Source: Candidatus Sericytochromatia bacterium
GTDB lineage: Bacteria; Cyanobacteriota; Sericytochromatia; S15B-MN24; UBA4093
Direction of reading: 5' to 3'
Length of the DNA stretch: 41,485 nucleotides
Assembly (NCBI GenBank): GCA_036676495.1
Contig: JAKFCT010000084.1
Coordinates: forward strand, 1-41,485
In this document: positions 1 to 41,485 of the stretch, in pieces
Numbering within the stretch: the first letter of the stretch is position 1
Layout: the number at the start of each line of letters is the position of its first letter
Notes under the pieces: generated by a model
Databases searched by the model: none
What the model saw: only the letters and a program-made list of their open reading frames with translations
What the model was told of the DNA's origin: nothing
Position numbers and translations under genes: made by a program

Positions 1-173
1 GGCTCCCCACGGCTCATGCGATCATCTCTGCTGGCCCGGCTCCCCTGGCCCCCACCAGAATCCAAGTTCCAGCCAGGGGAAGCGCTCGAGGGAAGCGTTG
101 GACCGTACCGCCCGGACCGAGCCGCTCCTTGTTGCCAGTGGGGTACGATGAGGCAAGACAAAAGGAGGGGACG

Positions 174-767
174 ATGCCGATCATGCCAGCCGACTGGGAA
201 GCCCGTTATCAAGACGGAGACACGCCTTGGGACCTGGGAGGGCCGACGCCGGTCTTCACGCGCCTGATTCGCGAGGGAAGGTTCTCTCCGGGCAAACTGC
301 TCATCCCCGGGGCCGGGAGGGGCTACGACGCGATCGCCTTCGCCCAGGCGGGCTTCGCGGTCACGAGCGTGGACGTCGCGGCCTCGGCCTGCGCGGCGCT
401 GCACGAAAGCGCCGCGGCGGCGGGGGTGACGCTGGAGGTGCGGCAGGCGGATTTCTTTGCGCTCGCGGACGCGGGGCGCTTCGATCTGGCGCTTGAGTAC
501 ACGTTCTACTGCGCCATCGATCCGGCGCTCCGCCCTGCGTACCGCGACCAGATGGCACGTCTGCTCAAGCCGGGCGGGTTGCTCTTCGGGCTCTTCTTCC
601 CCTTGAACAAGCCCCCGGAGGCCGAAGGGCCTCCCTTCGGGGTGAAACGCGACGAGGTCGAAGCCTCCTTGACGGAGCGCTTCGACCTCGTGGAGGCCGA
701 GATTCCCGCGGATTCGGTCAAGCCGCGCCGCGGCAACGAGATCCTGATGACCTGGCGCCGGCGCTAG
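174..767 (+). CDS. TPMT-family (thiopurine/thiol/halide) SAM-dependent methyltransferase
   Basis: Motifs TPWDLGGPTP, LIPGAGRGYDA (SAM-binding motif I) and EYTFYCAI. Start moved to ATG 174 behind an AAGGAGG SD. Confidence 0.85.
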   Translation: MPIMPADWEARYQDGDTPWDLGGPTPVFTRLIREGRFSPGKLLIPGAGRGYDAIAFAQAGFAVTSVDVAASACAALHESAAAAGVTLEVRQADFFALADAGRFDLALEYTFYCAIDPALRPAYRDQMARLLKPGGLLFGLFFPLNKPPEAEGPPFGVKRDEVEASLTERFDLVEAEIPADSVKPRRGNEILMTWRRR

Positions 768-1084
768 AGGGCGTCAATCTTGGCGGCCAGGATGAAGTCG
801 TTCTCGGTGAGCCCTTCGGCCGCATGGGTCCAGAGGGTGATGTCCACCCGGTTGTAGTGCACGTAGAAGTCGGGGTGATGCCCTTCGCTCTCGGCGACCT
901 CGGCCATGCGGTTGAGGAAGCCCATGGCTTCCATGAAGTCCTTGAACTGGAAGGTCTTGTAGAGGCGATCCTCGCGGGCCTCCCAACCCTGAACCTGCTT
1001 GAGGAATAGCTCGACGCCTTCCTCGTTAAGCTTCGGGATGCCGCCCTCGCAGGGCACGCAGCGCTTCTTGGTGAGTTCGGTCAT
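764..1084 (-). CDS. phhB: Pterin-4-alpha-carbinolamine dehydratase
   Basis: CVPCEGG, FKDF, AESEGHHPD, WTHA and LTENDFILAAKID motifs. GAGGAG SD before ATG 1084. Stop codon overlaps the convergent methyltransferase stop (CTAG 764-767). Confidence 0.93.
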   Translation of the reverse strand: MTELTKKRCVPCEGGIPKLNEEGVELFLKQVQGWEAREDRLYKTFQFKDFMEAMGFLNRMAEVAESEGHHPDFYVHYNRVDITLWTHAAEGLTENDFILAAKIDAL

Positions 1085-1097
1085 ATGTTCTCCTCGC

Positions 1098-1631
1098 TTA
1101 AGCATGATCGAATCGATGGGCGAGCCACTGGCCGAAGGCCTGAACGATGGCCGGCTGGTCGTGGTTGAGGGGGCCGTCGCCTCGAACGAGGGTCAGGACC
1201 CCGTGATGCGTCCCGGATTCCCCGATCAAGGGCAGGACGTAAGCAAAGCCGAGATCCGCCTGGGGGCGGCCGGCCAGGAAAGCGTCGACGAAGGCCGGCC
1301 GCAGCCCCGGCTCGCCGGGCTCGAGATCTCCCATGATCAGCATGGGGGTCCCGGCCTCCAGGGCCTTGGCCGAGAAGTGCTCGCCTAGCGGTTCGGAAGC
1401 GCCGGAAAGCGCCTTGTAAGCCTCGGCGTTGCGGCCGTAGAGGGCCTTCACCCGGAGCGACTCGCCGTCACGGAGCTCGAGCAGGGCGAGATCCGCCATG
1501 CCTTCCTCGATGAGCATGGGCATGATGGCCTCGATGTTCTGCTCGACAGGCTGACGCTGCAAGGTCTGGGTGAGCCCCACGGGCAGCGGATAGGGGGCAG
1601 GCAATTTGAACGGCACACTCATCAGCGGCAT
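1098..1631 (-). CDS. Stand-alone GAF-domain protein
   Basis: C-terminal YVLPLIGESGTHHGVLTL...AFGQWLA pattern is typical of a GAF fold. AGGAG SD. Lies 13 bp upstream of phhB, so probably co-transcribed. Confidence 0.6.
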   Translation of the reverse strand: MPLMSVPFKLPAPYPLPVGLTQTLQRQPVEQNIEAIMPMLIEEGMADLALLELRDGESLRVKALYGRNAEAYKALSGASEPLGEHFSAKALEAGTPMLIMGDLEPGEPGLRPAFVDAFLAGRPQADLGFAYVLPLIGESGTHHGVLTLVRGDGPLNHDQPAIVQAFGQWLAHRFDHA

Positions 1632-1806
1632 GTCGTGGAAGCTCCTTTGGTTTCAGGGGGATCGCCCTCCAGTCTCCCATACATCCGCAGCTTGCTCAAG
1701 CCCTCGACTTCCCTCCGTGCTCTCGCTATTGTAAAGTTTTACGATATAATATTACGGTCTCCGTTACGTTTGCACTTGAGGGAACTGAGAGGAGCTAGGA
1801 AAGCCC

Positions 1807-3249
1807 ATGAGAGAGTCGAGCAAGAAGACGCCCAAGGCCCCCTCGAGCAGGGTAGCCAAGTCGACGCCCGAAGCGCGAACGCCCAAGCCTCGGGCGAAGG
1901 CCGCGACGGGGACGAGCAAGGACGTGAAGGCCGCCACCAAGACCACGGTCTCCGAGAAGGCGAAGCCCAAGGCGGCCGCCACTTCCACGGCCAAGGCGTC
2001 TTCCACCAAGGCGACGACCCGACAGTCGACCTCCTCGAAGGCCTCGCCCATCAAGGAGAGCCCCGCCACGGCTGGCATGCGCAAGTCCACGGCGACGACC
2101 GCCGCTCAGAAGGGCCGGACGATCCTCTGCGTGACCCGTGTGAAGGCCGGCCGAGCCTTCATGGAAGAAGCCGCCCGGCTCGGCTGCCGGGTGCTGGTGC
2201 TCACCGAGGACGCGGCGCGCAAGGACCTCTTCCCGGAGTGCGTCTCCCGGATCGTGACGGTGCATAGCCTTCAGGACTGGAACGCGGTCGCCAGCGTGGT
2301 CAGCCGCCTCGAGCGCGAGGAGCGTCTCGACCGGGTGGTGCCGATGCTGGAAGCCCAGGTCGAGCTGGCGGCGCGCATTCGGCAGTTGCTGGGCATTCCG
2401 GGGCAGACCATGGAGCAGGCGCGCCTCTTCCGCGACAAGCTCGCCATGCGCCTGACGGCCCTGGGAGCGAACATCCCGGTGCCGTACTTCGCTCCAGCGC
2501 TCGACCGCGAGCGGGTGGTGGCGATGGTCGAGTCCGTGGCCCCTCCCTACATGCTCAAGCTTCGCGACGGCCTCGGCTCTCAGAACGTGACGCGCATCGA
2601 TTCGCGCGCGCAGCTGCTGCCGGCGATCGTCTCCAAGGGCCCGCGCATCGATGATTACCTGGTCGAGCAGTACATCCCCGGCGAGGTCTACCACGTCGAC
2701 TCGGTGGTGGAAGGCGGCAAGATCCAGTTCTCGCTGGCCTCGCGTTACGGCCTTCCCCTCTTCGACGTGCTGCAGGGCGGCAACTTCGTGACCTACACGG
2801 TTGCGCGGGGATCCCAACTCGAGGCCAAGCTGCTCAAGATCAACGCGCAGGTCATCAAGGCCTTCGGCCTGCAGCGGGGCGTGACCCATATCGAGTTCAT
2901 CCGCAGCGCGGAGACCGGGGAGCTCTACTTCCTCGAGGCGGCCAACCGGATTCCCTCGGCCCGGATCCCCATGGTCATCAACGAGGCCTCCGGCGTCTGC
3001 CTCTACCACGAGCTCGCCAAGCTGGAGGCCCATGACAAGTACCAGGCCCCCAAGCCCAAGGAAGGCCACGCGGGCTTCATCACCACCGTCCCCAAGCGGG
3101 GACCGGTGAAGCTGGACGGCTTCAAGGAAAAGGAGATCGTCTGGCGCTCGGCCGATCCCTACCAGCCGGGGCTGATCGTCCGTTCGGATGACGCGACGCG
3201 GGTCTCGAAGCTGCTTCAAGAGTACGACAAGCGCTTCGCGATGTTCTAG
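1807..3249 (+). CDS. ATP-grasp carboxylate-amine ligase with an ~100-aa Lys/Ala/Thr/Ser-rich N-terminal extension
   Basis: FRDKLAMR, LKLRDGLGS, VEQYIPG, YHVDS, THIEF and FLEAANR ATP-grasp motifs. GAGGAG upstream of the start. Confidence 0.85.
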   Translation: MRESSKKTPKAPSSRVAKSTPEARTPKPRAKAATGTSKDVKAATKTTVSEKAKPKAAATSTAKASSTKATTRQSTSSKASPIKESPATAGMRKSTATTAAQKGRTILCVTRVKAGRAFMEEAARLGCRVLVLTEDAARKDLFPECVSRIVTVHSLQDWNAVASVVSRLEREERLDRVVPMLEAQVELAARIRQLLGIPGQTMEQARLFRDKLAMRLTALGANIPVPYFAPALDRERVVAMVESVAPPYMLKLRDGLGSQNVTRIDSRAQLLPAIVSKGPRIDDYLVEQYIPGEVYHVDSVVEGGKIQFSLASRYGLPLFDVLQGGNFVTYTVARGSQLEAKLLKINAQVIKAFGLQRGVTHIEFIRSAETGELYFLEAANRIPSARIPMVINEASGVCLYHELAKLEAHDKYQAPKPKEGHAGFITTVPKRGPVKLDGFKEKEIVWRSADPYQPGLIVRSDDATRVSKLLQEYDKRFAMF

Positions 3250-3257
3250 GCTGACGG

Positions 3258-3289
3258 CGAAGGGTCCGGGCGATCGCCCGGACCCTTCG
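3258..3289. terminator. Perfect 32-bp palindrome between convergent genes; probable bidirectional terminator
   Basis: cgaagggtccgggcga|tcgcccggacccttcg, 8 nt after the ATP-grasp stop codon. Confidence 0.7.
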
Positions 3290-3308
3290 TCATGAGGAGG
3301 AATCGGCT

Positions 3309-4481
3309 CTAGAGCTTCAGGTCGCCCCAGAGGTACTCGAGCGCGCCCGGAGCACGCTTGGCCCATTCGGCTTCCGAGTGGGTGGCGTTCTTGTCCACGA
3401 CGTACTTGAGGTCATGGCCCTCGCTGAAGCCCTGATGCTTCAAGAGGTCGACCATGTCGTTGGCATGGCGCAGGAACTTCGGGCTGAACAGCGAGCCGCC
3501 CTCCTTGCCGCCGCAGTCGAGGTAGATCTTGGTGTTGTAGGGCTTGGCGCAGTCGCGCAGGAAGCTGAAGATCGAGCGCTCGCCGAACCAGAAGGATCCG
3601 GACATCGACATGATCCGGCCGAAGACGTCGCGGTAGCGGTAGCCGGCGTACATGGCGGCCAGTCCACCCATCGACGAGCCGCCCACCGCGGTGTACTCGC
3701 GGTCGGGGAGGGTCCGGAACTTCTGATCGATCTGGTGCTTGAGGTCGCGGGCGACCCAGCCGATGAACTTCTCGCCCTCGGCCTTCACCTTCAGGCGGTA
3801 ATCCGGCCAGGGTGCCAGCTCGCTGAGGCGGTACTGGTTGCCGTGGTAGATCGCGATGATGATGATCGGCGGGATCTTGCCGTCGGTGATCAGCTTCTCG
3901 CAGGTCTCGTCGAGGTACCACTCTCCGGAGAACGACGTCCGCTCGTCGAAGAGGTTCTGCCCGTCGAACATGTAGAGCACGGGGTAGCGGCGCGAGGTCT
4001 CGACGTCGTAGCCGGGAGGCAGGTAGGCGACGATCTCGCGGGTGCGGCCCAGGGGGGCGACGCTGAACTTCCCGAGGGACTTGACGTTGCCGACGGTGGT
4101 CTTGGGCTTGGGATCGCGCGGGTGGTTATCGCGCCAGTCCTCGACTTCGACCTCGAAGGCGCCTTCTTCGCGGATCCGCAGGATCCGGTTGTCGACGTCC
4201 TCGCCATCGGCCTTGACCTCGACGCGCTCCCAGCCGCCGCGGGTGACCTTGAACTCCATGTGGGTGTTGGGCAGGACCCGCAGGGGCAGCTCGAAGCGAT
4301 CCTCGCCGGTGCGCTTGAAGGCATAGCGCTCACTCTGCGAGTTCCAGCCGTTGATGTTGGCGGCCAGGAAGAGACGGTCCTCGGGTCCCACCTTCGGAGC
4401 CTGCACCTGAAGGGTAAACGGGATAGGCTTGGGAAGTTCGAGGGTCAGGGCCCCCGTCCCGCGCCAGTTATATCGTCTCAA
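3309..4481 (-). CDS. Alpha/beta-hydrolase (putative esterase) with N-terminal CBM20/CBM48-like carbohydrate-binding module
   Basis: N-terminal NGWN...EFKVTRGGWERVE module. Esterase motifs YLPPGY, YPVLYMFDGQNLF, GGSSMGG (nucleophile) and HSEAEW. TTG start with GGAGG SD. Confidence 0.85.
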   Translation of the reverse strand: MRRYNWRGTGALTLELPKPIPFTLQVQAPKVGPEDRLFLAANINGWNSQSERYAFKRTGEDRFELPLRVLPNTHMEFKVTRGGWERVEVKADGEDVDNRILRIREEGAFEVEVEDWRDNHPRDPKPKTTVGNVKSLGKFSVAPLGRTREIVAYLPPGYDVETSRRYPVLYMFDGQNLFDERTSFSGEWYLDETCEKLITDGKIPPIIIIAIYHGNQYRLSELAPWPDYRLKVKAEGEKFIGWVARDLKHQIDQKFRTLPDREYTAVGGSSMGGLAAMYAGYRYRDVFGRIMSMSGSFWFGERSIFSFLRDCAKPYNTKIYLDCGGKEGGSLFSPKFLRHANDMVDLLKHQGFSEGHDLKYVVDKNATHSEAEWAKRAPGALEYLWGDLKL

Positions 4482-4565
4482 GGGAATCCCCTCCTAGAAC
4501 GCGTTCCATCGGTGTATCACTCGCTAGCTTACCATAATCCGGCAGGCGCAAAACCGTGTCCCTGC

Positions 4566-5465
4566 TCACTTACGGCTGAGCAAACGCTGGAACTTCAGGC
4601 CGATGGCCCGGTACATGAGCTTGGCCACGAGGAAATCCGGTCCATGCAGCTGGGCGATGGGCGCGAGCTCGTTGATGTCCATGGCCACGACCGTGCGGGA
4701 CTCGAAGAGCTGCGCGAGCACGTAGCAGACGTGCTGCCATGACAGGCCTCCCGGCTCCGGGGTGCCCGTGCTGGGCATGATCGACGGGTCCAGGCCGTCG
4801 ACGTCGATCGTCAGGTAGACATGCTCGGGAAGCTGGGCGATCGCCAGGTCCACGTCCGCGCAGAACTCGTCCCAAGGCTTCAGCCAGGACCCGCCCCAGA
4901 CCTCGGTGATGTTGCGCTGCGACTGCAGGTACTCCCACTCGGGCTCGGAAAGGTTGCGGATGCCGACCCCCACCAGGTGGGAGAGGTTGTGGTCCAGGGC
5001 GCGCCGCATGGCGCAGGCATGGGACTCGGGATCCTCGTCGTAGGAGTCGCGAAGATCGGCATGGGCGTCGATCTGGAGGATGCCCAGCTGGGGGTAGCGC
5101 GCCCGGATGATCTCGATCATCGGCGGGGTGACCGAGTGGTCGCCGCCGAGCATGACGGGGAACTTACCGTCGTCGAGCAGGGAAGGCAGGATGCGGGCGA
5201 TCGCCTCCTTGACCGCGTCGTGCGTGTCCAGGGAGGCCTCCAGCAGCTCGGGGGCGACGGTGGCAATCCCCGCGTCGCAAGGATTGAAGCCCAGCTCGTG
5301 GTCGAAGAGCTCGACCTGCTGCGAGGCCTCCATGACGGCCACAGGGCCCTTCTCGGCGCCGCGGCCGTACGAGACCGACGCCCCGAAGGGAAGGCCGAAG
5401 ACGGCCGCCCGCGAGGAGCCGTAGGCGCTGAGGTCAGGGTCGAGGCCGAAGAAGGTCGCGTTCAC
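4566..5465 (-). CDS. speB: Agmatinase (ureohydrolase family)
   Basis: GGDHS, DAHADLRD, DVDGLDPS and TGTPEPGG motifs. Start placed at GTG 5465 behind AGGTGA rather than the TTG at 5534. Confidence 0.9.
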   Translation of the reverse strand: MNATFFGLDPDLSAYGSSRAAVFGLPFGASVSYGRGAEKGPVAVMEASQQVELFDHELGFNPCDAGIATVAPELLEASLDTHDAVKEAIARILPSLLDDGKFPVMLGGDHSVTPPMIEIIRARYPQLGILQIDAHADLRDSYDEDPESHACAMRRALDHNLSHLVGVGIRNLSEPEWEYLQSQRNITEVWGGSWLKPWDEFCADVDLAIAQLPEHVYLTIDVDGLDPSIMPSTGTPEPGGLSWQHVCYVLAQLFESRTVVAMDINELAPIAQLHGPDFLVAKLMYRAIGLKFQRLLSRK

Positions 5466-5480
5466 GATATCACCTGCGCA

Positions 5481-5560
5481 AAGAGCCTCCCAAGAATCCA
5501 GGCATGACGCTAAGCTTGGCTGCCTTTCCGGCAATCAGGAACCGTTCTTGAGATGCTCTT
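5481..5560 (-). ncRNA. Candidate structured cis-regulatory leader RNA of speB
   Basis: Nested pairings on the minus strand: AAGAGC/GCUCUU, UCUCAAGAA/UUCUUGGGA (G-U wobble only on this strand), CUGA/UUAG and UUGCC-GGAAA-GGCAG. Confidence 0.5.
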
Positions 5561-5645
5561 AAGTCAATCATTACCATGCCATCCCGCTAGTGTACCTCCC
5601 CGATCGCACGGGGATCCAGTGGCCTCGGAAGGCGCGAGCGCCAGC

Positions 5646-5674
5646 TTGTCAACAAGACATCGCCGTGGTAGCAT
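5646..5674 (+). promoter_or_regulatory. Sigma70-type promoter for the ankyrin gene
   Basis: TTGTCA-17-TAGCAT with an extended TG. Confidence 0.55.
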
Positions 5675-5719
5675 CGGGGGTTTGACGCTCGCCCGTCGTG
5701 TTCGCAAAGAGGCTTCGTC

Positions 5720-7312
5720 ATGTCCTCCACCGCGCCCGCCGTCCTCCTCTTCGGTTTGCTGGCCTGGACCCTGCTGACGGGTCCGAGTCAGGCCGCGCTC
5801 CTGGAAGCTCACGATCCCCTGGAGCCCGAGGTCCTGGTCTCCCTCCAGACCCAACCGGAAGACGCTCCCAGTGCCATGACCCTGCATGCGGAGTTCTGGG
5901 TCAGCCGGCCCGAGATGATCATGGTCACCCTCCATGCTCCCGACGACGCGGCCTTGCCCTCCGGGGGGCTTCAGTCGCCGCCGCTGCGCATGGACGGGGC
6001 CACGCTCTCGCCCCGTCGGTGCTACGCCTCGAAGGGGCGCTTCCAGTTTCCGATGACCCTCGCGGAATTCACGGGGCTGCTGCAGGCGAAAAAGGTTCAC
6101 TGGCAAACGGAAGATAAGCCGCTCGAGCCCGCGGCCCGCGCGCCCTTGCGGGAGCTTTGGGCGCGGCTTCGCCCCATGGTGCGCGATCCGGCCTTCCGGG
6201 CGCATACCCTGCTGCGCGAAGGCAGCCCGGAGGCCATTTCCACCCTGCTGCGAGGCGGCTGGGGGGCGAATCGCCCGACCTACGTGGGGAAGCCGCCGCT
6301 CTCCGTGGTTTCGGCCCAGGGCAACCTCGATGGCGTGAACGTGCTCCTGAAGGCGGGCGCGATGCTCGACGGCGTGGACAAGCATGGCCGGACGGCCCTT
6401 CATCAGGCGATCCGCAACGGGCATACCGATCTGGCGATCGAACTGCTGGACCGGGGCGCCTCGCCCACTCTGGCAGACCGCCAGGGCCTGACTCCGCTAC
6501 ATGTCGCCGTGCGCGAGCGCAACGCCCTGCTCGTGCAGAATCTCCTCGAGCGTGGGGCTTCCCCCAACACGACCGATCATCGAGGGATGACGGCGCTGCA
6601 TCTCAGCATCGAGGCCGGCCCCGACGTGTCGCCGGCCCTCACCAGCAGTGATCCGGCCGTCCTGCATGCCGTCCGGCGTGCCGAGCCCGTGGAGCTGGCC
6701 GAAACCCTCCTGCGTTTCCGGGCCGACCCGCGCCTCACGGTCCAGCCCTCCGCAACGGGCGAGCTTTCCGATCCCGAGCAGGATCCCGGCGGGCTCGATG
6801 CCTTCGGGCTGGCCCTCCGGCGCGACGACGAGGCCATGGTGGCCGTGCTGCGGCAATCGCCCCTGGCCGCCCCCCAGGACGTCCCCGCCTTGAGCAATGA
6901 CCTGACGGAGGCGGACGCGCTCCAGGCCCTCCAGCGCCTCCAGGCGCGCATCCGGCTCTTGAGCCCCGCGCGCTTCTACGCGGAGTACCTCAGCCAGCGC
7001 TACCGGGAGGCCTTCGAGCAAACGCTCCCGCCGGGCGACGCGGTGGGCAACGCGGCGAAGGCCGCCGCGCGCGCGTCCCATGCCCGTCCCCTCCGCAGCG
7101 CCCTCGATCCCCGCTTCACTACCGCCACCCTCCTCCCCGCGCCCGAACCCGGCTCAGCGGCCTTCGACCTCTCGGTCAGGCTTTCCGAGAGCGCCGCGAC
7201 CCCATGGGCCGTGACCTTGCGCCTGGTTTTCGTCCGGGAGAACGGGGCCTGGAAGATCGACCGGCTGGAGGGCGCTCCGGACGACGCGATATCGCTTGAC
7301 AAGCAACCCTGA
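5720..7312 (+). CDS. Secreted ankyrin-repeat protein
   Basis: Signal peptide ending SQA-A. Repeated G(R/L/M)T(A/P)LH.A ankyrin motifs in the central region. Confidence 0.85.
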   Translation: MSSTAPAVLLFGLLAWTLLTGPSQAALLEAHDPLEPEVLVSLQTQPEDAPSAMTLHAEFWVSRPEMIMVTLHAPDDAALPSGGLQSPPLRMDGATLSPRRCYASKGRFQFPMTLAEFTGLLQAKKVHWQTEDKPLEPAARAPLRELWARLRPMVRDPAFRAHTLLREGSPEAISTLLRGGWGANRPTYVGKPPLSVVSAQGNLDGVNVLLKAGAMLDGVDKHGRTALHQAIRNGHTDLAIELLDRGASPTLADRQGLTPLHVAVRERNALLVQNLLERGASPNTTDHRGMTALHLSIEAGPDVSPALTSSDPAVLHAVRRAEPVELAETLLRFRADPRLTVQPSATGELSDPEQDPGGLDAFGLALRRDDEAMVAVLRQSPLAAPQDVPALSNDLTEADALQALQRLQARIRLLSPARFYAEYLSQRYREAFEQTLPPGDAVGNAAKAAARASHARPLRSALDPRFTTATLLPAPEPGSAAFDLSVRLSESAATPWAVTLRLVFVRENGAWKIDRLEGAPDDAISLDKQP

Positions 7313-7325
7313 ATTTTCGTATGAT
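7296..7325 (+). promoter_or_regulatory. Near-consensus sigma70 promoter for the leader peptide/MFS unit
   Basis: TTGACA-18-TATGAT, overlapping the ankyrin stop codon. Confidence 0.7.
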
Positions 7326-7371
7326 GGCCGGCTACGCGCTTACCATCACGCGCGAGAAAGGAGGAGATCCC

Positions 7372-7449
7372 ATGACCCCGATTCAACCCGCCGTTTCCGT
7401 TCTCTCCGGAAGCCTGATCTCCCCCGACGGAGTGTCGTCCGCATCGTGA
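7372..7449 (+). CDS. Putative 25-aa leader peptide MTPIQPAVSVLSGSLISPDGVSSAS
   Basis: Strong AAGGAGGAG SD immediately upstream. Follows a consensus promoter and precedes several hairpins and the MFS gene. Too short for the ORF track. Confidence 0.55.
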   Translation: MTPIQPAVSVLSGSLISPDGVSSAS

Positions 7450-7509
7450 CGCATCCGGTCGTGGGAAAAGCCAATCCCACGGCCGCAAACCACCCCTGAC
7501 GTTTGCTCC

Positions 7510-7536
7510 AGCCGCGGGATCCGCGGCTTTCGTCTT
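7510..7536 (+). terminator. Terminator/attenuator-like hairpin in the MFS leader
   Basis: AGCCGCGG-GAT-CCGCGGCT followed by TTCGTCTT. Confidence 0.5.
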
Positions 7537-7603
7537 ATCCCCCCATGCCACCGAGCAGTTTGCTTGCGAAGGCGGGCCTCGGCGTGGCTGAAAGGAGCAA
7601 ATC

Positions 7604-8827
7604 GTGAGTTACCCCTTGGCAGAATTGCGGGCCCTGTTTCGAAGCAGCCCCGCGTTCCGGCGCCTCCTCATGGCCGACGTGGCCACCCAGCTCGGAGACG
7701 GCGGCCTCCTGATCGCCTTCCCGCTGCTGATCCTGGAACAGACCGGGGACGTCACCCTCACCGGCCTGGCCTTCAGCGGCGAGATCCTGGCGTTCGGGCT
7801 CTTGAGCCCCATGGCCGGAGTCTGGGCGGATCGCTTCGATCAGAAGCGCCTGATGATCGCCGCCAACCTCGCGCGGATCGTCTTCTTCGCCCTGCTGCTG
7901 GCGGCCCTGGCCATGCGCTTGCCCGCATGGTCGTTCATCGGGCTCTCGCTGGCGCTGGGGGGGGCCGGGGCCTTCTTCATGCCGGCCCGGGCGGCCTTCA
8001 TGCGGCGGCTGCTCGAAAAAGAAGAGCTGGAGCAGGCGATCGCCCTGGAAGGCACCCTCTCCTTCCTGCTGCGCCTGATCGCGCCGGCTTTGATGGGGCT
8101 GCTGCTTGCCGTCTACCCGGCGCGCATGGGCATCATCGCCGACATGGCGGCCTATGCCCTGGCCGTCATGCTGCTGCTCCCCGGCTGGGTCAAGGGCAAA
8201 ATCGCCGTCACCCCGGAGGCCGAGACCAAGGGAGCATGGAAAGAAGGCTGGCGCACGCTCATGGAAACGCCGTCGCTGCGGACCCTGCTGGGACTGGACG
8301 TGGGAGTCACCCTCGCGGGCATGGCGGCCTTCTCGCTGACCTTGGCGTTTCTCCAGACGGTCCTTCACCTGCCTGCCCAGTACAACGGCTGGCTCTTGGC
8401 CTCAACGGGCCTGGCCGGGGCGGTGGGGACGCGATTCGCCGGTCGACTCCGGCGCTGGAGTGGGGTTTACCCGGGGCTGACGGGCATGATCGCGCTGACG
8501 TACCTGTTGGTGCCGATCTCAGGGTCGCTGGGGATGATGATGGGGTTCTGGATGCTGCGGGGGCTCGCGGTGGGGGCGCTCTCGGTGCTCATCAACCAAG
8601 CGATCGCCCGTGAGGTGCCCGCGCCGGTCATGGGACGGGTGCAGGCGGCCTGGGGCCTCGCGGCATGCCTCGCGGCCTTCGCCGGAAGCGCCATGACCCC
8701 CCTCATGCTCCGCGGCCTGGGCGCCTCCGCCTCCTACCTCGGCCTGGGCGCGGGAGTGGCGGTGCTGGCGCTGGGGATGGCCGTGGGCGGGTGGGTCCGC
8801 CGCCAGCGACCCCGCCTCGCGGCGTAA
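7604..8827 (+). CDS. MFS transporter (DHA3/macrolide-efflux-like)
   Basis: Motif A GVWADRFDQKRLM and about 12 hydrophobic segments. GTG start with AAGGAG SD. Confidence 0.88.
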   Translation: MSYPLAELRALFRSSPAFRRLLMADVATQLGDGGLLIAFPLLILEQTGDVTLTGLAFSGEILAFGLLSPMAGVWADRFDQKRLMIAANLARIVFFALLLAALAMRLPAWSFIGLSLALGGAGAFFMPARAAFMRRLLEKEELEQAIALEGTLSFLLRLIAPALMGLLLAVYPARMGIIADMAAYALAVMLLLPGWVKGKIAVTPEAETKGAWKEGWRTLMETPSLRTLLGLDVGVTLAGMAAFSLTLAFLQTVLHLPAQYNGWLLASTGLAGAVGTRFAGRLRRWSGVYPGLTGMIALTYLLVPISGSLGMMMGFWMLRGLAVGALSVLINQAIAREVPAPVMGRVQAAWGLAACLAAFAGSAMTPLMLRGLGASASYLGLGAGVAVLALGMAVGGWVRRQRPRLAA

Positions 8828-8833
8828 GCCAGG

Positions 8834-8857
8834 GGGGCCCGCGACGTCGCGGGCCCC
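8834..8857 (+). terminator. Perfect 24-bp palindrome after the MFS gene
   Basis: ggggcccgcgac|gtcgcgggcccc; no U-tract follows. Confidence 0.5.
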
Positions 8858-8961
8858 ATCCTCTTACCCAAAGCCAGCCTTCGCGCCCAACACCCAGCGA
8901 AAAGGGCGCGGCTTATGATATCCTGGTGGATCGTCCCCCTTTAATTCGAGAGCGAGAGCCG

Positions 8962-10602
8962 ATGATCGCATTCACCCAAGTGGCGAAGTTCCAGGGCAAG
9001 AAGTTCCTCTTCAAGGATGCCTCCTTCCAGATCAACCCGGGCGAGCGGGTCGGGCTGGTCGGCGCCAACGGCGCCGGGAAGAGCACGATCTTCCGCCTCA
9101 TCACCCGGCAGGAAACGCCGGACGAGGGAAGCATCACCATCCCGGAGCGCTTCGTGATCGGCTACTTCTCCCAGGATCCCGGCGGCGACGTCGAGGCCAG
9201 CGTCATGGAGGCCGCGCTCGCCGGCGCCGGCGAAGTGACCCAGCTCGAAGCCCTCATCACCGACCTCTCGAACCAACTGGCCGATCCCGAACTCGACTCC
9301 GACCGCATGACCGAGATCCTCGAGGAGCTGGGCGACGCCCAGACCCGCTTCGAGGCGCTGGGCGGCTACGACCTGGAATCCCGGGCCGAGACGATCCTCT
9401 CGGGCCTCGGCTTCTCGCGCGAAGACTGGCAGAAGCCGGTGAAGGCGTTCTCGGGCGGCTGGCGCATGCGCATCGAGCTCGCCAAGGTCCTGCTGCTGAA
9501 GCCCGACGCCCTGGTCCTGGACGAGCCCACCAACCACCTCGACGTGGAAACCATCATCTGGCTGGAGGAGTTCCTCAGCGGCTTCGAGGGCGCCATCTTC
9601 ATGACCAGCCACGACCGCGACTTCATGAACCGCCTGGTCCGCAAGATCGTGGCCGTCGAGCACGGCGGGGTGACCGTCTACTCCGGCAACTACGACTTCT
9701 ACGAGCAGGAGTCCCGGATCCGCCTGGACAACCTGGAGGCGCAAGCCGAGCGCCAGGAAGCCATGCTCGAGAAGGAAGAGAAGTTCATCGCGCGCTTCAA
9801 GGCCCGCGCCTCGCACGCCGCGCAGGTCCAGTCCCGCGTGAAGATGATCGAGAAGATGGACAAGATCGAGGTCCCCAAGGAAGCGAAGGCCGTGGACTTC
9901 CGCTGGCGCGACTGCCCGCGCTCGGGCGACATCGTGGCCACCCTCAACGGCGTCGGCAAGTCCTACGGCGAGAAGACCGTCCTCGCCGGCACCGAGTTCC
10001 AGATCAAGCGCCTGGAGCGGATCGCCGTCCTGGGCGTCAACGGCGCCGGAAAATCCACCCTCCTCAAGATCATCGCGGGCGCCCTCGACCCCGATCAGGG
10101 CGAGTGCAAGCTCGGCGCCAGCCTCCAGACCGCCTACTTCGCCCAGCACCAGACCGAGATCCTCGACCCCAAGAAGACCGTCTTCGAGTCGGTGCAAGAA
10201 GTGGCGCCCACCCTCGGACGCGGCGTCATCCAGAACATCCTGGGTTCGGTGCTTTTCAGCGGGGACGACGTCGAAAAGCAAGTGAGCGTGCTCTCCGGGG
10301 GCGAGAAGACCCGGGTGGTGCTCGCGCGGATCCTCGCGAACCCCGTGAACTTCCTGATCCTGGACGAGCCCACCAACCACCTGGACATGCGGACCCGCGA
10401 GGTGCTGCTCGAGGCGCTCAAGCAGTTCGAGGGCACCGTCGTCTTCGTCTCGCACGACCGTCACTTCCTGCGAGACCTGGCCACCAAGGTCGTGCTGATC
10501 GATCACGGCAAGACCACCGAGTACCACGGCGGCCTCGGCTACTTCCTCGAGAAGACCGGCCACAAGTTCCCGGGCTCGGAGTACAGCATCCGGATCGGCT
10601 AG
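8962..10602 (+). CDS. ABC-F family ribosome-associated ATPase (YheS/YbiT-like)
   Basis: Two NBDs (GANGAGKS/FSGGW/LDEPTNHLD and GVNGAGKS/LSGGEK/LDEPTNHLD) and no TM segments. Start at ATG 8962. Confidence 0.93.
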   Translation: MIAFTQVAKFQGKKFLFKDASFQINPGERVGLVGANGAGKSTIFRLITRQETPDEGSITIPERFVIGYFSQDPGGDVEASVMEAALAGAGEVTQLEALITDLSNQLADPELDSDRMTEILEELGDAQTRFEALGGYDLESRAETILSGLGFSREDWQKPVKAFSGGWRMRIELAKVLLLKPDALVLDEPTNHLDVETIIWLEEFLSGFEGAIFMTSHDRDFMNRLVRKIVAVEHGGVTVYSGNYDFYEQESRIRLDNLEAQAERQEAMLEKEEKFIARFKARASHAAQVQSRVKMIEKMDKIEVPKEAKAVDFRWRDCPRSGDIVATLNGVGKSYGEKTVLAGTEFQIKRLERIAVLGVNGAGKSTLLKIIAGALDPDQGECKLGASLQTAYFAQHQTEILDPKKTVFESVQEVAPTLGRGVIQNILGSVLFSGDDVEKQVSVLSGGEKTRVVLARILANPVNFLILDEPTNHLDMRTREVLLEALKQFEGTVVFVSHDRHFLRDLATKVVLIDHGKTTEYHGGLGYFLEKTGHKFPGSEYSIRIG

Positions 10603-10613
10603 CCCCGGTCCCC

Positions 10614-10671
10614 GGTGGGGCGGGCCTCTGCGCGCCCGCGCAGGCAGGAATGGTGGGGCGGGCCTCTGCGC
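10614..10671 (+). repeat. Two direct copies of a 20-bp REP-like unit (period 38 bp)
   Basis: GGTGGGGCGGGCCTCTGCGC at 10614-10633 and 10652-10671. The first copy continues into a GCGGGC...GCCCGC hairpin. Confidence 0.75.
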
Positions 10672-10783
10672 CACCAACCCAACCTCCGCATCGGAGGTAT
10701 AATGGCGAAATTGCTTTAGCGCCTGCGGCTAGGGCTGGGAAAGCGAAGCTGACCCGAAGCAACAAAAGACTGAGGAGTGGCGA

Positions 10784-13700
10784 TTGGAAACCCTGGCCGG
10801 ATTCACCCCAACTCAACTCAACGACTGGGCCGACGCTCAGACCGTGCGGCGCGGCGGCACCCTTTTCAAGAAGGGTGGCGTCAGCACCATGCAGGTGCGG
10901 CAGGAAAAAGGCCGGCTCATGGTCAAGGGGTTGGTGGATGACGGCGGCTACGCCCCCCTCTCGGCCACGATCGCCTGGGACGGCGCGGCGCTGAGCTCGA
11001 CCTGCACATGCCCGCTCTCCGATCGCTGCAAGCACGCCGTGGCGCTCGCGCTCGCCTTCCTGGACGCCCCTCCCCCGGTCGAGGCCGAGCCCGAATCCGC
11101 GCCGTCCGGCTTCCGCCCCGGCCAGGACATCATCCTCTACGGGCTCTGGGTGGCGCCTCCCCCCAAGAAGCTCGAAAGCCTCTACACGCGGCCGCAATGC
11201 CTCTGGCTCGCCCTGGACGTCGCCAAGATCCGCGCCGACGGGACCCCGGGACCGGGGCGCCCCATGCCGATCTGGGCTCCCCAGAAGAACCCGGACTTCC
11301 GGGACGAGGACCGGGCGATCCTGGCCATCACCCAGCCGTACTACCAGGAGCATGGGCGGGACTTCTCGAGCCCCTATGCCCGCGGCATCCCCCTGCGCGA
11401 AGCCATGGTCGGCCCGGTCCTGGCCGCCCTGCGCACCAGCCCCTTCGTCTTCGGCGGAGGCCGGCAGCCCATCGCCATCCAGCCCGACCGCCCGCTGCAC
11501 AGCCGGAGGCTCTCGCCCTGGGACGCCGAGGAGCTCATCTCCGAAGAGGACGGCACGCCCATTCCCCTTCCTCCGGGCCGACTGGTGGGCTCGGATCCCG
11601 CCTGGATCCTGCTGGAAGACTCCTTCCGGCCGGTCATCGAAGCCGAGATCCCGGAGCTCCCCGAACTCGAGGACGACGCGCCCGCTCCGGCCCCGGTGCC
11701 CGTGGCCGACGCCAAGACCCATCCCGCCGCGAAGCCCTCGCCTCGGCTCACGCTGAGCGAGGAGAGCGATCGCCTCCTGGTCAAGCTCACCTTCACCTAT
11801 GGAACGTCCACGCCCATCGGCCCCACCGACATGCGCGAGGTGGTGGGCGGCGAATGGCAGGGGGAATGGGGCGTCTGGCAGCGCGACGGCGAGGCCGAGG
11901 CCGCCCACGTCCGGAGGCTGTCGGCCTGCGGGCTCGACTCCCGCGGCAACGGCCACTGGCTCGGCTGGGGCGACGCCGCCCTCGGCTTCCTGGTCGACGA
12001 GGTGCCCCAGCTGATCTCCGACGGCTGGCAGGTCTTCGGGGAAGAGCGCCTGAACAAGCTGCGCGTCACCCGCAGCCGCCCGCGCATCTCCCTGAGGCTG
12101 TCGAGCGGCATCGACTGGCTGGACCTCTCGACCCGCCTGGAGGTCGACGGCATCGAGCTTTCCGCCGACGCCCTGCGCGACGTGCTCAAGGGCCGCAGCC
12201 GCTTCGTGAAGCTGGGCAACGGCTCCTACGCGAAACTCCCCACCGAGTGGCTCGCCGCCCAAAGACACCTCGGCGAGGCGCTGGGCTTCGAGGTCTCGGC
12301 CGGCGAGAACGGCTTGGAGCAGCGCCTCCCGGCCTACATGGCCACCTGGGTGAGCGATCTGCTGCATGCCGCGGACGTGGCCGTGGCGGACGATCACTGG
12401 GAGTCCTTCCTTCCCCAGCTTTCGGACCTCGACGCGTTGCCCGAGCAGCCCCTTCCCGAGGGCTTCCACGGAGAGTTGAGGCCGTACCAGCGCAAGGGCG
12501 TCGATTTCCTGAGCTTCCTGGCCGATCACGGCCTTCACGGGATCCTGGCGGACGACATGGGTCTGGGTAAGACGATCCAGGCGATCGCGCTGCTGCTTCG
12601 CGACAAGGAAGCGGGCAAGCCCGGCCCGAGCCTCCTGGTGGCGCCCACTTCGGTGGTCTACAACTGGGAGCAGGAGCTCTCGCGCTTCGCTCCGGGCCTG
12701 AAGACCCTGGTGCTGCATGGTAGCGCGCGGCGGGAGCGCTTCGGCGAGATCGGGGACATGGACGTGGTCGTGACCTCGTACGCCTTGCTGCGGCGGGATC
12801 AGGAGCAGCTCTCGAAGCAGGCCTTCCACTACCTGATCCTGGACGAAGCGCAGAACATCAAGAACCCGCAGTCCCAGGCCGCGAAGGCGGCGAGCAAGAT
12901 GCAGGCCCGCCACCGGCTCTGCCTCACGGGTACGCCCCTCGAGAACAACCTCATGGAACTCTGGAGCCTGTTCAACTTCCTGATGCCGGGCTTGCTGGGA
13001 ACCGAGCGCCGGTTCCGGGAAAGCTACCTGGGGGCGATGCAAGGCAGCGATCCCGAGGCGATGACGGACTTGCGGCACCGGACCCGGCCCTTCATCCTGC
13101 GCCGCCTCAAGACCGAGGTGGCCCAGGACCTGCCTCCGCGCACGGAGATGGTGGCGTACTGCGAGCTGGGCAGCGATCAGCGCCGCTTCTACAACGAGAC
13201 CCTGATGCGGGTGCGCGGGGAGATCTTCGCGACCGTGGACCGGGTGGGCATGGGCCGGGCGCACCTGAACATCCTGGAAGCCCTCTTGCGGTTGCGGCAG
13301 ATCTGCTGCGATCCGATGCTGGTGGCCCGGGACGACCGGGAGATCCCGTCGGCCAAGATGGACCTCTTCATGGAAATGGTCAGCGAGCTGATCGCGGAGG
13401 GGCACCGGGTGCTGGTCTTCTCGCAGTTCGTCAAGGTGCTGCAGGCGCTGCGGTCGCGGCTCACCCAGGCCGGGGTCGCGACGGAGTACCTGGACGGGTC
13501 GACCAAGGATCGGCTGGAGCGGGCGCAGCGCTTCAACGCGTCGGACGTGCCGGTCTTCCTGATCAGCCTGAAGGCGGGCGGCACGGGTCTGAACCTGACG
13601 GGGGCGGACTACGTCGTGCACTTCGACCCGTGGTGGAACCCGGCGGTGGAGGACCAGGCGACGGACCGAGCCCACCGAATCGGGCAGACGCGGCATGTCT

Positions 13701-13861
13701 TCAGCTACAAGCTGATCGCCAAGGACACGATCGAGGAGAAGGTGCTGGCGTTGCAGGAGCGCAAGCGGCGGATGGTCCGGGACGTCTTGGGGACCGAGGA
13801 GTTCGCGACGCAGCTGAGCCGCGAGGACCTGGACTTCCTGCTGGCTCCGGTCGCTCCCTAG
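10784..13861 (+). CDS. SWIM zinc-finger + SNF2 (SWI2/SNF2) helicase/ATPase
   Basis: CTCPLSDRCKH (SWIM); LRPYQ, LADDMGLGKT, LDEAQNIKN, TGTPLEN, VLVFSQF, SLKAGGTGLNL and QATDRAHRIGQ. TTG start with GAGGAG SD. Confidence 0.95.
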   Translation: METLAGFTPTQLNDWADAQTVRRGGTLFKKGGVSTMQVRQEKGRLMVKGLVDDGGYAPLSATIAWDGAALSSTCTCPLSDRCKHAVALALAFLDAPPPVEAEPESAPSGFRPGQDIILYGLWVAPPPKKLESLYTRPQCLWLALDVAKIRADGTPGPGRPMPIWAPQKNPDFRDEDRAILAITQPYYQEHGRDFSSPYARGIPLREAMVGPVLAALRTSPFVFGGGRQPIAIQPDRPLHSRRLSPWDAEELISEEDGTPIPLPPGRLVGSDPAWILLEDSFRPVIEAEIPELPELEDDAPAPAPVPVADAKTHPAAKPSPRLTLSEESDRLLVKLTFTYGTSTPIGPTDMREVVGGEWQGEWGVWQRDGEAEAAHVRRLSACGLDSRGNGHWLGWGDAALGFLVDEVPQLISDGWQVFGEERLNKLRVTRSRPRISLRLSSGIDWLDLSTRLEVDGIELSADALRDVLKGRSRFVKLGNGSYAKLPTEWLAAQRHLGEALGFEVSAGENGLEQRLPAYMATWVSDLLHAADVAVADDHWESFLPQLSDLDALPEQPLPEGFHGELRPYQRKGVDFLSFLADHGLHGILADDMGLGKTIQAIALLLRDKEAGKPGPSLLVAPTSVVYNWEQELSRFAPGLKTLVLHGSARRERFGEIGDMDVVVTSYALLRRDQEQLSKQAFHYLILDEAQNIKNPQSQAAKAASKMQARHRLCLTGTPLENNLMELWSLFNFLMPGLLGTERRFRESYLGAMQGSDPEAMTDLRHRTRPFILRRLKTEVAQDLPPRTEMVAYCELGSDQRRFYNETLMRVRGEIFATVDRVGMGRAHLNILEALLRLRQICCDPMLVARDDREIPSAKMDLFMEMVSELIAEGHRVLVFSQFVKVLQALRSRLTQAGVATEYLDGSTKDRLERAQRFNASDVPVFLISLKAGGTGLNLTGADYVVHFDPWWNPAVEDQATDRAHRIGQTRHVFSYKLIAKDTIEEKVLALQERKRRMVRDVLGTEEFATQLSREDLDFLLAPVAP

Positions 13862-14019
13862 CCACTCGTTGCTTCCGGTCAGCTTCGGATTCCCACCCTA
13901 GCCGCAGGCGCTGCGCAACAGCCGCGGGCGCTGACCCCAGTTCACGCGAACTTGCGCCCGCAGCCGATCGCTGCGGGAAGGCAGGGGGCCCGGCAGCGGG
14001 CCTACCAGCCAACCTTGCC

Positions 14020-14048
14020 TTGCCGCTTCCCCTCGGAAGTGGTATCAT
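14020..14048 (+). promoter_or_regulatory. Sigma70-type promoter of zinc-ribbon gene 1
   Basis: TTGCCG-17-TATCAT with an extended TG. Confidence 0.6.
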
Positions 14049-14068
14049 AACGACGTACGTCATATGGC

Positions 14069-14147
14069 GGCAAGCCAAAAAGCTTTGAGGTCCGGGCATT
14101 CGCTTGGCAGCAAGCGGGTGCCTTTCTTGTCCGTGAAGCGGCTTGCC
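14069..14147 (+). ncRNA. Structured 5' leader of zinc-ribbon gene 1
   Basis: Outer GGCAAGCC/GGCUUGCC, then GCUUU/GAAGC, then an inner 12-bp hairpin GGCAUUCGCUUG-GCAG-CAAGCGGGUGCC followed by UUUCUU. Confidence 0.5.
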
Positions 14148-14169
14148 AACCACCAAAAGAGGAGTCTCC

Positions 14170-14454
14170 ATGTTCACCGAGCAAATGCTCACCTGCGCCG
14201 ACTGTGCATCCCAGTTCCCCTTCACCGTCGGAGAGCAGCAGTTCTACGCCGAGAAGGGCTTCACCAACGCCCCCCGGCGCTGCAAGTCCTGCCGTTCGGC
14301 AGCCAAGGCCCCTCGTGAGGGCGGTTCTTTTGGTGGTGGCAGCGCCCGTCAGATGTACGACGTGACCTGCGATCAGTGCGGTACCCAGACCCAGGTTCCG
14401 TTCAAGCCGAACGGCGCCAAGCCGGTCTACTGCCGCGACTGCTTCCGCAAGTAA
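14170..14454 (+). CDS. Small double zinc-ribbon protein (zf-trcl-like + CxxC-x17-CxxC domain), probable nucleic-acid binder
   Basis: CADC...FTVGEQQFY...PRRCKSC and CDQC...VPFKP...PVYCRDC. GAGGAG SD. Confidence 0.9.
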   Translation: MFTEQMLTCADCASQFPFTVGEQQFYAEKGFTNAPRRCKSCRSAAKAPREGGSFGGGSARQMYDVTCDQCGTQTQVPFKPNGAKPVYCRDCFRK

Positions 14455-14564
14455 GTCCTGACCCGATCTCGCCCAGGCACTGGCCGGTTCCTGGGCGACG
14501 TCGTGAACGGATTGGCAGACGCAACTTCCAGGCCCAACGGGGTCTGTTGACGAAGGAGGGACTT

Positions 14565-14822
14565 ATGGCCGTGCTACTCGGAAAGTGGACGACGGAGGCC
14601 CGCCAGCGGATGGAAACGGCGATCGCCGAGGGGCTTCTCCCCGACGCGGAGTACACCTTGGGCCGGCAGGCCGAGGGAACTCACTACGTCATCGCCTACA
14701 TGCGTCCGGCGGCCCGGAGCACCCGGTCGGGCACGACCTCGTTCTTTGCCGTCAACTGGGAGAGCGAAACGGTGAACGTGACGCCGATTGACGCCATTCC
14801 GCGCGATCTCGCCGTCGTTTAA
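14565..14822 (+). CDS. Hypothetical 85-aa protein
   Basis: AAGGAGG SD, protein-like composition, and a terminator directly after. Confidence 0.7.
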   Translation: MAVLLGKWTTEARQRMETAIAEGLLPDAEYTLGRQAEGTHYVIAYMRPAARSTRSGTTSFFAVNWESETVNVTPIDAIPRDLAVV

Positions 14823-14833
14823 TCACCCGATTC

Positions 14834-14869
14834 AAAGGGGCCGCCTCACTTAAGTGAGGCGGCCCCTTT
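14834..14869. terminator. Perfect 36-bp palindrome; bidirectional intrinsic terminator
   Basis: aaaggggccgcctcactt|aagtgaggcggccccttt between convergent genes, with A/T runs at both ends. Confidence 0.8.
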
Positions 14870-14878
14870 CCGTTGGCG

Positions 14879-16405
14879 TTACGCCTTTTCAGGCTCCGCC
14901 TCAGCCACGGCATCGCGCGCGTAAAGCACGGTCAATCCCGCCAGCCGGTTCGCCAGCCCCTCCGTCAGCACCTCGGAGCGATACCGCCAGGACCAGTTCC
15001 CCGACGCCTTGCCCGGAGTATTCAACCGAGCCTCCGAACCCAGGCTCAGCAGGTCCTGCATCGGAAATACCGCCCGATCCGCCACCGACATCATCCCCAG
15101 GCGGATCAGGTCCCAGCTCGCATCCGTCCCGTCGCAGCCGAGGTAGCGCCGCATGTAGTCGCGCTCCTGAGGAGTCGCCGCGTCGTACCAGCCCTGCGTG
15201 GTGTCGTTGTCATGGGTTCCCGTGTAGACCACGCAGTTCTGCCCGTAATGATGCGGCAGGTAGGCATTCGAGGGATCCGAGAAGGCGAACTGCAGGATCT
15301 TCATCCCCGGGAAGCCGAACTGATCCCGCAGGGCTTCCACCTCGGGCGTGATCACGCCGAGATCCTCGGCGACGATCGGCAGCTTGCCCAGCTCGCGCGA
15401 GACCGTCTCGAAGAGATCCGCGCCGGGGGCCTCGACCCAGCGGCCGTTGATGGCCGTCTCCTCGCCCGCCGGAACCTCCCAGTAGGCCTCGAAGCCCCGG
15501 AAGTGATCCACCCGAATCAGATCGTAGAGCGCCATGGCCTTGCTGAGGCGCTGGATCCACCAGCGATACCCCTGCTTCTTCATGACGTCCCAGCGATACA
15601 GGGGGTTGCCCCAGAGCTGGCCGGTCTCGCTGAAGTAATCCGGCGGGACTCCCGCCACCACCGTCGGATGCCCCTTTTCGTCGAGGTAGAAGAGCTCCGG
15701 GTTGGCCCAGACGTCGGCCGAGTCGTACGCCACGAAGATGGGGATGTCTCCCATCACCTGGATGCCCCGGGAATTGGCGTAAGACTTGACCGCTCCCCAT
15801 TGCCGGAAGAAGACGTACTGGAGGAACTGGTGGAAGCGGATCTCGGCGCCAAGCTCGGCCGACAGGCTCTCGAGGGCCTGGGGGTCCCGGTTCCGGATGG
15901 CCGGATCCCATTCTCCCCATGCCTTGCCCTCGAAGTGCGACTTGAAGGCCATGAAGCGGGCGAAATCCAGCAGCCACGGAGCCTGGCGGGTGATGAAGGC
16001 CTCGAACTCCCGGCGGGACGCCTCGTTCGCGCGTTGCTCGAAGGCCTCGAAGGCGCGGCGCAGCAGGGGCTTCTTCCAGGAGAGCACCCAGCCGAAGTCG
16101 ACCGCATCGGGCGAGAAGGCCGGCGCTCCGGAGAGATCCTCCTGGGAGAGCCAGCCATCTCCGACGAGCTGCGGAAGGCTGATGAGCATGGGGTTTCCCG
16201 CGAAGGCCGAGAAGGACTGGTAGGGCGAGTCCCCGTAAGAGGTGGGGCCCAGCGGGAGAACCTGCCAGATGCGCTGGCGGCTCGAGACCAGGAAGTCGAT
16301 GAAGCGTGCGGCCTCTTCTCCGAGCTCGCCGATGCCGTAGCGGCCCGGCAGGGAAGTCGGATGAAGGAGCACGCCGCTCGCCCGAGAGGAGGTGAGGTGG
16401 GTCAT
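14879..16405 (-). CDS. malQ: 4-alpha-glucanotransferase (amylomaltase, GH77)
   Basis: SGVLLHPTSLPG, WQVLPLGP, SPYQS, GDIPIFV, GVPPDYFSETGQLWGNPLY, RVDHFRG, AEDLG and YTGTHDNDT. Start ATG 16405. Confidence 0.96.
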   Translation of the reverse strand: MTHLTSSRASGVLLHPTSLPGRYGIGELGEEAARFIDFLVSSRQRIWQVLPLGPTSYGDSPYQSFSAFAGNPMLISLPQLVGDGWLSQEDLSGAPAFSPDAVDFGWVLSWKKPLLRRAFEAFEQRANEASRREFEAFITRQAPWLLDFARFMAFKSHFEGKAWGEWDPAIRNRDPQALESLSAELGAEIRFHQFLQYVFFRQWGAVKSYANSRGIQVMGDIPIFVAYDSADVWANPELFYLDEKGHPTVVAGVPPDYFSETGQLWGNPLYRWDVMKKQGYRWWIQRLSKAMALYDLIRVDHFRGFEAYWEVPAGEETAINGRWVEAPGADLFETVSRELGKLPIVAEDLGVITPEVEALRDQFGFPGMKILQFAFSDPSNAYLPHHYGQNCVVYTGTHDNDTTQGWYDAATPQERDYMRRYLGCDGTDASWDLIRLGMMSVADRAVFPMQDLLSLGSEARLNTPGKASGNWSWRYRSEVLTEGLANRLAGLTVLYARDAVAEAEPEKA

Positions 16406-16557
16406 GAGGTTTCGGTCACTCCATGTGCGACAGGGGGCAGGCGCGATCGCCGGTCGGATCACGTCATTCTAGCGCGTTACCGCCAGACCTTCCAGCGCCG
16501 CCCCATAAGGCGGCAGGGGCGACAGGCATTAGCTCGATGAGACGCCCTGCGGATTGC

Positions 16558-16586
16558 TTGACGGGATCCCCGCCTTGCCGTAGGGT
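16558..16586 (+). promoter_or_regulatory. Sigma70 promoter producing a probably leaderless mRNA
   Basis: TTGACG-17-TAGGGT, then 6 nt, then ATG 16593; no SD. Confidence 0.6.
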
Positions 16587-16592
16587 AACGGC

Positions 16593-18062
16593 ATGCTGAA
16601 ACCGATCGTTCGCCCGCGCCGAACGGCGCTTTTGGGCTTCCTCGCCGCTCTCCTCGTGATCCCGGCTCCGGCCGCGGCGCTGCCGAGCCCTGCCCTCGTC
16701 AACGAGGTGAAGACCGCCCGAATTCGGCTCCAGGCCGAGACTCCCATGCCGGTCACTCCCGAAAGCGTGGGAGGGATCTACCAGGTCCGCGAAAACGGCC
16801 CGTCGGCCCAGGCGCTCATGACCTATGATCGCTTGCTGAAGCAGGTGGCCGAGGCCAACCGCCCGGAAGCCGGCAAGCCGGCCCCCATCGGGGCTTTCAA
16901 GCGCAAGGGGCTCTGGATCCGGCCTTACCGCGGAGACCTCAGCGGCCTCCATGTGCTGGAAGTGCTGGACAACGCGCAATCCCTGGGCATCACCGAGGTT
17001 TACGTCGAGGCCTTTCAAGCCGGGACGCTCCACTACAAGTCGCCCTCGGGGCTCTTCCCCCTGGCCACTCCCGGCAGCGCCGCGACGAACGGAAAGCCCG
17101 CCACTCCGGACGTGGAGTTGTTGAAAGTTTACTCCCGCGAGGCACGGCGGCGCGGCATGAAGATCTACGCCTGGCTTCACACCCTCAATTTCGGGCAGGC
17201 CTACGGCGAGGCTCACCCCGAGCAGCTGGTGCGCGACGGCTTCGGCCGGACTTCGGGAGCCAGCGAGAAGCAGTCATGGCGGGTCTCCCCCTCGCATCCG
17301 GAGGTGCGCCGCCGCCTGAACCTCATGGCCTGGGAGCTGGCGAGTTCGGGCATGGTGGATGGCATCCAGCTCGATTACATCCGCTATCCCGTTCGCCTCA
17401 AGGAGGGGGACATCGACCCCTCGGCGGATCCGCGCAACTTCTGGGGCTACTCCGCGGCGCAGATGCAGAGCTTCTTCGCGGAGAACCCGCCTTACGACAC
17501 GGACGCCATGCGGACCTACCTCAGCACCGGGACCGCTCCGGACGGGCGGAACGCCGAGTACCTGGACGTCTGGAAGCGCTGGCTGGCCCATGAGGTCGAG
17601 GAGCTGATTGGGGGGATCCGGCAGCGGACCGAGGGAAGGGTTCGGCTCTCGATGGCCTTCTTCCCGAACTACTACTTCCACGTGAACGATACCCGGCTTC
17701 AGGAGTCGAAGCGCTGGTTCCATCTCTTCGACGACCTGAGCCCGATGTGCTACTCGTACTACCTGGACACCTATCCGGGCCCGTACGGGGACTACAACAT
17801 CAACCGGGAGCTCGAGGAAGTCGAGGCGGGGCTGGCACGGCTTCCCGCCGGCAAGCGGCCCGAGCTGGTCCCGACGCTGGTCGAGGACGCTCCGGGAACG
17901 CCGGCCTCGGCCAGCCTGCATCACCGGATCTTCCGGGAGCAAATCGCCTACCTGCGGGGCCGCATGCTGGATGGGGCCTACCCGTCCATGGCGGGGCTGG
18001 CCTTCTTCACTTACGGCTGGTTATTTCCCGAGCACGAGAATCGCCGCAAGGCCAGCCCCTAG
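16593..18062 (+). CDS. Exported glycoside hydrolase, GHL10/DUF187-like
   Basis: KGLWIRP, RGMKIYAW, DGIQLDYIRYP and SPMCY motifs. Arg-rich signal peptide (RPRRTALL, possibly Tat). Confidence 0.75.
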   Translation: MLKPIVRPRRTALLGFLAALLVIPAPAAALPSPALVNEVKTARIRLQAETPMPVTPESVGGIYQVRENGPSAQALMTYDRLLKQVAEANRPEAGKPAPIGAFKRKGLWIRPYRGDLSGLHVLEVLDNAQSLGITEVYVEAFQAGTLHYKSPSGLFPLATPGSAATNGKPATPDVELLKVYSREARRRGMKIYAWLHTLNFGQAYGEAHPEQLVRDGFGRTSGASEKQSWRVSPSHPEVRRRLNLMAWELASSGMVDGIQLDYIRYPVRLKEGDIDPSADPRNFWGYSAAQMQSFFAENPPYDTDAMRTYLSTGTAPDGRNAEYLDVWKRWLAHEVEELIGGIRQRTEGRVRLSMAFFPNYYFHVNDTRLQESKRWFHLFDDLSPMCYSYYLDTYPGPYGDYNINRELEEVEAGLARLPAGKRPELVPTLVEDAPGTPASASLHHRIFREQIAYLRGRMLDGAYPSMAGLAFFTYGWLFPEHENRRKASP

Positions 18063-18071
18063 CACCAGCGC

Positions 18072-18362
18072 CTAGCCGAGCGCGCGCGTCACGGGCTCGC
18101 GTGCGCGATCCGGCGGAGCCATGGTCACGGCGGTCACCGTCGGCTGCGGCTTGTTGAAGCACGGCCGGCAGTAGACCGGCTTGCCGTTGGTGGGCTGGAA
18201 CGGGACATGGGTCTGGACGCCGCAGCTGGCGCAGATCACCTCGGCTCCGCCCAAGGGCACGTGCGAGGAGGAGGCGCGGGGGGCGCGCTTCTTTTTCTTC
18301 TTGAACTTCTTGGCGTACTCGGCGTTGCGCAAACGTTTCTCGAGCTTCAGCTTGCTACCCAT
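18072..18362 (-). CDS. CxxC-x17-CxxC zinc-ribbon protein with a highly basic N-terminus
   Basis: CASCGVQTHVPFQPTNGKPVYCRPC, poly-Lys stretch KKFKKKKKR, and GGAGG SD. Confidence 0.85.
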   Translation of the reverse strand: MGSKLKLEKRLRNAEYAKKFKKKKKRAPRASSSHVPLGGAEVICASCGVQTHVPFQPTNGKPVYCRPCFNKPQPTVTAVTMAPPDRAREPVTRALG

Positions 18363-18497
18363 TCGCCCTCCTCTCGCTGACCGCCCGCTGGGAAAGCAGG
18401 GCGCTGGTCACCCGAGAGGTATCTTAATAGATCGTTACAATTGCCCGCAAGAGGCGCTTTGGCGCCGCTTCGTCGAGAGGTTAAGCGCCGAGCGGAA

Positions 18498-19223
18498 TCA
18501 GCGCAAGGGACAGAGGCCCAGCTCCGAGAGCTCGCGCTCGACGAGGGGCTCCCAGCCCTGGTTGGTCAGGGGGTTGGCGGGACTGGGGTGGATGATGCGG
18601 CCGATCCGGATGCCGGAGCCGTCGAGGGCCAGGCGGGCGCGCTCCTCGGCGAAGGCTCCGATGCCGACGATCCACTCGGGGCGCAAGAGGGCCACGGCCT
18701 CGCGCAAATGCGCGTCGCAAGCGTCGAACAGGGCCTTGCGCTCGGAGACCGGCAGCTTGTCGGGGGTTCGGTTCCGGCCGGACTCCTCCATGAAGACCAG
18801 GGGACAGTAGTTGAGGATCAGGTAGCGCGAGAAGAAGGCCTCGGGCGTGCCGAAGTGCTTGGCGATCGCCCCCCAGACCCGCGAGCCGCTCACTTCCTTG
18901 CGCTGGCAGGCAAACCCCGTGATGGGGCGCTTCGGGTGCTCGGGCTCGGGCTTGCCGACGGGCACGTCGATGCCCATCCAGCCGCGGGCCCATTCCACCT
19001 GACCGAACGGGACGCCCGTCTGGGCCATGCCCCAGGGGCCGGGGTTCATCCCCAGGAAGATCGCGCGCTTGGGGCCCTCACCGGCCAACTTCAGGTAGGC
19101 GGCGTACCCCTCGCGGGCATAGACCAGCGGGTTGTAGACGTGGGTGACGGGAGCGGCGAAGCGCATGGGCGCGAGCGCGTCAGAGAGCGCGTCCGCGGAG
19201 CGCAAGAGGCGTTCAGTGGTCAT
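18498..19223 (-). CDS. SMUG1-type (family 3) uracil-DNA glycosylase
   Basis: VYNPLVYA, GMNPGPWGMAQTGVPFG, EVSG, NYCPL and HPSPANP motifs. Confidence 0.93.
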   Translation of the reverse strand: MTTERLLRSADALSDALAPMRFAAPVTHVYNPLVYAREGYAAYLKLAGEGPKRAIFLGMNPGPWGMAQTGVPFGQVEWARGWMGIDVPVGKPEPEHPKRPITGFACQRKEVSGSRVWGAIAKHFGTPEAFFSRYLILNYCPLVFMEESGRNRTPDKLPVSERKALFDACDAHLREAVALLRPEWIVGIGAFAEERARLALDGSGIRIGRIIHPSPANPLTNQGWEPLVERELSELGLCPLR

Positions 19224-19229
19224 GCCCCC

Positions 19230-19238
19230 ACCCTATCA
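19230..19238 (-). promoter_or_regulatory. Extended -10 promoter; leaderless SMUG1 mRNA
   Basis: TGaTAGGGT, then 6 nt, then ATG 19223; no SD. Confidence 0.5.
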
Positions 19239-19490
19239 CGCCCCATGGGCGGCCGCAAGCACCCGCGCGGGCCGTCCCCGCGCGCCTCGCCCCCCGGAAG
19301 GCCCGTCCGACTGTTGCAATCCTTTTGGCCCTCCCTTACCCTCGGGACATCGGTCGGGGCTGCGACACCAGGGTGCACCGGGAAAACCCGGTTTTCCCCC
19401 GGGGTCACAGCCCTGACCGCTTTCGCTAGCGCCCGCGGCTGTTTCGAAAGGCAGCGTTAGCTGACCTGTAGAAACGGCGTTAGCTCTAGG

Positions 19491-19517
19491 TAAGTTTCGG
19501 CGGCCCCGCGGCGATAA
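19491..19517 (+). promoter_or_regulatory. Sigma28(FliA)-like promoter upstream of the YiiX lipoprotein
   Basis: TAAG-N15-GGCGATAA compared with the consensus TAAA-N15-GCCGATAA. Confidence 0.4.
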
Positions 19518-19552
19518 GTCATGCGTCCCCACCCCCCTCCATGAGGTGACGC

Positions 19553-20401
19553 ATGCGACGGATTTGGCTCCCGATGGTCCTGGCCTCGACCCTGCTCGCC
19601 GGCTGCGGCACGGGCCTGACCGGCCCTCGCTTGAACGCCTCCGAACCCGAGCTGCTCACGGCCGAAAGCCTCACCCGCCAGGACGAGTCCCAGCTGGTCG
19701 CCACCGTCGAAGAGCTGGCCGCCCAGTTCTACGCCGACGAAAGCGCCGATCCCGACTTCGCCTCCTCCCAGGCCACCCTGAGCGGGAGCCGGGGCGGCCT
19801 CTTCTATCGCTCGCTCGTGAAGAGCCAGACCCTGCGCACGCTCGCCTACAAGCTCTCCTACCTGCCCGTGAAGATCCACTTCAGCAAGCCCGGCAAGCAG
19901 GACGACGTGCCTCCCATCTCCGCGGCGGAGCGTCAGCGCCTCATGGCGAGCCTCCAGCCCGGCGACGTGATCCAGTGCGGGAACAACGCCTCCTTCGTCC
20001 ACGCCGCCTTCTACCTGGGCAACGACCGGATCGTGCATGCCCTCGCCCAGGCCGGGTTCGGCAAGTCCATGATCGGCGTCCTCGAAGAGAGCCTCACCGA
20101 CTACCTCGACCGGGTCGATCGCGACAAGTTCGTGGTGCTGCGCCCGCGCTGGACCCCCGAGACCTTGGCGCAGGGGCTCTCCTACGCCCGCGCGCAGGTC
20201 GGGAAGGGCTACGACACGGTCTTCGTGACCGATGCCGAGGACCGCTTCTACTGCACCGAGCTGGTCTACCACGTGCTCACCCGCACCGGCGCCGCCAAGG
20301 TCGAGCCGCATCTCGTCAAGGCGAAGTGGCGCATCATCACCAACGAGGACCTGCGCCGCAGCCCGGATCTCTCGGTCGTCTACCGCTTCAACCACGATTA
20401 G
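19553..20401 (+). CDS. Lipoprotein, permuted papain-like NlpC/P60 amidase (YiiX/YebB family)
   Basis: Lipobox LAGC. LQPGDVI...HAAFY...GKGYD...FYCTELV gives the His-before-Cys permuted order. Confidence 0.88.
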   Translation: MRRIWLPMVLASTLLAGCGTGLTGPRLNASEPELLTAESLTRQDESQLVATVEELAAQFYADESADPDFASSQATLSGSRGGLFYRSLVKSQTLRTLAYKLSYLPVKIHFSKPGKQDDVPPISAAERQRLMASLQPGDVIQCGNNASFVHAAFYLGNDRIVHALAQAGFGKSMIGVLEESLTDYLDRVDRDKFVVLRPRWTPETLAQGLSYARAQVGKGYDTVFVTDAEDRFYCTELVYHVLTRTGAAKVEPHLVKAKWRIITNEDLRRSPDLSVVYRFNHD

Positions 20402-20428
20402 CCCCGCGCGCCCGATCGTCCCCCCCGT

Positions 20429-20460
20429 GCCGTCCTTCCTGCGTCTGCGGGAAGGACGGC
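20429..20460 (+). terminator. Hairpin terminator after the YiiX gene
   Basis: GCCGTCCTTCCTGC-GTCT-GCGGGAAGGACGGC. Confidence 0.6.
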
Positions 20461-20489
20461 TTGCATGGGCCCAGGCCTCCGGGTAGAGT
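20461..20489 (+). promoter_or_regulatory. Sigma70 promoter; leaderless mug mRNA
   Basis: TTGCAT-17-TAGAGT, then 7 nt, then ATG 20497. Confidence 0.55.
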
Positions 20490-20496
20490 GGGGGCC

Positions 20497-21054
20497 ATGG
20501 CAGAACACATCACGCTCGACGGGGTCCTGACCCTGGAGGATCTCGTGGCCGAAGGGCTCGACGTCCTCTTCGTCGGCTACAACCCGAACCCTTACGCCGT
20601 CACGCACGGCCACTACTACGCCCGCCGCGCCAACCGCTTCTGGGAGGACCTGCATGAGGCGGGCTTCGTCCCGCGGATCCTGCGCGGCCCCGGCGAAGAC
20701 CGGGAGATCCTCGCGCACGGCCTGGGACTGACCGACGTCATCAAGCGACCGACACCCACGATCGACGGGCTGGGCGCGGACGAGTTCAAGCGCGGCTTCG
20801 CGCGGCTGGATGGCCTCTTGCTGCGCTACCAGCCGCGTTTCGTCTGCTTCAACGGGCTGGGCCTTCACGAGCGCTACCAGCGCTGGGGCCATCCCCCCGC
20901 GGCCCTGCGCGTCCGGGCCGTCCCCTCGACGAGCCCGCGCAACAACGGGCTACGCCTGCAACGCCTGGAGGCTTTCAAGGCGCTGAAACGCGAGGTCGAT
21001 GCGCTTGCGCAAGAGGCCCGGGCGCCGAAGCGACTTGACGACCGTTCTAGCTAG
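20497..21054 (+). CDS. mug: G/U mismatch-specific DNA glycosylase (UDG family 2)
   Basis: LDVLFVGYNP, GHYYA..ANRFW, GLGLTDVIKRPT, CFNG and PSTSP motifs. The real start is ATG 20497, not the 19546 extension. Confidence 0.88.
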   Translation: MAEHITLDGVLTLEDLVAEGLDVLFVGYNPNPYAVTHGHYYARRANRFWEDLHEAGFVPRILRGPGEDREILAHGLGLTDVIKRPTPTIDGLGADEFKRGFARLDGLLLRYQPRFVCFNGLGLHERYQRWGHPPAALRVRAVPSTSPRNNGLRLQRLEAFKALKREVDALAQEARAPKRLDDRSS

Positions 21055-21063
21055 AATTAAGAT
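21035..21063 (+). promoter_or_regulatory. marR promoter with palindromic operator in the spacer
   Basis: TTGACG-17-TAAGAT; operator GTTCTAGCTAGAAT at 21044-21057; ATG 6 nt after the -10. Confidence 0.75.
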
Positions 21064-21069
21064 GCGAGC

Positions 21070-21537
21070 ATGCCGAAAGAACCCCCTTACAGCCAAGCTC
21101 CCGAACCGTTCCTGCGAACCGCGCGGGCGCTCGTCGAAACGTACAGCCAAATCATGGCGATCGATGACCGCCATGTCGAATCACTGGGCCTGACCCCGGC
21201 GCAGTTCGACGTGCTGGCCACCCTGGGAGACACTCCCGGGATGACCTGCAAGCAGCTCGGGGAAGGCACGCTCATCACCAAGGGGACCCTCACGGGGGTC
21301 CTGGATCGCCTCGAGAGCAAGGGGTTGATCAAGCGGTGCCGGGGCGAGGCCGACTCCCGGCAAGTCTTCGTCTCGCTCACTCCGGAAGGCGAAGCCGTCT
21401 TCACCGCGACCTTCCAGCCCCACCTCGACTACTTGGCCCAGTTCTGGGATCGCATGCCCCTGGACCGCCAGCAATTGCTCGTCGAACTGCTGGGGGAACT
21501 TCAAGCCGCGTTCCGCGGTCCTTCCAAAAAGCGCTAA
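21070..21537 (+). CDS. MarR-family transcriptional regulator
   Basis: GLTPAQFDVLATL, ITKGTLTGVLDRLESKGLI and DSRQVFVSLTPEG winged-helix motifs. Confidence 0.94.
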   Translation: MPKEPPYSQAPEPFLRTARALVETYSQIMAIDDRHVESLGLTPAQFDVLATLGDTPGMTCKQLGEGTLITKGTLTGVLDRLESKGLIKRCRGEADSRQVFVSLTPEGEAVFTATFQPHLDYLAQFWDRMPLDRQQLLVELLGELQAAFRGPSKKR

Positions 21538-21545
21538 AAAAAGTC

Positions 21546-21598
21546 TTGACAGATTGTTCTCGCTAGAACTATCATCAAATTGTTCTACAACGAATGAT
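21546..21598 (+). promoter_or_regulatory. yceI-yceI promoter with MarR-type operator(s)
   Basis: TTGACA-18-TATCAT. GTTCTCGCTAGAAC at 21556-21569 and a degenerate second site ATTGTTCTACAACGAATGAT at 21579-21598. Confidence 0.75.
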
Positions 21599-21671
21599 TG
21601 ATATCCGTCCCGCTTCACGCTTTCAGTCTGCCTTCCGCCTCGGCGGAAGGGCCCGATTTAAAGGAGAATCC

Positions 21672-22289
21672 ATGAACCGCAAGCTCGCAGCCGTTTCGCT
21701 CGTCGCCGCCGGTGTTCTCTTCGCCGGTGCGGTCGATGCCCGCACGTACAAGGTCACGCCCGACGCCCACAACGTTCCCGAGGTCAGCTTCACCTCGAAG
21801 GCTTCGGTCGTCCGCATCGTCGGCCGCACCTCCGCGATCGAGGGCTTCAGCGAGATCGACATCAACAACCCCTCCAAGACCAAGAAGGGCGAGATCGTCG
21901 TCGACCTGACCACCCTCGACACCGGCATCGCCCTGCGCAACGAGCACATGGTCGACCTGATCGAGGCCAAGAAGTACCCCAAGGCCACCTTCAAGGTGAA
22001 GGAGCTCAAGGCCCCCAAGCTCATCGCCAACGAGCCCGTCGAAGGCACCGCGGTCGGCGAGTTCACCCTTCACGGCGTGACCAAGCCCATCACCGTGCCC
22101 ATCAGCCTCCACTACCTCCCCGAGGACAAGCAGAATCCCGAGTACCGCCCCGGCGACTGGGTGAACTTCTCGAGCAACTTCAAGATCAAGCTCTCCGACT
22201 ACAAGATTCCGCTGCCCAAGCCCATGTTCGGCGTCAAGGTCACCGACGATCTGACCATCCAGGTCGACGGCATGGCCAAGGGCATCTAA
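21672..22289 (+). CDS. Exported YceI-family lipid/polyisoprenoid-binding protein
   Basis: Signal peptide (VDA-R); LDTGIALRNEHM, KYPKATF and GEFTLHGVTK motifs. AAGGAG SD. Confidence 0.88.
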   Translation: MNRKLAAVSLVAAGVLFAGAVDARTYKVTPDAHNVPEVSFTSKASVVRIVGRTSAIEGFSEIDINNPSKTKKGEIVVDLTTLDTGIALRNEHMVDLIEAKKYPKATFKVKELKAPKLIANEPVEGTAVGEFTLHGVTKPITVPISLHYLPEDKQNPEYRPGDWVNFSSNFKIKLSDYKIPLPKPMFGVKVTDDLTIQVDGMAKGI

Positions 22290-22320
22290 TCAGCTAGCTT
22301 AGCGAGAAAGGACCACTATT

Positions 22321-22872
22321 ATGTCTTGGCAACTCGATACTTCCCACAGCCGCATCGGCTTCGCCGTGAAGCACATGATGGTCTCGACCGTCCGCGGCGA
22401 GTTCAAGAGCTACACCGGCAGCCTTCAGCTCGACGAGACCGACTTCACCCGCTCGACCATCACCGGCGAGATCGAGGTCGCGAGCATCGACACCCGTGAC
22501 GAGGGCCGCGACGGTCACCTCAAGTCGGCCGACTTCTTCGACGTGGAGAACCACCCGAAGATGACCTTCAAGAGCACCCGCATCGTGGCCAAGGGCGGCA
22601 ACGAGTACACGGTCTACGGCGACCTCACCATCCGCGGCGTGACCCGCGAGATCGCCATCGACGCCGAGTACTCGGGCAAGCAGCAGAACCCCTGGGGCGT
22701 CACCATGACCGGCTTCAGCGGCAGCGCCACGATCAACCGCAAGGACTTCGGCCTCGAGTGGAACGTCGCCCTCGAGACCGGCGGCATCCTCGTCGGCGAG
22801 AAGGTCAAGCTCGAGCTCGAAGTCGAGCTCACGCATCAGGCCGCCCCGGTGGCCGAGACCGCGGCCGTCTAA
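22321..22872 (+). CDS. yceI: Cytoplasmic YceI-family protein
   Basis: WQLDTSHS, VKHMMVSTVRGEF, RDGHLKSADFFDVE, GDLTIRGVT and INRKDFGLEWN motifs. Confidence 0.93.
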   Translation: MSWQLDTSHSRIGFAVKHMMVSTVRGEFKSYTGSLQLDETDFTRSTITGEIEVASIDTRDEGRDGHLKSADFFDVENHPKMTFKSTRIVAKGGNEYTVYGDLTIRGVTREIAIDAEYSGKQQNPWGVTMTGFSGSATINRKDFGLEWNVALETGGILVGEKVKLELEVELTHQAAPVAETAAV

Positions 22873-22886
22873 ATCTCCGTTCGATC

Positions 22887-22916
22887 GGCCCCCGAGAGCC
22901 CGTGCTCTCGGGGGCC
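22887..22916 (+). terminator. 13-bp stem hairpin after the yceI pair
   Basis: GGCCCCCGAGAGC-CCGT-GCTCTCGGGGGCC. Confidence 0.65.
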
Positions 22917-23049
22917 TCGGCCGTTCTCCGAAGGGGAAGAACAGGAAAAACGGGCGTCCTGAGAAGTTTGACGGAACTTTGGCGAATCATGACCGAGCCA
23001 TGACTGACACCCCCGTTGGGCCTATGGTGAGATAGGAGGGCGTCTGTAA

Positions 23050-23931
23050 ATGAAAGGACCGCCCATGTTCCGCAACCGCCCGATCAAATGGCTGAGCGCG
23101 CTTTTCCTGGCCCTCTTCCATGGGCTGGCGATCGCCGCTTTCTTCCAACCCTTCTCGGTTTCCTACCTGCCGATCATGATCGGCCTCTACCTCTGGATGG
23201 GCTTCGGCACCACGTTCTACCTCCATCGCATGCTCACCCACAAGGCCTTCGAAACCACGGGCTGGATCAAGTTCTTCTTCTTCCTCGGCAACGCGGTCGG
23301 TCAACAAGGGGATCCCGTCGGCTGGGTGGGCCACCACCGCTGGCACCACGCCAAGTCCGACCAGGATGAGGACATCCACAGCCCGATCCACGGCTTCTTC
23401 CACGGCCACATGGGCTGGATCCTGCGGGATGCCGGCCCCGACGAGGAGCGCATCCGCTCGCTCGCCAAGGACATCCGTGAGAAGTACCCGTACACCCGTC
23501 TCGCAGAGAAGCCTTACCTCTTCTTCATCCCCCACCTCGTCACGGCCGCCCTCCTCTACGCCACGCTCGGTCTGCCCGGCATGCTCTGGGGCCTCTACGT
23601 CCCCATGGTCGCCGTCTACCACGTGACCTGGAGCGTCAACTCGCTCTGCCACATGTTCGGCTACCGCACCACCGAGACCACCGACCGGAGCCGGAACTTC
23701 TGGCCCATCGGCCTGCTGGCCCTCGGCGAAGGCTGGCACAACAACCACCACGCCTGCCAGACCCGCGCTCCCCAGGGCCTCGCCTGGTACGAGATCGACC
23801 TCACCAAGTACCTGATCTGGAGCCTGGAACGGGTCCGGCTGGTCTGGAACGTTCGCTGGACCGCCCCGGTCCGCAAGAACGCGCCGGCCCCCAGTCCGAA
23901 CACCGGCACCCGGCTTCCCAACGCCTCCTAG
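23050..23931 (+). CDS. Delta-9 acyl-lipid/acyl-CoA desaturase (DesC/Ole1-like)
   Basis: His boxes HRMLTH, HRWHH and GEGWHNNHH; DIHSP and VNSLCH motifs. GGAGG SD. Confidence 0.92.
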   Translation: MKGPPMFRNRPIKWLSALFLALFHGLAIAAFFQPFSVSYLPIMIGLYLWMGFGTTFYLHRMLTHKAFETTGWIKFFFFLGNAVGQQGDPVGWVGHHRWHHAKSDQDEDIHSPIHGFFHGHMGWILRDAGPDEERIRSLAKDIREKYPYTRLAEKPYLFFIPHLVTAALLYATLGLPGMLWGLYVPMVAVYHVTWSVNSLCHMFGYRTTETTDRSRNFWPIGLLALGEGWHNNHHACQTRAPQGLAWYEIDLTKYLIWSLERVRLVWNVRWTAPVRKNAPAPSPNTGTRLPNAS

Positions 23932-23953
23932 AGCCAACGTCGTTTTCAGCGAC

Positions 23954-24011
23954 GCGCTGCTTCAAAAGCGGCTGGCGCTCGCGCTGCTTCAAAAGCGGCT
24001 GGCGCTCGCGC
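23954..24011. repeat. Perfect tandem duplication of a 27-bp hairpin-containing unit
   Basis: GCGCTGCTTCAAAAGCGGCTGGCGCTC twice, plus GCGC, between convergent genes. Confidence 0.85.
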
Positions 24012-24075
24012 GACTTCGTCGCATCATCGACCCGGCCCCCGCCATGACGCATGGCTGGGGCCTTCGCCTCGCGGC

Positions 24076-25287
24076 TCATTCCAGGTGGCTGAGCTCCGCC
24101 TTGACGATCCCCACCACCAGATCGTCGAGATCGCTTTCCTGGACGGGCCCTACCTCATGCGAGGTCTGCCCCCCGTAGGTCAGGAACAGGAACTTTCCCC
24201 CGGTGAACTGGGCCAGCTGGCGGAAAACGTACTCGCCCAGCGCATCGAGCCCGCTCGCGGCCAAGGGAAAGATCTTGATGCCCCGCTCGAGGGCCTTGAT
24301 CATGCTGCGCGTATACGGCACGTCCTGCGGATGGCCGAGCTGGGGCGGAGCGTCCCCCACCACGAACATCAGCCTCACGGCCTCCCCGTCGTCCCATGAA
24401 AGCTGGGTCATCGCCTCGTTGAGCGCCGGGTTCAGCGCCTCGGGGTAGTCGCCTCCTCCGGCCGCCGCCAAGGATTCCAGCCGCCGCTCGAACTCCGCGA
24501 AATCGTCCGTGAAATCGTGCTTCCGGGTGAGGAAATCGTCGCCCCGGTCCCGATACGCCACCAGGCCGTAGCGGACGGCAGGCTCTCCCGGCAAGCTCTT
24601 GATCCGGGCGGAGATTTCCCCGATCGTCGCCTGAATCTGGGTAAGCTCGTCTCCCATGCTCCCCGTCACGTCCAGCACGAAGCAGAGATCCAGCTTCGGG
24701 GCGATCGCCCCGCGAGCTCCCGGCAACTCGAACGGCTCGACCGACCCGCCGTTTCGGCTCAGCCCGCGCGTCACGCTTTGCGCTCCCTTGCTCACCTCGA
24801 TCGTCAGGTCCTCTTCGGAGTCCTTGAGCATGGGAAACGCCTTGGGATGGAAGTAGAGCCGGCCATCCGCGGGCGTTCTCGCGCTCAGCGCGACCTCCGA
24901 GCCCAGCTTGACGGTGACGAGGGCGTTGGGGACGGACTTCGAGGCGGCATCGACGACCCGCAGCGGGTAGCATTCGGAGACGTCGAGCCGGACGCCGGCC
25001 AGATCGAGCTCGTGATACTGTGAAAAGCTCTTGAGGTACTCCAAATAGCTGAGGAAGTGGGCATTGTCGTCGCGCTCGCCTCCCCTGAGGCCGGGGCTTT
25101 GCTCGGCAGCGCCCCCCGGCACGCCCATCGCCGCTCCGCCTCCGGGGCGGAGCCTCCCATCCGGCCCCATCATGGGGGCCGAGCGCTGATCCGGCGGCCC
25201 TAGACGCATGCCATTGAAGAGATCGGCGCAGCCGCTCAAGAGCGCCGTCGCCACTCCCGCCGCCATCAACCCCCGGATTGCGCGCAT
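24076..25287 (-). CDS. VWA-domain lipoprotein
   Basis: Lipobox LSGC; MIDAS DVTGSM; VAYRD, GGGDYPEA and VGDAPP motifs. Confidence 0.88.
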   Translation of the reverse strand: MRAIRGLMAAGVATALLSGCADLFNGMRLGPPDQRSAPMMGPDGRLRPGGGAAMGVPGGAAEQSPGLRGGERDDNAHFLSYLEYLKSFSQYHELDLAGVRLDVSECYPLRVVDAASKSVPNALVTVKLGSEVALSARTPADGRLYFHPKAFPMLKDSEEDLTIEVSKGAQSVTRGLSRNGGSVEPFELPGARGAIAPKLDLCFVLDVTGSMGDELTQIQATIGEISARIKSLPGEPAVRYGLVAYRDRGDDFLTRKHDFTDDFAEFERRLESLAAAGGGDYPEALNPALNEAMTQLSWDDGEAVRLMFVVGDAPPQLGHPQDVPYTRSMIKALERGIKIFPLAASGLDALGEYVFRQLAQFTGGKFLFLTYGGQTSHEVGPVQESDLDDLVVGIVKAELSHLE

Positions 25288-25455
25288 GGTCCTTTCTCCC
25301 TTCCATCGAAGCCATATCGGATGCCGCGTTCGCGCTTCATGATTCCTGAATCACGCGATCGATCCCAGGTCCGAATCGACCAAGCAAGCTCGGCAAGTCT
25401 CCGCCGCGCCGAAGCACGCAACCGGCAGATGCCCTTCACCCGGTAGAATGGAGCC

Positions 25456-27210
25456 ATGACTCCTAACTCCGACCCGACGATCAGCTGGATCACGGACGCC
25501 GCCGGCCTCGAAGAGGCCGTCCAGACGCTCTCGCGCTGCGAGGCGATCGGGCTCGACACCGAGACCACCGGCCTCGACCCGCATCGCTCCCGCCTGCGCC
25601 TGATCCAGCTCGCCACACCGGACGTCGTCTACCTGATCGACGCCAACCGCATGCGGGACCTGGGCCCCTTGAAGCCCCTCCTGGAGGCGCCCCGTCCCTT
25701 CAAGGTGCTTCACCATGCCAAGTTCGACGCCAAGTTCCTGCGCCGTCGCTACGGGATCCGCCTGAACGGGATCTTCGACACCATGCTCGCGAGCCAGCTC
25801 CTGGGCTCCCGCGACGGGCACAGCCTCGCCGCCGTCGCCTCCCGCTGGCTATCCATCACCATGGACAAGACCATGCAGCGCAGCGACTGGTCCGGCGACC
25901 TCAGCGCGGAGCAAGTTCGCTACGCGGCCCACGACGCCACGGTGCTTTTGCCCCTGCGCGAGGCCATGCGTGCGGCCATCCTCAGCGAGCGGATGAGCCG
26001 CATCGCCGCCCTGGAGTTCTCGGCGGCCCCCGCCATCGGGGGCATCGAGCTGGCAGGCATCCGGCTCGACGGCGTGAAGTGGCTCGCGCTCGCCCGCGAG
26101 CGCGAACGCGAGCACGCGGCCCTGGCCGAGGCCCTTCACCGGGAGCTGGCCCTCGCCGATCCCCAGCTCGCGCTCTTCCCCGAGCACGCCACTTCCCCGC
26201 TCAACCTCAACTCCGTGCCCCAGGTCATGCGTGCCCTGGAGCGGCTCGGGATCCGCGTCCCCGACACCGACGACCTCACCCTCGGCCCCCTCGCCACATC
26301 CCACCCGGTGATCGCCATGCTGCTCGAATACCGCCATGCCGCGAAAGCCCTCAGCTCCTACGGCGAATCCTTCCTGAGCTACATCCATCCCGTCACCGGC
26401 CGGATTCATCCGGAGTTCCACCAGCTGGGGGCCGACACCGGCCGCATGGCGGCCTCGAACCCCAACATCCAGCAGATCCCCAACCAGGAGCGCTACCGTG
26501 CCTGCTTCGTGCCCGACCCCGGCCGCAAGCTGATCATCGCCGACTACTCGCAAATCGAGCTGAGGATCCTGGCCGAGGTCACCCAGGATGCGCAGTTGCT
26601 CCATGCTTTCGAGAGCGGGGCCGATTTACACCGCCTCACGGCCTCAATGATGTTCGGAACCCCGCTCGAGCACGTGAGCAAGGACGAACGCCAGCGGGCC
26701 AAGGCCCTGAACTTCGGCATGGTCTACGGCATGGGGCCCAGCGGGCTCGCCACCCGGCTGGGTTGCAGCCTCGACGAGGCCAAGGAGCTGATCGATCGGT
26801 ACTTTGCGGCTTATCCGGGAGTGCGGGTCTGGCTGCGGCAGGCCGCCCGCAAGGCCGTGGAGACCGGGGAGTGCACGACGCTGGGAGGGCGGCGGATCCG
26901 CTTCGCCAAGCCGGATCCGGAGAACCGGCGGGCGGTGGCCGGCGTGGAGCGCTTCGGCAAGAACGCTCCCTTGCAGGGAACCAGCGCGGACATCACCAAG
27001 CGGGCGATCGCCCTCCTCGACGCGCGCCTTCCCGAGGGCGCCTGCATCGTCAACGTGGTCCACGACGAGATCGTCGTGGAGGCCCCCACGGAAACAGCCC
27101 CCTCCATGGCCGCGCGCTTGCGCGAGACCATGCAGGAGGCCGCAGAAGCTTACCTCACGCGCGTCCCCGTGACCGTCGAGGCCGACGTGGCCGACGCCTG
27201 GATCAAGTAA
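25456..27210 (+). CDS. Family A DNA polymerase with 3'-5' exonuclease but no 5'-3' nuclease (Aquificae-like PolA)
   Basis: ExoI DTETTG, ExoII HHAKFD and ExoIII YAAHD. Polymerase motifs TGRM..NPNIQQIP, ADYSQIELR, KALNFGMVYG, QGTSADI and VHDEIV. 584 aa. Confidence 0.93.
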   Translation: MTPNSDPTISWITDAAGLEEAVQTLSRCEAIGLDTETTGLDPHRSRLRLIQLATPDVVYLIDANRMRDLGPLKPLLEAPRPFKVLHHAKFDAKFLRRRYGIRLNGIFDTMLASQLLGSRDGHSLAAVASRWLSITMDKTMQRSDWSGDLSAEQVRYAAHDATVLLPLREAMRAAILSERMSRIAALEFSAAPAIGGIELAGIRLDGVKWLALAREREREHAALAEALHRELALADPQLALFPEHATSPLNLNSVPQVMRALERLGIRVPDTDDLTLGPLATSHPVIAMLLEYRHAAKALSSYGESFLSYIHPVTGRIHPEFHQLGADTGRMAASNPNIQQIPNQERYRACFVPDPGRKLIIADYSQIELRILAEVTQDAQLLHAFESGADLHRLTASMMFGTPLEHVSKDERQRAKALNFGMVYGMGPSGLATRLGCSLDEAKELIDRYFAAYPGVRVWLRQAARKAVETGECTTLGGRRIRFAKPDPENRRAVAGVERFGKNAPLQGTSADITKRAIALLDARLPEGACIVNVVHDEIVVEAPTETAPSMAARLRETMQEAAEAYLTRVPVTVEADVADAWIK

Positions 27211-28491
27211 CTAGCCGGCGACCGATGCCTCCGTCGCTTCCCGGACCCCCGGGGAGGCGGGGACCGTTCCGACCAGGGAGGCCTGCCCCCGGGGGCCGGT
27301 CTCGGGAAGCAAGAGCCCGCCCAGGGCCAGCACCCAGGAGAAGACGGCCCAGACGGCGAAGGCCGGCACGAAGGAGCCCGTCGCGTCGCGCATCAGGCCC
27401 ACCAGGACCGGCGACAGGGACGAGAACAGGTATGCGAAGCTGAAGACCGTGCCCATCATCAGGCTCACGTGCTGGGGGGTCATGCCCTTGAGCTCCATCG
27501 GAGTGGTGAACAAGGGGGAGACGTACGTGAACATCGCGGCCCCCAGCAGCACGGCCGCCACGGTGATGAAGACCGGGTTGGGGGTGAGGAACATGCCGAA
27601 GCCCGCGAAGCCCATGACGACGCCCGCCCCGATGATGAACGGCCGGCGCAAGCCCAGCTGCTTGGTGAGGAGGCCCGCGACGATGGCCGTGGGGATGCCC
27701 ACCAGGTTGAAGAGGCCGGTGAACTGCGAGGCCGTCGCCTTGCTCATGCCGAACGCCTGCATGTAGTACGTGGGAAGCCAGGTGTTGAAGGCCAGGTAGA
27801 GCGCCAGCGGGCCCGCGAAGGCGAGGGCGATGATCCAGGTCTCCTTCATCCTCCAGACGTCCGCGTAGCGCACCGTGGAGGCGGCTTTCTCACCGGCCGC
27901 GACCGGCTCGGCCACGTGATCCCGGCCCAGCACGGCCCAGGCGAGCATCAGGACGACGCTGAGCACGCCGTAGACGAGGAGGGCGTTACGCCAGCCGAGG
28001 GCGCCCGCGAGCGGGACCGTGGTGAAGAGGGTGACGGCGATCCCGGTGTTGACCGCGACGTTGTTGAAGGCGTTGACCAGTGGCATCTCGGACTTGGGGA
28101 ACCACTGCATGACCATGGGGCCCAAGAGCGTGACGACGATGGCGCCGCCGACACCGAAGACGAAGCGGCTCGCGAGGAAGAGCGTGAAGTCGGAGGTCAA
28201 GGGGGCGATCGCCGCGAAGCAGATGCAGAGCGATCCCAGCAAGATGGTCTTCTTGAGTCCGATCCGAACGGCCAGGAGGCCGGTGAGCAAGGGAGCCACG
28301 ACCTTGGCCACCGAGACCAGCGTGTTGATCATGCCGAGTTGCGCGCTGGTGATGTCGAACTCGGCCTGAAGCTCGCCGACCAGGGGGGTGATGGCGATCC
28401 ACGACAGCCCGAAGACGGCGTAGGTCAGGAAGAGCAAGGTCTCGATGACGAAGCGGTAGGGCGTGTGGGGGGCGGCGTTGGCCGAGGCCAT
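27211..28491 (-). CDS. MFS transporter (CynX-like/organic anion)
   Basis: About 12 hydrophobic helices; GLLAVRIGLKKT and MQWFPKSE motifs. Start ATG 28491 behind AAGGAG. Last gene of the ligase-SDR operon. Confidence 0.85.
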   Translation of the reverse strand: MASANAAPHTPYRFVIETLLFLTYAVFGLSWIAITPLVGELQAEFDITSAQLGMINTLVSVAKVVAPLLTGLLAVRIGLKKTILLGSLCICFAAIAPLTSDFTLFLASRFVFGVGGAIVVTLLGPMVMQWFPKSEMPLVNAFNNVAVNTGIAVTLFTTVPLAGALGWRNALLVYGVLSVVLMLAWAVLGRDHVAEPVAAGEKAASTVRYADVWRMKETWIIALAFAGPLALYLAFNTWLPTYYMQAFGMSKATASQFTGLFNLVGIPTAIVAGLLTKQLGLRRPFIIGAGVVMGFAGFGMFLTPNPVFITVAAVLLGAAMFTYVSPLFTTPMELKGMTPQHVSLMMGTVFSFAYLFSSLSPVLVGLMRDATGSFVPAFAVWAVFSWVLALGGLLLPETGPRGQASLVGTVPASPGVREATEASVAG

Positions 28492-28534
28492 GAGGTGCTC
28501 CTTTCTAAGCAGGTGTTCTCGCGAGCCAGGCCGC

Positions 28535-29275
28535 TTAAAGGACCAATCCCCCATCCACGCCCAGGACCTGGCCGGTGATGAAATCGGCGTCGTCGGAAGC
28601 GAGGAAGAGGTAGGCCTTGGCGATGTCTGCAGGGGTGCCGAGACGTCCGACGGGGGTCTTCTCGCTCATCGCGGCGAGCACCTTCTCGGGCATGGCGGCA
28701 GTCATGTCGGTCTGGATGAAGCCCGGAGCCACGGCGTTGGCGGTGATGCCCTTCCGGCCCAGTTCCTTGGCCCAGGACTTGGTCATGCCGATGACTCCGG
28801 CCTTGGTCGCGGCGTAGTTGGTCTGGCCGAAGTTGCCGTGGACTCCCACGACGCTGGACGCGCTGATGATCTTGCCGCGGCCCTGGGCGACCATCTGGGG
28901 CAGGACGGCCTGCGTGCAGTTGAAGACGCCCTTGAGGTTGACGTCGATGACCGCGTCGAACTGCTCCTCGGTCATCTTGCCGAGCGTCGCATCCATGGTG
29001 ATGCCGGCGTTGTTGATGAGCACGTCGATCCGGCCGAAGCGCTCCATGACCTGCTGGACCATCTCCGCGATCTCGGAGCGCCGGGTGACGTCGAGCGCGT
29101 GCGCCGACGCCTCGCCTCCGGCGCGAACGATCTGCCGGGAAACCTCCTGGACGGCCGCGGGGTCGCGATCGCAGACCGCGACCTGCGCTCCCTCACCGGC
29201 GAGGAGAAGGGCGGTTTCGCGGCCGATGCCGCGACCGGCTCCCGTGATGATGACGACTTTACCTTTGACTCTCAT
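28535..29275 (-). CDS. Acetoacetyl-CoA/3-oxoacyl reductase (PhaB/FabG-type SDR)
   Basis: TGAGRGIG, NNAGIT.D, GNFGQTNYAATKAG and VAPGFIQTDM motifs. The PHA context favours a PhaB role. Confidence 0.9.
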   Translation of the reverse strand: MRVKGKVVIITGAGRGIGRETALLLAGEGAQVAVCDRDPAAVQEVSRQIVRAGGEASAHALDVTRRSEIAEMVQQVMERFGRIDVLINNAGITMDATLGKMTEEQFDAVIDVNLKGVFNCTQAVLPQMVAQGRGKIISASSVVGVHGNFGQTNYAATKAGVIGMTKSWAKELGRKGITANAVAPGFIQTDMTAAMPEKVLAAMSEKTPVGRLGTPADIAKAYLFLASDDADFITGQVLGVDGGLVL

Positions 29276-29294
29276 GGGGTTCCTTTTCTAGGGG

Positions 29295-30842
29295 CTAGAC
29301 CGGGGCGAGCTCGGCCCCGAAGCGCTCGCGCAGGGCGGGCTTGAGGACCTTGCCGGTGGGGTTGCGGGGCAGTTCCGACGTGAAGACCACGGACTTGGGA
29401 AGCTTGTAACGGGCGACCCGTTCACTCAGATACGCGATCACCTGGGCCTCCGTGAGGCTAGCCTCCGTGAGGGCACCGGGGTGCCGAAGGACCACCACGG
29501 CGCGTCCGACCTCGCCCCACTTGGGATGGGGCACACCGATGACCGCCGCCTCCTGGATGGCGGGATGGCCGTGCAGGATCTTCTCCAGCTCCGCGGGATA
29601 GATGTTCTCTCCTCCCGAGATGATCATATCCTTCTTTCGGTCCACGATGGTGAAGTAGCCCTCGTCGTCTTGGCGCACCAGGTCCCCGGTGTGAAGCCAG
29701 CCGTCCCGGATGGCCTGGGCGGTCGCCTGGGGGTTCTTCCAGTAGCCCTTGATGACATGAGGGCCCCGGATCAAGAGCTCTCCCACCTCGCCGGGCGCGA
29801 CGTCCCGATCGTCATCGTCGACCACCCGCACGTCCAGGTGGAAATTGGGGAAGCCCACCGAGCCGGCTTTGCGCACGGCGTCCTTGGCATCGAGCGTGAA
29901 GCAGTTGGGTCCGGCCTCGGTGAGCCCGTAGCCCTGCTTGAAGGTGAGGCCCCGGCGGGCGTAAGCCTCGATCAAGGAGACGGGGCAGGGTGCGCCCCCC
30001 GAGATGAAGAATCGCATGGCCGAGAGATCCGCAGCCTGGAACGCGGGGCTTTCGAGCATCATCTGGAACATGGTCGGCACCGCGAAGACCACGGTGCAGC
30101 GCTCGCGCTCGATGAGCTGCAAGGACTGCGCGGCCTCGAACTGCCGCATCAGCACCACGGTGCCGCCGCGGTGGAAGAGGGGCGTGGTGAGGACGTTCAG
30201 GCCGCCGGTATGGAAGAAGGGCGTATGCGTCAGGGTGATGTCGTCGTTGCGGAGATCCCAGCCCACCTGGGTGTTGATGGCGTTCCAGGTGATGGTCCCA
30301 TGGGTCAGGACGGCGCCCTTGGGCTGGCCGGTCGTGCCCGAGGTGTAAAGGATGAGCCAGGGGTCGTCCAGATCGATCTCGGCGGGCTCGGGGACGCCCG
30401 AGGCGGCCACGGCGAGCAGCTCCTCGTACGAGGTCAGGAGGCCGTCCTCGTGGAAGGGAACGACGTACTCCAGGGAGACCTCGGGCAGGAGGGCCTTCAC
30501 CGTCTCCTCGAACTCGGGGCCGAAGAAGAGGAGGCGGGATTCGGAGTTCTGGAGGATGTAGGCGATCTCCGGACCGATCAGGCGGTAGTTGAGGGGGACC
30601 ATGATGGCGCCCAGCTTGCCGAGCGCGAAGAAGAGCTCAAGGGTTTCGCTGCAGTTGTAGGCGAGCACGGCGACGCGATCGCCCTTCTGGATGCCGTAGC
30701 GAAGGCGCAGGGCGGAAGCGAGCTTGTCGGCCCGCTGGTTGAAAGCCTTGTAGGTCAACCGGCGGCCGGCGGCCACGTCGATGAGGGCGGTCTTCTCGGG
30801 GGCGTAAAGGGCCCAGCGGCTCAGCCAGTCACCAAAGAACAT
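29295..30842 (-). CDS. Fatty-acid/acyl-CoA ligase (AMP-binding)
   Basis: YTSGTTGQPKG, GYGLTE, WLHTGD, DRKKDMIISGGENIYP and PRNPTGKV motifs. Start ATG 30842 behind GGAGG. Confidence 0.93.
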   Translation of the reverse strand: MFFGDWLSRWALYAPEKTALIDVAAGRRLTYKAFNQRADKLASALRLRYGIQKGDRVAVLAYNCSETLELFFALGKLGAIMVPLNYRLIGPEIAYILQNSESRLLFFGPEFEETVKALLPEVSLEYVVPFHEDGLLTSYEELLAVAASGVPEPAEIDLDDPWLILYTSGTTGQPKGAVLTHGTITWNAINTQVGWDLRNDDITLTHTPFFHTGGLNVLTTPLFHRGGTVVLMRQFEAAQSLQLIERERCTVVFAVPTMFQMMLESPAFQAADLSAMRFFISGGAPCPVSLIEAYARRGLTFKQGYGLTEAGPNCFTLDAKDAVRKAGSVGFPNFHLDVRVVDDDDRDVAPGEVGELLIRGPHVIKGYWKNPQATAQAIRDGWLHTGDLVRQDDEGYFTIVDRKKDMIISGGENIYPAELEKILHGHPAIQEAAVIGVPHPKWGEVGRAVVVLRHPGALTEASLTEAQVIAYLSERVARYKLPKSVVFTSELPRNPTGKVLKPALRERFGAELAPV

Positions 30843-30883
30843 CGGAGGTCCTCCATCACAACGAGGGGAAGCGATTGGAGGAA

Positions 30884-30916
30884 ACTGTAACAACCTCACG
30901 TTACATCGTCGTTACA
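30884..30916 (-). promoter_or_regulatory. Promoter with tandem SARP-type heptamer boxes (ligase-SDR-MFS operon)
   Basis: Minus strand reads TGTAACG-acga-TGTAACG-N9-TACAGT; repeat period 11 bp. Confidence 0.7.
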
Positions 30917-30979
30917 TCCACCTGCTTTTCGCCCGGGCGGAGAGCAGGCGCGTCATGGGCGGTCCCTGAGGCGTGAAGA

Positions 30980-31849
30980 TCAGGGGTTTGCGGGGGTGAC
31001 GGGAACGGAGTAGGTGGACAGCTCACCGTAGTATTCGAGCGACATCGGGTCGATCCGGGGATCGCGGGTGAAATGGATCTGCTCATATTTGATCAGGCCC
31101 AGACCGGGGGCGAACCAGCGCGTGATGGTCATTCCCATCTCGACCTTCCCGAAGAACCCCTTCGAATGCTCGGCATGGTAGCTGTTGGTCAGCTGAGAGG
31201 TACGCACCTCGACGCAATCCTTGAAGGTACCGGCCGCCGTCACCACCGTCTTCCCCGTGGCCGTGGTGGCCGTCTCCGCGCCCGCCATGACGGTGATCGT
31301 ATCTTGGTAGCCGTTGACGGTCTCGACGTGCGTGCTGCTGGAGGCCTCCCGGATCACTCTCACGCTGTCCTTGACGGGGAAAGGCAGCAGCAAGTGCGCC
31401 GATTCGGCCATGGACGGTTTTCGGTAGAGCCCATCGCGCTTCTTGAAGTAAAGGGTCGCGAAGGGGGTGATCGGCCCTGCGTTCAAGTTGAGCCCGCTCA
31501 CCCAGATGCTGGCGGTGGCCTGCTCGTCTTGGACCTCGACCGTGGTGACCTCATGCTGGAGGAGCACCCGATCCTCCGTGCGGCCCAGGGCGCCGCCGAG
31601 ATCCGAGATCTCCGTCGTCTGGTATTGCAGGGTCAACCCCTTGCGCAGGCCCAGGTAATCGTCGCTGGGGAGTTTCTCCGCGGTCTTGTCACCTGGCGAT
31701 TTCGTGTCCCCGTCGGATGCGTCGCCAGAAGAGCCTGTCTTGTCGCCCGAGCGCGACTCCTCCTGACCGGGAGGGGAGACGAGGCCTTGAAGCGGGATCC
31801 GCTCGCAACCGACGAGTAGCAATGCCACAAGAAAGACGTGAAGCCGCAT
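30980..31849 (-). CDS. Hypothetical lipoprotein
   Basis: Lipobox LVGC, Ser/Gly/Asp linker, beta-rich C-terminus with TAAGTFKDC...WFAPGLGLIK. GAGGAGG SD. Confidence 0.75.
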   Translation of the reverse strand: MRLHVFLVALLLVGCERIPLQGLVSPPGQEESRSGDKTGSSGDASDGDTKSPGDKTAEKLPSDDYLGLRKGLTLQYQTTEISDLGGALGRTEDRVLLQHEVTTVEVQDEQATASIWVSGLNLNAGPITPFATLYFKKRDGLYRKPSMAESAHLLLPFPVKDSVRVIREASSSTHVETVNGYQDTITVMAGAETATTATGKTVVTAAGTFKDCVEVRTSQLTNSYHAEHSKGFFGKVEMGMTITRWFAPGLGLIKYEQIHFTRDPRIDPMSLEYYGELSTYSVPVTPANP

Positions 31850-31921
31850 GGAGCCTCCTCAGAAGACGCTATGGAGGCTTTATACCCTTGCTTACTTGTG
31901 AGTATGCGCTCTGCGGGTCGG

Positions 31922-34900
31922 CTAGCTCAGACCCACGGCGTCCAGGGGCTGCAACTGGGTGATGCGGTCGAAGAGCAGTTGCGTCTCGGGCATGGGGTCG
32001 ACGCCCAGTTCCTCATCCAGGGCGACGACACAGCGATCGTACGTGCGCAGGGCCATGGGGCGATCGCCCTGCCGGTACTGGGCCGCCATCGCGATCCGGT
32101 ACGCCTCCTCGGCGCAACGATCCCGTTCGATCAGCCGCTGGGCCCAAAGCGCGGCCCCCGTATCATCCCCCTGAGCGTAGTACAGCCGAGCCAGCTTCAG
32201 GGCGCCCTCCTTGTAACGATCCGCCAGACGCTCCCGCTCCCGCTCGCACCACGCCTCGTACTGGGGAAATTCCACGAGGAACTCTCCCTCGGAGAGCTCC
32301 AGCGCCTGCTGATACAGCTCCAGGGGATTCCCTCCCAGTGCCTCCATCGCCTGGGCCTCATCCAGCAGGCGTTCGAACTCCGCCGCGTCGATCCAGACGT
32401 CAGGCCCGACCATCAGGCCGTAATTCGCGCCTTCCCTCAAGATGAAGCGGGGGATGCCTCCCTTGCGTTCGGGCTCCAGGACCTTGTTGAGGGCGTTGAG
32501 CGCCACCCGGAAGGTGCCATCCGCCGCTCCGAGCTCGAGGTCGGGCCAGAGGGTATCGATGATGCGCGGCTTGGGGATCATCTGCCCGCGTTGCGCCAGG
32601 AAGAGGTGAAAGAGCTGGCGGGCCTTCTCGCGGCCCCAGGCCCGTCCCCCGATCTCCGATTGGCCCCTCCAGACCCGAAACGCGCCCAGCGTGCGGATCC
32701 GGAGCGCGTCTTCGCGCAAGACCGGGGCCTCGACGACGAGACCCGCTTCGCTCAGCCAGGGCGAGAGGAGGGCCGGGGCGATGCCCCGGTCGAGCGCCGT
32801 TCCCAGGAAGGCCTGGGCCTGCGCGGAGTCGGCGAAACCGAGCAAGGTCGGCTTGCTCAGCAGATACCCGACGCCATGGCGCTTCAGGAGTTCGAGCACG
32901 CGCCGGATCCGGGTGAGGACCGCCTTGCCTTCCCCGAGGGCCATGGCGAGCCGCGCCGACCACAAGGCGACCAGGGTCATGCCGAAGGGATCCCCGCAGC
33001 GCTCGTATCCGGATTGCGCCTGCATCAGCCAGCGCTCGGCCCTGGGATCCCCGTGCGCCACGTAAATGCTCCCCTGAGCCAGGCTCAGCATGGCGCAGAG
33101 CCAGGCATCCCCCGTCTCCTTGGCAATTTCGAGGCCGTCCTTGGCATGGGTCTCGGCGAGGTGGAGGTCTCCTCGGCGTCCCGCGACGAAGGCGAGGCCC
33201 ATCAAGCTCTCGGCCTTGAGGCGGGGGATGCCGATGGCGCGGGCGAGGGCGATCGCCTCCCGGTAAACGCCTTCCGCCTCGTCCAGCTGGCCCTCCAGCA
33301 AGGCCGCATGCCCCAGGCGAATGAGCGCAACCGCTTCGGTCCAGAGCGCCCCCTGCTCCTTGGCACGTTCCAAGCCCCGAGAGGCCAGCTCCCGTGCCGC
33401 CAGAGGCTCTCCCTGCAAGGCCTCGATCAGCGAGAGCACCAGCGACGCCTCGCGATGGGCCTTGGTCCCCGCCGTGGGATCATGGGGCTGACTCAGCGCG
33501 GCTTGAAGGACGGCCCGGGCCTCCTGGAGACGGCCGGTCCTCAGAAAGATCCGTGCCGACTGCTCGGAAAGTTCGGGCAGGCGCTCCCGGGCTTCCCGGA
33601 AGAGGGCCTCCGCCGCCTCCGAGTCTCCCTGGTTGAGCTTGTTCTCGGCGAGCATCACCAGCAGCTCCGTCCGGCGGTCGGAATCCTGGGTTTCGGCAAG
33701 GGCCTCCTCGAGATGCATCGAGGCCTTGGCAGGCTGAAGGGTATCCAGGTAGACCAGAGCCTTGGAGGCCTGGGCGCGGCTGCGGCCCTCGGCGTTTGCT
33801 CCATAGCCGCGGTAGGCGCGGTCGTACCAGTCGAGCGCCGCCTCGAAGCGTGAGGTCAACCGGCATGCATCCCCCTGGTGGATGGCCAGAGCCGGAGCCT
33901 GATCGACGAGCGCGGGCGAGAGGCGCGAAAGCCAGGATTCCAGGCGCGCGTACCGGCCCTGGTTCACGAGGCCTGGAGCCGCGGCGGCCAGGCCCTCCGC
34001 GGCCTTGCCTTCCTCGCCGGCTTCCAGGTAGTGATCGATGGCGCCTTCGAGGTCCCCGCGGCGCTTCAGGACCTCGGCCACGGCCAGATGCGCCGGCTGC
34101 AAGCGGTTTTCCGCCGCGAGGCGCTCGCGCAGGAACTCTCTAAACAAGTGATGGTAGCGATACCCGCCGTCGCCCAGGGGGACCAGGAAGACTCCGCGCT
34201 CGTTGAGCGCCGCCAGGTCGTCGGAGGCGTCTCGCCCGGCCAGTTCGCGGCAGACGTCGGGCCAGAGCTGCGGCAACGGCGCCGTCGCGAAGAGGAAGTC
34301 GCGATCGCGCTCGCTCAAGCGATCCAGGACCTCGGAAGCCAGGTAATCGAAGAGGTCCCGCAGCGAGCCCCGGGACTCCGGAATCTCGCCCCCCTGGTGC
34401 TGGGCCAAGAGCCTCAAGGCCATCGGCCAGCCCTCGGTCTCACTCATCAAGCGCGTGATTGCCTCGGCCTCCAGCGGCAAGCCCAGGATCTCAGCGAAGA
34501 GGGCTTCCACCTCGTCGGCGCGGAAGGCCAGCTCCGCTTGAACGATGAAGAGCGCATCCCCTCGCAGGCGCCACTTGGGGAGGCCGGGAAGATCGGGGCG
34601 CACGCGGGACGCCAGGACCACGTGGAGCTTGGGCAAACGCTGGCCTATCAAGTGGTTGGCCAGCAACAAGGCGGATTCCGAGCCTTGGAGATGATGGAAG
34701 TCGTCGAGCACCAGCCAGGTATCGGTGTCGAGACGATCCAGCAGCGCGTCGGCGAGGGCCTCGACGGCGGCAAGTCCCTGCTTGGCGGCGCCCCCCGGCA
34801 GCGAGAGCAAGGCCAGCATCCGATCCGCGACGCCCGGGTAGGCGCGCTGGAAGAGATGGGCGAGATGGAGCAAGAAGAGCTGAGCGTCCGCTTCGCGCTC

Positions 34901-35119
34901 GGAGATCTCGTACCAGAGCGCGGCATGCCGGCGGTCGTGCAGGTAGCCCGCGAGCAGCGAGCTCTTGCCGTAGCCCGTTCCTCCCAGGACCAGGGTCAGG
35001 GGGACGTCCATCGACGCATCGAGCAAACGGTGCAGCCGCTCGCGCCGCATGTGGGTTCGCTTGAGCGGGGGAACGATGAACTTCGTGCGGGTGACGAGCG
35101 CGTCTCCGAAATCGGACAA
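31922..35119 (-). CDS. MalT-like STAND ATPase/TPR regulator with C-terminal winged-helix and BTAD (SARP-type) domains
   Basis: TRTKFIVP, GGTGYGKS, LVLDDFH, TEGWPMAL and YRYHHLF (MalT-like). IRTLGAF, WPD, WIDA.EF, EEAYR and EELGVDP (SARP/BTAD). Probable TTG start at 35119 behind GAGG, with TTGAAG-18-TATGAT upstream. Confidence 0.9.
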   Translation of the reverse strand: MSDFGDALVTRTKFIVPPLKRTHMRRERLHRLLDASMDVPLTLVLGGTGYGKSSLLAGYLHDRRHAALWYEISEREADAQLFLLHLAHLFQRAYPGVADRMLALLSLPGGAAKQGLAAVEALADALLDRLDTDTWLVLDDFHHLQGSESALLLANHLIGQRLPKLHVVLASRVRPDLPGLPKWRLRGDALFIVQAELAFRADEVEALFAEILGLPLEAEAITRLMSETEGWPMALRLLAQHQGGEIPESRGSLRDLFDYLASEVLDRLSERDRDFLFATAPLPQLWPDVCRELAGRDASDDLAALNERGVFLVPLGDGGYRYHHLFREFLRERLAAENRLQPAHLAVAEVLKRRGDLEGAIDHYLEAGEEGKAAEGLAAAAPGLVNQGRYARLESWLSRLSPALVDQAPALAIHQGDACRLTSRFEAALDWYDRAYRGYGANAEGRSRAQASKALVYLDTLQPAKASMHLEEALAETQDSDRRTELLVMLAENKLNQGDSEAAEALFREARERLPELSEQSARIFLRTGRLQEARAVLQAALSQPHDPTAGTKAHREASLVLSLIEALQGEPLAARELASRGLERAKEQGALWTEAVALIRLGHAALLEGQLDEAEGVYREAIALARAIGIPRLKAESLMGLAFVAGRRGDLHLAETHAKDGLEIAKETGDAWLCAMLSLAQGSIYVAHGDPRAERWLMQAQSGYERCGDPFGMTLVALWSARLAMALGEGKAVLTRIRRVLELLKRHGVGYLLSKPTLLGFADSAQAQAFLGTALDRGIAPALLSPWLSEAGLVVEAPVLREDALRIRTLGAFRVWRGQSEIGGRAWGREKARQLFHLFLAQRGQMIPKPRIIDTLWPDLELGAADGTFRVALNALNKVLEPERKGGIPRFILREGANYGLMVGPDVWIDAAEFERLLDEAQAMEALGGNPLELYQQALELSEGEFLVEFPQYEAWCERERERLADRYKEGALKLARLYYAQGDDTGAALWAQRLIERDRCAEEAYRIAMAAQYRQGDRPMALRTYDRCVVALDEELGVDPMPETQLLFDRITQLQPLDAVGLS

Positions 35120-35198
35120 GGTTGACCTCTCATGCCCTCGAGCGTTCCTGCGCCCATCATAAGGCAGAAGGGGCGTTCCCTTCAATCTTCCGCTAATT

Positions 35199-35335
35199 GT
35201 CCCCCCTTGACGGGGGGACCGGCGAAGCCGAGGGGGGTGTTTGCCGGCGCAGCCATGGCGTTCCTCGTTCTAAGGAACCTGAAGCAGTAACACCCCCCTC
35301 TCGGCTACGCCGAGGTCCCCCCGTCAAGGGGGGAC
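35199..35335. repeat. MITE/REPIN-like inverted-repeat element
   Basis: Perfect 22-bp inverted termini GTCCCCCCTTGACGGGGGGACC / GGTCCCCCCGTCAAGGGGGGAC, each itself a hairpin. Imperfect inner arms extend the inverted repeat to about 45 bp. Confidence 0.8.
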
Positions 35336-35348
35336 GAGACAAGGAAGA

Positions 35349-36431
35349 TTAGACTGAGCGCTCGGAGAGCCAGGCGTTGAGCTTGGGGAAGAGGTTCTTC
35401 GAGGCGGAGCGGCCCGCCACGATCCCCACGTGCCCCGCCCGGATGGGCAGCTCCGTCGCATCCGAGCTGGAAACCACCGAAAGCAGCGGCTTGGACTGGC
35501 TGGGCTGGGCGATGTGATCCAGCTCCGCGTAGACGTTGAGCAACGAGCACCGGATGTTTTCCAGCAAGACCGGCCGGCCTCCCAGCCGCAACTCACCCTT
35601 GATGAGCTTGTTCTGCTGGTAGAACTCCGTGATCCACTGGCGGTAGGCGGCCCCCGCGAAGGGAATGCCATCGTTGACCCAGCGGTTCATGGCCATCCAG
35701 CCCTTCACGTACTCCCGGTCCTCGATGCGGTCTAAGAGGGCGGCGTAGGTGCCCAGGTAGTTCTGCATCGGCTTGAGCATCTTGGCTCCCCAGTCGAGCA
35801 TCTCGGTGGGCACCAGCTTGCAGGTCTCGGCCACCCGGTCGGCGTTGAAGTAGCGGGGATTCAGCCAGGCCGTGTAGAGGCCGGCATCGGTGAAGTCGAT
35901 CGGAGTGGCGAGCAAGACCAGGTTCTTCAGGGGGGCGTCGGGATGGCATGCGGCGTACATCGCCGAGAGCGTGCCGCCGATGCAGTAGCCGAGCATGCTC
36001 AGCTCCTTGGCACCCGAGTGGCGCAGGACCTGCTTCACGGCGCGGGGCAGGTATTCGAGGACGTAATGGTCCATCGAGAGGCCCGCATCCTCTTCGCCGG
36101 GGTGGCCCCAGTCGATCATGAACACGTCATAGCCTTCCGAGACCAGGTACTCCACCAAGCTGTTGCCCGGCATCAGATCCAGGATGTAAGGGCGGTTGAT
36201 GAGGGCGTAGACCAGCAGAATAGGCACCGCATGCCGGCGCTCCGGCTGATGGTAGCGATAGAGCTTGGCCTTGTTCTTGGTCCAGACGACGTCCTTGGGC
36301 GTCATGCCCACGGGCGCCGCCACGGGCTGGGCCACGTGCTGCCAGGCGGCTTCCGCCTGGGTCCAACTCCGCTCGAACTCCCGGCGAAGCGTCTCGGTGA
36401 GAGAATCTAAGGTCTCGGATGGCTGGGTCAT
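35349..36431 (-). CDS. phaC: Polyhydroxyalkanoate synthase, class III/IV-size catalytic subunit
   Basis: 360 aa. TPKDVVWTKNKAKLYRY, YALINRPYILDL.PGNSLVEYL, DWG, lipase-like box GYCIGG, catalytic Asp (ELDHI) and His (AGHVG). Confidence 0.95.
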   Translation of the reverse strand: MTQPSETLDSLTETLRREFERSWTQAEAAWQHVAQPVAAPVGMTPKDVVWTKNKAKLYRYHQPERRHAVPILLVYALINRPYILDLMPGNSLVEYLVSEGYDVFMIDWGHPGEEDAGLSMDHYVLEYLPRAVKQVLRHSGAKELSMLGYCIGGTLSAMYAACHPDAPLKNLVLLATPIDFTDAGLYTAWLNPRYFNADRVAETCKLVPTEMLDWGAKMLKPMQNYLGTYAALLDRIEDREYVKGWMAMNRWVNDGIPFAGAAYRQWITEFYQQNKLIKGELRLGGRPVLLENIRCSLLNVYAELDHIAQPSQSKPLLSVVSSSDATELPIRAGHVGIVAGRSASKNLFPKLNAWLSERSV

Positions 36432-36453
36432 GGCGCGTCGGGCTCCTGTTCGC

Positions 36454-36792
36454 TTACGGCTTGGAGATGGAGTCGACGCGGGCCGCGAGATCCTCGACCT
36501 GGCGGCGAAGGGCGCCGACGGTCATGAGATCCCAGCCGGGAACGTGCTGGGTGGTGCTCGCCATGGTCTGCTCGGCCAGGCGGGCCATCTCCTCGGAGTG
36601 GACCTTGGCCTGCGAGACGAGGACTTCGAAGACCTTCTCGCCGTCGTGGCGCATGGTGTGGGCCTGCTTCATCCAGGTGGCGGCGAGGGTCTCGAGCTGA
36701 TCCTGGCTCCAGTTGAGGGCCTTGGCGTTCGAAAGGGCGGCATCCAGCATCTCGCCGGTCAGGGTGGAAAGGATGGGGGCTGCAGTCGTCAT
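36454..36792 (-). CDS. Putative phasin / PHA granule-associated protein
   Basis: Small amphipathic helical protein with a C-terminal LRRQVEDLAARVD coiled coil, located between the PhaR-like gene and phaC. GAGGAG SD. Confidence 0.55.
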   Translation of the reverse strand: MTTAAPILSTLTGEMLDAALSNAKALNWSQDQLETLAATWMKQAHTMRHDGEKVFEVLVSQAKVHSEEMARLAEQTMASTTQHVPGWDLMTVGALRRQVEDLAARVDSISKP

Positions 36793-36819
36793 GGACATTC
36801 TCCTCGTGAGGGGGGCGGG

Positions 36820-37245
36820 CTACTTGGAGGGACGCTTGGGTTTGGGGGCCTCGACGCCCCGTTCCGGGGTGACCGTGCGGACGGTCATTCCCGAATCGAG
36901 ACGTTCGAGGATGAGGTCGAGCCGATTGAAGAGGGCGTCGAGCTTGCCCTCCATGGCGTCGAGGCGATCGTCGAGGGCGTCGACCTTGGCCTCCAGGTCG
37001 ACCACTTGGCCCGCGAGCCGGGCGAGATCGGTCTTGGTGAGCAGACGCAGGCTGTCCCAGTGCTTTTCCAGGCTCTCCCGCGAGAGCTGATGCTGCGTGA
37101 GGGACTGCTCGCGGGTGGCGCTCATCCAGCTGACGAAGGACTCGGTACCGAGCATCTCCTGCATCGGCTTGCTCCACAGCTCCTCGGAGCGGTCGTAGAG
37201 CTCTTTCCAGGTCTTGAAGAGATCCGGGGGGGCTTGGGTGGTCAT
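36820..37245 (-). CDS. PHA synthase accessory subunit, Bacillus PhaR(class IV)-like / short PhaE-like
   Basis: About 141 aa. DLFKTWKELYD...W...TESFVSWM...TKTDLARLA...DLEAKVD pattern resembles Bacillus PhaR. First gene of the phaC operon. Confidence 0.7.
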   Translation of the reverse strand: MTTQAPPDLFKTWKELYDRSEELWSKPMQEMLGTESFVSWMSATREQSLTQHQLSRESLEKHWDSLRLLTKTDLARLAGQVVDLEAKVDALDDRLDAMEGKLDALFNRLDLILERLDSGMTVRTVTPERGVEAPKPKRPSK

Positions 37246-37282
37246 GGCGCTCATCCTCTTGCTATCCAACCTTGCTGAGGCA

Positions 37283-37328
37283 AGACTAGAGCGAGGACGT
37301 TACAGCCTCGTTACGAGAGGTCGTTACA
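37283..37328 (-). promoter_or_regulatory. Promoter with three SARP-type heptamer boxes (PHA synthase operon)
   Basis: Minus strand reads TGTAACG-N6-CGTAACG-N4-TGTAACG-N9-TAGTCT. Confidence 0.7.
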
Positions 37329-37332
37329 AGAG

Positions 37333-38604
37333 CTAGCGCTGGTTGAGGATGTCCAGGAGCCAGGATTTGGCGGCCGGAGCGTAGATCAGCTCCATGTGGT
37401 TGAGGGGCAGGACGTCCTTGGCCCGGAGCTTGGCGCCGGCACGGGTCATGTCCTGGGTATGCGTGGCGCTCTTGAGGAAGACCACGCCGTCGGCGGGACC
37501 GGTCGTCTCGTTGAGGACGCCCGCGAGGTCGGGCTGATCGCCGGCCAGGACGGCGAGTTCGACGCCGGGATCCAGGGGGTTCTTGCGCAGGCGGTCGATG
37601 AAGTGTCCCCCCTGGGCGATCGCCTTGTCGATACCGGCGCTCTCGCTGACGAAGCCCCGGCCTCCGTGGTAGGTCGTGTACCAGTCCTGCTCGATCCGGG
37701 GCAGCGGGTAAACGTCGTCCCAGCGGTAGAGGAGCTGGGACTGGCCCGGGAAGAAGTTGCCCGCGTCCGTCATCAGGGTCAAGGGGGTGGTATCGATCCA
37801 GAGTCCCATGACCAGCATCTTGGTCCAGGACATCGGAGCGTTGCGGAGGCGGTCGTCCTGCTCGGGGTAGAGCCCGTAGTTGACCAGCGGGTGGCGGAAG
37901 GGGAAGTCGAGGCCGAGGTGAGGGCCACCCAGCAGGATGAGGCGGCGCACGTCCTTGGCGTAAGGGGTCATCCAGGGTTGGCGGACGCCCGAGACCAGCG
38001 CGCGGGCCGCGACGGTCCCCTTGCTGTGGGCCACGAGATCGACCTCCGCCGAGCCGGTCACTTCGCGGATCCGGGCGATCGCCCACGCAATCTGCTCGGC
38101 CCAGAGCAGGTTGTCGCCATGCCGATGCGCGAACGTCAAGGCGAAGACCCGCTTTCCCTTGCCCGAAAGGTAAGGTGCAAGGCCTTCCTTGTCGTGGGGA
38201 TCGTGCCAGGAGGTGTTGGCATCGACCATGACGCCGTGAATCAAGAGCACCGGAGGGCCCTCGCCCTGATCCCAGCCGCGCGCGTAGTGAAGGAGGACGT
38301 CGCGCGAAGGGGGGACGGCCGTCCCGAAGGCCTCGATCAGCTCGGGATCGCGTTGCCGGCCGTTGGGGCGGGCCTTTTCTTGGGGAAAGTCACGCGAGGT
38401 GGCGGTGAGGCGCTCGATTCGATCCCAGTTTTTCCCCCGGACGGTCGCGCTCAGCTTGTAAGGACCAGCGGCACGCGCCGCGACGGTCGAGGCCGAGGGG
38501 CCCGAGGAGAGGTCAATAGCCCCGAGCCCGTCGGGGCGTCCGCAGCCAGCCATGGTTATAACGCTCGCACACAGGGCGATCCAGAACTGCTTCGGACGAG
38601 CCAT
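37333..38604 (-). CDS. Lipoprotein alpha/beta hydrolase (lipase/esterase)
   Basis: Lipobox MAGC; PVLLIHG oxyanion motif; AHSKG nucleophile elbow; DGVV and NHMEL for Asp/His. Start ATG 38604 behind GAGGA (alternative 38616). Confidence 0.85.
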   Translation of the reverse strand: MARPKQFWIALCASVITMAGCGRPDGLGAIDLSSGPSASTVAARAAGPYKLSATVRGKNWDRIERLTATSRDFPQEKARPNGRQRDPELIEAFGTAVPPSRDVLLHYARGWDQGEGPPVLLIHGVMVDANTSWHDPHDKEGLAPYLSGKGKRVFALTFAHRHGDNLLWAEQIAWAIARIREVTGSAEVDLVAHSKGTVAARALVSGVRQPWMTPYAKDVRRLILLGGPHLGLDFPFRHPLVNYGLYPEQDDRLRNAPMSWTKMLVMGLWIDTTPLTLMTDAGNFFPGQSQLLYRWDDVYPLPRIEQDWYTTYHGGRGFVSESAGIDKAIAQGGHFIDRLRKNPLDPGVELAVLAGDQPDLAGVLNETTGPADGVVFLKSATHTQDMTRAGAKLRAKDVLPLNHMELIYAPAAKSWLLDILNQR

Positions 38605-38952
38605 CGGGGTCCTCATCGACTTCCCTTGCGTTTCGCTGCCACCACTCGTTCAGATATCGTTCATACACCCGATTGACTTGCTCGATCAAGTGTTCGTCGA
38701 AAACGCAAATCCCGATGCCCCGGAGCTTACTGGCCCCTGGGTCCCGCAAGCCCTGTCGCGAAGCGGATCGCCGATTTCCCTCCGGCCCAGCGCGGCCGCC
38801 GCGTCCATCCTACCTTCCGGACGGCTCGCCTCCGAGAGCCAAGAGGGAGAACTCCGAGGGACAAGAGGGAGAAACCGAGGCGCCCTTCGCGTCCGATTGA
38901 ACCACGTCCCCGAAGGGTACAAATCCCCTACTCACCTCATTGCGAGCCCACC

Positions 38953-40320
38953 ATGCCACCCAAAGCCCACCGATACCCAGCCTTCTTACCCCCCCGGATT
39001 CGCGAAGGGCTCACGCTTGGGGCGTTTGCCCTGATGCTGGCCATCCTGACGCTCATGGTCGCGGCGGCGCCCTCGGCCTGCCCCCTGCCGCTTTCTCTCG
39101 ACCGTCTCGAATTCCTGCAGGCGCTCTTGGCCGTGCTGGTCACGGGCGCCGGCTTCACGGTTTACTCATGGACCCGCTGGCGAGGCAGCCAGCGCGAGCT
39201 GGAGATCGCCAAGCAAACCAACGTGGCCATCGCGGCTCGCCTTGAAGCCGAACGTGCCTTGAGAGAGAGTCAGGATCGCTTCCAGGCCCTCGCCAACGCG
39301 ACGTTCGAAGGCCTGCTCATCCATGACCAGGGCATCGTCCTGGACGTCAACGAGGCCTTCACCAATCTTGCCGGCCTCACGCGCGAGGACATGCTTGGGA
39401 AATCCATCCTCACCTTCTTTCCGGAGTCGCTCCAGGGCCAGCTGAGGGAGCGGATCCGGAGGCCGCTGGCCTCGGGCACGGAGACCGCCTCCCCTTACGA
39501 GATCGAGGTGCCGACCCCGGCCGGAGAGGTGCTTCACCTGGAGGTTCGCGTCAAGGCCATGCCTTACCAGGGTCGAATCGTGCGCGTGGCCGCCTTCCAG
39601 AACATCACCGAGCGCCGCCGGCTCGAGCGGGCCAAGAGCGAGCTGATCTCGGTGGTGAGCCATGAGCTGCGCAGTCCGCTCGGCTCCCTTCACAACTCCC
39701 TCGAGCTCCTCGCGAACGGCGTTGCCGGTCCCCTGCCCGAACGGGCCCAGCGCATGGCCGAAATTGCCCTGAATTCGGCAGGCCGCTTGATTCGCCTCAC
39801 GAACCAGACCTTGGAGTACGAGCAGCTCAGTAACGGCCGTCTCGCGCTGAACCTGAGCGCCTGCACCGCCGCCGGCCTGTTGCAACAGGCGGCGGACACG
39901 CTGCGCGGCCTCGCCGACTCCCGGGACATCACCTTGTCCGTCGAGGCCGAGCCCTTCCCACTGCACGCCGACGCGGATCGGATCATCCAGGTGCTCGTCA
40001 ACTTCCTGAGCAACGCCCTCAAGTTCGCACCTCCCGGCAGCACGGTCCGGCTGAGGTCCCACCGGATGGAGGACGAGGACCGATTCGAGGTGCGGGACGA
40101 AGGCCCCGGCATTCCGGCGGATCAGGTGGACGCGATTTTCGAGCGCTTCGTGCAGCTCGAACCGGCGCCGCACTGTCCCCAACGCGGCATCGGGCTGGGC
40201 CTGGCCATTTCTCGCGACCTGATCGCCCTGCACGGGGGGCGCATCGGCGTGGAGAGCCCGCCGGGCGAAGGCAGCACGTTCTTCTTCACCTTGCCTCGAG
40301 ACGAAAAGGGCGCCCCCTAA
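38953..40320 (+). CDS. Membrane PAS-domain sensor histidine kinase
   Basis: Two TM segments, PAS domain (ATFEGLLI...DVNEAF), H-box SHELRSPL, N-box NFLSNALKF, and G-boxes DEGPGI and GIGLGL. Start uncertain. Confidence 0.92.
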   Translation: MPPKAHRYPAFLPPRIREGLTLGAFALMLAILTLMVAAAPSACPLPLSLDRLEFLQALLAVLVTGAGFTVYSWTRWRGSQRELEIAKQTNVAIAARLEAERALRESQDRFQALANATFEGLLIHDQGIVLDVNEAFTNLAGLTREDMLGKSILTFFPESLQGQLRERIRRPLASGTETASPYEIEVPTPAGEVLHLEVRVKAMPYQGRIVRVAAFQNITERRRLERAKSELISVVSHELRSPLGSLHNSLELLANGVAGPLPERAQRMAEIALNSAGRLIRLTNQTLEYEQLSNGRLALNLSACTAAGLLQQAADTLRGLADSRDITLSVEAEPFPLHADADRIIQVLVNFLSNALKFAPPGSTVRLRSHRMEDEDRFEVRDEGPGIPADQVDAIFERFVQLEPAPHCPQRGIGLGLAISRDLIALHGGRIGVESPPGEGSTFFFTLPRDEKGAP

Positions 40321-40333
40321 GCGGGGGCGCCCT
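40307..40333. terminator. Hairpin between the convergent HK and cheW genes
   Basis: AGGGCGCCCCC-TAAGC-GGGGGCGCCCT. Confidence 0.6.
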
Positions 40334-40347
40334 GATTCAACGGTTAA

Positions 40348-40797
40348 CTAGGCGAGGGCCTGGGCTTCTTCCTGGTTGAGGACGAGGTCGAGTTCCAGCA
40401 AGATGAGCAGCCGACCCTCGAGCTTGGCGATCCCCTTGAGGAAGGACGCGTCGATGCTGGTGGCCACCATCTCCGGGGTCGGCTCGACCGCCGAGGAATC
40501 GAGCCTCAGGACCTCGCTCACGCCGTCGACGATCATGCCGAGCGTCCGCGAGCGCACGGAGACGATGATGATCCGGGTGCTCTTGGTCGCGTCGGAGGCC
40601 GGGAGGCCGAAGCGCTTCCGGAGATCGACCACGGGGATGATCTTGCCCCGGAGGTTGACGACCCCCACGACGAACTCCGGAGAGCGAGGAACCTTGGTGA
40701 TCTCCGGCATCCGGACGATCTCCTGGACCACCCCGATGTCCACCCCGAACTCCTCGGAATCCAGGTTGAAGCTGACCAGCTGAAGTTCTTCGGCCAC
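40348..40797 (-). CDS. cheW: Chemotaxis coupling protein CheW
   Basis: QLVSF.L..EEFGVDI..VQEI, GVVNLRGKIIPVVDL and GMIVDGVSEV motifs. GGAGG SD with GTG start. Confidence 0.95.
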   Translation of the reverse strand: MAEELQLVSFNLDSEEFGVDIGVVQEIVRMPEITKVPRSPEFVVGVVNLRGKIIPVVDLRKRFGLPASDATKSTRIIIVSVRSRTLGMIVDGVSEVLRLDSSAVEPTPEMVATSIDASFLKGIAKLEGRLLILLELDLVLNQEEAQALA

Positions 40798-40800
40798 GGC

Positions 40801-41485
40801 TTACCTCCGTCCGGCCATGAGGGCCGGGGCCTGAGGCACGGCGCCACCGAGGGTCCGGGCGGAGTCGTGGTTCTGACCGTCCTTGAAGAAGGCGATCGCC
40901 TCGTTGAGCAGCTGAGCCTGGCGCTGCAAGTCGAAGGCCGCCTGGGAGACCATGCCGGTGGCATTGGCCGTCTCCTGCGCCGCGCGGTTGATGCTCTCGA
41001 CCGCCATGACGACCTGGTCCCCGCCCTTCTTCTGCTCGCTGGTGGCCACGGAGACCTGCTGGGTCATGCGGTTCATGGTCTCGACGGCCTTGATGATCTG
41101 CTCGGAGCCCTTTGCCTGCTCGCGCGTGGCGCCCATGACCTGGCTGGTGAGGCGGTTCATCGAGCCGACGGCCTCGTTGATCTGAGCGGCGGCGCGGTTC
41201 TGCTCGCCGGTCGCCTGGGTGATCTGAGCCATGAGGGTCGTGACGTGATCCACCGAGGTGACGATGGCTCCCAGCGACTCGCCGGCGGTCTGCGCCAGCT
41301 GGGTCCCTTCCTGGATGGCGGCGTCGCCTTGCTGGGTGCTCCGGACGGCCTGCTCCGTCTCCTTCTGGATGCCCTTGATGAGGGTCGCGATCTCGCCGGT
41401 GGCCTTGGCGGAGCGCTCGGCCAGCTTGCGGACCTCGTCGGCGACCACCGCGAAGCCGCGGCCGTGCTCGCCGGCCCGCGCCGCC
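40801..41485 (-). CDS. Methyl-accepting chemotaxis protein, C-terminal part (5' end lies beyond the window)
   Basis: AARAGEHGRGFAVVADEVRKLAERS signalling tip; the frame is open to the window edge. Confidence 0.95.
   Translation of the reverse strand, partial: AARAGEHGRGFAVVADEVRKLAERSAKATGEIATLIKGIQKETEQAVRSTQQGDAAIQEGTQLAQTAGESLGAIVTSVDHVTTLMAQITQATGEQNRAAAQINEAVGSMNRLTSQVMGATREQAKGSEQIIKAVETMNRMTQQVSVATSEQKKGGDQVVMAVESINRAAQETANATGMVSQAAFDLQRQAQLLNEAIAFFKDGQNHDSARTLGGAVPQAPALMAGRR

Follow-up and report, generated by a model that had tools for sequence, protein, structure and literature searches.

Clusters for PHA synthesis that lack phaA are already known, as in the phaRBC genes of Bacillus megaterium (PMC9049629, in part). 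The class IV cluster of B. megaterium and B. cereus (phaP-phaQ, phaR-phaB-phaC) and the island analyzed here have in common PhaR and a PhaC of about 40 kDa, a FabG-like reductase, a small phasin gene nearby and the absence of phaA. The bacilli, however, use the PHB-responsive repressor PhaQ, whereas the island carries a putative STAND-SARP activator and tandem-repeat operators, adds a CoA ligase, an MFS transporter and a lipoprotein hydrolase, and is located in Cyanobacteriota (Sericytochromatia), with a PhaR that scores under the family cut-off.

Two groups of described regulators resemble that of the island. With AfsR and the other 'large' SARPs of Streptomyces it shares a SARP module (winged helix and BTAD), a NOD/STAND ATPase and a TPR region and, in its presumed target promoters, 11-bp direct repeats close to the -10 element, which replace a good -35 element. 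The domain order differs (NOD-TPR-SARP with a MalT-like NOD, as opposed to SARP-NOD-TPR in AfsR-type proteins), as do the putative targets (storage-polymer and ketone-body genes instead of antibiotic clusters), the repeat sequence (YGTAAC) and the distribution, which covers Cyanobacteriota, Chloroflexota, Bacillota and other phyla rather than actinomycetes. Escherichia coli MalT and the LAL regulators likewise have an N-terminal STAND NTPase, Walker motifs and a TPR-like sensor arm, and their ATP- and ligand-dependent activation may be a further likeness, but the output domain of MalT is a LuxR-type helix-turn-helix and not a SARP.

The classical PHB cycle (PhaZ, BdhA, SCOT or acetoacetyl-CoA synthetase, thiolase) is echoed by a BdhA gene in the proposed regulon and by a CoA-transferase gene beside a thiolase gene elsewhere in the island's genome, and the island ligase and SDR would, as in this cycle, join free 3-hydroxybutyrate (3HB) to acetoacetyl-CoA. 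Unlike the acetoacetate activation of the cycle, the ligase is FadD13/MenE-like, the proposed step from 3HB to 3HB-CoA would skip acetoacetate, and control would be exerted by an activator instead of PhaR/AniA. In Pseudomonas, PhaG and a 3-hydroxyacyl-CoA ligase are a known monomer supply to PHA (PMC9049629, in part). This route and the island both combine an alpha/beta hydrolase, an AMP-forming ligase and PhaC, with thiolase-independent monomer supply, but the island hydrolase is predicted to be exported and belongs to another family than PhaG, its PhaC is of class III/IV rather than class II, and its context points to C4 acids.

We analyzed a window of 41,485 nt from a MAG of 4.14 Mb (91.9% complete, 6.7% contamination), whose host is described as a soil bacterium related to cyanobacteria. 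All features given below lie on the minus strand. A sequence-only reading had proposed a thiolase-free island of nine co-oriented genes, and all nine are present at 27211-38616 of the window contig, each with domain or family matches or signals; the span had been ended at 38604, which misses the first 12 nt of the hydrolase gene (start at 38616). The absence of a thiolase from the window was borne out, with no thiolase match on its contig, as was that of a PhaR-type repressor: genome-wide searches of the 91.9%-complete MAG found neither a PHB_acc_N PhaR-type repressor nor MaoC/PhaJ. At least six thiolase genes are present elsewhere in the genome, however, one of them adjoining the CoA-transferase gene, and 'thiolase-free' is thus true of the island only.

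The synthase genes start with a PhaR-type subunit of the Bacillus class IV type (36820..37269; likely true start ATG 37245), which matches TIGR02132 (phaR_Bmeg) with E 6.4e-15 and 55.6 bits, under the cut-off of 148, and has orthologues upstream of phaC in every class locus with enough DNA. It is followed by a gene for a small, helical, phasin-like protein of 114 aa (36454..36798), which reaches Pfam Phasin at E 0.02 only and is kept between phaR and phaC in two families (f1 and f2; 31-82% identity). PhaC (35349..36431, 360 aa, box GYCIG), the class III/IV catalytic subunit, exceeds the TIGR01836 cut-off (386 bits, cut-off 365.3) and is the sole PhaC of the genome. A 249-aa ORF (36428-37177) was rejected as a spurious frame overlapping phaR and the phasin-like gene.

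The phaR and ligase operons carry one common predicted operator of the SARP style. The same promoter design precedes both phaR and the ligase gene: two to three YGTAAC repeats with 11-bp spacing, then 10 nt, then a TAnnnT hexamer. Before phaR (37283..37328), three repeats (37323-37328, 37310-37315, 37299-37304) are followed by the -10-like hexamer TAGTCT (37283-37288), and before the ligase operon (30884..30916), two TGTAAC repeats (30911-30916, 30900-30905) are followed by TACAGT (30884-30889), each 10 nt past the last repeat. These are the only two exact matches to YGTAAC-N5-YGTAAC in the window; at up to two mismatches there are six, a count reached by none of 100 shuffles. The whole genome holds three exact sites (reversed control: none), the third of which lies on another contig upstream of an operon encoding a MetX-like esterase, a GntP-like permease and the 3-hydroxybutyrate dehydrogenase BdhA (NF009093, 385 bits, cut-off 258).

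This arrangement is conserved. The operator before phaR occupies the equivalent position in 16 of 18 class loci and that before the ligase gene is conserved in 10. Altogether, 40 exact sites occur in 17 of the 18 unique class loci, 17 before phaR, 10 before the ligase gene, 3 before the hydrolase gene (family f4), 3 before the MetX-like esterase gene and the remainder before SDR, Bdh, MFS or phasin genes, at most of them with a TAnnnT hexamer 10 nt downstream. Thirteen of the 15 class genomes with a STAND orthologue hold 2-7 exact sites (47 sites versus 2 in the control), while genomes without this orthologue do not exceed the control level. In 76 loci of regulator relatives from Chloroflexota, Bacillota, Bipolaricaulia, Vulcanimicrobiota and others, we found 49 exact sites as opposed to none in the reversed control; spacers of 2-4, 6, 7 and 9 yielded no sites and a spacer of 8 yielded two. 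These cross-phylum sites are usually located just past the regulator gene, ahead of SDR, KASIII or ligase genes. A rule described for SARPs places direct repeats at 11-bp intervals and leaves 8 bp between the 3' repeat and the -10 element (PMC10936776, in part), and since the YGTAAC architecture fits this rule, we count it in favor of the regulator acting at these operators. The shared promoter architecture is a new result of this analysis, and no comparable system was found in the literature searched.

The regulator (31922..35185, 1087 aa) comprises a STAND NTPase with a MalT-like NOD, a TPR region (TPR_MalT) and a C-terminal SARP (winged helix and BTAD, PF03704). It matches MalT (NF003420, E 3.9e-59, 200.6 bits) below the equivalog cut-off of 537; a match to AfsR covers residues 824-1077, structure matches include PDB 8bob and 8hvr_I, and the DD of Walker B is invariant. 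Translation probably begins some 20 codons further downstream than listed, and a sigma-70-like TTGAAG-18-TATGAT lies at 35156-35185 in the region of this gene. The protein appears to be a putative, ATP-sensing activator with a presumed effector, and this architecture, along with the missing PhaR-type repressor, agrees with the ligand-sensing activator proposed from the letters alone. From adjacency and architecture, we infer that it binds the tandem YGTAAC repeats.

The island gene set is still linked, though rearranged, across three families of the order, and this linkage exceeds chance. Within a sample of 47 class genomes (19 PhaC-positive, 28 others), a ligase orthologue is present in 17 of 19 PhaC-positive genomes versus 1 of 28 others, an MFS orthologue in 16 of 19 and a STAND orthologue in 14 of 19. 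Linkage kept despite rearrangement across genera, together with this co-occurrence, indicates that the island genes are a functional unit. Ligase, SDR and MFS genes are linked to phaC elsewhere in the class (the SDR gene directly follows phaC in G012 and G013), and the regulator-ligase set recurs across phyla. As to the proposed cross-phylum neighborhood of BTAD, phaC and ligase, Chloroflexota, Bacillota and Vulcanimicrobiota share a recurrent combination of regulator, motif, ligase or CoA-transferase, SDR and PHB depolymerases. Among 39 PhaC loci outside the class (at most 42% identity, excluding two same-genus MAGs), none contains a STAND-BTAD gene and just two contain a ligase gene. Partners of the regulator in 78 loci are SDR (39), ligase (36), CoA-transferase (11) and iPhaZ-like (15) genes.

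On balance, we lean towards the island being the core of a PHB/3-hydroxybutyrate regulon under a SARP-type activator, in which storage and catabolism would meet at (R)-3-hydroxybutyryl-CoA. The regulator would bind tandem YGTAAC repeats, 11 bp apart, which would stand in for the -35 element, and would turn on three operons from these repeats 10 nt upstream of the TAnnnT -10 hexamer: phaR, the phasin-like gene and phaC, giving a two-subunit, Bacillus class IV-like PHA synthase; ligase, SDR and MFS; and MetX-like esterase, GntP-like permease and 3HB dehydrogenase. The MFS transporter and the permease would take in 3HB or a closely related acid; the exported lipoprotein hydrolase may release it, as bona fide PHB depolymerases might in other phyla. 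The ligase would convert 3HB into its CoA thioester, and the resulting (R)-3-hydroxybutyryl-CoA could either be polymerized by PhaRC or be turned into acetoacetyl-CoA by the NAD(H)-type SDR, which in reverse would act as PhaB on acetoacetyl-CoA from the thiolases encoded elsewhere. BdhA, CoA-transferase and thiolase would provide a parallel, classical catabolic branch, and the presence of BdhA in the regulon points to 3HB being burned as well as stored. Several observations speak against this reading: PhaR and the phasin-like protein score under their family cut-offs, the SDR under that for acetoacetyl-CoA reductases; G021 and G022 encode PhaC and the STAND orthologue, yet lack exact operators as well as orthologues of the ligase and the MFS transporter; a KASIII-like gene in 29 of 78 related loci is unexplained by the model; and the MAG contains contamination.

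The hydrolase (37333..38616, 427 aa, lipase-class-2-like, Pfam Lipase_2/DUF7379) is a predicted exported lipoprotein. The Cys of its N-terminal lipobox is shared by the members from Sericytochromatia and Melainabacteria, and the catalytic triad (Ser198 in the motif AHSKG, Asp376, His407) is invariant in 24 sequences. Its AF2 model (pLDDT 85.8) matches BlEst2 (Z 20.5) and PhaZ7 (Z 18.5) in a near tie, a generic lipase/esterase fold. The enzyme is a candidate polyester or oligomer hydrolase. Taken strictly, the earlier scavenging proposal assigns to this enzyme the hydrolysis of external PHA or esters, followed by import of the acids, CoA activation and polymerization by PhaRC, with the SDR handling oxo acids, so that the island's main job would be to turn other cells' polyester into an own store. 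The export signal, the operator common to phaRC and ligase-SDR-MFS, the divergent pair that hydrolase and remoter MFS homologues (34-39% identity) form in families f6 and f7, with a distant ligase paralogue next in some loci, the Esterase_PHB (extracellular-type) and solute-binding protein genes of Chloroflexia loci, and the failure to find any other recognized PHB depolymerase in this genome are in line with it. We nevertheless consider this strict form doubtful: in this genus no operator precedes the hydrolase gene, which at E<=1e-10 is missing from 6 of 19 PhaC-positive class genomes, the enzyme reaches 16.6 bits against the PhaZ7 model (cut-off 450), Vulcanimicrobiota homologues beside phaC lack a signal peptide, Bacillota versions hold intracellular depolymerases, and with BdhA in the same regulon 3HB would be burned too. 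Scavenging as such is partly supported, by the common operator, the predicted export of the hydrolase, BdhA and the PHB depolymerases that accompany regulator, ligase, SDR and hydrolase genes in other phyla; the non-conserved second lipoprotein gene (see below) and the hydrolase gene without an operator add nothing to it. The missing operator, the dispensability and the generic fold of the hydrolase also weigh against the favored 3HB regulon, as do the 34 of 80 homologue loci that show no partner gene. In 17 of the 80, PhaC adjoins the homologue.

The SDR (28535..29275, 246 aa) passes the FabG equivalog TIGR01830 (315.5, cut-off 297.75) but fails the acetoacetyl-CoA reductase model TIGR01829 (249.7, cut-off 302.1), and is a second FabG-like copy in addition to the fab-cluster FabG elsewhere in the genome. 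We propose that it is an NAD(H)-linked (R)-3-hydroxyacyl-CoA/acetoacetyl-CoA oxidoreductase, a PhaB analogue, as Asp36 at the end of beta-2 presumably confers NAD(H) preference. Such a cofactor would suit oxidation and, like BdhA in the regulon, a purely internal PHB cycle, where ligase and SDR recycle 3HB from the cell's own granules to 3HB-CoA and acetoacetyl-CoA, the phaC link reflects co-ordinated cycle control only, and transporter and hydrolase are accessory. Two Bacillota representatives of the regulator/ligase/SDR sets indeed exceed the cut-off of NF050089 for intracellular scl-PHA depolymerases (394 and 357 bits, cut-off 300), and the iPhaZ-like genes noted above fit as well. In the genome studied, however, no intracellular depolymerase was found above cut-off, the sole candidate hydrolase is exported, the regulon includes two importers, and it would be futile to switch on the synthase along with a module that only degrades; we regard such a cycle as unlikely.

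The ligase (AMP-binding; PRK06187, 512.8 bits, cut-off 476) is listed as an ORF at 29295-30899 with a GTG start at 30899, but most likely starts at ATG 30842, which is preceded by a GGAGGA RBS (29295..30842, 515 aa). Its nearest solved structures are 8weu/8wev and FadD13, and it passes the 'long-chain-fatty-acid--CoA ligase' subfamily cut-off; since the nearest enzymes of solved structure are of the fatty-acyl, feruloyl and FadD13 types, its substrate may be longer than the 3HB regulon assumes. Of its 108 family matches, the best 25 do not include the acetoacetyl-CoA synthetase model. These relatives, the FabG match of the SDR, KASIII-like and MaoC genes in some related loci and weak matches of the hydrolase to lipase and palmitoyl-thioesterase models would accommodate a medium- or long-chain route akin to the known Pseudomonas pathway of PhaG and 3-hydroxyacyl-CoA ligase, with a lipase/thioesterase that frees fatty or 3-hydroxy fatty acids, a FadD/AlkK-like ligase making their CoA esters and an SDR reducing 3-ketoacyl-CoA, to yield longer-chain PHA. 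Against this, which we hold to be quite improbable, a butyryl-CoA:acetate-type CoA-transferase takes the ligase's slot in 11 related loci (both together in 0 of 47), pointing to a C4 acid; 3HB dehydrogenase belongs to the regulon, scl-PHA depolymerases partner the set in other phyla, MaoC/PhaJ was not found in the genome, and class III/IV PhaC enzymes are short-chain as a rule. For the 3HB regulon, we propose that the ligase activates 3-hydroxybutyrate or a related short hydroxy/oxo acid. The MFS transporter (27211..28554, 447 aa as listed, MFS_1 E 1.2e-42) has orthologues (56-90% identity) in 17 genomes, all but one of which are PhaC-positive; as these orthologues align from residue 17-33, its start may be downstream.

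An ordinary pha locus with chance neighbors, in which the SDR is PhaB fed by an outside thiolase and ligase, MFS, hydrolase and regulator are unrelated, would suit the thiolases elsewhere, the phaA-less B. megaterium phaRBC precedent and the PhaC loci outside the class, but is highly improbable given an operator found at only three places in the genome and on both operons, genes co-lost and co-retained across 47 genomes, linkage that outlasts rearrangement and an association recurring across phyla.

Between regulator and ligase lies a gene for a lipoprotein of 289 aa (30980..31849; signal ending LLVGC), which matched no family in our family searches. It had been counted as an island member, but is lineage-specific: as it is absent from both same-genus relatives (L009 and L010, with gaps of 40-99 bp there) and single-copy in the genome, we place it outside the conserved set. 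A G+C-rich hairpin in two copies, read from the DNA between phaC and the regulator gene (35200..35340), is possibly a terminator or insulator.

We found that the nine genes which the sequence-only reading had placed on one strand are indeed there, as nine minus-strand open reading frames between 27211 and 38616, and we consider it probable, if only just, that they belong to a PHB/3-hydroxybutyrate (3HB) regulon activated by a STAND-SARP protein. The source genome, to which MAGs with the label Candidatus Sericytochromatia are the nearest named relatives, is itself a MAG of 4.14 Mb in 106 contigs (91.9% complete, 6.7% contaminated), and the window is its contig C84 (41.5 kb). The island starts with an alpha/beta hydrolase of 427 aa (37333-38616) and continues with a PhaR-like coiled-coil protein of 149 aa (36820-37269, its start probably ATG 37245), a phasin-like helical protein of 114 aa (36454-36798; Pfam Phasin at E 0.02 only), PhaC (35349-36431), the 1087-aa regulator (31922-35185), a lipoprotein of 289 aa (30980-31849; signal with LLVGC end), an AMP-forming acyl-CoA ligase (29295-30899 as listed; AMP-binding), a FabG-like SDR (28535-29275) and an MFS transporter (27211-28554; MFS_1). 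The most likely ligase start is ATG 30842, which is preceded by a GGAGGA ribosome-binding site. Flanking genes are unrelated and include a PolA-like polymerase, a VWA protein, a histidine kinase, MalQ and an SNF2 helicase. A 249-aa frame at 36428-37177 was rejected as spurious: it belongs to no family, is of low complexity (Arg/Pro/Gly-rich) and covers the conserved phaR and phasin-like genes.

PhaC, the sole one of the genome, is the catalytic subunit of a class III/IV PHA synthase (curated class III model TIGR01836, 385.6-386 bits against a cut-off of 365.3), and its translation holds the lipase-like box GYCIG with the catalytic Cys. The PhaR-like protein is kin to the PhaR synthase subunit of Bacillus megaterium (TIGR02132 phaR_Bmeg, E 6.4e-15 over model positions 2-102 of 189; 55.6 bits, under the cut-off of 148.4), and its gene stands constantly upstream of phaC throughout the class, while PhaE was not found among the ORFs scanned. 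Class IV synthases need both subunits for polymerase activity and produce scl-PHA. The arrangement resembles the class IV phaRBC cluster of Bacillus, which likewise comes without phaA (PMC9049629).

The regulator combines parts of two well-known protein types. Residues 34-533 match the MalT STAND NTPase (NF003420, E 3.9e-59, 200.6 bits against an equivalog cut-off of 537; PDB 8bob, E 4e-24), residues 511-770 consist of TPR repeats (TPR_MalT, 55.7 against 45), and residues 824-1077 form a SARP module of winged helix and BTAD that aligns with the N-terminal SARP of AfsR (model residues 25-267; NF053617), supported by PDB 8hvr_I (E 6.9e-9) and BTAD PF03704 (59.2 bits against 22.1). Trans_reg_C is weak in this protein (E 0.014) and reaches E 1.7e-6 in the relative encoded at locus L128. 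Walker B D161 and D162 and 27 residues within 828-922 are invariant when four relatives, each from a different phylum and only 32-39% identical to the window protein, are aligned. The protein thus has the NOD with Walker motifs, followed by a TPR-like sensor, of MalT and other STAND NTPase regulators; however, whereas the output domain of MalT is of LuxR type, domain-model searches of the C-terminus gave no LuxR/GerE match and found the SARP module in its stead. In AfsR and ActII-ORF4 this module is N-terminal, so that NOD-TPR-SARP inverts the domain order of AfsR. Judged by its domains, the regulator would work in a SARP-like and MalT-like manner and is a full member of neither group, with the SARP at the wrong end and no LuxR domain. 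A sigma-70-like TTGAAG-18-TATGAT lies at the 5' end of its gene. The genome encodes a second NOD-TPR-SARP protein of the same length class (G000:C52:52266-55370; 28% identity over residues 34-1075).

Putative target sites of this protein were recognized as tandem YGTAAC repeats. Upstream of the ligase, two TGTAAC copies at an 11-bp period (30900-30916) are followed after 10 nt by TACAGT, and the 63-bp gap between hydrolase and phaR holds three YGTAAC copies, spaced by 13 and 11 bp and followed after 10 nt by TAGTCT. These are the two exact YGTAAC-N5-YGTAAC sites of the window; with up to two mismatches there are six matches, a count reached in none of 100 shuffles. Enrichment is confined to the tandem form, as the single 8-mer GATGTAAC occurs 9 times in the window, where 8.1 matches would be expected. 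In SARP-dependent promoters the direct repeats have a spacing of 11 or 22 bp, and the 3' copy lies 8 bp from the -10 element (PMC10936776); the 11-bp period and the 10 nt to a TAnnnT hexamer fit this known layout. By their layout, the repeats mark putative SARP target promoters.

The whole genome contains three exact operator sites, as compared with none for the reversed control. The third, on contig C80, precedes by 54 nt an operon encoding an E22-type MetX-like esterase (NF005262, 351 bits, under the cut-off of 450), a 463-aa membrane protein without a match in Pfam or NCBIfam, for which a likeness to GntP permeases by Atlas features alone is a lead, and a 3-hydroxybutyrate dehydrogenase, BdhA (NF009093, 385 against 258; TIGR01963, 351 against 307). 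Orthologues of the MetX-like esterase lie within the island in three other genomes of the class (G010, G012 and G013), each with its own operator copy, as does the dehydrogenase orthologue in G010. Across the class, 17 of 18 unique loci together carry 40 exact sites, most with TAnnnT 10 nt downstream: 17 precede phaR, 10 the ligase, three the hydrolase (family f4 only), three the MetX-like esterase, two another SDR, and one each Bdh, the MFS gene and the phasin-like gene, while two have no labelled gene downstream. Among single contigs, one of G010 (C44:41900-58100, locus L086 and upstream) has the fullest set of regulon genes: seven sites in about 15 kb accompany the ligase, regulator, MetX-like esterase, two phaR-phaC copies, two hydrolases, MFS, SDR and BdhA.

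Regulator and operator travel together. Genome-wide, 13 of the 15 class genomes with a regulator orthologue carry two to seven exact sites each (47 in total against two for the reversed control), the other two (G021 and G022) have none, and genomes of the class without the regulator stay at or under control level. Outside the class, the 76 kept loci of regulator relatives, which leave aside two same-genus MAGs, hold 49 exact sites against none in the reversed control, typically directly past the regulator gene and ahead of the next operon, with TAnnnT at +10 for 20 of the 49. Spacers of 2, 3, 4, 6, 7 and 9 nt gave no site in the same loci, and a spacer of 8 gave two.

In the regulon that we propose, the STAND-SARP protein would be constitutive, with ATP and a small ligand as its switch; once active, it would bind the tandem repeats and bring RNA polymerase to three promoters without a -35 element. 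3HB would be imported by the MFS protein and the permease and activated by the ligase, and PhaRC would store it as PHB; alternatively, an NAD-type SDR or BdhA could lead it to acetoacetyl-CoA and central metabolism. Ordinary PHB synthesis would be possible too if the SDR worked in reverse together with a thiolase from another part of the genome, and the exported hydrolase may yield monomers from external polyester or oligomers. The presence of BdhA in the regulon and the PHB depolymerases among its partners in other phyla make 3HB the obvious candidate substrate.

The SDR scores over the FabG equivalog TIGR01830 (315.5 against 297.75) and under the acetoacetyl-CoA reductase models (TIGR01829, 249.7 against 302.1; NF009546, 224 against 418), and it is a second FabG-like copy, because the FabG of the fab cluster sits on contig C72. 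With this separate FabG in the genome and its position directly 3' of phaC in G012 and G013, the SDR may work like PhaB. In SDRs, an Asp at the end of beta-2 indicates NAD(H) rather than NADPH; Asp36 closes beta-2 here, as does the corresponding Asp in the three best PDB matches (4nbu, 4nbv and 4nbw), which we take to be NADH-dependent, and this residue predicts the cofactor NAD(H) rather than NADPH.

The sequence-only reading had proposed a strict salvage-to-storage route, in which external esters or PHA are hydrolysed and the acids imported, activated, reduced and polymerised. We regard this version as unlikely. The island does lack a thiolase, as stated, but at least six thiolases are encoded elsewhere in the genome, and the thiolase-free claim stands for the island alone. 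The absence of phaJ, noted for the window, holds for the rest of the 92%-complete MAG, where MaoC/PhaJ was not found, and neither was a PhaR-type repressor domain. In this genus, the hydrolase lies outside the operator-controlled units. The best-scoring thiolase gene (G000:C5:11049-12907, locus L192) adjoins, where its contig ends, the gene of a CoA-transferase subunit, with no operator nearby; the two could be an ato/sco-like pair, a source or sink of acetoacetyl-CoA.

A purely internal PHB cycle, less probable still, would find its counterpart among the regulator relatives, where an intracellular scl-PHA depolymerase-like gene lies near the regulator in 15 of 78 loci; two representatives score over the NF050089 cut-off (394 and 357 bits against 300), while the source genome, a 92%-complete MAG, gave neither an NF050089 match above cut-off nor an Esterase_PHB match. 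On the other side stands the hydrolase, which, by its N-terminus, is a bacterial lipoprotein and is predicted to be exported: the signal closes with a lipobox (MAGC end), and the Cys column with its preceding hydrophobic stretch recurs in the Sericytochromatia and Melainabacteria members of the family alignment A1. The lipobox is missing in Vulcanimicrobiota homologues and mixed among those from Bacillota. The catalytic triad is invariant (Ser198 in AHSKG, Asp376, His407). Beyond weak Lipase_2/DUF7379 matches, the hydrolase sequence found weak lipase matches alone in the PDB (best E 0.0011), and the PhaZ7-type equivalog NF050060 gave 16.6 bits against 450 (E 0.0033). The structural model is confident (pLDDT 85.8) and is matched about equally by lipases, esterases and PHB depolymerases; Foldseek against the PDB returned generic alpha/beta hydrolases alone, and a wider search placed PhaZ7 (5mlx) at rank 7 with Z 18.5, the leading generic lipase (Z 20.5) scoring about 2 Z units higher. 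As far as the model goes, neither structure search assigns a substrate.

A route for longer-chain fatty acids, which we consider highly improbable, would draw on the ligase. This enzyme groups with FadD13, feruloyl-CoA synthetase and MenE-like enzymes, so that a C4 substrate is not evident from its sequence alone; its best NCBIfam matches are PRK06839 and PRK06187, and the acetoacetate-CoA ligase model is outside the best 25 of 108. However, among the loci of regulator relatives, 36 of 78 have a ligase orthologue, 11 of 78 a butyryl-CoA:acetate-type CoA-transferase, and none of the 47 holding either has both. With a C2-C4-type CoA-transferase in the slot of the ligase, we read the step as activation of a short acid.

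A chance neighbourhood is hardly credible, since the linkage has outlasted rearrangement and the genes are lost together, which argues that the island is a functional unit. Among the 47 genomes of the class, with orthologues counted by identity thresholds, PhaC (at least 55%) occurs in 19, from three families of one order. The ligase (at least 63%) is found in 18 genomes, 17 of them PhaC-positive, the MFS (at least 56%) in 17 (16 PhaC-positive), the regulator (at least 43%) in 15 (14) and the hydrolase (at least 53%) in 15 (13). The sole genome with the ligase and without PhaC is just 81% complete. In the fifteenth regulator genome, G019, phaC is reduced to a remnant with three stop codons; its locus (C11:3115-8559, L110) retains hydrolase, phasin-like gene and regulator together with an SDR that has an operator in front, has no ligase or MFS orthologue, and is a decaying version of the island. 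Gene order varies: G012 and G013 have regulator-ligase-MFS divergent from hydrolase-phaR-phasin-phaC, G010 has two phaR-phaC copies, and in family f4 a diverged regulator (28-31% identity) is followed by the ligase, about 5 kb from phaC. In families f6 and f7, which are without a window-type regulator, the hydrolase is divergent from an MFS homologue (34-39% identity), and in four loci a distant ligase paralogue follows. These other orders (G036-G045, G029-G034; loci L095-L098) possess two tandem PhaC-like genes (28-35% identity to the window PhaC) adjoined by a FabG-like SDR (44-51%), with neither a STAND-SARP orthologue nor operator enrichment.

Conservation extends across phyla. The species-representative genome collection contains 336 relatives of the regulator outside the class, and the loci come from Anaerolineae, Chloroflexia, Thermoflexales, Paenibacillus, Brevibacillus, Anoxybacillus, Cohnella, Bipolaricaulia, Vulcanimicrobiota and others. 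Many of these loci are cut by contig ends, so that gene absences in them mean little; an SDR orthologue was nevertheless present in 39 of 78, a KASIII-like gene (PRK06840) in 29, an alpha/beta hydrolase of about 362 aa in 21, a hydrolase of the window's family in 10 and PhaC in four. Chloroflexia loci further hold an extracellular-type Esterase_PHB protein and a solute-binding protein. Starting from the hydrolase, 506 relatives were confirmed and 80 loci kept, with PhaC nearby in 17, MFS in 14, the ligase and the regulator in 13 each, iPhaZ and CoA-transferase in four each, Esterase_PHB in two, and no listed partner in 34. Vulcanimicrobiota-type loci follow the order phaC, phaR, small protein, hydrolase, and L128 additionally has the regulator, MFS (53% identity) and SDR (57% identity). 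The neighbourhood check suggested by the sequence-only reading thus came out positive: the set of BTAD regulator, ligase and SDR, partly with the hydrolase, is kept across phyla, with phaC attached to it in Sericytochromatia and Vulcanimicrobiota and PHB depolymerases in its other settings.

The control of PHB metabolism is usually pictured as a matter of granule-binding repressors (PhaR/AniA, PhaQ) and global regulators. A 2021 review of PHA regulatory circuits contains no occurrence of SARP, AfsR, MalT or STAND (PMC9049629). Among the papers listed by our full-text searches, which do not extend to subscription journals, none was seen to describe a regulator, operator or island of this kind, and for Sericytochromatia with polyhydroxyalkanoate there were incidental mentions only. 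The island is real and conserved, and its regulation and pathway are proposals that can be tested directly: the DNA motif is short, the DNA-binding domain soluble and the number of candidate effectors small, which makes the regulon tractable. A defined regulator-operator pair would tie a PHA synthase to 3HB uptake, CoA activation and oxidation, and in Chloroflexota, Bacillota and other phyla this pair is again found together with PHB depolymerases. The candidate 3HB-CoA ligase and the putative NADH-type PhaB analogue may interest PHB engineering, the widespread, uncharacterised hydrolase family gains a functional lead, and storage-polymer metabolism of these non-photosynthetic cyanobacterial relatives comes into first view.

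A bolder idea, which we put forward tentatively and with more doubt than trust, is that ATP-dependent STAND-SARP sensors across phyla detect 3HB, its CoA ester or oligomers and, through the YGTAAC operator, switch on a "steal and store" strategy. PHB of dead neighbours would be broken down extracellularly, and the monomer would be taken up, converted to its CoA thioester by a dedicated ligase (or CoA-transferase) and directly re-polymerised by PhaRC, bypassing acetyl-CoA, while the NAD-linked SDR would set the split between storage and respiration. If true, PHB metabolism would gain its first master regulator of activator type, and a SARP regulon of primary metabolism would be seen for the first time outside actinomycetes.

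Several further features were observed at these loci. The KASIII-like gene (NF005308, over cut-off) is a common regulon member in Chloroflexota and Bacillota (loci L169, L175, L202-L210, L152 and others), and we take an NphT7-like acetoacetyl-CoA synthase function to be possible. In Planctomycetota L160, an apparent PhaC-ligase fusion was rejected: the 807-aa ORF has no PhaC family match, and the PhaC-like tblastn match begins 113 nt upstream and hence in a different frame, so that the genes are merely adjacent. The lipoprotein gene (30980-31849) belongs to no known family (its DUF3108-like match is weak, E 0.0055) and is a lineage-specific insertion that separates the regulator from the ligase operator; both same-genus relatives lack it at this position, with regulator-ligase gaps of 40-99 bp, and its single copy in the genome rules out a repeated mobile element. 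A sequencing-run search over 28617-38616 matched soil metagenome DNA contigs only, one of them a possible source, and no RNA. A G+C-rich hairpin (C run, TTGAC, G run) occurs twice in the stretch from the end of phaC to the regulator gene (35200-35340), and the copies could be paired terminators or a small repeated element. A PAS histidine kinase (38953-40320, plus strand) is divergent from the hydrolase, and homologues (32-38% identity) lie within or next to the island, also in several other genera (L080, L083, L089, L009 and L010), in L083 between regulator and ligase; this recurrence may be chance or a second control layer. At the other end, the 584-aa PolA-like protein (25456-27210, plus strand) has 3'-5' exonuclease and polymerase domains and no 5'-nuclease domain, and the stop codons of its gene and of the convergent MFS gene abut with zero gap.

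Follow-up and report, generated by a model that had tools for sequence, protein, structure and literature searches.

Two promoters within a 41,485-nucleotide stretch of DNA (the window) from a Sericytochromatia-like bacterium carry direct repeats of the heptamer TGTAACG at a fixed distance from a candidate −10 hexamer, and this layout of boxes and −10 is kept in related bacteria of three phyla. The repeats, their geometry, and their conservation beside a regulator gene are real, as are the domain make-up and fold of the regulator. The same repeats at a fixed distance, retained across three phyla, point to a SARP activator for PHA storage genes. We consider it likely that the TGTAACG repeats stand in for a −35 element as the binding sites of a SARP-type activator whose domains come in reversed order, and that this activator turns on the operons for PHA synthase and precursor supply. 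If so, an antibiotic-type (SARP) activator would here control bioplastic (PHA) storage genes.

Box promoters in the window

Direct readout of the minus strand exactly matched the two promoter sequences given in an earlier note on this DNA. Their elements are as follows.

37322..37328, minus strand: PHA promoter, distal box TGTAACG, at a 13-bp offset from the middle one; kept only in the close relatives L001 and L002
37309..37315, minus strand: PHA promoter, middle box CGTAACG; aligned core invariant in 5/5 aligned PHA promoters
37298..37304, minus strand: PHA promoter, proximal box TGTAACG; whole site scores 37.3 bits (weight matrix)
37283..37288, minus strand: PHA promoter, candidate −10 TAGTCT, 9 nt past the proximal box; best −35 match 2/6
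30910..30916, minus strand: ligase promoter, distal box TGTAACG (direct sequence readout)
30899..30905, minus strand: ligase promoter, proximal box TGTAACG; whole site scores 33.5 bits (weight matrix)
30884..30889, minus strand: ligase promoter, candidate −10 TACAGT, 9 nt past the proximal box; best −35 match 3/6

Spacers in the PHA promoter measure 6 nt (distal to middle), 4 nt (middle to proximal), and 9 nt (proximal box to TAGTCT); in the ligase promoter, acga separates the two TGTAACG boxes, and the ligase ATG lies at 30842. The claimed 9 nt between proximal box and −10 holds at both promoters, and becomes 8 nt when the repeat is framed as GTAACGN. An 11-bp repeat period had also been proposed for both; this is true of the promoter-proximal pairs, but the distal PHA box stands off by 13 bp, as the spacer in the earlier note itself made visible. 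The reported lack of a −35 was borne out, in that the best TTGACA matches cited above were the best at spacers of 16 to 18, and a consensus scan of positions 27000 to 39000 returned no two-hexamer promoter at the PHA or ligase site.

Within the window, YGTAACG occurs 12 times against 2.11 expected, a count reached in 0/100 shuffles, and the tandem GTAACG-N4-YGTAACG has exact matches at the PHA and ligase promoters only. The pattern GTAAC-N6-GTAAC, with or without N10-TAnnnT, was found twice in the window and 0 times in 500 dinucleotide shuffles. A weight matrix trained on 17 sites from other loci only was then run over the window, where the two promoters received the scores listed above, the next best position scored 5.8 bits, and the background had a mean of −43.3 (sd, 10.5). 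The three positions preceding the hexamer hold just 0.2 to 0.3 bits in this matrix; an extended −10 is therefore not a conserved feature.

The regulator and its neighboring genes

The regulator gene lies between the two box promoters, and the genes considered here are as follows.

31922..35119, minus strand: regulator gene, 1,065 aa, with MalT-type STAND ATPase, TPR, and C-terminal SARP module (profiles, orthologs)
31925..32722, minus strand: SARP module, made up of winged helix and BTAD and spanning residues about 800-1065 (profiles, model, fold match)
35156..35185, minus strand: the regulator's own complete promoter, TTGAAG-18-TATGAT, without boxes (consensus scan)
36820..37254, minus strand: phaR-like gene, resembling a class IV synthase subunit; its match to NCBIfam TIGR02132 (E 5.7e-15) falls short of the curated cut-off
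36454..36798, minus strand: 114-aa gene between the phaR-like gene and phaC (ORF; 114-aa counterpart in L003)
35349..36431, minus strand: phaC, catalytic subunit of a class III/IV-type PHA synthase; TIGR01836 at 386 bits (cut-off, 365.3); Pfam
30980..31849, minus strand: 289-aa lipoprotein-like ORF between the regulator and the ligase promoter (lipobox-like N terminus)
29295..30842, minus strand: acyl-CoA synthetase (fatty-acid-CoA ligase family); Pfam AMP-binding; NCBIfam PRK06187 at 512 bits (cut-off, 476)
28535..29275, minus strand: FabG-like 3-oxoacyl reductase (SDR); TIGR01830, 315.5 bits against a cut-off of 297.75; PDB matches
27211..28554, minus strand: MFS transporter, in one operon with the reductase gene, whose end it overlaps; Pfam MFS_1
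38953-40320: PAS histidine kinase (Pfam)

The regulator coordinates in the earlier note are right, its TTG start and ribosome-binding site being conserved in L001 and L002. Its promoter is the sole two-hexamer promoter found between 27000 and 39000, and the TATGAT is kept in L001, L002, L004, and L009. The description of the product as a MalT-like BTAD protein was likewise upheld. The N-terminal half (residues 12-511) matched positions 5-518 of the NCBIfam MalT model at E 3.7e-59, the whole regulator scoring 200.6 bits, far under the equivalog cut-off of 537; the TPR region matched PF17874 TPR_MalT (55.7 bits against a cut-off of 45), and 34 orthologs show no change at the residues of Walker A (G49, G51, K52) or Walker B (D139, D140). 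C-terminal residues 802-1055 matched positions 25-267 of the AfsR model at E 3.1e-16, with BTAD at E 5.7e-17 and a weak Trans_reg_C match at E 0.011, and the module aligned by sequence to residues 35-268 of AfsR in the PDB (E 1.8e-6). Searches of Pfam and NCBIfam found no LuxR/GerE domain in the regulator, whose C terminus is the SARP module, and profile searches found no receiver domain.

An AF2 model of the C-terminal 270 residues reached a pLDDT of 89.9, and its six best PDB matches by Foldseek were AfsR and EmbR (E about 2e-11 to 7e-11; TM, 0.71 to 0.78). The winged helix aligns to AfsR residues 23-100. Its recognition helix, ADGTFRVALNALNKVLEP, hardly varies among 11 sequences and is the most conserved peptide of the regulator, having been picked automatically as a search pattern; this conservation matches that of the invariant GTAAC core. 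The AfsR base contacts T88 and R92 align to V and A in the regulator; details of AfsR recognition are therefore not transferable to it.

In the PHA operon, the phaR-like product covers positions 2-102 of the 189 in the Bacillus PhaR model (55.7 bits against a cut-off of 148.4), is conserved in L001-L004, and probably starts at the conserved ATG at 37245. The 114-aa gene may encode a phasin, given a weak Phasin match (E 0.02), and no PhaE match was found. On the other side of the regulator, the best PDB matches of the acyl-CoA synthetase are fatty-acyl-CoA and feruloyl-CoA synthetases, and the reductase is the regulator's most constant partner, found after it in L001-L009. The 289-aa ORF lies outside the conserved system: no family was found for it, nor any tblastn match in the 10 related loci. 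Counterparts of the histidine kinase were detected by tblastn in L001, L002, L004, and L009, at varying positions.

Conservation in related loci

Ten related loci (L001-L010) were fetched via the regulator and scanned together with the window on both strands (163,510 bases). All non-plasmid loci are metagenome-assembled contigs, and the nearest relatives are assemblies labeled Candidatus Sericytochromatia or "Cyanobacteria bacterium". Because the window, L001, and L002 are closely related (78 to 80% regulator identity), they do not represent three independent observations.

The strict pair GTAAC-N6-GTAAC occurs 15 times in these 11 sequences. Every one of the 15 lies on the regulator strand, is followed by 9 nt and TAnnnT, and stands upstream of phaR-phaC, ligase/reductase, or MFS genes; in 200 dinucleotide shuffles of the same sequences, the pair averaged 0.01 occurrences and the full pattern 0. 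The PHA promoter pair is present in 6/6 sequences that have the region on the contig (window, L001-L004, and L009), and the promoter after the regulator has a strict pair in 9/11 (window, L001-L005, and L008-L010). The closely related L006 and L007 have one core mismatch in the distal box there, and the L006 hexamer reads CAAGCT. In L004 and L005, where the MFS gene stands apart from the operon, it has a box pair of its own. Boxes often start within about 100 nt of the stop codon of the MalT-SARP gene. When these otherwise diverged promoters were aligned, the columns without variation were both box cores, the hexamer positions T, A, and final T, the ribosome-binding site, and the ATG; spacers between boxes vary freely with the phase kept. 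The earlier note had named, as evidence against its reading, homologous loci that keep the regulator and lack the repeats; boxes were present wherever the promoter region was on the contig.

All six full-length plasmid matches were also fetched, with regulators of ~30% identity. A scan that allowed one core mismatch and included TAnnnT gave five matches in 64,362 plasmid-locus bases, all on the regulator strand (shuffle mean, 0.01), and at 4/6 plasmid loci the box geometry adjoining these distant family members passed the threshold. The other two, L014 and L015, failed the one-mismatch scan and show by eye a weaker pattern with two core mismatches; the dehydrogenase promoter of L012 has the proximal box only. 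In L013 and L016, the hexamer ends 6 to 7 nt before the ATG, as expected for the real −10 of a leaderless transcript.

The proposal of a carbon-storage regulon agrees with the window, in which phaR-phaC comes directly behind a box. In the Deinococcus relatives, the regulator-box pair stands with 3-hydroxybutyrate dehydrogenase and ABC transporters as putative targets. An annotated 3-hydroxybutyrate dehydrogenase directly follows the regulator in 5/5 Deinococcus plasmids, and the Chloroflexota plasmid has a ketoacyl reductase, 54% identical to the window reductase, and KAS III two genes past the regulator. The theme of the family therefore appears to be 3-hydroxybutyrate/PHA metabolism generally and not synthesis alone.

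Rival readings, proposed mechanism, and known systems

Box geometry alone does not name the binding protein, since OmpR/PhoB-type sites are also heptamer direct repeats with an 11-bp phase that lie over or replace the −35. The boxes could be operators of another winged-helix protein, likeliest an OmpR/PhoB-type response regulator and perhaps the partner of the PAS histidine kinase, whose gene lies near the cluster and has the counterparts described above, while the MalT-SARP protein has its targets elsewhere. We judge this unlikely, as no receiver or OmpR-type domain was found by Pfam in the 61 window ORFs scanned, a MarR protein (21070-21537) is the one further transcription factor of the window, and the response regulators annotated near Deinococcus L013 and L015, at ~145 to 150 aa by coordinates, are too short to include a DNA-binding domain. 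MalT-SARP is the one gene always found with the boxes, across three phyla and changing targets.

The MalT-SARP protein might instead bind the boxes as a repressor or dual regulator that bars RNA polymerase from promoters able to fire by themselves. The boxes do span a region that polymerase must occupy, and a TG one base before the hexamer at a few sites, such as the window ligase promoter, could make a −35 dispensable. The best −35 match, however, is at most 3/6 at 24/24 sites examined, and the extended −10 is not conserved, as the low information before the hexamer indicates; BTAD and SARP modules are known as activators, and the fixed phase and −10 distance are what published SARP activators require in the accounts cited below. 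Repression is, on this evidence, very unlikely. Scarcely credible is the idea that the repeats serve as a −35 for an alternative sigma factor, belong to an RNA element, or are left over from a repeat or mobile sequence. They do hold an AAC core, which is present in many alternative-sigma −35 elements, but the spacing is unfit for a −35, as 9 nt separate the proximal box, and 20 nt the distal box, from the hexamer. Rfam returned nothing in the window at gathering scores, and the boxes lie upstream of the predicted start with spacers free to vary and the phase kept; the pair is confined to promoters beside the regulator and is not scattered.

The reading of the regulator as activator and TGTAACG as its operator is supported by comparative evidence, all of its computationally testable parts having held. 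In such a SARP-type mechanism, the regulator would be made from its own ordinary promoter, and its STAND part may be switched on by a metabolite and ATP. Two SARP modules, or three at the PHA promoter, would then bind as neighbors to the TGTAACG direct repeats, which stop 9 nt short of the −10 and lie where a −35 would be expected. The bound modules may recruit RNA polymerase, as AfsR does at afsS; the lack of a −35 at 24/24 sites gives such activation indirect support. One unit turned on in this way would be the phaR-like gene, the 114-aa gene, and phaC, giving PHA synthase. Turned on together with it, the acyl-CoA ligase, 3-oxoacyl reductase, and MFS transporter would import, activate, and reduce a putative monomer precursor.

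Passages in PMC10936776 and PMC10972967 describe SARP sites as direct repeats 11 bp apart that overlap the −35, with the 3′ repeat 8 bp from the −10, and the geometry claimed for the present sites agrees with these. Heptameric repeats at SARP target promoters come in 11-bp or 22-bp phase; candidate sites with the 11-bp form of this geometry occur at both window promoters and at 15/15 strict pairs, and the OmpR-type winged helix followed directly by BTAD, a family feature, is seen in profiles and model. The module is not N-terminal, lying at residues about 800-1065 of 1065, after the ATPase-TPR part; to our knowledge, it is N-terminal in every studied SARP, with any further domains placed behind it, in the small, medium, and large classes alike. 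The C-terminal placement may bear on dimerization and on contacts with sigma and the RNA polymerase core of the kind that AfsR makes. Whereas SARPs are actinobacterial proteins of secondary-metabolite clusters, termed exclusive to actinobacteria in a passage of the review PMC10972967, the closest relatives here are of Sericytochromatia or "Cyanobacteria bacterium" type and the putative target genes concern PHA synthase and acyl-CoA.

AfsR of Streptomyces coelicolor, a large SARP (PDB 8k60, 8hvr), has a like module fold (Foldseek E 1.8e-11; TM, 0.71 to 0.78), a STAND-type ATPase and TPR within one protein, and a site of two direct repeats in 11-bp phase over the −35, ~8 bp before the −10 (PMC10936776). 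It differs in domain order (SARP-ATPase-TPR versus ATPase-TPR-SARP), box sequence, target (afsS versus PHA genes), and host (Streptomyces versus a Sericytochromatia-like bacterium), and the regulator's ATPase half matches MalT, not AfsR. MalT, the STAND activator of the maltose regulon in Escherichia coli, is alike over the N-terminal 500 residues, including the PF17874 TPR and Walker residues, but ends in a LuxR-type helix-turn-helix where the regulator ends in winged helix plus BTAD. By analogy with MalT, the switching of the regulator probably depends on ATP and a small-molecule inducer. EmbR of Mycobacterium tuberculosis (PDB 2fez, 2ff4), a SARP-type protein with non-antibiotic targets, shares the SARP fold (TM, 0.74 to 0.76, normalized to query) but is actinobacterial, has a C-terminal FHA domain, and lacks an ATPase.

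PimR and other SARP-LAL regulators of Streptomyces also join a SARP module to a LAL/MalT-like ATPase-TPR half, and they act at heptameric direct repeats separated by 4 nt, of which pimM has three, according to passages in PMC10972967 and the abstracts of PMC3367932 and PMC5930380. PimR differs in that its SARP module is N-terminal and the genes under its control form an actinobacterial antibiotic cluster; according to the review PMC10972967, the PimR site lies clear of the −35. The CheY-SARP response regulators of Deinococcus (COG3947, e.g., Deide_19260) are non-actinobacterial proteins with a C-terminal SARP-type activator domain, whose targets are still to be studied according to a passage of PMC3564903. 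Their input is a receiver, versus the STAND ATPase of the regulator, and the likeness is drawn from their published description.

PhaR/AniA in proteobacteria, PhaQ in Bacillus, and PhaD in Pseudomonas act on pha genes from a position inside the pha cluster or next to it. These are small proteins of unrelated families, mostly granule-tied repressors, and we know of no STAND or SARP protein among them. The phaR-like gene of the window resembles the Bacillus synthase subunit, not a DNA-binding regulator.

Box promoters and genes of the PHA cluster

The regulator gene is flanked by two minus-strand promoters built from TGTAACG-type heptamers (boxes, with the core GTAAC) followed by a TAnnnT hexamer as candidate -10. 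The sequences that an earlier note had proposed for them, as part of a SARP-type regulon, were matched exactly: the ligase promoter reads TGTAACG-acga-TGTAACG-tgaggttgt-TACAGT (30916-30884), and the PHA promoter reads TGTAACG-acctct-CGTAACG-aggc-TGTAACG-tcctcgctc-TAGTCT (37328-37283). The spacing of 9 nt from proximal box to -10 was present in both, and the claimed lack of a -35 was borne out, as the best -35 match at spacers of 16 to 18 was 2/6 for the PHA promoter and 3/6 for the ligase promoter. The 11-bp period held for the two proximal boxes of either promoter but not for the third PHA box, which lies 13 bp off. The PHA promoter starts 4 nt past the stop codon of the preceding gene; the ligase ATG lies at 30842, with a GGAGG ribosome-binding site in front. 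Genes of the system are listed below.

Features of the system in order of transcription
37333-38616, minus: lipase-like alpha/beta hydrolase, weak family matches only
36820-37254, minus: phaR-like gene, conserved ATG at 37245
36454-36798, minus: 114-aa gene between phaR-like gene and phaC, conserved, counterpart at 7396-7740 of related locus L003
35349-36431, minus: phaC, class III PhaC model above cut-off
35185-35156, minus: regulator's own promoter, TTGAAG-18-TATGAT, sole two-hexamer promoter in 27000-39000
31922-35119, minus: regulator, MalT-type ATPase, TPR and C-terminal SARP module
30980-31849, minus: lipoprotein-like ORF, 289 aa, between regulator and ligase promoter
29295-30842, minus: acyl-CoA synthetase (ligase), behind the ligase promoter
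28535-29275, minus: FabG-like 3-oxoacyl reductase
27211-28554, minus: MFS transporter, overlapping the reductase gene

The window holds 12 copies of YGTAACG where 2.11 would be expected, a count reached in 0 of 100 shuffles, and 5 of the 12 copies belong to the two promoters, the only places in the window where the tandem form is exact. GTAAC-N6-GTAAC, with or without N10-TAnnnT, has two occurrences in the window; 500 dinucleotide shuffles produced none. When scored with a weight matrix trained on 17 sites, all outside the window, the two promoters reached 37.3 and 33.5 bits; the next best window position reached 5.8. Two single copies were set aside. The TGTAACG at 18433-18439 (minus), without a partner box and outside the 12 best matrix positions, is probably a chance occurrence; a small lysine-rich ORF starts at 18360, about 70 nt downstream of it. 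The CGTAACG at 14877-14883, likewise without a partner, was taken as chance (1.4 bits at 14883-14851); it stands at a gene end, adjoining a terminator-like hairpin.

A 249-aa ORF (36428-37177) was rejected as a single gene, its halves matching L002 in different frames and its first half being an artefact of high G+C; the real genes are the phaR-like gene and the 114-aa ORF, the latter with a weak Phasin match (E 0.02) as its sole family match. The 289-aa ORF has a lipoprotein-like N terminus, with a hydrophobic stretch ending in LVGC; it matches no family and is missing from all 10 related loci, and the regulator of L001 and L002 is directly followed by the ligase promoter, without this ORF.

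The lipase-like gene, whose match to the PhaZ7 depolymerase model is far below threshold, was not placed in the regulon, as the arrangement of boxes upstream of it is too inconsistent across loci. No GTAAC box was found upstream of it in the window, where a TTGATC-18-TATGAA-type promoter (38617-38700, minus) is kept, as it is in L001 and L002. The corresponding upstream region holds two GTAAC/GTTAC boxes at 13-bp spacing in L001 (5480-5550) and such boxes in a mixed inverted and direct arrangement in L004 (420-480). The putative depolymerase may belong to the regulon of some genomes only.

A SARP module at the C terminus of a MalT-type regulator

Residues 12-511 of the 1065-aa regulator match the MalT model (E 3.7e-59), with a MalT-type TPR region next, and the AfsR model aligns over its positions 25-267 with residues 802-1055 (E 3.1e-16). 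In a search of solved structures, the last 252 residues matched AfsR 35-268, and the winged helix alone aligned to AfsR 23-100. The last 275 residues were modelled with AlphaFold2 from an alignment of 11 sequences, with a mean pLDDT of 89.9 and a pTM of 0.85; the model's six best PDB matches were all AfsR (8k60, 8hvr) or EmbR (2fez, 2ff4), with E values of 1.8e-11 to 6.7e-11 and TM scores of 0.71-0.78, followed by generic TPR proteins at 3.9e-4 and worse. Sequence and fold therefore both identify the C-terminal part of the regulator as a complete SARP module, and the system would work in the manner of a SARP.

The most fitting name for the protein is a STAND regulator of MalT type whose SARP output is C-terminal. 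It differs from customary SARPs in that their module is N-terminal and their setting that of actinobacterial antibiotics, and from MalT in that the LuxR-type DNA-binding domain is absent. Walker A and B residues are invariant among 34 orthologs. Covariation between recognition helix and box could not be detected, both being too conserved. Autoregulation through boxes was rejected, as the region upstream of the regulator is free of boxes in the window and in six related loci. To our knowledge, no studied SARP carries the module at the C terminus.

Databases already label the family as BTAD or MalT/SARP proteins. The literature presents SARPs as switches of antibiotic clusters in actinobacteria, to which a 2024 review regards them as exclusive (PMC10972967). 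C-terminal SARP domains outside actinobacteria were noted before for the CheY-SARP proteins of Deinococcus, in an article that leaves their targets for study (PMC3564903). Within the parts of the literature surveyed on SARP or BTAD proteins and PHA, Sericytochromatia, Chloroflexi and Deinococcus, no such link of regulator to PHA and no operator definition was found.

Conservation of the boxes in related loci and on plasmids

Among 8000 candidates scored, 838 proteins matched at E values up to 0.001. Candidatus Sericytochromatia and "Cyanobacteria bacterium" assemblies supply the closest ones (47-80% identity), and a large group below about 41% identity comes from Chloroflexota and others. Genome contigs were scanned with the alignment of 34 orthologs; 51 stretches matched a pattern, and 10 were confirmed as related loci (L001-L010), all of them on metagenome-assembled contigs, with the window, L001 and L002 being close kin. 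Gene order is kept as lipase-like, phaR-like, phaC, regulator, (ligase), reductase, (MFS); L001-L009 all have the reductase after the regulator, and six of these nine also have the ligase.

The earlier note had counted a loss of the repeats from homologous loci that keep the regulator as evidence against its reading; the repeats are kept. Across 163,510 bases (window and 10 loci, both strands), the strict pair GTAAC-N6-GTAAC occurs 15 times, in every case on the strand of the regulator and in every case followed by 9 nt and TAnnnT. In 200 shuffles, the pair averaged 0.01 with a maximum of 1, and the full pattern with TAnnnT never occurred. All six sequences that include the PHA promoter region carry the pair there (window, L001-L004, L009), as do 9 of 11 promoters downstream of the regulator (window, L001-L005, L008-L010). 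L006 and L007, which are close to each other, have one mismatch in the distal core, and the hexamer of L006 is CAAGCT. In L004 and L005 the MFS gene is split from the operon and has its own box pair with one core mismatch, the L005 hexamer being CATGCT. Contig L010 is from Anaerolineae, and its regulator has 35% identity; there the pair begins 28 nt past the regulator stop and precedes a KAS III-like gene. Promoter alignments showed the cores, the T, A and final T of the hexamer and the translation signals to be invariant and the remainder diverged.

A third GTAACG in the L003 promoters was considered as a third box (14-bp spacing, no -10) and rejected after the strict scan; it supplies TAACGT exactly 9 nt past the second box and is therefore read as the -10. 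The hexamer TAACGT lies inside a further GTAACG copy at L003 6880-6912, L003 16083-16115 and L004 13079-13111, so that the -10 mimics a box in these promoters.

A protein search of a plasmid collection returned 325 records; the 6 with a query coverage of 80% or more were all analysed. On all five Deinococcus plasmids (L012-L016), an annotated 3-hydroxybutyrate dehydrogenase gene directly follows the regulator; ABC transporter genes flank this pair on four of the five, and two loci (L012, L016) have an alpha/beta hydrolase gene at their edge. On the Chloroflexota plasmid, the next same-strand genes encode a beta-ketoacyl reductase, KAS III and an acetyl-CoA hydrolase/transferase. The reductase of this plasmid is 54% identical to the window reductase, and the Deinococcus dehydrogenases are only about 30% identical to it; conservation therefore extends to the regulator, the geometry of the boxes and the metabolic theme but not to any single target gene.

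Allowing at most one core mismatch and including TAnnnT, we found five matches in 64,362 plasmid bases, in 4/6 loci, against a mean of 0.01 and a maximum of 1 in 100 shuffles. All five were on the regulator's strand, upstream of the neighbouring genes named above. L014 and L015 miss the one-mismatch threshold; by eye, versions with two mismatches precede TACACT there. Only the proximal box is present at the L012 dehydrogenase promoter. The Deinococcus hexamer is TACACT (TAGAGT in L013). It ends 6-7 nt before the dehydrogenase ATG in L013 (6645-6690) and L016 (6495-6541), and by eye it lies likewise just upstream of this ATG in L012, L014 and L015, a position that would imply leaderless transcripts and would fit a -10 element. 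In two of these loci, L012 and L014, the boxes fall within the 3' end of the regulator coding sequence.

Predicted mechanism and alternative readings

[quoted passage not shown] SARP sites are also given as heptameric repeats overlapping the -35, some with three repeats (PMC10972967). The window promoters, with two or three heptamers, a 4-nt spacer, a 9-nt gap (8 nt if framed GTAACGN) and no -35, fit this description, and on this evidence, all of it comparative, the regulator is taken to be the activator of both the PHA and the ligase units. It would be made constitutively from its own TTGAAG-18-TATGAT promoter and switched by ATP and a ligand through its MalT-like half. From family assignments we infer a chain, with putative substrates, in which MFS uptake would be followed by CoA activation by the ligase, formation of (R)-3-hydroxyacyl-CoA by the reductase and polymerization by PhaC.

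OmpR/PhoB-type response regulators can use the same repeat geometry. Such a protein could be the box binder, and a histidine kinase gene is often near the cluster. Against this, a receiver or OmpR-type domain was found in none of 61 scanned window ORFs, the annotated response regulators in the vicinity of L013 and L015 are only receiver-sized, and it is the MalT-SARP gene that is the constant companion of the boxes. The regulator acting at the boxes as a repressor is unlikely because a -35 is missing at all 24 sites examined. A reading of the boxes as a sigma-factor -35 or as an RNA element disagrees with their spacings and with an Rfam scan of the whole window, which gave no matches.

Returning to the MalT-SARP protein as activator, a joint reading, tentative and rather less likely than not, is that the window holds one member of a large uncharacterised non-actinobacterial SARP lineage (Sericytochromatia, Chloroflexota, Deinococcota) that combines MalT-type STAND sensors with a C-terminal SARP module. 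The lineage would have a single operator code (heptamers of GTAAC type with an 11-bp phase, ending 9 nt ahead of the -10 and replacing the -35), would be dedicated to the 3-hydroxybutyrate/PHA cycle (synthase, reductase, 3-hydroxybutyrate dehydrogenase, transporters) and would probably sense a 3-hydroxyacid or its CoA ester. If true, the Streptomyces "antibiotic" activator mechanism would be an offshoot of a much wider device of primary and storage metabolism. Here, a SARP module with textbook operator geometry is found in a non-photosynthetic cyanobacterial relative, at the opposite end of a MalT-type sensor, where it would control PHA synthase and the supply operon, and the pairing of regulator and boxes recurs in Chloroflexota with a ketoacyl reductase and in Deinococcus with 3-hydroxybutyrate dehydrogenase. 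TGTAACG-N4-TGTAACG-N9-TAnnnT is thus a concrete candidate operator for a family widely annotated merely as "BTAD domain-containing putative transcriptional regulator", and the regulator is a candidate master switch for PHA metabolism in lineages without a described one. Cultivable Deinococcus strains, such as D. ficus CC-FR2-10 (L015) and D. psychrotolerans S14-83 (L012), provide a test bed for the prediction, and promoter and regulator could be of use as an inducible pair in bioplastic engineering.

Three further observations were made around the cluster. A PAS histidine kinase gene (38953-40320, plus) lies near it, with no partner response regulator seen in the window; tblastn counterparts occur in L001, L002, L004 and L009 at varying positions, in L004 between the regulator and the ligase promoter. 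The ligase 5' leader (30843-30880, minus) is identical in the window and L001, nearly identical in L002, and holds one CCTCC about 20 nt upstream and a second directly after GGAGG, either of which could pair with GGAGG; the second was flagged as a hairpin by a consensus scan, and a function is doubtful because L002 breaks both pairings. Between the phaC stop and the regulator promoter, at 35201-35333, a 17-base G/C-rich palindrome-like word occurs twice without mismatch; the copies are oppositely oriented and about 100 bp from each other (chance expectation 0.04). This stretch is absent from the corresponding intergenic region of L001 and L002 and looks like a small inserted inverted-repeat element.
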